Below the pieces are notes generated by a model. That model made no database searches. It worked only from the letters and a program-made list of their open reading frames with translations, and was not told the origin of the DNA. Position numbers and translations under genes: made by a program. DNA of 35,020 bases from positions 1-35,020 of the forward strand of contig JAUXCL010000003.1 in the NCBI GenBank assembly GCA_030618905.1, given 5' to 3'. Shown piece after piece: positions 1 to 35,020 of the stretch. Source of the DNA: Bacteroidales bacterium. Lineage in GTDB: Bacteria > Bacteroidota > Bacteroidia > Bacteroidales > B18-G4. The first letter of the stretch is position 1. Every line of letters starts with the position of its first letter.

Positions 1-39
1 ACGTTTTATCAACATCAAATTTTAAAAATAATAAGAATT

Positions 40-1962
40 ATGACTAAGAAAATTTCAAATTTTGCTGAATACTTCCAGAAGTACCAGGAAAGTGTTAATG
101 ATCCTGAAGGTTTTTGGGGAGAGATTGCAGAGGATTATCAGTGGCATAAAAAATGGGACAAGGTACTTGAGTGGTCATTCACCGGACCAAAAGCACCCGA
201 TGTAAATTGGTTTATTAATGGCAAGCTCAATATCACAGAAAATATTTTTGAACGTCATCTGCCAGAAAGGAAGGACCAGATTGCATTGGTATGGGAGCCT
301 AATGATCCCAAAGAAGATGTCGTCAATTACACTTATGGTGAACTCTATGAGAAAGTCTGTCAGTTTGCCAATGCCCTTAAGGGTCTTGGTATAAAAAAAG
401 GTGACAGGGTAGCTATTTACCTTCCCATGGTTCCGGAATTAACTATCGCCATGCTGGCCTGTGCAAGGATCGGAGCTATTCACTCTATCGTTTTTGCCGG
501 ATTCTCTGCCAATTCATTATCCGACAGAATCATTGATGCTGAATGTAACCTGGTGATCACTTCTGATGGCGGTTATCGTGGTGCCAAGAGCATTTCTTTG
601 AAATCAATCGTAGATGATGCCCTCAAATCATGCCCGACAGTTAAGCATACAGTTGTCCTCAAGAGAACTGGTGATGACATTAACTTTGTTGAAGGCAGAG
701 ATATCTGGTGGGATGATTTCATTGCCGGAGTGGATACAAAAAATGAAGCCGAGGTCATGGATGCTGAAGATACACTTTTCGTACTCTATACTTCAGGTTC
801 GACAGGAAAACCAAAAGGAGTACTCCATACTACTGCCGGATACATGATTTTTGCAGAGTATACCTTCAAGAATGTATTCCAATATAACGATGGAGACATT
901 TATTGGTGTACGGCCGACATTGGTTGGGTAACAGGACATACCTATATTGTTTACGGACCGCTGTTGGCAGGAGCCACTTCGGTCATGTTTGAAGGTGTTC
1001 CCACATGGCCGGATGCAGGCCGCTTCTGGGAAATAGTCAACAAACACAAAGTCAACCAGTTTTACACAGCTCCAACCGCCATCCGTGCTTTGATCGTTCA
1101 TGGCAATGAGTTTGTGACCAAACATGATTTGAGTTCTCTTAAGGTTCTTGGAACCGTCGGTGAACCCATTAATGAGGAAGCCTGGCGCTGGTACCATGAT
1201 GTGGTAGGAAAAGGCAACTGCCCAATTGTGGATACCTGGTGGCAAACTGAAACAGGCGGAATCCTGATCACTCCATTGGCAGGGATCACGCCAACCAAAC
1301 CATCATTTGCTACTTTACCATTGCCTGGCGTACAACCTCTTTTGGTTGACAATGAAGGCAATGAACTAAAAGGCAATAGTGTGGAAGGCAACCTCTGTAT
1401 CAAATTCCCATGGCCGGGAATGATCAGAACAACTTATGGCGACCATGACCGTTGTTACCAGACCTATTTCTCAACTTATAAAGGATTGTATTTCACCGGT
1501 GACGGTGCCAAGCGGGACGAAGAAGGTTATTACAGGATCATGGGGCGTGTGGATGATGTGATCAATGTATCCGGACACCGTCTGGGAACTGCCGAGATCG
1601 AAGATGCCATCAACCAGCATCCTAAAGTCAATGAATCAGCTGTGATCGGCTATCCACATGAGATTAAAGGACAGGGCATTTATGCATATGTCACATGTGA
1701 GGCATTATCTGCTGATGAGGCTGATAGTATTGAAAATGACATCAGGGCTACTGTCAACAAGATCATTGGACCCATTGCCAAGCCTGATAAGATCCAGATC
1801 GTAAGCGGACTTCCCAAGACACGTTCAGGTAAGATCATGCGTCGTATCCTGCGTAAAATTGGTGAAGGTGATGCAACGAATCTTGGTGATATTTCAACAT
1901 TGCTTGATCCGGGTGTGGTTGATGAGATCGTTACCGGTGCCAAAGTAGAAGTCAAACGCTAG
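40..1962 (+). CDS. acs: Acetyl-CoA synthetase (AMP-forming)
   Basis: 640 aa with YTSGSTGKPKG, WCTADIGWVTGH, DTWWQTETGG, YFTGDG and the C-terminal PKTRSGKIMRR motif (acetylatable Lys at about K598). Confidence 0.97.
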   Translation: MTKKISNFAEYFQKYQESVNDPEGFWGEIAEDYQWHKKWDKVLEWSFTGPKAPDVNWFINGKLNITENIFERHLPERKDQIALVWEPNDPKEDVVNYTYGELYEKVCQFANALKGLGIKKGDRVAIYLPMVPELTIAMLACARIGAIHSIVFAGFSANSLSDRIIDAECNLVITSDGGYRGAKSISLKSIVDDALKSCPTVKHTVVLKRTGDDINFVEGRDIWWDDFIAGVDTKNEAEVMDAEDTLFVLYTSGSTGKPKGVLHTTAGYMIFAEYTFKNVFQYNDGDIYWCTADIGWVTGHTYIVYGPLLAGATSVMFEGVPTWPDAGRFWEIVNKHKVNQFYTAPTAIRALIVHGNEFVTKHDLSSLKVLGTVGEPINEEAWRWYHDVVGKGNCPIVDTWWQTETGGILITPLAGITPTKPSFATLPLPGVQPLLVDNEGNELKGNSVEGNLCIKFPWPGMIRTTYGDHDRCYQTYFSTYKGLYFTGDGAKRDEEGYYRIMGRVDDVINVSGHRLGTAEIEDAINQHPKVNESAVIGYPHEIKGQGIYAYVTCEALSADEADSIENDIRATVNKIIGPIAKPDKIQIVSGLPKTRSGKIMRRILRKIGEGDATNLGDISTLLDPGVVDEIVTGAKVEVKR

Positions 1963-1985
1963 TTCATGAATCAAAAAAAACACAC

Positions 1986-3230
1986 ATGGAAAAACAAAAA
2001 GTTATGAACCGTGGCCTGGTAGTGTTGGGTGCAATACTTATTCAACTTGCACTCGGTGCCATTTATGCATGGTCAGTATTTACACCATCACTTGCTGAAG
2101 CTGGCTGGACTAAAGAAGAGACCCAATGGGTTTTCGCTATCGGGCTTGTGTCTTTCGCTGTCTTCATGGTTTTTGCCGGCAAAAGGTTGAATGCCTGGGG
2201 CCCGCAAAAATTAGCTGTTATTGGTGGACTTGTACTTGGACTGGGATATGTTCTGGGTGGCATGATCGGCGGAACCAGTTTCTGGGCCTTACTGGTCCTT
2301 ATTGGATTGGTCGGAGGTGCAGGTATTGGATTTGCATACGTGGTACCCATCGCAGTGGGTATGCGCTGGTTCCCTGATAAAAAGGGTATGATTACCGGAT
2401 TGGCCGTGGCCGGATTCGGTTTTGGTGCCATGCTGTGGGTAAAACTCGCCGGATCATGGGGGCACCTGATTGAAAACATGGGATTGTCTTCGACATTTAT
2501 GGCTTATGGAGTTGCATTCGCCGCAATGGTGATCATTGGCGGCCTGTGGATGAAATTCCCCCCGGCAGGATGGAAACCTGAAGGGTATGAAGAAAAGCAA
2601 GCTGCTGCTTCAGTTAAAGCTGACATTGAATTCAACAGCAGTGATATGCTTAAAAAGCTTCAGTTTTATCTTATCTTCTTCACTTTTGTTTTTAGTGCAG
2701 GAGCCGGGCTGATGTCGATCGGGTTGATGAAACTGTATCCCATGGAAGCACTGCAAAATGCGGGCATGAGTGCACTGGAAGCCAGCGCCATTGCAGGAAC
2801 AGCCATGGCGGTTTTCTTCAGCCTGGCCAATGGACTGGGAAGAATTATCTGGGGAATGATGAGCGATAAACTGGGTAGAAAGACATCCATCATCATCATG
2901 ACCGCTACTCAGGGTATTATCGTTATCCTATTCACCTTTATGGCAGGCAACGAATACCTGCTGTACCTTGGTGCAACCCTTATCGGATTTAACTTTGGCG
3001 GTAACTTTGCTTTATTCCCAACGATCACTGCCGATACTTTTGGTGCCAAGAATGTTGGACAAAATTATCCCTTTATCTTCCTGGCTTATGGTGTTGGGGG
3101 TATCATCGGACCTATCCTCGGGGGTAAAATGGGTGATATTGGCAACTTCCCAATGGCATTTACCATCTCCGGTATAGCAGTTCTGGTAGGAACTCTACTT
3201 ATCATTATGGTAAAACCGGCCAAGAAATGA
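1986..3230 (+). CDS. MFS transporter, OFA (oxalate:formate antiporter / YhjX-like) family
   Basis: 414 aa, about 12 hydrophobic segments; GAIYAWSVF, RWFPDKKGMITGLAVAGFGFG, NGLGRIIWG.MSDKLGRK and FGAKNVGQNY are typical of OFA-family members. Starts 23 nt after the acs stop. Confidence 0.88.
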   Translation: MEKQKVMNRGLVVLGAILIQLALGAIYAWSVFTPSLAEAGWTKEETQWVFAIGLVSFAVFMVFAGKRLNAWGPQKLAVIGGLVLGLGYVLGGMIGGTSFWALLVLIGLVGGAGIGFAYVVPIAVGMRWFPDKKGMITGLAVAGFGFGAMLWVKLAGSWGHLIENMGLSSTFMAYGVAFAAMVIIGGLWMKFPPAGWKPEGYEEKQAAASVKADIEFNSSDMLKKLQFYLIFFTFVFSAGAGLMSIGLMKLYPMEALQNAGMSALEASAIAGTAMAVFFSLANGLGRIIWGMMSDKLGRKTSIIIMTATQGIIVILFTFMAGNEYLLYLGATLIGFNFGGNFALFPTITADTFGAKNVGQNYPFIFLAYGVGGIIGPILGGKMGDIGNFPMAFTISGIAVLVGTLLIIMVKPAKK

Positions 3231-3243
3231 CACTTGTAATCTT

Positions 3244-3281
3244 AAAAAAAAAGATGCTTGTTTCCAGGCATCTTTTTTTTT
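3244..3281. terminator. Intrinsic (probably bidirectional) terminator after acs-MFS
   Basis: A-run + GATGC(TTG)-TTTC-(CAG)GCATC + T-run: a hairpin flanked by A and T tracts, 13 nt after the MFS stop. Confidence 0.88.
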
Positions 3282-3296
3282 GTCCAGGTGAAAAAA

Positions 3297-3330
3297 TTTG
3301 TTGCGCAAATGATATTGTTTTCTACTTTTG
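3297..3330 (+). promoter_or_regulatory. Bacteroidota housekeeping promoter for the acyl-CoA synthetase/GNAT gene
   Basis: TACTTTTG (3323-3330) matches -7 TAnnTTTG; TTTG/TTG at 3297-3303 is 19-22 nt upstream, fitting the -33 box. Confidence 0.65.
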
Positions 3331-3398
3331 TGAACTGTTTAACAGAGCCTGACCGGAGGGGCTTTCACTGAATATAATATTATAAATATCAATATATT

Positions 3399-6080
3399 AT
3401 GGCGCTTAAAATATTAGATAAAATATTCAAACCTCAACGTATTGCCATCGTCGGGGTATCATCCAATGCACAAAATGTTGGAAATATCGCTTTAAAAAAC
3501 CTGGTTGCGGGAGGTTTTAATGGAGTGGTTTACCCGATTAACCCAAAACATGAAGCCGTGATGGGCATTCAATGTTATCCTGATATAGATAATCTGCCCA
3601 AAGTGCCTGATCTGGTCGTTATCTGCACGGCAGCAAAGTCTGTTCCAGGACTGGTGAAACAGTGTGGAGAGGCAGGAATCCTTGGTATTATCATTATGTC
3701 TGCAGGTTTTAAGGAGTCAGGCGAAGCGGGAAGAAAACTTGAGGCACAGGTGCAAGCAGAGGTCAATATGTATCCGGGAATGCATGTGATCGGGCCGAAC
3801 TGCCTTGGAGTGATCGTTCCTGGCATGAATATGAATGTCAGTTTTGCAGCCAACATGCCCAGGAAAGGGAATGTAGCTTTCATATCACAATCCGGAGCCT
3901 TGTGTACTTCGGTATTAGACTGGGCCATAGAGCAAAAGGTTGGGTTCTCCAATTTCGTTTCTATTGGAAATACAATGGATGTAGGATTTGGTGACCTGAT
4001 CGACTATTTCGGACAGGATCCCAACACGAAGTCCATTGTACTTTATGTTGAGTCCATCACCAGGTCCCGGGAATTCATGACTGCGGCAAGAGCATTTGCC
4101 CGCAAGAAACCAATCATCGTGTACAAAGCCGGACGTTTTCCTGAATCAGCAAAGGCTGCCGCATCACATACAGGTGCCATGGCTTCTGAAGACAATATTT
4201 ATGATGCCGCATTCGAAAGAGCCGGTATCGCCAGGGTATACGACATCGGTGATATTTTTGACTTTACAGATCTGATTGCACGACGGAATATTCCAAAGGG
4301 AAGAAAGATTGCTATCGTCACCAATGCAGGCGGGCCGGGTGTAATGGCAACGGATACTTTAATTTCCCTTGGTGGTAAACTGACCGAGTTATCCGAAGAG
4401 ACCATGGAGAAGCTGAATGCAGTCCTGCCACCTTTCTGGTCGCACGGTAACCCCGTGGATGTTATCGGAGATGCACCCCCGGAAAGGTTTTCAAAAGCCA
4501 CTGAGATCGTGTTGGAAGACCAGAATGTGGATGCGGTACTGGTAATCCTTACCCCACAGGCCATGACTGCCCCCACGGAAACAGCCTCAGCCATATCAGA
4601 ACTTGCCAGGCATACGTCCAAGCCAATTATGGCTGCCTGGCTGGGCGGTAAAAGCATGCGGGAAGGCCTTCAGGTTTTCAATGATAATAATATTGCGGCT
4701 TATGCTACCCCGGAACAGGCCATCCGTGCTTTCATGACACTGGCAAAGTATTCCAGAAACCTGGAGATCCTTTATGAAACACCAAAATCGGTACCTGTTG
4801 ATTTTACAATTGACAGGAAAAAAGTAAGGAAAGAGTTTGAGAAAAAATATTTCAACAAAGAAAAAATACTCTCTGAGGATGTTTCCAAAAAGCTGATTGA
4901 TGCTTATGGCATTCCTGTGACCCAGCCACAACCTGCACATTCAGCATTAGAAGCGGCAGATATAGCCAATAAAATTGGTTACCCGGTAGTCATCAAAATA
5001 TTATCTCCCGACATCACACATAAGTCCGACATGGGAGGAGTGGCCCTGAACATTAAAGATGAGAACGCTGTGTGGATGACTTATAAAAACATGACAGAGA
5101 CCATTGCCGGGAAAATGCCAAAAGCAAAGATTGAAGGGGTAACCGTTCAGCCAATGTTTAACAAGAAAGATGCCATTGAATTGATACTTGGCATCAAAAA
5201 GGATCCGATTTTCGGTACCTGTATCATGGTTGGTATGGGGGGTACTGCGGCTGAGTTGCTCAAAGATAAATCCCTGGGATTTCCCCCCTTAAATGAGCGC
5301 CTGGCCAGAAGGATGCTTGAGAACCTTAAGATGTATCCACTGCTACAAGGGTATCGTGGGTCCAAGCCTCAAAACGTCGACAAACTGATTGAAGTGATGA
5401 TCCGGCTGTCTTATCTTGCTGCAGATTATCCGGAAATTGAAGAATTGGATATAAATCCATTGCTGGTAACCCCGGAAGACGTGATCGCCCTGGATGCAAG
5501 GATCGTGATAGATCAGGACATTAACGTTGCCGATATGATACCATTCTCACATCTGGTATTGCGCCCTTATCCTGAGCGCTATGTAAAGAAAAGCAAACTC
5601 CGTGATGGACAGGAGATAATACTCAGGCCAATCAAACCGGAGGATGAACCATTATGGCTGGAAATGCTAGGCAGTTGTTCTAAGGAGTCAATCTATTCCC
5701 GGTTCCGTTATAACTTTCATTTTGATTCCCATGAAGTAGCCACTCAATTCTGTTATATTGATTATTCCAGGGAAATAGGAATCGTCGCAGAAATTGAGAA
5801 AAAAGGAAGAAAACGCCTGATTGGTGTTGGAAGATTAATCACCGATGCCGATTTTGAAGTTGCAGAATATGCTGTATTGATAATTGATGAATACCAGAAA
5901 AAAGAACTTGGAACAATCCTGACAAAATATTGTACAGAGATAGCAGCAGAAAATAAATTAAAGCGGGTGATTGCTTATACCACAAAAAATAATCAACCCA
6001 TGATCCAGGTCTTCAAAAAGATCGGCTTCCAGGTTGAATATAATGAAGATAATATTGTCAGTGTCATTAAAGACCTGTAA
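3399..6080 (+). CDS. ADP-forming acyl-CoA synthetase-like (CoA-binding, ligase, ATP-grasp) fused to a C-terminal GNAT; Pat/PatZ (Pka)-type architecture
   Basis: 893 aa; IGPNCLG, SQSGAL, FVSIGN, AASHTGA, TNAGGPGV, NPVD, ITHKSDMGGV, ELDINPL; GNAT begins at LRPIKPEDE and includes AEYAVLI. Confidence 0.92.
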   Translation: MALKILDKIFKPQRIAIVGVSSNAQNVGNIALKNLVAGGFNGVVYPINPKHEAVMGIQCYPDIDNLPKVPDLVVICTAAKSVPGLVKQCGEAGILGIIIMSAGFKESGEAGRKLEAQVQAEVNMYPGMHVIGPNCLGVIVPGMNMNVSFAANMPRKGNVAFISQSGALCTSVLDWAIEQKVGFSNFVSIGNTMDVGFGDLIDYFGQDPNTKSIVLYVESITRSREFMTAARAFARKKPIIVYKAGRFPESAKAAASHTGAMASEDNIYDAAFERAGIARVYDIGDIFDFTDLIARRNIPKGRKIAIVTNAGGPGVMATDTLISLGGKLTELSEETMEKLNAVLPPFWSHGNPVDVIGDAPPERFSKATEIVLEDQNVDAVLVILTPQAMTAPTETASAISELARHTSKPIMAAWLGGKSMREGLQVFNDNNIAAYATPEQAIRAFMTLAKYSRNLEILYETPKSVPVDFTIDRKKVRKEFEKKYFNKEKILSEDVSKKLIDAYGIPVTQPQPAHSALEAADIANKIGYPVVIKILSPDITHKSDMGGVALNIKDENAVWMTYKNMTETIAGKMPKAKIEGVTVQPMFNKKDAIELILGIKKDPIFGTCIMVGMGGTAAELLKDKSLGFPPLNERLARRMLENLKMYPLLQGYRGSKPQNVDKLIEVMIRLSYLAADYPEIEELDINPLLVTPEDVIALDARIVIDQDINVADMIPFSHLVLRPYPERYVKKSKLRDGQEIILRPIKPEDEPLWLEMLGSCSKESIYSRFRYNFHFDSHEVATQFCYIDYSREIGIVAEIEKKGRKRLIGVGRLITDADFEVAEYAVLIIDEYQKKELGTILTKYCTEIAAENKLKRVIAYTTKNNQPMIQVFKKIGFQVEYNEDNIVSVIKDL

Positions 6081-6085
6081 ATCTA

Positions 6086-6652
6086 TCAGGCTTCGATAAC
6101 ATTACAGAGGTTCGTAAATATATCTTCAATAGAACCCACACCGTTTATTCCGGCAAACAGCCCCTTTTCGTCATAATAATTGATCAGGGGCCGGGTTTGT
6201 GTTTTATAAACATTTAGCCTGTTGCTGATCACTTCTTCATTATCATCACTGCGCCCTTCCAACTCAGCACGTTTTAAAAGTCTGCTGATCACTTCCTGGT
6301 CGTTCACCTCCAGGGCCAATACATTCGTGATTTCAGCATGCAATTCGGGCATCAGCTTATCCAGGTCTTCCGCCTGTGGGATGGTCCTTGGGAAACCATC
6401 AAAGATGAAACCTTCAGGATTCACATGCTTTTCCATTTCACTTCGGAGAATATCGATCAGTAGTTCATCAGGGACAAGCTCACCTTTTTCCATGTAGCCT
6501 TGTGCTTTGATGCCAAGAGGTGTTTTTTCTTTCAGTTCACGCCGAAATATATCCCCGGTAGATATATGTACCAGGCCATATTTTTCAGCAACTTTTATGG
6601 ATTGCGTGCCTTTCCCTGATCCGGGAGGGCCAAAGAGAATAATGTTCATCAT
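6086..6652 (-). CDS. adk: Adenylate kinase (short LID type)
   Basis: GPPGSGKGTQ P-loop, HISTGDIFR, GELVPDE, FDGFPRT, GRSDDN. Start moved from 6712 to the ATG-ATG at 6652/6649 because a -7 promoter box lies at 6695-6702. Confidence 0.96.
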   Translation of the reverse strand: MMNIILFGPPGSGKGTQSIKVAEKYGLVHISTGDIFRRELKEKTPLGIKAQGYMEKGELVPDELLIDILRSEMEKHVNPEGFIFDGFPRTIPQAEDLDKLMPELHAEITNVLALEVNDQEVISRLLKRAELEGRSDDNEEVISNRLNVYKTQTRPLINYYDEKGLFAGINGVGSIEDIFTNLCNVIEA

Positions 6653-6694
6653 AAACCAGAAATTTTTGTGGTGATCAATAGAACTTAATACTGA

Positions 6695-6723
6695 CAAAAA
6701 TAGCCAAATCAAAGGAATAGCAA
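6695..6723 (-). promoter_or_regulatory. Bacteroidota promoter for adk
   Basis: Minus strand TATTTTTG at 6702-6695; TTG about 18 nt upstream (6723-6721). Confidence 0.6.
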
Positions 6724-6737
6724 TAGGAAATATTCAC

Positions 6738-6745
6738 TAAATTTG
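6738..6745 (+). promoter_or_regulatory. -7 promoter box for the DUF4271 gene (divergent from adk)
   Basis: TAAATTTG matches TAnnTTTG. It overlaps the ORF-track TTG start at 6743, so the true start is probably downstream. Confidence 0.55.
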
Positions 6746-6802
6746 CCGTATCTGACGAATTCCTCACATGCATTGCTAGCACAACAAAGCATAAATACAA
6801 GC

Positions 6803-7597
6803 ATGGATACAGCAAGTCAAAACACTTTGCTGACAGGTACAGACTCGACACTTCTGCGCGACACTGATACTTTAGAGCTTGCTGTTGAACCTGTATATTC
6901 CCTGTTTAGCGATCAGGATGTCCCTGTAATTCCAAGGGCACTTAAAAAGCCGGAAGCCATTCATAATGATTGGGTTTTCGTCCTGATTATCCTTGGTTTT
7001 GCCTTGTTGGCTTTTGTTCAGGTATTCTATAAGCGGCGACTCAAAATGATTTTCCAGGGGGTCTATGCACGACATTATGCATCACAATTATTACGTGAGG
7101 GAAATATCTTCAATGAAAGAATTTCCATTTTTCTATTCCTGATTTACCTTATCTCCTTTTCGGTTTTTCTCTATGAAGGATTCAAGATTTTCAGTCTCCA
7201 TACAGGGTTTATTCCCGACTTCATTTTTTACCTGGAATTATTGGCCGTCATTTTCGTCTATTGGATATTAAAAGCCGTATTGATACAGGTATCGGGTATT
7301 ATCTTTACCACCCGACAACGCTCCTTCGAATACTTACTTAATTTATTTATGATCAACCTGGTAATCGGGCTTTTCTTCCTTTGTATCCTGCTTCCTATGA
7401 TCTATTTAAATGGCAAGGTTTTCTTTTTCACAGGCCTGGGATTCCTCTTCATAATGTTCGTGTTTAAACTGGTCAAGGGTCTTGCAATTGGATTTTCTTA
7501 TACAAAATTTTCCAGATTCCATTTATTTTTATATCTTTGCACCCTCGAAATTTTACCTCTGGTACTGTTGTTAAAGTTTCTGTCAACTAAAATATAA
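6803..7597 (+). CDS. DUF4271-like membrane protein
   Basis: Multiple TM segments, C-terminal LFLYLCTLEILP motif, located directly upstream of the hemD-like gene as is usual in Bacteroidota. Start uncertain (ATG 6803 or TTG 6773; ORF track gives 6743). Confidence 0.75.
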   Translation: MDTASQNTLLTGTDSTLLRDTDTLELAVEPVYSLFSDQDVPVIPRALKKPEAIHNDWVFVLIILGFALLAFVQVFYKRRLKMIFQGVYARHYASQLLREGNIFNERISIFLFLIYLISFSVFLYEGFKIFSLHTGFIPDFIFYLELLAVIFVYWILKAVLIQVSGIIFTTRQRSFEYLLNLFMINLVIGLFFLCILLPMIYLNGKVFFFTGLGFLFIMFVFKLVKGLAIGFSYTKFSRFHLFLYLCTLEILPLVLLLKFLSTKI

Positions 7598-7642
7598 TAA
7601 ATTAAGGTACTGGGGTTTAACTAAGTTGTTGAACAAAATTTC

Positions 7643-8398
7643 ATGACAGTGAAGGTGAAAAACATTCTGGTTTCACAACCAAAACCTGCAGATCTTGATA
7701 AATCTCCTTACGGAGAACTCTCAAAAAGGCACAATTTAAACATTGACTTTTATAAATTCATTAAGATTGAGGGGGTACAATCCAAAGATTTCAGGAAAGA
7801 GAGGATAAGTATTCTTGATCACTCGGCGATTATTTTCACAAGCCGGAACGCGGTTGACCATTTCTTCAGGATGAGTAAGGATATGCGGCTTGAGATACCT
7901 GATACCATGAAGTACTTTTGTATTTCAGAATCTACAGCTTTCTATCTTCAAAAATATGTTCAATATCGCAAGCGTAAGATCTTTCATGGCAGGCAAAGTT
8001 TTGATCAGTTGATGGAGATGATCAAGAAACACAAGGATGAGAAGTATCTTCTTCCTTGCTCTGAGATTCACAAAGAGAGTATTTCCAGGCTGCTTGAGTC
8101 AAACAATATAGAATTTACAAAGGCAATCCTGTATAAAACCCTTGCCAGTGATCTTTCGAGCATTGTTATTGACAAGTACGACATGTTGATATTCTTTAGT
8201 CCCCTGGGTGTAAAATCATTGTTTAAGAATTTTCCTGAGTTCAAACAGAATTCAACCCTTATTGCTGCTTTTGGTCCTACTACTGCCAAAGCGGTTAAAG
8301 AAGCAGGATTGACACTTGATATTCAGGCCCCGACTAAAACCGCTCCATCAATGACCATGGCCATTGATCAGCACATTCAGAAGAAGGGCAAAAAATAA
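7643..8398 (+). CDS. hemD: Uroporphyrinogen-III synthase (HemD)-family protein, Bacteroidota type
   Basis: KVKNILVSQPKP, IIFTSRNAVDHFF, YFCISE..A.YLQKYVQYRKRKI, FFSP.G, AAFGPTT, PSMTMA. Confidence 0.85.
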   Translation: MTVKVKNILVSQPKPADLDKSPYGELSKRHNLNIDFYKFIKIEGVQSKDFRKERISILDHSAIIFTSRNAVDHFFRMSKDMRLEIPDTMKYFCISESTAFYLQKYVQYRKRKIFHGRQSFDQLMEMIKKHKDEKYLLPCSEIHKESISRLLESNNIEFTKAILYKTLASDLSSIVIDKYDMLIFFSPLGVKSLFKNFPEFKQNSTLIAAFGPTTAKAVKEAGLTLDIQAPTKTAPSMTMAIDQHIQKKGKK

Positions 8399-8439
8399 AA
8401 AGCACATTCACTTGTTATAACCTTTAGTCCTCCACCTGC

Positions 8440-8820
8440 ATGCACAAATTCCGAAAAGAAGAAAGGCTGTGTGGAAAAAAAAACATACAAGGTCTTTTTT
8501 CCCGGGGAAAATCTTTTTATTTACATCCATTTAAGGTATACTGGATCGATGGAGACGCTGACAGTTCCTACCCCGCCCGTGTTTTAATCTCTGTGTCTAA
8601 AAGAACTATTCGCTTAGCCGTTCGTAGAAACTTGTTAAAAAGACGGATGCGGGAAGCATACCGCAGGAATAAAGCATTTTATTATGACTTTTTAACAAGC
8701 CGGGATAAACATTATTATCTGGGCATAGTTTATATTGGCAAGGAAAGCATTTCTTATGCTGAAATTGAACAGAAAATAATTCAAATTCTGAAACGTTTGT
8801 TAGCTGAGTGTAAAGGCTAA
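8440..8820 (+). CDS. rnpA: Ribonuclease P protein component
   Basis: 126 aa basic protein; F.KEERL, ISVSKR, AVRRNLLKRRMREAYR (RNR motif). Confidence 0.93.
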   Translation: MHKFRKEERLCGKKNIQGLFSRGKSFYLHPFKVYWIDGDADSSYPARVLISVSKRTIRLAVRRNLLKRRMREAYRRNKAFYYDFLTSRDKHYYLGIVYIGKESISYAEIEQKIIQILKRLLAECKG

Positions 8821-8863
8821 ATAAAACGAGCTTACTTATATTAACATATACACTGATCAACAT

Positions 8864-10552
8864 ATGAATATCCTGAAGCAATACCTGACCATAATTTTTC
8901 TGTCCGGGCTAATCTCTTTTAATGCACTGGGCCAGAACAACAATAACTTCGAAATATCAAAGAACCTTGACATCTACTTGAGTTTATTCAAAGAGCTGAA
9001 TGCTAATTATGTAGATGATATTAATCCGGGTGACCTGATGGAGTCCGGTATAGAAGCCATGCTGGAATCACTTGATCCTTATACTGTTTACATCCCCGAG
9101 TCAAGGGTTGAAGATTATAAGCTGATTACCACTGGTCAGTATGGAGGGATCGGGGCACTGATCCATACCCAGGATGGTTATGTGATCATATCCGAGCCAT
9201 ATGAAGGTTTCCCGGCAGAAAAAGTCGGTTTAAAAGCCGGTGACAAGGTCCTGTCAGTTAATGGGAGAGAAACCCTTGATAAGAATTCCAGTGAAGTCAG
9301 TGAAATTCTAAAAGGACAACCTGGAACCACTGTTAACCTCAAGATTGAACGGATCAAAGAAGAAAACCCCCTGGAATTTGAGATTATTCGTGAGAAGATT
9401 AAAATTGACAACATTCCTTATTATGGCATGCTCAATGACCATGTGGGGTATATCAAATTAACAGGGTTTACCCAGAATGCCGGTAATGAGGTTAAAAAAG
9501 TATTGCTTGAGCTGAAAAAGGATGAAAATCTCAATGGGATCATCCTCGATTTACGGGGTAATGGAGGTGGCTTGCTGACAGAGGCTGTGAATGTTACCAA
9601 TATATTTGTGGATAAAGGGAAGTTGGTTGTCAGCACCAAAGGGCGGCTAAAAGCAAGAAACAAGGATCATTATACGCGGTATGCATCAATCGATAAAAAT
9701 ATCCCACTGGTCGTTCTGGTTAACAGAGGATCTGCTTCAGCATCAGAAATTGTTGCCGGTGCAATACAGGATCTGGACCGTGGTGTTGTTGTGGGTCAGA
9801 AGACTTTCGGAAAAGGCCTGGTTCAAAATGTGATACCACTCAGTTATAATGCACAGATTAAAATTACGGTGGCCAAATATTATATCCCTTCCGGAAGATG
9901 TATTCAAGCCATTGATTATTCGCATAAAAACGGTAACGGTAAATACGACAAGATACCAGACTCTCTTATTAGTGAATTTCAGACCCATAATGGAAGAAAA
10001 GTTTATGATGGAGGTGGCATTGACCCCGATGTAAAGATCGAGGCACAGAAGTTCAGCAATATTTCCACCATTCTATTTACAAATTACCTGATCTTTGACT
10101 ATGCCACTGTGTTTGCCGCAGAACATAGCGAGATCCCTCCTCCCGAACAATTCCAGATCTCTCCGAAAATCTACAATGAATTTGTTGCTTACATTGCTGA
10201 CAAAGATTATGAGTACACCACGCAATGCGAAGAAAAGCTCAATGCTCTTAAAAAAGCTGCCAGGCGGGAACATTATTTTACAGCTATTGAAAATGAATAC
10301 AATACATTAATGAGTGCATTAATGTGTAATAAAGAAGAGGACCTGAACACATTCCAGGATGAAATTAAAGAGTTGCTCAAAATAGATATCATATCACGAT
10401 ACTATTATCAGGAAGGCAAGATCATATCTACCCTCTATGATGACCCGGAGATTGAAAGGGCTATCGAAGTACTGGATAATAATTCTATGTATGATGCTAT
10501 TCTGGTAGGGACTTATGAAGAAAAATCTGAGGAGGATCCTAAAGAAGGTTGA
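8864..10552 (+). CDS. S41 family C-terminal processing protease (PDZ + CtpA/Prc catalytic domain)
   Basis: Signal peptide, LDPYT, YGGIG, DLRGNGGGLL, SASASEIVAGAIQDLDR, TFGKGLVQ, AKYYIPSGRCIQ, GGGIDPD. Confidence 0.93.
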   Translation: MNILKQYLTIIFLSGLISFNALGQNNNNFEISKNLDIYLSLFKELNANYVDDINPGDLMESGIEAMLESLDPYTVYIPESRVEDYKLITTGQYGGIGALIHTQDGYVIISEPYEGFPAEKVGLKAGDKVLSVNGRETLDKNSSEVSEILKGQPGTTVNLKIERIKEENPLEFEIIREKIKIDNIPYYGMLNDHVGYIKLTGFTQNAGNEVKKVLLELKKDENLNGIILDLRGNGGGLLTEAVNVTNIFVDKGKLVVSTKGRLKARNKDHYTRYASIDKNIPLVVLVNRGSASASEIVAGAIQDLDRGVVVGQKTFGKGLVQNVIPLSYNAQIKITVAKYYIPSGRCIQAIDYSHKNGNGKYDKIPDSLISEFQTHNGRKVYDGGGIDPDVKIEAQKFSNISTILFTNYLIFDYATVFAAEHSEIPPPEQFQISPKIYNEFVAYIADKDYEYTTQCEEKLNALKKAARREHYFTAIENEYNTLMSALMCNKEEDLNTFQDEIKELLKIDIISRYYYQEGKIISTLYDDPEIERAIEVLDNNSMYDAILVGTYEEKSEEDPKEG

Positions 10553-10574
10553 TTCCCAAAAAAAATTCGTTACT

Positions 10575-11444
10575 ATGAAAAAATTTACCTTGTTAATACT
10601 TCCTCTTGTCATATTGTTAATGGCATTCACATCCGACAAAGAGGCTTATCAAATCTATTCTGCCAAAGGCCAAAAAGTTAAATACAAGGCCTTAATAAAG
10701 GCTGCACTTGAAGCAGATATTATTTTATTTGGAGAATTGCATAATGATCCTATTTGTCACTGGCTCCAATATGAACTGACAAAAGATCTCTTCGAAATAC
10801 ATTTGGATAAACTTGTATTGGGAGCTGAGATGTTCGAAACAGATAATCAATTGCTCCTTGATGAATATATTTCAGGAAAGATCAGTGAAAAGAGTTTTAA
10901 GAATGAAGCCAGGTTATGGCCAAATTATGATACGGACTATGAAGTCCTTGTAAAATTTGCCAGAGAGAATCAGCTGGAATTTATTGCTACTAACGTCCCG
11001 CGAAGGTACGCCTCTGTTGTACACAAGCAAGGATTTGAGGGTCTCGACAGCCTGAGTATTGCAGCAAAAAGGCTATTGCCTCCATTGCCGGTTACATACG
11101 ACCCTGAATTGAAATGTTATAAGGACATGCTTGAAATGATGGAAGGTATGGGCGGCCATGCCAATGATAACTTTCCAAAAGCACAGGCCATCAAAGATGC
11201 AACAATGGCCTACAATATTCTCAAGAACTGGTATCCACAAAAGGTATTTCTTCATTATCACGGAACATACCACTCCAATAACCGGGAAGGCATCACATGG
11301 TATCTGATGCAGGAGAAACCCACTTTAAATATCCTCACCATTGCTACCGTTGAACAAGCTGAAATCGATGAATTGGATGAAGAGCATCTCGGGTTGGCAA
11401 CTTATATTATTTGTGTACCGGAAGATATGACCAAGACCCATTAA
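10575..11444 (+). CDS. ChaN-family (Tiki/EreA-like fold, haem/iron-uptake associated) exported protein
   Basis: DIILFGELHN, GAEMFE, WPNYDTDY, ATNVPRR, AQAIKDATMA, HYHGTYHS. Start chosen at ATG 10575 (MKKFTLLIL signal peptide) to avoid overlapping the S41 gene. Confidence 0.8.
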   Translation: MKKFTLLILPLVILLMAFTSDKEAYQIYSAKGQKVKYKALIKAALEADIILFGELHNDPICHWLQYELTKDLFEIHLDKLVLGAEMFETDNQLLLDEYISGKISEKSFKNEARLWPNYDTDYEVLVKFARENQLEFIATNVPRRYASVVHKQGFEGLDSLSIAAKRLLPPLPVTYDPELKCYKDMLEMMEGMGGHANDNFPKAQAIKDATMAYNILKNWYPQKVFLHYHGTYHSNNREGITWYLMQEKPTLNILTIATVEQAEIDELDEEHLGLATYIICVPEDMTKTH

Positions 11445-11447
11445 AAG

Positions 11448-12215
11448 ATGATCTCCAGGAGCCAGGTCAAGTATATCAATTCTTTGAAAATAGGGAAATT
11501 CAGAAACATCAGCCGCACATTTATTGCTGAGGGTCCCAAGCTTTTTGATGAGATCCTCAATAGTGACCTGGAGATTAAAAGCATTTTCGCCCTTGGCAGT
11601 TGGCTTCAGGATAATGAAAAAGTTCTTGGCCAACTGGAATCTTATGAAGTCAATGAGCAGGAACTCAAGAAGATCAGCACACTCAGCACGCCCAACCAGG
11701 TATTGTTTATCGTTAAAATACCTGAATTTGATTTTGATCAGGATGACCTGAATAATAATCTTGTACTGGCCTTACATGACATCAGGGATCCGGGTAACCT
11801 GGGTACCATTATCAGGACGGCCGACTGGTTTGGCATTAATCAGGTCATCTGTTCAAAAGAATGCGTTGACATCTATCACCCAAAGGTGATACAGGCCACC
11901 ATGGGTTCTATTGCAAGAATAAAAATACAACGTATTAATCTGACTGACCTGCTCGGGCAATATGCTCAGGGAGTTAGCGTTTATGGTGCCTCTGCTGAAG
12001 GTAAAAATATTTACCAGGAGCGTTTGCCAGCCAATGGGATCATTATCATTGGCAATGAATCACATGGCATTGCGGCACATTTAAACAAATACATCAATAA
12101 GCATCTCTCTATACCTTCCGGTGGATCAGTAACTGAGTCGCTTAACGCCGGTATTGCAACGGCGATTATTGTTTCAGAATTCAGAAGGCAAAATGCCCGG
12201 GTAAAACAAAAATGA
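11448..12215 (+). CDS. TrmH/SpoU-family RNA methyltransferase
   Basis: FIAEG.K, IRDPGNLGTIIRTADWFG, IGNESHGI, ESLNAGIA (SPOUT motifs). Confidence 0.92.
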   Translation: MISRSQVKYINSLKIGKFRNISRTFIAEGPKLFDEILNSDLEIKSIFALGSWLQDNEKVLGQLESYEVNEQELKKISTLSTPNQVLFIVKIPEFDFDQDDLNNNLVLALHDIRDPGNLGTIIRTADWFGINQVICSKECVDIYHPKVIQATMGSIARIKIQRINLTDLLGQYAQGVSVYGASAEGKNIYQERLPANGIIIIGNESHGIAAHLNKYINKHLSIPSGGSVTESLNAGIATAIIVSEFRRQNARVKQK

Positions 12216-12217
12216 AG

Positions 12218-12225
12218 TATTTTTG
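12218..12225 (+). promoter_or_regulatory. -7 promoter box directly before the small Cys-rich ORF
   Basis: TATTTTTG followed by 6 nt and then ATG (12232); implies a very short or absent leader. Confidence 0.45.
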
Positions 12226-12231
12226 CACAAT

Positions 12232-12429
12232 ATGTGGAAGTTAATGATATTATCCGTTATAATCATATCGATTGCCATTGCGGCTATCGCCATTAAAATG
12301 TTTGTCAAAAAAGGCGGTGAATTTAAAAAATCCTGCTCCAGTATTGATCCTGTTACAGGGCAGCCTTTTGGATGTACCTGTGGAAATGCTGAGAAGGGTA
12401 CCTCCTGTGATAATGAAGTTTCGGCTTAA
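12232..12429 (+). CDS. Small single-TM, 4-Cys protein; candidate NqrM-like Na+-NQR maturation factor
   Basis: 65 aa: N-terminal TM helix, then KKSC35...C48-T-C50...C59. Converges on apbE at the end of the nqr operon. Confidence 0.6.
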   Translation: MWKLMILSVIIISIAIAAIAIKMFVKKGGEFKKSCSSIDPVTGQPFGCTCGNAEKGTSCDNEVSA

Positions 12430-13454
12430 TTCAATTCTTTCAAAGATTTCTTCAGGCCTTCTGTCATCAAAGTTTTATATGTTCCATCTTCACCGGAATA
12501 AATAAAATATATTTCCAGTTCTACCTTTTTCTCTTTGATAAACAGTAATGCATCTTCCAAACCCATTACCATGATTGCCGTGGCATAGGCATCAGCATAA
12601 GCGCATTTATCAGCAATAACCGTAACACTGAGTAAGGCATGTTTAACAGGAAAGCCCGTTTTGGGATTGATGGTGTGGGAATAGCGTACTCCATCTTTCT
12701 CATAGAACTTTCTGTAATTGCCGGAAGTAGCCACTGCCAGGTCGGTAAGGGGCAACTCAGCTTTTAATTCCCGTGTTGAGAATTGTTCATCAGATGGCTT
12801 TTCTATGCCAATTTTCCATCTTTTTCTACGGGGCTTTTTTCCCCTGGCATAAACTTCACCCCCGATATCAACAAGGTAATTCCTGATCCCTTTTGATTCC
12901 AGAAAGTTGGACACCAGGTCGACCGAATAGCCCTGGGCCACTGCATTAAAGTCAAATTTTATTCTCGGGTCAGATTTGACCACTTTCCTTCTATTAATTC
13001 CCACCTGTCGGTAATTGACCAGGGGCAGAAGGCTATCTACAGTTCCGGAACTGATACTTGGCGAATTATTTGCACCAAATCCCCATGCATTAACGAGTGG
13101 GCCAACAGTCATGTCAAAGTAGCCATTGGTATTTTCAGATACCTCCAAGGATATCCGGAAAAGGTCGATGAATACATCGTTGACAGTCACATCCTCATTA
13201 TTGTTAACCCTGTTGATCATGGAATTTTCCACCCATAAAGAAGCCGTTTGATCAAATTGGTCTAACAATGAATCTATTGATTCCTGAAAATTTTGTCCAC
13301 CAGAAGTATAATAGGTAATGGCATAATAGGTCCCCTGGGTTTCACCGGAAAACTGGATTTTCTCCATTGAGCTCTTTGGGGCACAGCCTTGGATTACAAT
13401 GAAAAATAATAAAAGAAATTCCGGTTTTTTGAATCGTTGCACAGTGAAATACAA
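12426..13454 (-). CDS. apbE: FAD:protein FMN transferase
   Basis: Lipoprotein-like N-terminus (IQGC), GETQGT.Y, FDMTVGPLVNAWGFG, DFNAVAQGY.VD, DIGGE, ATSGNYR, YSHTINP, ADAYATA; follows nqrF. Confidence 0.95.
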   Translation of the reverse strand: MYFTVQRFKKPEFLLLFFIVIQGCAPKSSMEKIQFSGETQGTYYAITYYTSGGQNFQESIDSLLDQFDQTASLWVENSMINRVNNNEDVTVNDVFIDLFRISLEVSENTNGYFDMTVGPLVNAWGFGANNSPSISSGTVDSLLPLVNYRQVGINRRKVVKSDPRIKFDFNAVAQGYSVDLVSNFLESKGIRNYLVDIGGEVYARGKKPRRKRWKIGIEKPSDEQFSTRELKAELPLTDLAVATSGNYRKFYEKDGVRYSHTINPKTGFPVKHALLSVTVIADKCAYADAYATAIMVMGLEDALLFIKEKKVELEIYFIYSGEDGTYKTLMTEGLKKSLKELN

Positions 13455-13483
13455 TTTAATTTGAGCCAGGTCAAGAATATCAT

Positions 13484-14728
13484 TTATCCTCCGAAATCAT
13501 CGAAGGCAATCATTTCATCCGGCACGCCATAATCATCAAGCATTTTTAAAACAGCATCATTCATCATTGGCGGGCCACAGATATAATATTCAATTTCTTC
13601 CGGTTCAGGATGTTGCTTGAGGTAATTGTCCATGACCACCTGGTGAATGAATCCCACGGGCCCGTTCCAGTTATCTTCCGGAACCGGTTCCGACAAAGCG
13701 ACATTGAAGGTAAAGCTTGGATTATCTTTGGCGATTTCCTCAAACTCATCAATATAAAATAATTCCCTTAATGATCGTCCCCCGTACCAGAAGGTAGCCT
13801 TACGGGTTGAACGCCTGGTCTTGTACTGATCAAAGATATGGGAACGCATAGGGGCCATGCCGGCTCCACCACCGATAAACATCATTTCCCTTTCGGTATC
13901 TTTGATAAAAAATTCACCATATGGGCCGGAGATGGTCACCTTATCACCTGGCTTTCTGGAAAAGACATAAGAGGAGCAGATACCCGGGTTCACTTTCATG
14001 AATCCACCGGTTTTACGGTCAAATGGAGGTGTTGCTATACGGATATTCAGCATGATGATATTACCTTCCGCAGGTTGGTTGGCCATGGAATAGGCACGGA
14101 ATATGGGTTCGGGGTTTTTCATCTTCAGGTCCCACATCTTGTATTTATCCCATTCATCACGGTATTCTTCTTCCACTTCAACATCTTTGTATTCTACTTC
14201 ACATTTAGGAACATCGATCTGAATATATCCACCGGACTGAAATTTAAGGCTTTCTCCTTCGGGTAGTTTAACCACAAATTCTTTGATAAAAGTGGCCACA
14301 TTACGGTTTGACACCACTTCGCACTCCCATTTCTTGATCCCAAATATCTCTGGTGGAATGGCTATTTTCATATCCTCCCTGACTTTCACCTGGCAGCCTA
14401 ACCTCCAATCGCTATGCTGTTCTTTCCTGGTAAAGTATCCAACTTCGGTAGGCAGTATGCTACCGCCACCTTCCAGCACCTGGCATTTACACATGGCACA
14501 TGTTCCACCACCCCCACAGGCTGATGGAAGGTAGATTTCGTTAGCAGACAAGGTTGTAAGTAAGGTTGATCCCGGGTTAACGACCAATTCCTTTTCATCA
14601 TTGATCATGATCTTCACTTCCCCCTGCGGTGTAAGCTTTTTCCGTGCATACAGCAGCATAGTTACCAGGAACATTAAAACGACAAGAAATACAACGATGC
14701 TAGATAATATGACGATTCCTATACCCAT
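13484..14728 (-). CDS. nqrF: Na+-translocating NADH:quinone oxidoreductase subunit F
   Basis: [14 protein letters not shown] and RLGCQ (2Fe-2S), [27 protein letters not shown]-terminal DDFGG. Confidence 0.97.
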
Positions 14729-14761
14729 TTTAAAGTAATATTTTGTTTGTTTTTACAGCGC

Positions 14762-15379
14762 TTAAATTTTAATCCCCATAAACATCATGAATGCTATTCC
14801 CATCAATCCGGTGATAATGAATGTGATCCCCAGGCCTCTTAAAGGAGCGGGCACATTGGAATAGCGGATTTTCTCCCTGATCGCGGCGATGCCTATGATA
14901 GCCAGGAACCAGCCCACACCGGATCCAAGTCCGAAGGATGTGGCTTCAGCCAGTGACTGGTATTCCCTTTCCTGAATGAAAAGCGAGCCTCCCAGGATAG
15001 CACAGTTCACAGCAATCAGCGGAAGAAAGATTCCCAATGAATTATACAAAGCGGGGGAAAACTTTTCTATGACCATTTCAACCAATTGGACCATTGATGC
15101 GATCACGGCAATGAATACGATAAATGACAGGAAGCTGAGGTTCATGTCAATGAAGGAGGATCCCAGCCAGGACAATGCACCAGGTCCAAGCAAGTATTCA
15201 TTGATCAGGTAATTCACCGGAACAGTAATACCCAAAACAAATATCACGGCAATCCCCAATCCCACAGAAGTCTTTACTGTTTTCGAAACGGCAAGGTAAG
15301 AGCACATGCCCAGAAAATAGGCAAAGACCATATTGTCGATAAAGATGGATCTGACGAATATACTGGTAATTTCTTGCAT
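14762..15379 (-). CDS. nqrE: Na+-NQR subunit E
   Basis: [43 protein letters not shown]. Confidence 0.96.
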
Positions 15380-15405
15380 TATATGATGACTTAAACGGTT
15401 TTACA

Positions 15406-16065
15406 TTAATTCTCTTCGATAAGGTCACGCACCTTTGAGCGCTGCACCCAGATAATGACTCCCACGGTGATCAAAGCCATTGGAGGAAGGATCATCATGC
15501 CATTGTTGACATAGCCTACCTCAAACAGTCCAATTTTTTCCAAAACCGGATATCCCCAAATGGTACCCGCACCTAAAAGTTCCCTGAAAAAGCTGACCAC
15601 AATCAGGATCCAGCCATATCCCAGGGCATTTCCGATACCGTCAAGAAATGAAGGCCAGGGTTTTTGGGCCATGGCAAAAGCTTCGAACCTACCCATGATG
15701 ATACAATTGGTAATGATCAACCCCACAAAAACCGAAAGTTGTTTGCTTACATCATAAGCAAATGCTTTCAGGACCTGATCCACCAGGATCACCAGCGTAG
15801 CAATAACGGTAAGCTGGACAATGATCCTGATCCTTGGGGGGATGGTCTTACGCAACAATGAAATTAAAACGTTTCCAACGGCAAGCACAAAAATGACAGA
15901 CAATGTCATCACAAACGCCGGTTCCAATTTGGCTGTGACTGCCAATGCAGAACAGATTCCCAATACCTGGATAGTAATTGGGTTATCCCGTCCCAAAGGA
16001 GCTGAAAGCAGTCTCTGGTTCTTTAGAGAAAATAAAGGTTCTCTTTCTTTGATTTCCGAACTCAT
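15406..16065 (-). CDS. nqrD: Na+-NQR subunit D
   Basis: [44 protein letters not shown]. Confidence 0.96.
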
Positions 16066-16068
16066 ATC

Positions 16069-16809
16069 TTAGATGTTTTTTTTGATATACGACACATAAT
16101 TTTCAAGACAATCGTCTAACATATCTGTAACACTGTTACTTGTAATTGTTCCTCCAGAGACGGCATCGACACCGTGGATCTGGCGATCATCTGGTAATGT
16201 AGAGGCTCCGCCTTTCACCACCGCAATAGAGACAAAGTTGCCATTGGCATCAAAAATGCTTTTCCCGATAAATTGAGCTGCAAATTCTTTAGTGGAAATT
16301 TCAGCACCAAGACCGGGTGTTTCTTTATCATGACCAAAGTCAGCGCCCACTACCTTGTTAAAATCCGTACCAAAAGCAATATTTCCATAAACCGGGCCCC
16401 AAAGCCCTTTCCCAAGTAATGGAACAATATATGTGATATTGCCATCAATTTCAGCAATGTAAAGCGGGATTTTGAAAGGCTTTCCCATCATTTTGTTGTA
16501 CAACTCTTTTTTGAGGTTAAGGTCAAATGCTCTTTCCTCCCCCGTCTCAAACGCAGCATTTTTATACAGGCTGATCACATTTCCTTCAGAGTCAATGATC
16601 AATTCCTCTTTAATGGCATCCTTATATAGCTCTTCTGCATCATCAGCGGTAGATTCGATATCTGCCGAAGCAAGGATGCCCTGGATCTTGGCAATGGCAA
16701 AATTTTGCTCCTGAAACGGTTGAAGCATCATAGCTGTAGTAGACAGCAGTGCCGCAACGATGATCACCATGACCGTTGAATAGATGAATATATACCGATT
16801 GCTAAACAT
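16069..16809 (-). CDS. nqrC: Na+-NQR subunit C
   Basis: N-terminal TM, GKGLWG, HDKETPGLGAEI, VDAVSGGTITS (FMN-Thr motif). Confidence 0.95.
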   Translation of the reverse strand: MFSNRYIFIYSTVMVIIVAALLSTTAMMLQPFQEQNFAIAKIQGILASADIESTADDAEELYKDAIKEELIIDSEGNVISLYKNAAFETGEERAFDLNLKKELYNKMMGKPFKIPLYIAEIDGNITYIVPLLGKGLWGPVYGNIAFGTDFNKVVGADFGHDKETPGLGAEISTKEFAAQFIGKSIFDANGNFVSIAVVKGGASTLPDDRQIHGVDAVSGGTITSNSVTDMLDDCLENYVSYIKKNI

Positions 16810-16837
16810 ATGATTATGACTTTTTTAAGATTTTCAA

Positions 16838-17989
16838 TTATGCTTTAACGACTGCTCTTTGCCATCTTTTTCTTCTCTTCCTCACATTTGCCTGGATCAC
16901 ATAATGATCGATCAGCGGGGCAAATACATTCATAAACAGGATGGCCAGCATCATTCCTTCCGGATAGGCAGGATTAAAGACCCTGACCATGACTGCAAAG
17001 AAGCCAATTAGGAATCCATAAATATATTGTCCTTTAAAGGTTTGAGTTGCAGATACCGGGTCGGTGGCCATAAATACAGCACCGAAAGCAAAGCCACCCA
17101 TGATCAGGTGATACCAGGCCGGTATTTGCATGTATTCATTCAATGCCACCAAATTAAATATCAAGCCCATCAAAAGACCTCCCACTACAACGGAAAACAT
17201 GATCCTCCAGCTAGCCACTCCGGTAAAGATAAGGATGATTGCACCGAGGAGAATAGCAAGGGTAGACGTTTCACCGATTGAGCCTGGCATATAACCCATG
17301 AACATATCCATAGGACTGGGGATCTTGTCGATTTCTCCAACCATAGCATCACCAAGTGGCGTGGCACCGGAAAAAGCATCCGGCTTGTCAACGATCCATA
17401 CCTTATCTCCTGACATATCCTTGGGATAAGCAAAAAACAGGAATGCCCTGGCAGTCAATGCCGGGTTGAGAATATTCATACCTGTGCCTCCAAATACTTC
17501 TTTCCCAAAAATAACGGCAAATGCTGTGGCCACTGCGACCATCCATAATGGCACATCCGGAGGCATGATCAGTGGGATGAGCATCCCAGATACCAGGAAG
17601 CCCTCGTTCACTTCATGTCCTCTTGCCTGGGCAAAGGCAAATTCAATACCTAAACCGACAACATAGGATACGATAACAATAGGCAGCACCTGCAAAAACC
17701 CAAACCAGAAGTTTTGCCACAAATCGGCTTCCTGTCCTATGGCCAGGAAATGTTGATATCCTACGTTCCACATCCCAAAAAGCAAGGCAGGAATTGTTGC
17801 CAATACAACAATACTCATGGTCCGTTTCATATCAACCGCATCCCGAATATGGCTTCCTGAAAAGGTCACCTTATTGGATACAAAGAGGAAACTTTCAAAA
17901 GCCTCAAAGGTTGATTGAAGTTTTGCAAACCTCCCTCCTTTTTCAAAGTTGGGCTTGATCCTGTCAATAAAATTCCTCAATCCTTTCAT
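16838..17989 (-). CDS. nqrB: Na+-NQR subunit B
   Basis: HIRDAVDMKRTM, VNEGFLV, KEVFGGTG.N..NPAL, SGATPL (FMN-Thr), GSIGETST, FMATDPVS, YPEGMMLAIL. Confidence 0.96.
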   Translation of the reverse strand: MKGLRNFIDRIKPNFEKGGRFAKLQSTFEAFESFLFVSNKVTFSGSHIRDAVDMKRTMSIVVLATIPALLFGMWNVGYQHFLAIGQEADLWQNFWFGFLQVLPIVIVSYVVGLGIEFAFAQARGHEVNEGFLVSGMLIPLIMPPDVPLWMVAVATAFAVIFGKEVFGGTGMNILNPALTARAFLFFAYPKDMSGDKVWIVDKPDAFSGATPLGDAMVGEIDKIPSPMDMFMGYMPGSIGETSTLAILLGAIILIFTGVASWRIMFSVVVGGLLMGLIFNLVALNEYMQIPAWYHLIMGGFAFGAVFMATDPVSATQTFKGQYIYGFLIGFFAVMVRVFNPAYPEGMMLAILFMNVFAPLIDHYVIQANVRKRRKRWQRAVVKA

Positions 17990-18033
17990 TATAATCGCTG
18001 ATTAATATTTTTACTATAAGCGTATCAGGCTCA

Positions 18034-19383
18034 CTACATCATTTCTTTGCGCATAAGATCCAGGCCGTCCCTGACGATAGTTTGAATCTCGGTCTTGGAA
18101 GTATCAATAAACTCACAAAGGGCAAAGTCTTCATCATCAATTTCATAAATACCCAGGTTCTCCATCTGGTCAATGTCTTCAATCATGATAGCCTTGACCA
18201 GCTGCATAGGATAGATGTCAAATGGAAATACCTGCTCAAACTTACCGGTCATCACAAAGGCACGTTCACCACCATGAAGATTGGTATCGAGATTATACTT
18301 TTTCTTCGGCCACAGCCAGGAGAAAAACTGATGAGAAAAACTAAACTTATTCAGACCGGGCAATGCCCATCCAATAAATTCATAATAATCTCCCTCAGGC
18401 ACCACTGTAACCTGGGAATCATAAAAGTCGACATAGCCCTCTTTGATGATCTTTTTCCCGGTGAGGACATTTCCACTGATAAATCTCTTTTTACCTTCAG
18501 TGATATTATCTTTGACCATCTCCACGATACATGCACCGGCCAGGCTCTTAAAATAGGATGGTTTTTTAACACCAGGCCCTGCTAATGCATATATTTTAGC
18601 AGCATCATACTTGCCGGTGATGAATAAACGGCCAATGGTCAATACCTCCTGCGGCCTTAAGTACCAAATCACCTCTCCCCTGTTCAATGGGTCAAGCTTA
18701 CTGATCTGTGTGCTCACATTTCCTGTGGGATGAGGACCACTAAAACGATTTATCTGCACGCCTTTGGCATTCAGGTAAACAGCTGAAGTGTCCTGACGAT
18801 CAGGCACATTCAGGTGAACGTTTCCTGATGTCAGTTTGCGCAATGCGTCAATACCTGCCTGGAATGCAGATGATTCTCCTTCTACGAGGAAATTATAATC
18901 CGGAGCTAAAGGATGCGTGTCAAAAGCGGAAATGATGATCGCTTTCGGATCATCCTTTGGATTGGCAATGATACTGTAAGGTCTTTGCCTGAGGACAGGC
19001 CAGACTCCGCTTTTCAGCATTTTTTCTGTCACCTGTTCCTTACTGAGATTGCCGGGGTCGCCCTGACCAAAATCGACATATTCCCTTGTCTCGCCTGCTT
19101 CAATAACAATTTCAAGCAATACTCGTTTGGCCCCCCTTCGGATCTCTTTTACCTTACCGCTAACCGGTGCGGTAAAAAGGATCTCTTCCCTGTACTTATC
19201 ATAATATAATGGTGTTCCTGCCTGTACTTCATCACCTTCCTGGATGAGGACTTTCGGAAATACACCAATAAAATTAATGGGTTTTGATGCAAATGTCCTG
19301 GGGAAGATTTCCGTAATTTCTTTTACAGCTTCGCCAACAAGTTTAATATCAAGGCCTTTCCTGACTTTTATGGTTGCAGACAT
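18034..19383 (-). CDS. nqrA: Na+-NQR subunit A
   Basis: KGLDIKLVG, FTAPVSGKV..I.RG.KR, GPHP.GNV, ISGNVLTG, HGGERAFV, EDFALCEF...SK. Confidence 0.96.
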   Translation of the reverse strand: MSATIKVRKGLDIKLVGEAVKEITEIFPRTFASKPINFIGVFPKVLIQEGDEVQAGTPLYYDKYREEILFTAPVSGKVKEIRRGAKRVLLEIVIEAGETREYVDFGQGDPGNLSKEQVTEKMLKSGVWPVLRQRPYSIIANPKDDPKAIIISAFDTHPLAPDYNFLVEGESSAFQAGIDALRKLTSGNVHLNVPDRQDTSAVYLNAKGVQINRFSGPHPTGNVSTQISKLDPLNRGEVIWYLRPQEVLTIGRLFITGKYDAAKIYALAGPGVKKPSYFKSLAGACIVEMVKDNITEGKKRFISGNVLTGKKIIKEGYVDFYDSQVTVVPEGDYYEFIGWALPGLNKFSFSHQFFSWLWPKKKYNLDTNLHGGERAFVMTGKFEQVFPFDIYPMQLVKAIMIEDIDQMENLGIYEIDDEDFALCEFIDTSKTEIQTIVRDGLDLMRKEMM

Positions 19384-19518
19384 AATAATTATATATCTAA
19401 ATAATTTAAAAACACAATTTTACAAAATTTTATCGTTAGTCAGATAAAAATAATGCTTTTTAAATCAGTTAAAAAAGCCGTGAAAATCATATTTTTGACT
19501 GATCTAATACAGGTATTT

Positions 19519-20859
19519 ATGTTATTTACCAAATTATCAGGATTGAGAGCAATTCATACATATTTCATCTGCATATTAATTGCCCTGTCCTCCTCTTTGG
19601 TCGTTTTTTCACAGGACACTGAAGATCAGGATTATTTCAAGGAATTATTTATCCGAAACGAAGATTTTATTTATAAACCAAACATCAAAACGGTCTTACT
19701 GTACAAGGCCGGATGGGAAATGTCGCAACCAATCATCCAATTGAACACCGATGATAAAATGATCCTGACTTTTGATGATCTTGATGCTGACGACAAATAT
19801 TTTGGATATACCATTATCCACTGCAATGCCAACTGGCAGGAATCGGAGCTTAAGCAAAATGAATATATTGATGGATATTATGAGGATGAGATCTGGGATT
19901 ACGCCTTTTCATACAACACCACCAAAGCCTATACGAATTACAGGATTGAATTACCAACTGATTATTTACGCTTAACCAAATCCGGTAATTATATCCTGCG
20001 TGTTTATGAAGATGAAAATAAAGATGAAAATGTGATCTTCACCAGGCGTTTCATGGTCCTGGATCCAAAAGTCAGTGTTAATGCCAGGGTAAATCCAACG
20101 TCCAATGTTGCCGACAGGCAGACCAAACAAGCGGTAGACTTTACCATTTACAAGAACAATTACCTCATCCCCTTTCCATTTGAAAAGCTTAAAGTAGTAA
20201 TTACACAGAACCGGCGATGGGACAATGCCATCACAGACCTTAAACCCAGGCTGGTGAGTTACGACAAGTTAAGCTATGATTATGATGATGGTAATGTCTT
20301 TGACGGGGGCAATGAATTTCGGCATTTGGACATTAAAAGTACGATCTACCAAACTGAAAATATGAAGAACAAGTTCTACGACGCCACCGGTTATCATGTC
20401 TTTCTTTTAGCGGATGAGCGCAGGACTTTCGACAGGTATACTTTCCAGGAAGACCTGAACGGCAAATTGTACATAGAGGCTGAGAACGCCGGAGATGCCA
20501 ATATTGAAGGTGATTATATTTTTATACATTTCAAGTTTCCTTATAAAGTTCCCCTGGTTAATGGCAATCTCTACATTATGGGGGCCTTGACGAACTGGCA
20601 ATTCACGGAGGAAGGACGGCTAACCTATAACTTCCAGGAAAAGGCCTATGAAACCATCATGTACCTCAAACAGGGATACTACAACTATGTGTATGTCTTT
20701 CTCGAAGATGGGTATCCGGGAGCAGATATTACCTTAATGGAAGGTAATCATTGGGACACTGAAAATGATTATACCATTTTCGTTTACCACCGTGAAGAAG
20801 GGACTTATTATGATCAGTTGATCGGATTACAGTTCCTGAATTCCCTTTACAAGGATTGA
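19519..20859 (+). CDS. DUF5103 domain protein (type IX secretion system plug-like)
   Basis: Signal-like N-terminus; L.FDDL, Y.IIHCNANW, LTKSGNY, FDGGNEFR..D, LKQGYYNY.Y, EGNHWDTENDY. Divergent from nqrA. Start uncertain (19453 or 19519). Confidence 0.78.
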   Translation: MLFTKLSGLRAIHTYFICILIALSSSLVVFSQDTEDQDYFKELFIRNEDFIYKPNIKTVLLYKAGWEMSQPIIQLNTDDKMILTFDDLDADDKYFGYTIIHCNANWQESELKQNEYIDGYYEDEIWDYAFSYNTTKAYTNYRIELPTDYLRLTKSGNYILRVYEDENKDENVIFTRRFMVLDPKVSVNARVNPTSNVADRQTKQAVDFTIYKNNYLIPFPFEKLKVVITQNRRWDNAITDLKPRLVSYDKLSYDYDDGNVFDGGNEFRHLDIKSTIYQTENMKNKFYDATGYHVFLLADERRTFDRYTFQEDLNGKLYIEAENAGDANIEGDYIFIHFKFPYKVPLVNGNLYIMGALTNWQFTEEGRLTYNFQEKAYETIMYLKQGYYNYVYVFLEDGYPGADITLMEGNHWDTENDYTIFVYHREEGTYYDQLIGLQFLNSLYKD

Positions 20860-22101
20860 TTATTCGTAACGCAGGGATTCAATAGGATCCAGTTTGGCTG
20901 CTTTGGCAGCAGGCAGAATTCCGGACAGCAGGGCAACAATAAAGCATAGAACGACACCCAGGATGATCCATGCCCAGGGTACAATAAATGCACTTCCGAT
21001 AATCAGGGACAATAAATTCCCTATTCCAATCCCCAGGACGATGCCAACGATTCCGCCCAGTTGTGCAATGACCACGGATTCTATCAGGAATTGATTCCGG
21101 ATACTGATTCTGTTAGCTCCAATCGCCTTTCGAATCCCAATCTCCCGGGTTCTTTCCGTAACAGAAACCAGCATGATATTCATCAGTCCGATGGCTGCAC
21201 CCAATAAGGTGATCAAGCCAATCAGCGTAGCCCCTATCCTGATGTATTTCAGAAAATCTATTAACATTTCGGCTATGGAATCACTTTTTACCATACTGAA
21301 AGTATCTTCCTCCGTGACCGGTACATTTCTGATGATCCTGAAAAGCCCGGTAGCTTCACCAATGGCAGCATCCAGATCTTCAGCTTTGATGGCCATGACA
21401 TTAACGGAATAATTCATATTGGGCCGTGGAAAATATTGCCGTACATTGGTAATGGGCACTACACATCGCCGGTCGCCGGCAAACCCGATACCTGACCCCT
21501 TTTCCTTCATCACCCCGATTACCCGGTACTTACCCGGGCCAATTGAAATGACCTTGCCAATGGGATCTTCATTTGCCTTAAAAAGCTTATTGGCGATCTG
21601 ACTTCCAAGGATAACCACATGATTCCCATATTGTATTTCCGTGTCGGAGAAATTACGTCCTTTAGCAAGCTCAAAACCACTGGTCACCATATAATTTTCA
21701 TCAGTGCCAACAACGCCAACATTGGGATCAGTTTTCTCAGATTTATATTTTGCAGTAGCAATCCCGGTACCCCAGATATAAACGGAAGTATAGGCAGGAA
21801 AATTAAAATTTTCCTTAAAGGTCATGGCCTGATCGAAGCTGATGCGTTCGTAATATTTAGGGCGGCTGGAATCATTACCGATATGAATACGTAAAGTACG
21901 GTTCCTGATGGTAAAAGTATTGGCACCCATCATGGCAAAATTTTGGTTCAGGTAATACTTAATAGAATCAATTGCAGTCAATATCCCAACAAGGGCCATG
22001 ATCCCAAAAGCAATGATCATCACTGTAAGAACCGTTCTCAGGAAATGTCCCCTGATGGATTCCAGTGATTGCCGTATATTTTCAAAGAGGAGTTTGTTCA
22101 T
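20860..22101 (-). CDS. ABC transporter permease, MacB/FtsX family (no ATPase gene in this window)
   Basis: RTVLT..IIAFGI.ALV, periplasmic domain with GRNF, GLMNIMLVSVTERTREIGIRKAIGA, QFLIES, PA.KAAKLDPIESLRYE. Confidence 0.92.
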   Translation of the reverse strand: MNKLLFENIRQSLESIRGHFLRTVLTVMIIAFGIMALVGILTAIDSIKYYLNQNFAMMGANTFTIRNRTLRIHIGNDSSRPKYYERISFDQAMTFKENFNFPAYTSVYIWGTGIATAKYKSEKTDPNVGVVGTDENYMVTSGFELAKGRNFSDTEIQYGNHVVILGSQIANKLFKANEDPIGKVISIGPGKYRVIGVMKEKGSGIGFAGDRRCVVPITNVRQYFPRPNMNYSVNVMAIKAEDLDAAIGEATGLFRIIRNVPVTEEDTFSMVKSDSIAEMLIDFLKYIRIGATLIGLITLLGAAIGLMNIMLVSVTERTREIGIRKAIGANRISIRNQFLIESVVIAQLGGIVGIVLGIGIGNLLSLIIGSAFIVPWAWIILGVVLCFIVALLSGILPAAKAAKLDPIESLRYE

Positions 22102-22139
22102 TAACTATAAGCGTTAGTCTGTACCTTTACCTGCTCATA

Positions 22140-22147
22140 CAAAGTTA
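22140..22147 (-). promoter_or_regulatory. -7 promoter box for the permease gene
   Basis: Minus strand TAACTTTG, about 39 nt upstream of the permease ATG; suggests it can be transcribed separately from the upstream cluster. Confidence 0.55.
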
Positions 22148-22160
22148 AGTATTTTCATAC

Positions 22161-23093
22161 TTACCTGAATTTCTTTATCATTTTAACTGCAGATTTCACC
22201 AGGCCCGGAAGATTATTCCGATGAATCCTCAAATAATGACATTCCGTGGAACCAAAACCTTTATAAAACCTGGCAAGGTCAGTATCGTTGGAGCCATCAA
22301 AATCAAAGACCAGGTGCTGGTGGGCATGATCTTGTATATAAGCATCTATGATCATAAACATTGCACTATGTTCCCTGCCTTTGGTGTCCAGGCCTGAAAA
22401 AAGGAATATGCTCTTTTTATTGCTGTGCACGAACACGGCCCCGGCACACAGTTCATTGTAATCGGTAAAAGCCCCGTAAATCTCTGCCAGGCCTTTATAA
22501 ATGCATACATAAATAAGCTTCCGGAGCATCATGTAGTCTTTATCTTTAAGATGTTGTATTTCACGACCCTTATTTTGCCGGAACATTTCAATCAGCACAT
22601 CGGGTTTTTGGTTTTTCATGATGGTCAGACCCGACTTTTGTGCTTTTTTTATGTTTCTCTTTGTATTCTGAGAATAATGCTTACTGATGTTATCGTAAGC
22701 ATTGATCAGATCGAGTTCATGATTCAACTGGGGTGTGACTTCAAATCCATCGGAATCAATTTTATTCAGTGTGTTTAAGTTTATCTCGATATACCTGTAT
22801 TTTTTCGGAATGGCTTGCAAAAAATTCTCCACCACTTCAGCCGAGAGGATGCTGCGGGAAAATATTCCAAGCTGTTGTGTGAAATAAGGCTGGAACAGGT
22901 AAGATATTCCGTATTTCTTTCTTCCGGTAAGTGGAAAAACCCTTTCGTAATCATTTTCTATCAGTGCTTCCCAGCCATCGCAAACGATGTCAAGATACCA
23001 GCTGTAGGCATAAATTATTCCATTGAAAGCCGAACGGATGCTCTTATCCCATCTGGTCTTATCAATTTCATCATTTTTAAGGTACTTGATCAT
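22161..23093 (-). CDS. GNAT-superfamily protein, FemAB/BioF2-like double-GNAT type
   Basis: 310 aa; IYAYSWYLD, QPYFTQQLG, YSQNTKRNIKKA, FDFDGSN..LARFYKGFG, resembling Fem-like acyltransferases of glycan loci. Confidence 0.7.
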   Translation of the reverse strand: MIKYLKNDEIDKTRWDKSIRSAFNGIIYAYSWYLDIVCDGWEALIENDYERVFPLTGRKKYGISYLFQPYFTQQLGIFSRSILSAEVVENFLQAIPKKYRYIEINLNTLNKIDSDGFEVTPQLNHELDLINAYDNISKHYSQNTKRNIKKAQKSGLTIMKNQKPDVLIEMFRQNKGREIQHLKDKDYMMLRKLIYVCIYKGLAEIYGAFTDYNELCAGAVFVHSNKKSIFLFSGLDTKGREHSAMFMIIDAYIQDHAHQHLVFDFDGSNDTDLARFYKGFGSTECHYLRIHRNNLPGLVKSAVKMIKKFR

Positions 23094-24385
23094 TGAACTG
23101 CTTCTTTGATGATCTCTATAAAAGCATGGTGTTTGGCTTCATCATCCGACAGGGCATAATTATGCCAGATTCCAATCAATTCACCATTAACCTGTTTTAC
23201 AGATTGGATCAGGGGTCTTACAAATTTAATATAATCTTCCGGTAAAACCTGCATATAATCACTTAAAGCAGAATCCATAAATGCAAAAGGATGGATCCTG
23301 ATGGGAAGTTCCTTGTCCTGAACCAGGTCATAAGCATTGAAAGGACTGCTGATACTGGCTCTGAATCCCAAACCGGAAGCATAGCCCATTGAATATTCCC
23401 CTTGTATATCCTGGTTCATGAGGCGGGAATAGCTCGCAGGCAAATCAAGCATCAGGAAATGCTGCCGGCTGATCACAACAGGTTTGCTAATGATGGTGCT
23501 TAATCTTTTGACTTCAGCATGGATCTTGTCCGGATCTTTGGAAGATCCATAAGATGGATGAATTCCAAGTTCTGCCCGGGTCGATAATTTTTTTAATAAT
23601 TTTCTAAAACGCGTATTACGGTACGAGCTATTTTTATCATAGGCACCATAATCACCGATCAACACAAAATAAAGCGGGTGCAAATTATACTCATTAAAGA
23701 TATTCAGCTGCAAATCAAAATTATCAAAAGGATCATCCTGCATACCTGACAATACCCTGAGTTTTTCAATGCCTTCCTTGAAATTCAGTTTGAACAGCAA
23801 TTTGGCTAATCCCCCAAGAGATCTGATCAAGCCTTTCCCTTTGTGCGCAAAAGCCTGATCAATATCAACACTCGGTATAAATTTGTACTGCTGTTGAGGA
23901 AATTTAAATTCCGGATGATGAATCAGTAGCTGCTCCTTAATTTTCAAGGCCAGGATATTGATGAGGGGTTTGTCAAGAAACGCATTTTGACCTGCCAGGC
24001 TGTATTCCGGTATAAAACGGCCATGCCTGTCCCTTTCCCCGGGGATATATTCCTCATACCTTGAGGCCAGGTAAAAGGTCATCGCCAGTGGATCAAAAGG
24101 GAAAGGTAATACATTCTCCTGAATGAAAAATACGGGCAGGTCATTCCAGTTATCCACTGTGATGATTTGATTCTGGATATCACTCTCAAAGAGTATTTCA
24201 GCCGGCTTAAAGTGGATACCGCTACCCAGTGATGTCCCTGAATAATTAATTTTGAGTGCTGATGAGCTAATGTATTCCTCCAGGTTTGTGGTATAATGCA
24301 CCTCAACACCCAAAATGTCTGTAAAGATTATCCGGGAGGCATACCTGAGCCTGGGACTGTCTTTTTCACTGTATATCAGCACCAT
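23090..24385 (-). CDS. Polysaccharide deacetylase-like protein (DUF7033-type N-terminus + CE4/NodB-like domain), copy 1 with intact-looking motifs
   Basis: FYLASRYEEY, D.HGRF, SVDID, GIHPSY, RQHFL, YSMGY, GFRA, PFAFMD, IWHN. Confidence 0.75.
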   Translation of the reverse strand: MVLIYSEKDSPRLRYASRIIFTDILGVEVHYTTNLEEYISSSALKINYSGTSLGSGIHFKPAEILFESDIQNQIITVDNWNDLPVFFIQENVLPFPFDPLAMTFYLASRYEEYIPGERDRHGRFIPEYSLAGQNAFLDKPLINILALKIKEQLLIHHPEFKFPQQQYKFIPSVDIDQAFAHKGKGLIRSLGGLAKLLFKLNFKEGIEKLRVLSGMQDDPFDNFDLQLNIFNEYNLHPLYFVLIGDYGAYDKNSSYRNTRFRKLLKKLSTRAELGIHPSYGSSKDPDKIHAEVKRLSTIISKPVVISRQHFLMLDLPASYSRLMNQDIQGEYSMGYASGLGFRASISSPFNAYDLVQDKELPIRIHPFAFMDSALSDYMQVLPEDYIKFVRPLIQSVKQVNGELIGIWHNYALSDDEAKHHAFIEIIKEAVQ

Positions 24386-25232
24386 AATTAATCTTATCCT
24401 GTGTTGTTTTATACAAATTGAAAATCTGCAAAAATGATTTCAACTGATCCCGTAAATATAGCTTAGTATCGAAGCGGGCAATATTCATTGCATTATTTTG
24501 TGTGATGTCTTTGTGGATAATCTCGTGGGCATCAGCAATGCGCAGCATCGAAAATTCAACCTTGTTGATCACCTGCGTATTCAATATAGCAACTTCCAGT
24601 TTTTCCTGAAGTAATTCCAGGTTCATGGTCCAGCCATGGAGTTTTCGATAGAATAGCAATTTCTTCTCACCAGCTTGAGCACCGTCATTGTAATAACGTA
24701 TCAACAAGGGTTTGAAGTGCCTGTAAGGAACCTTATCCTGCTCTTCAACATAGTGTGTATATGTAAATGCTTCCGCAACATTGGTCCCGATAAACAGCAT
24801 TTTGGCATTCCATTCCAGGAACTTTGCAAATGGAGAATCGCTTCCAAAGGAGCTTTTATTTTGAAGGTTTTGCAGGGCCTCCGATTCCTTCCCCCATACC
24901 ATAAATGAATGCAGGGGATGCCAGGTTCTTTTAAAATCACCGCCCCGGAATGCAGCCAGTGCCATTGCCCCTGTTATAGGTTCAGTTTTTTTTACATCAA
25001 AGGTCTGGCCTGATCTAAGGTAAAAATTATAGGCCGGAAAGATCAGGGTTCCCTGAACCGTTAATTTGCGCTTAAAGCTATCAATTAAGGCATCAACATC
25101 AAAGGAGCGTTCATTCCGTTTAGCATTAAAGGCAAACCTGGTTATATCAGATGCGATGATCAGGACATCCGAGGCCTGGATATCCAGGTGATCAACAATT
25201 TCCTGATAAGGTATGTATGAAGTCGCTGTCAT
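24366..25232 (-). CDS. AAC(3)/YokD-family (Antibiotic_NAT) N-acyltransferase
   Basis: GTLIFPAYN, RTWHPLHSF, SFG.DSPF, LFIG, TYTHYVEE (His/Glu catalytic motif), VPYR. Confidence 0.82.
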   Translation of the reverse strand: MTATSYIPYQEIVDHLDIQASDVLIIASDITRFAFNAKRNERSFDVDALIDSFKRKLTVQGTLIFPAYNFYLRSGQTFDVKKTEPITGAMALAAFRGGDFKRTWHPLHSFMVWGKESEALQNLQNKSSFGSDSPFAKFLEWNAKMLFIGTNVAEAFTYTHYVEEQDKVPYRHFKPLLIRYYNDGAQAGEKKLLFYRKLHGWTMNLELLQEKLEVAILNTQVINKVEFSMLRIADAHEIIHKDITQNNAMNIARFDTKLYLRDQLKSFLQIFNLYKTTQDKINYGADIQ

Positions 25233-25258
25233 ATTTATAATAACCAGGGTTTGATGAA

Positions 25259-25738
25259 CTAGACCATTTTACGAAACTGTATTAACTCGTTTGCATAACC
25301 CATCTCCTTCCAGAAGTCAATGGCAGTTGTATTTTCTGATAAGGCCTGTAACTCAATGGAGTGGACTTGCTGTTCAATAAACCAGTGCTCAAGTTTTTCC
25401 AGCAATGCCTTAGCGATTTTTTGTTTCCGGTATTCCGGTCTGACATAGATATGGGTGACTACCCCAATCTTTTTATTTCCCAGGTAATCCGGTGCCATGC
25501 TCAAAGCGCCGTGTGCGAATGCAATCATATCACTACCATGGAAAGCAACCTCCACGGTTGTAAATCTTTTCAAGGTTCGTTTCAGGGAAAGCATCCATTT
25601 ATCAACGCCATCCTTTTCCAATTGCAGCATTAAGCCATATTCCTGCATATAAGTATACATTTCAGCAAAAAGCAGGGCTACCTGTTTCAGGTCCTGATCC
25701 TCCGGATCCTGAATCTGTTTATAATGGATCTTATTCAT
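25259..25738 (-). CDS. Small GNAT-family N-acyltransferase
   Basis: HIYVRPEYRKQKIAKALL (motif A), N..AIDFWKEMGY (motif B). Start at ATG 25738 overlaps the ACP stop by 8 nt. Confidence 0.85.
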   Translation of the reverse strand: MNKIHYKQIQDPEDQDLKQVALLFAEMYTYMQEYGLMLQLEKDGVDKWMLSLKRTLKRFTTVEVAFHGSDMIAFAHGALSMAPDYLGNKKIGVVTHIYVRPEYRKQKIAKALLEKLEHWFIEQQVHSIELQALSENTTAIDFWKEMGYANELIQFRKMV

Positions 25739-25994
25739 TTGATGCTTGCATAAATAAATCAATAATACCGGAAACTGTCGTAAGACCTTCTTCCTCCATG
25801 ATCTTTTCGAAATCGATTTCTACCTTTACTATTTCTTCCATAGCGCCGATCAGGTCGACAAAAGTCATAGAGTCAAGCAAACCGCTTCTGACCAGGTCAA
25901 AGTCCTGTTTGACTTCCCCAGGTTCAATCCCAAAACGGAGAAGCCGATCATCAATTAGTTGCAAAAGCAGTTTCTTTATTTCCTGCTCATTCAT
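25731..25994 (-). CDS. Acyl/aminoacyl carrier protein, DltC-like
   Basis: 87 aa acidic protein with DL..SGLLDSM (phosphopantetheine Ser42), closely matching the DltC-type GLLDSM motif; ATGA overlap with the adenylation gene. Confidence 0.88.
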   Translation of the reverse strand: MNEQEIKKLLLQLIDDRLLRFGIEPGEVKQDFDLVRSGLLDSMTFVDLIGAMEEIVKVEIDFEKIMEEEGLTTVSGIIDLFMQASNE

Positions 25995-27532
25995 AGGAGT
26001 TCAATCAGTTTATTTCGGTCTATCTTACCATTATCGTTCAAAGGCAAATGCGCTATCCGGATGATCTTCTGCGGAACCATATACCAAGGTAATTGTTTTC
26101 TGCAAATTTCGAGCAAGCGCTGCTCATTAAATTCTTCCTCATCGTTCTCCACAAATGAAACCAGGGATTGAGTGCCTGTACTTTGATCCTCGACAGCTAT
26201 GGTAGCCAGGTTATTGATTTTTCCGAGCTGCCGCAGCGTCTCGTCAATTTCCAACAGGTTGACCCGGTAACCACTGATCTTCACTTCCGCATCGGCCCTG
26301 CCGAGGAAGAAAAGATCATGGTCAGCATCTTCAAGCACAAGGTCTCCTGTATTATACCATGATATGTCACTTTTTGGATCCAGTTTCACAAAACTCATGG
26401 ATTCATCCTCCCGGGCCTGCAAATAGCCATCAATCACCTGTGTACCAGAAAGGTGCAACAATCCCTGTGATTTCGCTTCCAGGGCTTGTTTTTCATCATC
26501 CAGGATACGATATTGCTGATCTTTAAAGATCTTGCCGATGGAAACAATGCCATTCCCGGATTTGTTTTTATCAGGAGACTTCTGCCATTCGTAAGCTGCT
26601 ATGGCAATTGTCGTTTCTGTCGGACCGTACAAATTGATCAGCCTTGATGAAGGGGCAGCCTGTTGCCAGTGATGCGCCGTCTTTTCGAGTAAAGGTTCAC
26701 CGCAGAAGAAGCTCCATTTTAATGAAGGGAAAAAGGCCGGACGCAAGAGACGCATTTTATCCATCATGACAGCCATAGAAGGTACCGAGAACCATACAGT
26801 GATCTTGTGCTCATTGATGTATTTTGGGTATGCAAAAGGCTTATCGGCTGCAGGGACACAAAGGCATCCTCCGCTCAGCCAGCAGACAAATAAGTCATGC
26901 ACGCTAAGGTCAAAGGTCAGGTCAAATGTCTGTGAGAAGCGATCAGATTCATGAAATTTATACATCCCCATCAGGTTATCCAGGTAGGCAGTAACATTCC
27001 GGTTGCTGACCGGAACCCCTTTGGGCGCACCGCTTGTACCAGAGGTAAAAAGAAGGTATGCTGTCTGGTCTTTGGTCGATTGAATTTCGGGGACAATCCC
27101 GGCAGGTTCAATATAACCTGATTCCTTCAGATCAGGATTGATGATATTCAATGCGCCATTATGTTGTTGTATGATATCATCCATCAGGTCCAGTTGATCA
27201 TTGGCCACGATAATCGTGCCGGCTGCAGATCTTTGGATCATTTCCAGGTTCCTGTTCAGCGGAAAGCGTGGATTCAGGGGGAGGTAAGGCCGGGAAGCCA
27301 TTAAAGCGCCAAGAATGCCGGCATATGCTGTAATGCCTTTTGCTGCCAGGATGGCCACCGGGGATGATTCATCACTTATTGACATTATCCTGCGGGCAAT
27401 TCCGGCACTTAAGCTCAACAATGCTGAATAGGACCATACCTCTCCGCCAACTTCCAGGGCCGGATTTTCACTGTATATTTCGGCTGATGAAAGAAATCGA
27501 TGTATTAATATATGGGTGGTTCCCTGTTTCAA
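25991..27532 (-). CDS. Stand-alone amino-acid adenylation enzyme, DltA-like
   Basis: YLLFTSGTSGAPKGV, FDLSVHDL, WFSVPS, FFCGE, NLYGPTETT, YNTGD, GRAD..VKISGYRV, LPWYMVP, LPLNDNGKIDR; TTG start. Confidence 0.9.
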   Translation of the reverse strand: MKQGTTHILIHRFLSSAEIYSENPALEVGGEVWSYSALLSLSAGIARRIMSISDESSPVAILAAKGITAYAGILGALMASRPYLPLNPRFPLNRNLEMIQRSAAGTIIVANDQLDLMDDIIQQHNGALNIINPDLKESGYIEPAGIVPEIQSTKDQTAYLLFTSGTSGAPKGVPVSNRNVTAYLDNLMGMYKFHESDRFSQTFDLTFDLSVHDLFVCWLSGGCLCVPAADKPFAYPKYINEHKITVWFSVPSMAVMMDKMRLLRPAFFPSLKWSFFCGEPLLEKTAHHWQQAAPSSRLINLYGPTETTIAIAAYEWQKSPDKNKSGNGIVSIGKIFKDQQYRILDDEKQALEAKSQGLLHLSGTQVIDGYLQAREDESMSFVKLDPKSDISWYNTGDLVLEDADHDLFFLGRADAEVKISGYRVNLLEIDETLRQLGKINNLATIAVEDQSTGTQSLVSFVENDEEEFNEQRLLEICRKQLPWYMVPQKIIRIAHLPLNDNGKIDRNKLIELL

Positions 27533-27536
27533 TTCG

Positions 27537-28739
27537 TTAAGATTTCTTTAGGTTTTGTTCCAGGATCAGTGCATCCGCAAAATACTTTGTAGCCCAGTTT
27601 GGGAATGCAAATGGTTCATACTTTCCCCAGATCGGGAATGAACCGGGTATGGCCCCTTTGGTATTGTCAGAGCCACTTAGCTGCCGGTTCTGTATGTTGG
27701 CCAATAAAGTATTCATGCCCAGGGCCGCATCAAAGAATTGTTGATCGCCGGTCAGCACAAATAGTTTTTGCCAGATGATGCTCATTTGGGCACAGCCTGT
27801 AAGGATCATGTATTCACTACCTGCCCAATTGGCGTCATACCTGCCATGCAATTTACCATCCCTTATAAAAATATCCCTCAACCTGATGGCAGGTTGGAGT
27901 GCCGCTTGTTTATATTTATCATTTCCCAGGTGAATTCCTGAATCCAAAAGCCCATCGATAGTATAAGCAATGGTATGGAGGATTGGTCTGTCGTTATGCT
28001 TGATCGTGTTGTCACAATCCTCAAACCAGGCATTAGCATGTTGCTTGTGATCAACGACCCAATCCAGGTTCTTAATGGCATGTTGAGCATATTTCTTATC
28101 CTGGGTATGATCGGAAAGCATCAACAGGGGTGCATCCACGTATGTGTCATATACCCGCTCATTTTCCATCAAAGCATGCATTTTCCAATATCCCTGTTTG
28201 GATTGAACCTGGCAAAGCCAGTCGCCAGCCTTTGTTGCAGCTTTAAGAAACCTGTCATCCTGTGTATGTGCATATGCTGCCAGCATCCCCCTTATGACCT
28301 GCCCTGTATTAAACACAATTTCAGGTTTCTGCTCACTCACCCTTCCCCCCTGCCATCCTCCGGATTCCTTTTGGATAGAGAGCAACCATTCAGCGACTTT
28401 TAGGGCTGTTTGGATACTTTCATCATTACCTGTAAGTCCTCCATAAACCATCAATGTAGGGATGATGTACCCGGATGTTTCCGGATATGAAGAAGACCAG
28501 CCGTCTACCAGGTGATATGAGCCCATGCCATCATCACTCATATTTTTTTGTGCAATCATCAACCATCGAATCGCATCGTCAAGGGCCTGGCTTTTATCCA
28601 TCTTTTTGTGAGACCCGGGCTTAATGAAATTACCTTTTTGGAAATACAGGCGTTTTACATCGAGCACAGCGATATTCCGCTCTTTCCGGAAAGCAAGGGA
28701 ACTGATGTTTTTGGTATATAAATAGAGGCTGTTGAGCAT
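27537..28739 (-). CDS. (alpha/alpha)6-barrel protein (prenyltransferase/squalene-cyclase-like repeats or six-hairpin glycosidase-like), function unknown
   Basis: Repeated QW-like motifs (WLMIAQ, WLLSIQ..SGGW, WLCQVQ..QGYW, WV..KQ..NAWF) plus SYPETSGYIIPT, FNTGQV, HTIAY, NWATKYFADAL. Confidence 0.6.
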   Translation of the reverse strand: MLNSLYLYTKNISSLAFRKERNIAVLDVKRLYFQKGNFIKPGSHKKMDKSQALDDAIRWLMIAQKNMSDDGMGSYHLVDGWSSSYPETSGYIIPTLMVYGGLTGNDESIQTALKVAEWLLSIQKESGGWQGGRVSEQKPEIVFNTGQVIRGMLAAYAHTQDDRFLKAATKAGDWLCQVQSKQGYWKMHALMENERVYDTYVDAPLLMLSDHTQDKKYAQHAIKNLDWVVDHKQHANAWFEDCDNTIKHNDRPILHTIAYTIDGLLDSGIHLGNDKYKQAALQPAIRLRDIFIRDGKLHGRYDANWAGSEYMILTGCAQMSIIWQKLFVLTGDQQFFDAALGMNTLLANIQNRQLSGSDNTKGAIPGSFPIWGKYEPFAFPNWATKYFADALILEQNLKKS

Positions 28740-28762
28740 TTACAGTAGCTTAATATGGAACA

Positions 28763-30055
28763 TCATGTCAGGATCATTTGTATCATCTTTTCATAGAAAG
28801 TCAATCCGAAAGGTGCGCCCGGGTTTTTGATTAATGCATCATTGCTCCACATACTGATAAGGGTTGCATTTACCTTCTTTACTTCATCGCGTATTTGTCT
28901 GAATTGCTCCATAGGAGAAATGTCGCTTTGGATATCGACATCCAGGATGGCAAAAGGATGAATGCGAAGCTTGGTCTCCACATCCAGGTCCAGGTCATAA
29001 AAGTTAAATGCATTGCTGATGCCTGCCCTGAACCCGGGATGGTTGACATAACCCATTGAATAATCATCACTGATATCAAGGTTAACCATGTTCCTGTATG
29101 TGACCGGCATATTCAATACCAGGAAGTGCTGCCTGATTTTAGAAATCTCCCTGTTCAATACTTTTGAGAGCCGGTTAAGTTCTATTTGCAATAAATCAGG
29201 ATCACGGATGGATGAGAATGAAGAATGCAGGCCTACTTTACAATAATCAGCCAGGGATTTGATCAGCACCTGGAAGCGCCGGCTGTTTACACTTATATTC
29301 TTGTCATTATGGCCATAGTCGGCAAAAAGGATAAAATAGATGGTTTTCAGGTCATATTTTTTTTGCAGCTCCAGTTGATCCTTATAAGTATCAATCGGAT
29401 CGGGATGTGTGCCCATGATGACTTTTGTCCGTTGCAGCATTCCGCCAAAATCAAGGTCACCCACTGATTTAAGATAACCACCAATAGTCCGTACCAGGCC
29501 TTTGGACCTCATTGCATAAGCTGCATTGATATCTATGGATGGGATGAATTGAAATCGTTGTTCAGGCATTTTCATGCCTGGAAATTGCTTAAGCAACAAT
29601 GATTTGATCTGTTGCGCCCAGATATTGACGATGGGTTTGTGCAGGAAGCCATTTTTAAACGCCAGGCTGTCCTTTGCCTGAAATCTTCCATGTTCATCTT
29701 TGACATAGGGGAGATATTCTTCATAGCGGGTAATCAGGTAAAACGCGGCAGCAAAAGGGTCAAAAGGCATCGCCGAAACATGGTCATAAACCGGGAAGAA
29801 AGCCGGGTTGCCTTCATCATCAATAACAACTATTTCCTGCCCGCCAATGCCCCGCTCATGCAACAAGTTTTCGCTATGAAAGAATATACCCTTTTCAAGC
29901 GTTGTGGTGGAATAATTTATGGCAGGTCCTTCATAAGCCAAATATTCTTCAGTGTTTTCCGTGAAGGCATATTCCACATCCAGGATATCACTAAAAAACA
30001 CTTTAAAAATATACTTAATCCGGTTGCAAAGTTTAGGAGTGTATATCAGCAGCAT
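28763..30055 (-). CDS. Polysaccharide deacetylase-like protein (DUF7033-type), copy 2 with degenerate motifs
   Basis: Co-linear with 23090-24385 (FYLITRYEEY, DEHGRF, RQHFL, YSMGY, GFRAG, RIHPF) but has SIDIN, GLHSSF and MWSN at the motif positions. Confidence 0.75.
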   Translation of the reverse strand: MLLIYTPKLCNRIKYIFKVFFSDILDVEYAFTENTEEYLAYEGPAINYSTTTLEKGIFFHSENLLHERGIGGQEIVVIDDEGNPAFFPVYDHVSAMPFDPFAAAFYLITRYEEYLPYVKDEHGRFQAKDSLAFKNGFLHKPIVNIWAQQIKSLLLKQFPGMKMPEQRFQFIPSIDINAAYAMRSKGLVRTIGGYLKSVGDLDFGGMLQRTKVIMGTHPDPIDTYKDQLELQKKYDLKTIYFILFADYGHNDKNISVNSRRFQVLIKSLADYCKVGLHSSFSSIRDPDLLQIELNRLSKVLNREISKIRQHFLVLNMPVTYRNMVNLDISDDYSMGYVNHPGFRAGISNAFNFYDLDLDVETKLRIHPFAILDVDIQSDISPMEQFRQIRDEVKKVNATLISMWSNDALIKNPGAPFGLTFYEKMIQMILT

Positions 30056-30062
30056 AACACAA

Positions 30063-30070
30063 CAAATATA
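30063..30070 (-). promoter_or_regulatory. -7 promoter box heading the 8-gene minus-strand cluster
   Basis: Minus strand TATATTTG followed by 7 nt and then the ATG at 30055. Confidence 0.6.
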
Positions 30071-30128
30071 CGATAAAAAATCAGGGTGATAATTTAGCAG
30101 AATGCCATGTCACATTTTAAAAGTTTAG

Positions 30129-30136
30129 TACTTTTG
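30129..30136 (+). promoter_or_regulatory. -7 promoter box for dnaX
   Basis: TACTTTTG ending 35 nt before the dnaX ATG. Confidence 0.6.
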
Positions 30137-30170
30137 ATGTGCATATCTACTAATTACTGAACCCAATTCC

Positions 30171-31895
30171 ATGGAAAATTTTATTGTTTCGGCAAGGAAA
30201 TACAGGCCAATGACTTTCAATACGGTAATTGGTCAGCCTTCTATCACAGCAACCCTTAAAAATGCCATTAAAAACCAGCAGATCGCACAGGCCTTTCTTT
30301 TTTGCGGTCCCAGGGGGGTTGGCAAAACGACCTGTGCAAGGATCCTGGCCAAAACGATCAACTGTACGAATGTTACTGCGGATACTGAGCCTTGCAATGA
30401 ATGTGAATCTTGTTTGTCGTTTAACAGTTCCGCTTCATTCAATGTCCATGAGCTGGATGCTGCATCCAATAATTCGGTGGATGATATCAGGACCCTGGTA
30501 GATCAGGTCAGGATACCACCGCAGGCCGGTCAGTACAAAGTATATATCATTGATGAGGTCCATATGCTTAGCGCCCAGGCATTCAATGCTTTCCTGAAGA
30601 CACTGGAAGAACCTCCGGCTTATGTCAAGTTTATCCTGGCTACAACAGAAAAGCACAAGATCATACCCACCATACTTTCCCGATGCCAGGTTTTTGATTT
30701 CAAAAGGATAAACGTAGAAGACATTGCCAATCATTTAAAATTTGTTGCAAGCAACGAAGGTGTCGATGCAAGCGAGGATGCTTTGCATATAATTGCTCAA
30801 AAAGCGGATGGTGCCCTTCGGGATGCTTTATCCATTTTTGATCAGCTTGTCAGTTTTTCCGGTGACACACTAAGCTATGAAACTGTCATTCAAAACCTGA
30901 ATATCCTTGATTATGATTATTTTTTCAGGATCACGGATTCCATCCTTCAAGGTCAGATACCAGAGACCCTGGTTACAATCAACGAAATCATTGACAATGG
31001 TTTTGAAGGTCAGCATTTCATTATTGGGATGGGTGAGCACCTGCGCAACCTGCTCGTGTGCCGCGACAAATCCACTGTTAAACTGTTGGAGGTCAGTCCC
31101 GGTCTCAAAGACAAATACCTCGGGCAATCATCTCGTTGTGCAGATCATTTTCTATTTAAAGCGCTGGAAATCAATAACCAATGTGATATTGACTACAAAA
31201 GCAGCAACAATAAAAATCTGCATTTAGAGATTGCGCTATTGCAGATGTGTGCTTTATCAGGTATTAAAGTTCATCCTGAAAAAAAAACGCCTGATCTCCC
31301 CACTCCGGCAGTAAAGATTAAACCGGGTATTGTTCCCACAGGAAAGCAAGCCAATGTAGTTGAGGAGCCCCCGCCAGCACCGGTTCCCAGTGCTGCGACG
31401 AAAGTACCTAAAGCTGGAAAAAAAGTACCCGGCACTTATTCTATCAAACAGGCCGTAAACGGAAAAGAGGATTCAACTGAAAAAGAAGAAATCCCCGAAC
31501 AGTTAAATGGCATGCAAGAGCGTCCTGAGGAATCATTTGAACAGCAAGACCTGGAAAAAGCCTGGCTCCTGTTTACAGAGTCGGTACATAAAGACTCGCC
31601 TAACTTATACAGTACCTTAACCAGGAGAAAGCCTCAGCTCAAAGAAGAATACCTGGTTGTACTGGAAATTGACAACAAAGTTCAGGAAAGAGAAATCCGC
31701 GAAAGAAGAGCAGATATTCATGATTTCCTGCGAGAAGAGTTAAAAAATTTCAAGTTAAGATTAGAAACCAGCATCCTTGAAAACAAAGAAGAATCCAAGG
31801 CCTATTTCCCTGAAGAGATATACCAGAAAATGGCTGAAAAGAATCCCAACCTTAAGAAATTGAAGGATCAGCTGGATATGGAAATCGATCAATAA
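30171..31895 (+). CDS. dnaX: DNA polymerase III subunit gamma/tau
   Basis: ARKYRP, GPRGVGKTT, Zn module C..PCNECESC, ELDAAS, IIDEVHML, NAFLKTLEEPP, TILSRC, GALRDALS; Pro/Ala-rich linker and C-terminal tau domain. Confidence 0.97.
   Translation: MENFIVSARKYRPMTFNTVIGQPSITATLKNAIKNQQIAQAFLFCGPRGVGKTTCARILAKTINCTNVTADTEPCNECESCLSFNSSASFNVHELDAASNNSVDDIRTLVDQVRIPPQAGQYKVYIIDEVHMLSAQAFNAFLKTLEEPPAYVKFILATTEKHKIIPTILSRCQVFDFKRINVEDIANHLKFVASNEGVDASEDALHIIAQKADGALRDALSIFDQLVSFSGDTLSYETVIQNLNILDYDYFFRITDSILQGQIPETLVTINEIIDNGFEGQHFIIGMGEHLRNLLVCRDKSTVKLLEVSPGLKDKYLGQSSRCADHFLFKALEINNQCDIDYKSSNNKNLHLEIALLQMCALSGIKVHPEKKTPDLPTPAVKIKPGIVPTGKQANVVEEPPPAPVPSAATKVPKAGKKVPGTYSIKQAVNGKEDSTEKEEIPEQLNGMQERPEESFEQQDLEKAWLLFTESVHKDSPNLYSTLTRRKPQLKEEYLVVLEIDNKVQEREIRERRADIHDFLREELKNFKLRLETSILENKEESKAYFPEEIYQKMAEKNPNLKKLKDQLDMEIDQ
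31279..31287 (+). other. A9 slippage/frameshift site in dnaX
   Basis: GAA AAA AAA ACG at codons 370-373; stops follow in both shifted frames (TGA 31292-31294, TAA 31312-31314). Confidence 0.7.
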
Positions 31896-31901
31896 ATCTC
31901 T

Positions 31902-31960
31902 CGTGATGCGTGACGCGTGACGAGTAACCAGAGATTTTCGATTTTCGATTTTCGCTCTTC
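31902..31960. repeat. Two abutting heptamer tandem arrays in the dnaX/M16 convergent gap
   Basis: CGTGATG-CGTGACG-CGTGACG (31902-31922), then GATTTTC x3 + GCTCTTC (31933-31960); AAATCTCT...AGAGATTT inverted repeat brackets the first array. Confidence 0.8.
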
Positions 31961-31964
31961 GTTT

Positions 31965-34829
31965 TTACCTCTCCTGCTGTTCCATTACCGGGTTTGCTGT
32001 ATTGTCCTCAATATTCTCTGGTAATAGAATAACTTCAACAATGTTTTCACCAAAGAAATTATTGGCGGCTTTCTTCAGGTTTTCTATGGTCATGCTGTTA
32101 ACGGCATCTTCATAGCCCTCTAATTCACCGGGATCCCGTTGATCATAATCCATGCTCCTGATGGTGCTCATCCAGAAATTGTTTTCTTTCAATTGCTCTG
32201 CCCTGGTTTTCAGTTTATTCTCCTTTACGTTGTTCAGGTCTTTCAACAGGGGTCCTTCAGCTTTGATCTTTTCAATCTCTTCGTAAGCGATTCCTTTCAA
32301 CTTGTCTATATTACCGGGATCACAATCAAACTGTATCTGTACCCTGTACTTTTCAAGCGGGTAGTGGGCTTGCATGGGCCGAACAGAAACACCATAAGTT
32401 CCTCCCTGTTCTTCACGAATAGACTCAGTATAGCGAAGATCCAGGATAGCACATAAGGCAGTCAGGTTCATCCTCTCCTGGAAATTATCATAATCATACT
32501 CACCAGTATAAGTTATAGAAACGCTACCCTTTGGCACCTCCATCTCCCGGCTGAGAACCTTATCGATCTCACCTGCGGGAGGACGTATACCATTATCTCT
32601 CCAGGTTTCATTCCTTTTTACCTTTGGCAGCCCACCCAGATAGGTTGCTAACAAAGGTTCAATGGTTTCAAGATCCAGGTTTCCCACGAAGTAGAAATTA
32701 AAACCACCGGGATCTCCAAAGCGTTCTTTAAAGATGAAATTCAGCCTGTTAAAATCAGCTTCGTCCAGAACCTCCACTGTCAATGGCCTGACCCGGGGAT
32801 GGTAATCCGCCAGAGTCACACGGATGGTATCCTGGAATGCGACAGCCGGGTTATTGGCACGGTTTTCAAGGAAGCCTCTGATCCTGGTCATGTATGCATT
32901 GTATGCTTTCTCGTTTTCCGGGGGAGCTGTATAATACAGGTATATCATTTGGAGTAATGTTTCAAAATCCTTAACCGAAGAACTGCCTCTGAAACCTTCG
33001 TCAACACCTCCCACATACGGATAGATAGATAAGATCTTACCGGCAAGCATTTTATCAAGCTCTATCTTGTCGAAATTGGCAATTCCGCTTTCACCAATTA
33101 CGGAGGATGAAAAATCAGCTGATGTCAGGTCATCAAGCTCATAGAGTGAAGAACCACCAAAGCTGTATGCACGCATCAATATCTCATCTTCTTTGAAATC
33201 CGTCGGTTTCAAAACGACCCTTACCCCATTGCTGAACATCCATTCTTCTGTTCCCAGGATTTCATTCTTCTCTTTACTTACAATTTCACCGGGGCCTGGA
33301 ATATCAGCCAGCAATGGCTGGTCGCTTACCTTGTCAATATATGGTTCTATCTCTTTATCGCCGATAGATTCAACCATAATGATGAGCTCTTCGGCCGGAG
33401 GTATAATGACATCCTCATTTTCCGGGGCAGTAATGACAAGCACCCTGTTATTATCCCGGAGCCATTTAGGTGCAAGGTCATTGATCTCATCCAAAGAAAT
33501 CATTGGCACTATACCCTGCATGAACGCAAAGTCAAATTCAATCCCCGGCACAGGTTCTGCATCAAGAAAATGGCTATAATACTGCCAGACATAAGCATCT
33601 GATTTTTGTTTATCGCGTTCATTATATTGCTTTTCGACCTGGCTCAACAATTCTTTCTTAGCCCGTTCCAGCTCAGTGTCGGTGAAACCATAGCGCTTTA
33701 CGCGTTCATTTTCAGTTAACAGGGCATCGATCGTCCTGCTGACACCATCGTTTTTAGCAACGGCAAAGGAAAAATATGAATCTTTCGTTCTTACCAGGTT
33801 TGAATAACCGGTATAGCCATAAATAAATGGCGGGTTTTCTTCCTGCAACAGTTCCTGCAGGCGTTTGTTGAGCATGCTATTGTATAATTGGTGCACAAGC
33901 GATTCACGGTAATACCCCATATTTTTCGTGGATACCGGATCATGCTTGTAGTGGATCTGGATCAGCAGGTACTGTGCTTCCGGATCTGTTTCAATGGCCA
34001 CCCGTGTTTCCTGGTGATCAGGGATTGTAAAATCTTCACGTTCACGAGGATTCTCCCTGGCCGGAACCTGTCCGAAAATTTCTGTAATTTTCTTTTCGAT
34101 CAGGTCAATATCGAAATCGCCCACAGCAATGATTGCCTGAAGATCCGGGCGGTACCAATCATAATAATAACGTTTGAAGGCTTCATACGGAGCATTATCA
34201 ATAATGTCGATATCACCGATCACGTCATGTGTAGCATACTTGGAATCCTGAAATAATATCTTATTGGTTTTTGTCTGCATTCTGAACATCGCTCCCCTGC
34301 GTGTCCGCCATTCTTCATGCACCACACCCCGTTCTTTATCGATCTCTTCATCCAGGTATGATACATTATTTGCCCAATCATATAATATCATCAGTGATGT
34401 ATCAATATTCTCAGGTACATCGGTAGGTACTTTTTGAAGCATGTAATTGGTCACATCATGACTGGTAAATGCATTAATCTCAGGCCCGAACTTCATTCCG
34501 ATAGATTGCAGGTAATTGATGATATCATGCTTTTCAAAATGTTCGGTGCCATTGAAAGCCATATGTTCGCAGAAGTGAGCCAGGCCATTCTGGTCTTCAT
34601 CCTCCAATACAGAACCGGCGTTGACCACCAGGTAAAATTCAGCCCGGTTTTCGGGCAGCGCATTGTAACGGATATAATAAGTTAATCCATTGTCCAGCTG
34701 TCCAAGTCTGACATCAGGGTCAAGGGGGACATCTGCCGACAAATCAACAGGCTCCTCCTGGGCGCTAAGGGCAAATGCCATGAACAGGCACAATACGAAG
34801 GTCGAAAGAGATAATGCAAGATTTTTCAT
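31965..34829 (-). CDS. M16 family zinc metallopeptidase (PqqL-like), exported
   Basis: Signal peptide; G.LDNGLTYYIR, GS..E...QNGLAHFCEHMAFNGT (inverted HxxEH), NAFTS, ERGVVHEEWR, WYRPD, NGVRV, IREEQGGTYGV. Confidence 0.93.
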   Translation of the reverse strand: MKNLALSLSTFVLCLFMAFALSAQEEPVDLSADVPLDPDVRLGQLDNGLTYYIRYNALPENRAEFYLVVNAGSVLEDEDQNGLAHFCEHMAFNGTEHFEKHDIINYLQSIGMKFGPEINAFTSHDVTNYMLQKVPTDVPENIDTSLMILYDWANNVSYLDEEIDKERGVVHEEWRTRRGAMFRMQTKTNKILFQDSKYATHDVIGDIDIIDNAPYEAFKRYYYDWYRPDLQAIIAVGDFDIDLIEKKITEIFGQVPARENPREREDFTIPDHQETRVAIETDPEAQYLLIQIHYKHDPVSTKNMGYYRESLVHQLYNSMLNKRLQELLQEENPPFIYGYTGYSNLVRTKDSYFSFAVAKNDGVSRTIDALLTENERVKRYGFTDTELERAKKELLSQVEKQYNERDKQKSDAYVWQYYSHFLDAEPVPGIEFDFAFMQGIVPMISLDEINDLAPKWLRDNNRVLVITAPENEDVIIPPAEELIIMVESIGDKEIEPYIDKVSDQPLLADIPGPGEIVSKEKNEILGTEEWMFSNGVRVVLKPTDFKEDEILMRAYSFGGSSLYELDDLTSADFSSSVIGESGIANFDKIELDKMLAGKILSIYPYVGGVDEGFRGSSSVKDFETLLQMIYLYYTAPPENEKAYNAYMTRIRGFLENRANNPAVAFQDTIRVTLADYHPRVRPLTVEVLDEADFNRLNFIFKERFGDPGGFNFYFVGNLDLETIEPLLATYLGGLPKVKRNETWRDNGIRPPAGEIDKVLSREMEVPKGSVSITYTGEYDYDNFQERMNLTALCAILDLRYTESIREEQGGTYGVSVRPMQAHYPLEKYRVQIQFDCDPGNIDKLKGIAYEEIEKIKAEGPLLKDLNNVKENKLKTRAEQLKENNFWMSTIRSMDYDQRDPGELEGYEDAVNSMTIENLKKAANNFFGENIVEVILLPENIEDNTANPVMEQQER

Positions 34830-34854
34830 AATTATTTTGATTTTAATGATTATT

Positions 34855-34862
34855 CAAATATA
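34855..34862 (-). promoter_or_regulatory. -7 promoter box for the M16 peptidase
   Basis: Minus strand TATATTTG ending 26 nt before the ATG at 34829. Confidence 0.55.
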
Positions 34863-34868
34863 GTACAA

Positions 34869-34917
34869 AGTATTGAGTATTGAGTACTGAGTATTGAGTA
34901 CTGAGTATTGAGTATTG
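34869..34917. repeat. Heptamer tandem repeat (AGTAYTG)7
   Basis: AGTATTG, AGTATTG, AGTACTG, AGTATTG, AGTACTG, AGTATTG, AGTATTG read directly from the sequence. Confidence 0.92.
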
Positions 34918-34926
34918 AGATTTTTT

Positions 34927-35005
34927 CCGTTCACTGTTCACTGTTCACCGTTCACCGGCTTCGTCATCCGTAGCGCAGCGTAGGATGATCACCGTTCACC
35001 GTTCA
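34927..35005. repeat. Heptamer tandem repeat (CYGTTCA)n interrupted by a small hairpin element
   Basis: Four units at 34927-34954, an insert containing TCATCC...GGATGA (34964-34988), then two more units at 34992-35005. Confidence 0.85.
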
Positions 35006-35020
35006 CTCCCGATAATTATC

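Follow-up and report, generated by a model that had tools for sequence, protein, structure and literature searches.

How could an amino acid loaded onto a small carrier protein reach its acceptor when the genes for the DltA- and DltC-like proteins are not accompanied by the usual Dlt partners? This question is raised by an operon in a 35,020-nucleotide stretch of a Bacteroidales genome (contig JAUXCL010000003.1; hereafter the window), where the ORF listing places eight consecutive open reading frames on the minus strand at 22161-30055. The original prediction had read the operon as a deacetylate-then-aminoacylate pathway, and both the ORF listing and the Pfam families agree with the eight co-oriented genes in the order it gave. 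What it missed was that the outermost genes are, by their sequences, paralogs of VimE and VimA, and that the locus is a composite, with a mobile cassette inserted between the members of a widespread backbone pair. The features are as follows:

30063..30070, minus strand: promoter-box candidate, TATATTTG, Bacteroidota -7-like, ending 7 nt 5' of the first ATG
28763..30055, minus strand: g1, 430 aa, DUF7033/VimE-like CE4-type de-N-acetylase of the backbone paralog clade
27537..28739, minus strand: g2, 400 aa, uncharacterized (alpha/alpha)6-barrel protein with a sugar-epimerase or hydrolase-like fold
25991..27532, minus strand: g3, 513 aa, TTG start, stand-alone amino-acid adenylation enzyme, DltA/AlmE/VinM-like
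25731..25994, minus strand: g4, 87 aa, acyl/peptidyl carrier protein
25259..25738, minus strand: g5, small GNAT N-acetyltransferase, 159 aa from the ATG at 25738
24366..25232, minus strand: g6, 288 aa, PF02522 (Antibiotic_NAT, AAC(3)-fold) protein
23090..24385, minus strand: g7, 431 aa, DUF7033/VimE-like de-N-acetylase of the cassette-associated clade
22161..23093, minus strand: g8, 310 aa, FemAB/Acetyltransf_6, VimA-like putative aminoacyl transferase, backbone partner of DUF7033
20860..22101, minus strand: FtsX/MacB-type permease, 59 nt 3' of g8, a member of the conserved backbone
19453..20859, plus strand: type IX secretion plug, convergent with the permease, its position kept in backbone loci

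The four overlaps noted earlier could all be read directly in the sequence: ATGA joins g3 to g4 (25991-25994) and g7 to g8 (23090-23093), g4 and g5 share ATGAATAA (25731-25738), and g6 and g7 share 20 nt (24366-24385). An alternative TTG start would extend g5 to 167 aa (25259-25762). The -7 box is present as described, but the motif TANNTTTG is no commoner in the window than chance would give (35 copies versus 32.0 +/- 5.7 expected; at least 35 in 28 of 100 shuffles), and the box at 30063-30070 alone is therefore not evidence of a promoter. Because the permease (MacB_PCD 128.7 and FtsX 79.3 bits in Pfam) is a co-oriented ninth gene only 59 nt on, with another TAACTTTG within that gap, the operon's 3' boundary is provisional. 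In backbone loci the permease gene comes after the Fem-like gene, and the plug protein scores 399.2 bits with the NCBIfam T9SS_plug model (cut-off 100). The arrangement is far beyond chance; the co-occurrence check found it again in dozens of metagenome contigs and in no fewer than five further GTDB families.

g1 matches DUF7033 in Pfam (122.4 bits), as does g7 (96.6 bits), and the two are 42% identical. g8 matches FemAB (28.4 bits) and Acetyltransf_6 (22.2 bits) and aligns over residues 16-304 with the recA-adjacent gene at the vimA position (25% identity, E 4e-23), a reference gene set in the context recA-X-VimE-GT4 whose VimE scores above the model cut-off. On these similarities, we conclude that g1 and g8 are a paralogous counterpart of the VimE/VimA pair of the Wbp/Vim pathway of Porphyromonas gingivalis and Tannerella forsythia. 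In Veith 2020 (PMC7468200), VimE is the deacetylase, VimA the aminoacyl transferase, and VimF the glycosyltransferase; the proposal there is that VimE deacetylates and VimA then transfers Ser or Gly, with VimA determining the incoming amino acid and the product serving as the anchoring sugar for type IX secretion cargo. The operon shares with that system the adjoining of a DUF7033/CE4-type de-N-acetylase and a FemAB/Acetyltransf_6 transferase, the predicted logic of taking N-acetyl off and putting a small amino acid on, and a Bacteroidales host with a type IX secretion system (T9SS). It differs in that g1 and g7 fall far below the NCBIfam VimE cut-off (127.5 and 128.4 versus 440 bits), in the low identity of g8 to the vimA-position gene, in having neither a VimF-type glycosyltransferase nor recA linkage, and in its extra deacetylase and A-domain/ACP/GNAT/PF02522 cassette, which are absent from the Vim locus. 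The plug gene is not adjacent at true VimE loci. The original prediction did not recognize the combination as a described system; given the paralogy of g1 and g8, the deacetylate-then-aminoacylate scheme had already been published for Wbp/Vim (PMC7468200), and the Fem-like enzyme, offered earlier as a transferase of ACP cargo, need not use ACP. Residue 177 of g1 is Asn at a position occupied by Asp in 45 of 49 relatives (DIN replaces the DID motif), and g1 may be impaired by this change.

The composite nature of the locus is evident from loci that hold one part or both. In other families, the Bacteroidales backbone runs dnaX, pair, FtsX, T9SS plug, nqr, and six loci from five families (L183-L188) keep the pair in this same backbone with no cassette; a Fem-like gene adjoins DUF7033 without a cassette at these loci and at L041, L044, L046, and L048. 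The g1 clade (nine rows, SH-aLRT 100) includes the pair-only loci L048, L187, and L188. The five-gene cassette A/ACP/GNAT/PF02522/DUF7033 occurs without the backbone at L010, L011, and L015, and cassette plus pair are retained together in families f1, f85, f126, and f95.

Within the cassette, g3 contains AMP-binding (194.5 bits) and AMP-binding_C (29.7 bits) domains and resembles DltA over its full length (TIGR01734, 250.6 bits; cut-off 559.85); it scores 297.6 bits with TIGR01733 (cut-off 317.4). Its best PDB matches are 8k4r (1.1e-78), 6akd (7.9e-69), 4oxi (8.7e-64), which is AlmE (PMC11253843), and DltA 3e7w (6.7e-51), and the solved enzymes nearest to it use Gly, L-Ala, L-Ser, or D-Ala. 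Pocket residues D208, L209, C277, and K503 belong to a code, D-L-H-S-(F/L/M)-C-L-(I/V)-A-K, common to 20 of the 22 A-domains from cassettes; one further A-domain has near variants of it. The pocket Asp/Leu/Cys is retained as in the Gly enzyme AlmE and the D-Ala enzyme DltA, and the D208 to C277 spacing (+69) equals that of AlmE D247/C316. The predicted role of g3 is thus the loading of a small alpha-amino acid, probably of the Gly or Ala class, onto g4, a PP-binding protein (21.4 bits; Pfam cut-off 20.8) whose phosphopantetheine Ser42, within LLDSM, is invariant in 19 of 19 orthologs. g5 is an Acetyltransf_1 protein (53.3 bits), and such a GNAT accompanies 40 of 44 A-type cassettes versus none of the eight FkbH-type cassettes. 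The g2-type gene accompanies both types alike. Pfam matches of g2 are weak and to (alpha/alpha)6 families (GH127 37.9, GH88 26.6 bits), and its predicted structure (pLDDT 88.9) finds GH88 3wiw (E 9.4e-9, TM 0.71) and AGE-family 2-epimerases (TM 0.63-0.70) among the best Foldseek matches, at 10-15% identity. The g7 clade has 21 rows, 19 of them directly 3' of PF02522; g7 itself matches the family at 30 of the 31 columns conserved to 90% or more and departs from it at Glu330, an Asp in the family.

What is new at this locus is the tie of the PF02522 clade to carrier modules. g6 matches Antibiotic_NAT/PF02522 at 81.7 bits, its model (pLDDT 92.2) matches the AAC(3)/YokD/BA2930/FrbF fold (E about 1e-15, TM 0.65-0.70), and the His-Glu pair conserved in those proteins is present as H160 and E163, both unchanged in all 25 sequences. 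We surveyed 102 non-identical PF02522 loci, whose counts are not independent because the loci come mostly from related genomes. Upstream of PF02522, 44 have an A-domain and ACP and eight have FkbH, six of the latter with ACP; an ACP match lies upstream in 50 of the 69 loci with at least 1000 nt of upstream sequence, and small ORFs of the FkbH cassettes resemble ACP (hhalign probability 94.4%). Downstream, the next gene is DUF7033 in 35 of 38 A-type loci having at least 900 nt. The clade adjoins ACPs and three kinds of ACP-loading enzyme (A-domain, FkbH, and KASIII), as in the orders NeuB-ACP-KASIII-SDR-KASIII-PF02522 (L174) and Glyoxalase-FkbH-like-ACP-methyltransferase-PF02522 (L095), and in the metagenomic loci L178 and L179 AMP-binding and PF02522 are fused in one 759-aa protein, with an ACP-like ORF carrying a DSM motif before it. 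Of 51 metagenome loci for which upstream sequence was available, 11 showed no carrier module with our own HMMs; Pfam found one in some of these 11, the scan being negative at L165, L166, and L173. The remoter PF02522 relatives are found in loci for sugar biosynthesis, alongside DegT, NeuB, cytidylyltransferase, epimerase, and glycosyltransferase genes. The adjacency to three kinds of carrier module, together with the fusion, leads us to propose that g6 is an (amino)acyl-ACP:amino-sugar N-acyltransferase. Like AAC(3), FrbF, YokD, and BA2930, it would N-acylate an amine on a sugar-like acceptor. Unlike them, its clade is chromosomal, in glycan loci, and linked or fused to carrier-loading enzymes; the known members act on antibiotics or a phosphonate, and the solved PF02522 enzymes are acetyl-CoA users, which counts against an ACP-dependent g6.

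We therefore lean, at slightly better than an even chance, toward an operon that exchanges the N-acetyl groups of a surface amino sugar for small amino acids, one of them delivered from a carrier by a relative of AAC(3). Comparative evidence (the PF02522-ACP ties, the DUF7033 linkage, and the A-domain pocket) favors this part of the original prediction. The sequences and structure models show the gene content, homologies, and folds, the retention of catalytic residues, and a conserved, modular locus; we infer the catalytic steps, their order, the acceptor, the amino acid, and the cellular role as follows. Glycan precursors would be tailored in the cytoplasm by two modules, each a deacetylase plus an N-acyltransferase, so that other acyl groups replace N-acetyl on the amino sugar. 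In the module of g1 and g8, the DUF7033 protein would free an amine to which the FemAB-type g8 adds an amino acid, presumably from aminoacyl-tRNA. In the inserted module (g3-g7), g3 would activate a Gly- or Ala-class amino acid and load g4, g7 would expose a second sugar amine, and g6 would move the ACP-bound group onto it; g5 probably N-acetylates the amino group of the carrier-loaded amino acid, and g2 probably epimerizes or otherwise handles the sugar. The product would be an N-aminoacylated sugar, perhaps N-acylated twice, in LPS or some other surface glycan, and the operon would extend a pathway already described in gum-disease bacteria. The operon of most families has a single DUF7033 gene, yet two candidate transferases and the GNAT, so the two-module arithmetic fits the window's family only. 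Carrier-protein-dependent N-acylation is known elsewhere, in the attachment of tetronate to perosamine for the O1 antigen of V. cholerae (wbeK-O) and in butirosin side-chain transfer (BtrH/BtrI/BtrJ), by transferases that are not known to belong to PF02522. There, as proposed here, a dedicated carrier bears the acyl group while it is built or activated, and the group then passes to a sugar amine; unlike the operon, these routes are not known to include a deacetylase step or a FemAB partner. PMC3441752 assigns wbeL and the downstream genes to tetronate synthesis.

The carrier-bound amino acid could be used instead by g8 or g5, with g6 an ordinary acetyl-CoA N-acetyltransferase that re-acetylates or caps the amine. 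g8 is VimA-like, and VimA sets the incoming amino acid (PMC7468200); the GNAT strictly tracks the A-domain; and structures matching the g6 fold include entries bound to AcCoA or CoA. We consider this unlikely: of the 33 loci with 2600 nt or more of downstream sequence, seven have no Fem-like gene after the cassette (Fem-less cassettes include L010, L110, and L129-L132), FkbH and KASIII ACP modules occur with PF02522 and with neither GNAT nor Fem, and the fusion to an AMP-ligase argues against a plain acetyl-CoA enzyme. It is similarly improbable that pair (g1, g8) and cassette (g2-g7) are functionally separate, the cassette having landed here by chance and decorating some different glycan, for example a capsule or O-antigen sugar. 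Each does occur alone, the cassette in unrelated contexts (GAPDH ... Tex at L010, L011, and L015) and the pair at the six loci above, and ordinary polysaccharide loci hold the distant PF02522 relatives. Against this, cassette and pair stay together across four families, a Fem-like gene lies directly 3' of PF02522 in varied contexts (L141, L146/L147, L159), and at L019 an FkbH-type cassette is combined with DUF7033 and Fem, which suggests that both transferases share one substrate.

A Dlt- or Alm-like envelope system, in which the loaded carrier would supply D-Ala or Gly either to a lipid A acyltransferase or to an exporter of MBOAT/DltD type encoded at another locus, is highly unlikely. The likeness to DltABCD (teichoic acid D-alanylation) lies in the stand-alone adenylation enzyme, small carrier, and Asp-Leu...Cys pocket, and that to V. 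cholerae AlmEFG (lipid A glycylation) in the Gram-negative host, AlmE-like A-domain, and carrier protein. Pfam and NCBIfam scans, as originally predicted, found MBOAT, DltD, condensation, thioesterase, or glycosyltransferase domains in none of the eight genes, but two MBOAT genes do lie elsewhere in the genome; one is paired with an AlgX-type SGNH protein, typical of O-acetylation. DltD was not found in this genome and gave a 23.9-bit match in just one of five genomes, MBOAT occurred in none of the Pfam-scanned cassette neighborhoods, the DltA and DltC equivalog cut-offs were missed, and the transferase candidates always lie within the cassette itself. The host is diderm, and the predicted bond is an amide to an amine acceptor rather than a linkage to a hydroxyl on an extracytoplasmic polymer. 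Unlike AlmEFG, no gene of the eight has an AlmG-type lipid A acyltransferase domain in Pfam, and the cassette goes instead with a sugar deacetylase and a protein of the AAC(3) fold. A small-molecule cluster for an aminoglycoside- or amino-sugar-like compound, with g6 and the GNAT as self-resistance or tailoring acetyltransferases, would fit the solved enzymes nearest g3, VinM and IdnL7 of macrolactam antibiotic pathways, and the best-known role of PF02522, aminoglycoside resistance (PMC8956665). It is very unlikely, as the operon lacks genes for sugar formation, for glycosyltransferases, for PKS/NRPS condensation, and for export, occupies a fixed core-genome site between dnaX and nqr in several families, and encodes a g6 that scores 34.7 bits with the NCBIfam AAC(3) equivalog (cut-off 270).

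For the preferred exchange of N-acetyl for amino acids, we infer that the acceptor could be the attachment sugar for type IX secretion cargo. Of the order's 301 genomes, 277 have plug genes, so co-occurrence of operon and T9SS says nothing. Five operon-bearing genomes, searched for the Wbp pathway, speak against the link: just one of them (G328) has a Wbp-like gene set, and a TviB-like dehydrogenase turned up in three but not in the genome of the window itself (82% complete). Capping of the amino acid by the GNAT would block its use as an attachment point for T9SS cargo, which also counts against a T9SS role.

The window is contig C26 of its own genome (GCA_030618905.1; 2.32 Mb, 245 contigs, 82% complete), and an ORF listing recovered eight consecutive minus-strand reading frames at exactly the predicted coordinates, the best starts being an ATG at 25738 for the fifth gene and a TTG for the third. 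All four predicted junction overlaps (two ATGA, one of 8 nt, and one of 20 nt) can be read in the sequence. Annotation with Pfam and NCBIfam upheld the families assigned to the eight genes, and likewise the absence from them of MBOAT, DltD, condensation, thioesterase, and glycosyltransferase domains.

Genes of the operon and -7-like motifs at its ends
30063-30070, -7 box TATATTTG
28763-30055, minus strand, g1, deacetylase-like gene (DUF7033)
27537-28739, minus strand, g2, (alpha/alpha)6 barrel
25991-27532, minus strand, g3, adenylation enzyme (A-domain)
25731-25994, minus strand, g4, acyl carrier protein (ACP)
25259-25738, minus strand, g5, small GNAT
24366-25232, minus strand, g6, AAC(3)-like gene (PF02522)
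23090-24385, minus strand, g7, deacetylase-like gene (DUF7033)
22161-23093, minus strand, g8, FemAB/Acetyltransf_6 (Fem-like) gene
22140-22147, minus strand, second -7-like motif TAACTTTG, in the 59-nt gap ahead of the FtsX-type permease

The -7 box predicted ahead of the operon is present, but the window holds no excess of its motif (35 occurrences versus 32.0 ± 5.7 expected). An FtsX/MacB-type permease lies 59 nt downstream of the operon and may have its own promoter, since the second motif sits in the gap before it. Beyond the permease come a convergent gene of the T9SS plug family (399 bits versus a cut-off of 100, NCBIfam) and then the nqr operon, while dnaX lies upstream of the operon. 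Scans for sigma-70 promoters and terminators, with models that are ill-suited to Bacteroidota, gave counts at or below those of shuffled sequence. No RNA runs covering window positions 22000-30200 were listed; the 20 DNA runs that contain the region are labelled as sediment or cold-seep metagenomes.

The deacetylase-like and Fem-like genes bear an apparent likeness to VimE and VimA, which the original prediction overlooked. In the passages of PMC7468200 that set out the Wbp/Vim pathway, VimE is proposed to strip the 2-N-acetyl group from di-N-acetyl glucuronic acid, the FemAB-like VimA to add Ser or Gly after this step, and the product to be the "linking sugar" for attachment of T9SS cargo. 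The predicted scheme of deacetylation followed by aminoacylation is therefore a published one. What stands of the claim that the system is not a described one is the combination of such genes with an A-domain/ACP/GNAT/PF02522 cassette, for which we found no description in the titles, abstracts, and some passages of the literature searched; vim neighbourhoods such as those in supplementary Fig. S7 of PMC7468200 could show related loci. Searching for DUF7033 by name returned no literature.

Both deacetylase-like proteins belong to DUF7033 (Pfam, 122.4 bits for g1 and 96.6 for g7), and their scores for the VimE equivalog NF053580 are 127.5 and 128.4 bits (cut-off 440). DUF7033 matches are near-universal in Bacteroidales (E ≤ 1e-10 in 233 of 301 sampled genomes), with matches above the VimE cut-off in six of the 301. 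The g8 protein, which is encoded beside a deacetylase, matches FemAB (28.4 bits) and Acetyltransf_6 (22.2 bits). Over residues 16-304 it is 25% identical (E 4e-23) to a recA-adjacent gene upstream of a true VimE, the comparison partner being the gene in the vimA position rather than a named P. gingivalis VimA. Four above-cut-off VimE loci were fetched, and two of them show the published order of recA, an Acetyltransf_6/FemAB gene, VimE, and GT4 genes; GT4 genes lie 3′ of VimE in three loci (L033, L034, and L035). A VimF-type GT4 is missing from the operon, whose eight genes all lack a glycosyltransferase domain. Because the VimE matches are below the cut-off and g8 is only 25% identical to its counterpart, we regard g1 or g7 together with g8 as a pair of VimE/VimA type that is not orthologous to the named one.

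The two DUF7033 proteins of the operon are 42% identical. Across 31 columns with at least 90% conservation, which include the Asp, His, and Arg residues of the CE4-like part, each deviates once: g7 has Glu330 in place of Asp, and g1 has Asn in place of Asp at position 177. Residue 177 of g1 (window 28763-30055) lies within a D-x-D motif and is Asp in 45 of 49 relatives; the change to Asn is common to g1 and three of its five orthologues (L006, L042, and L086). This substitution suggests altered or lost catalysis in the g1 paralogue.

As predicted, the genes co-occur elsewhere. The full operon order recurs in loci L005-L009, L012-L014, L042, and L081-L089 and on many metagenome contigs. Close g6 orthologues (E < 1e-50) were found in 16 of 401 sampled Bacteroidales genomes, spread over six GTDB families, and any g6 match at E ≤ 1e-8 in 29 of the 401. 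Scanning species-representative genomes with a pattern yielded 17 loci, every one from a Bacteroidota MAG according to its title, and scanning metagenomes yielded 240 relatives, from which we retained 80 loci.

Comparison of these loci separates g1 and g8 from the genes between them. Six loci of five further families (L183-L188) have dnaX, DUF7033-Fem, FtsX, plug, and nqrA with the DUF7033 and Fem-like genes directly adjacent; the contig of a seventh, L182 of genome G024, stops at the DUF7033 gene, so this locus was left out of the tally. Among 20 DUF7033 loci fetched from the top of the match list, a non-random set, a g8-like gene lies within about 1.5 kb in 10. Conversely, the A-domain, ACP, GNAT, PF02522, and DUF7033 genes occur alone amid unrelated genes in three loci (L010, L011, and L015), and most families that bear the cassette retain just the g7-type deacetylase. 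In a quick IQ-TREE of 56 DUF7033 proteins, one clade of nine joins six g1 orthologues with three proteins of pair-only loci (SH-aLRT 100), another of 21 holds 19 proteins encoded directly after PF02522 together with that of L186 and the truncated one of L182, and a clade of five holds proteins of stand-alone or FkbH cassettes. The simplest reading places the cassette g2-g7 inside a resident pair, between its two genes, although the tree leaves the direction of events unproven. The backbone of dnaX, DUF7033-Fem, FtsX-type permease, T9SS plug, and nqrA (window 18034-31895) is itself kept across several GTDB families, with or without the cassette.

Within the cassette, g6 matches Antibiotic_NAT (PF02522) at 81.7 bits versus a cut-off of 25 and scores 34.7 against the cut-off of 270 for the NCBIfam AAC(3) equivalog NF033082. 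All the Foldseek matches listed for its structural model (pLDDT 92.2) are AAC(3), YokD, BA2930, or FrbF (E about 1e-15 to 1e-13, TM 0.63-0.70, 13-21% identity). The AAC(3) fold is known from antibiotic resistance and from one phosphonate pathway, and AAC(3) enzymes use a catalytic His/Glu pair. Both H160 and E163 of g6 are fully conserved (25 of 25 aligned relatives), and the titles of the matched structures show that His mutants were studied in BA2930 and AAC(3)-IVa.

For neighbourhood counts we annotated 114 PF02522 loci with HMMs from our own alignments, leaving 102 after identical copies were dropped; Pfam scans of neighbours covered selected ORFs (46 of 50; 53 of 60 plus 5 others; 42 of 87 plus one other). 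An A-domain and ACP lie upstream on the same strand in 44 of the 102, and 40 of these 44 also have a GNAT. An FkbH-like gene lies upstream in a further type of locus (8/102), of which six have an ACP hit, five a glyoxalase-type gene, and none a GNAT; small ORFs in these FkbH cassettes align to the ACP family (hhalign probability 94.4%, E 9e-8). Where at least 1000 nt of upstream sequence was available, an ACP hit was found upstream in 50 of 69 loci; a Pfam scan showed no carrier gene in three PF02522 loci (L165, L166, and L173). The arrangements vary: Glyoxalase_4, FkbH-like, PP-binding ACP, methyltransferase, PF02522, UDP-GlcNAc 2-epimerase, and GT1 in L095; NeuB, PP-binding ACP, KASIII, SDR, KASIII, PF02522, and DUF4910 in L174; a PseB-like dehydratase, cytidylyltransferase, DUF4910, PF02522, an ACP-like ORF, and SDRs in L148; and, with the genes arranged differently, PF02522, GNAT, A-domain, and ACP in L094.

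A natural fusion also came from the metagenome scan. A 759-aa protein (L178:5483-7762; the same protein in L179) joins AMP-binding and AMP-binding_C domains to a PF02522 part with 34% identity to g6 (E 5e-44). The amino-acid FDxS motif is absent from the ligase part; an 88-aa ACP-like ORF with a DSM motif and an asparagine-synthase-like gene precede the fusion gene, and a gene for a YfhO-family membrane protein follows. Longer g6 homologues from the homologue search comprised two PF02522-DUF4910 fusions and no A-domain fusion. Since PF02522 accompanies three carrier-loading types and is fused to one of them, a g6-type transferase most likely takes its acyl group from a carrier, an argument from gene context in loci that are partly interrelated. 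We therefore propose g6 as a candidate acyl-ACP-dependent N-acyltransferase on the basis of genomic association and the fusion. A predicted complex of g6 with the carrier g4 scored 0.17 against a mark of 0.32, an outcome that speaks neither for binding nor against it. No carrier-protein use by PF02522/Antibiotic_NAT appeared, by title or abstract, in the literature searched, and the main text of a family-wide PF02522 paper has no mention of "carrier protein" or "polysaccharide" (PMC8956665, main text).

PF02522 repeatedly adjoins, or is fused to, DUF4910/DUF2172/HTH_47 proteins (L171:6998-9046, L174, L148, L144, L091-L093, P0001, and P0002), in loci that carry NeuB, cytidylyltransferase, and DegT genes, as in clusters for nonulosonic-acid-type sugars. 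A further variant, L146:2354-9622, has ACP, FkbH, Glyoxalase_4 on the opposite strand, a TylF-type O-methyltransferase, PF02522, a Fem-like gene, and an enoyl-CoA hydratase, pairing PF02522 with the Fem-like gene in a locus without any DUF7033. PF02522 lies directly before a Fem-like gene in other contexts (L141, L146/L147, and L159), and this recurrence suggests that the two transferases share a substrate.

The predicted loading enzyme g3 resembles those for small amino acids. Ser42 of g4 is invariant in 19 of 19 orthologues. The best solved relatives of g3 are 8k4r (VinM-VinL), LgrA, 6akd (IdnL7; Gly, L-Ala, L-Ser), 4oxi (AlmE; Gly), and DltA (D-Ala). With the ten specificity positions placed from GrsA motifs rather than by a tool alignment, the code of g3 would read D-L-H-S-F-C-L-I-A-K and is the same or nearly so in 21 of 22 cassette A-domains. 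D208, L209, and C277 of g3 equal D247, L248, and C316 of AlmE in identity and spacing and also match D197, L198, and C269 of DltA, so the substrate is likely a small alpha-amino acid; the predicted pocket does not distinguish Gly from D- or L-Ala. Residues 203-216 of g3 (window 25991-27532) contain a doubled FDL motif, FDLTFDLS, whose upstream copy is common to VinM (8k4r), where a HMMER alignment places Cys at the canonical Asp235 position. An (alpha/alpha)6 barrel is modelled for g2 (pLDDT 88.9); its nearest structures, GH88 hydrolases and AGE-family sugar 2-epimerases, share 10-15% identity with it, and its atlas neighbours are unnamed. Sequence searches of the PDB with g5 and g8 gave zero matches.

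Together these assignments outline a putative pathway. A small amino acid would be loaded on g4 by g3, and g7 would take the N-acetyl group off an amino sugar, whose freed amine would receive the carrier-bound group from g6. The amino group of the added residue would then probably be acetylated by g5, which is exclusive to A-domain cassettes. An exchange of the VimE/VimA type by g1 and g8 might follow, with a second amine or the first amino acid as its site, and g2 would act on the sugar.

The loaded carrier might instead serve a Dlt- or Alm-type exporter encoded elsewhere, as the genome does hold two MBOAT genes on other contigs. One of them, however, has an AlgX-type protein as its partner, no DltD turned up in this genome, and the cassette always has transferase candidates of its own. 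The operon itself lacks both DltB (an MBOAT) and DltD; g3 and g4 reach neither Dlt equivalog (DltA TIGR01734, 250.6 versus 559.85; DltC NF003464, 21 versus 68), and an AlmG-type lipid A acyltransferase domain is found in none of the eight genes. Within the operon, the carrier could feed g8 or g5 rather than g6, against which stand the seven of 33 cassettes that are Fem-less and the existence of carrier-linked PF02522 genes without a GNAT. Transfer by g6 remains our preferred reading. A small-molecule cluster is unlikely because of the gene content and the core-genome position; unlike an NRPS, the operon has just A and carrier domains, on separate proteins, and no condensation or thioesterase domain.

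As for the acceptor, the genome encodes three DegT-type aminotransferases: a WecE-type dTDP-4-amino-4,6-dideoxygalactose transaminase (533 bits versus a cut-off of 375), a PseC-like transaminase adjoining a small phosphoglycosyl transferase, and a DegT gene beside GalE- and RmlB-like genes. In another operon-bearing genome, G328, a locus with DegT, hexapeptide acetyltransferase, GFO/IDH/MocA, UDP-GlcNAc 6-dehydrogenase, and GalE genes (L191, G328:C72:43000-53000) resembles a complete Wbp set; its counterpart here (L097) has the DegT and GalE genes only. A TviB-like (UDP-GlcNAc 6-)dehydrogenase was found in three of five operon-bearing genomes and not in this one, which is 82% complete.

A tie of the operon to type IX secretion is, in our judgement, rather doubtful. 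The homology to the Vim pair points toward it, as does the position two genes from the plug, which is kept in at least 10 families at loci with and without the cassette. According to sections of PMC11969387, several T9SS linking-sugar pathways may exist, and P. intermedia, where VimA and VimE are absent, has an N-alanyl deoxyhexose linking sugar whose route of synthesis is unknown. Against the tie, the plug family occurs in 277 of 301 Bacteroidales genomes, which, with DUF7033 as widespread as it is (233/301), makes co-occurrence uninformative. True VimE loci do not lie near the plug gene, the shared gene order of relatives may reflect inheritance and not selection, and a capping GNAT would block cargo attachment. 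The plug lies within the fetched stretch in one of 20 DUF7033 loci, the operon-bearing L042.

Joined together, these parts would make the PF02522 clade a group of unrecognised (amino)acyl-ACP-dependent amino-sugar N-acyltransferases, housekeeping relatives of AAC(3) in modular load/deacetylate/re-acylate cassettes, acting here with a VimE/VimA-like pair that builds a T9SS-anchoring amino-acid sugar; we consider this joint reading unlikely. Were it true, the AAC(3) fold would gain a native function, moving carrier-bound acyl or aminoacyl groups onto amino sugars, which would bear on the origin of the resistance enzymes. There would be a concrete, testable gene set for the N-aminoacyl sugars of Bacteroidota surface glycans, and the VimE/VimA-type pair would not be peculiar to oral pathogens: in several families it holds a fixed place near the T9SS plug and can take extra acylation cassettes. 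The joint reading would also fill a gap, the synthesis of N-alanyl or N-glycyl linking sugars, which part of PMC11969387 describes as unknown.

Elsewhere in the same genome, one of the two MBOAT genes (L180, G000:C225:1328-5828) is followed by one for a 369-aa protein without a Pfam match and then by one for a protein with a T9SS C-terminal sorting domain.
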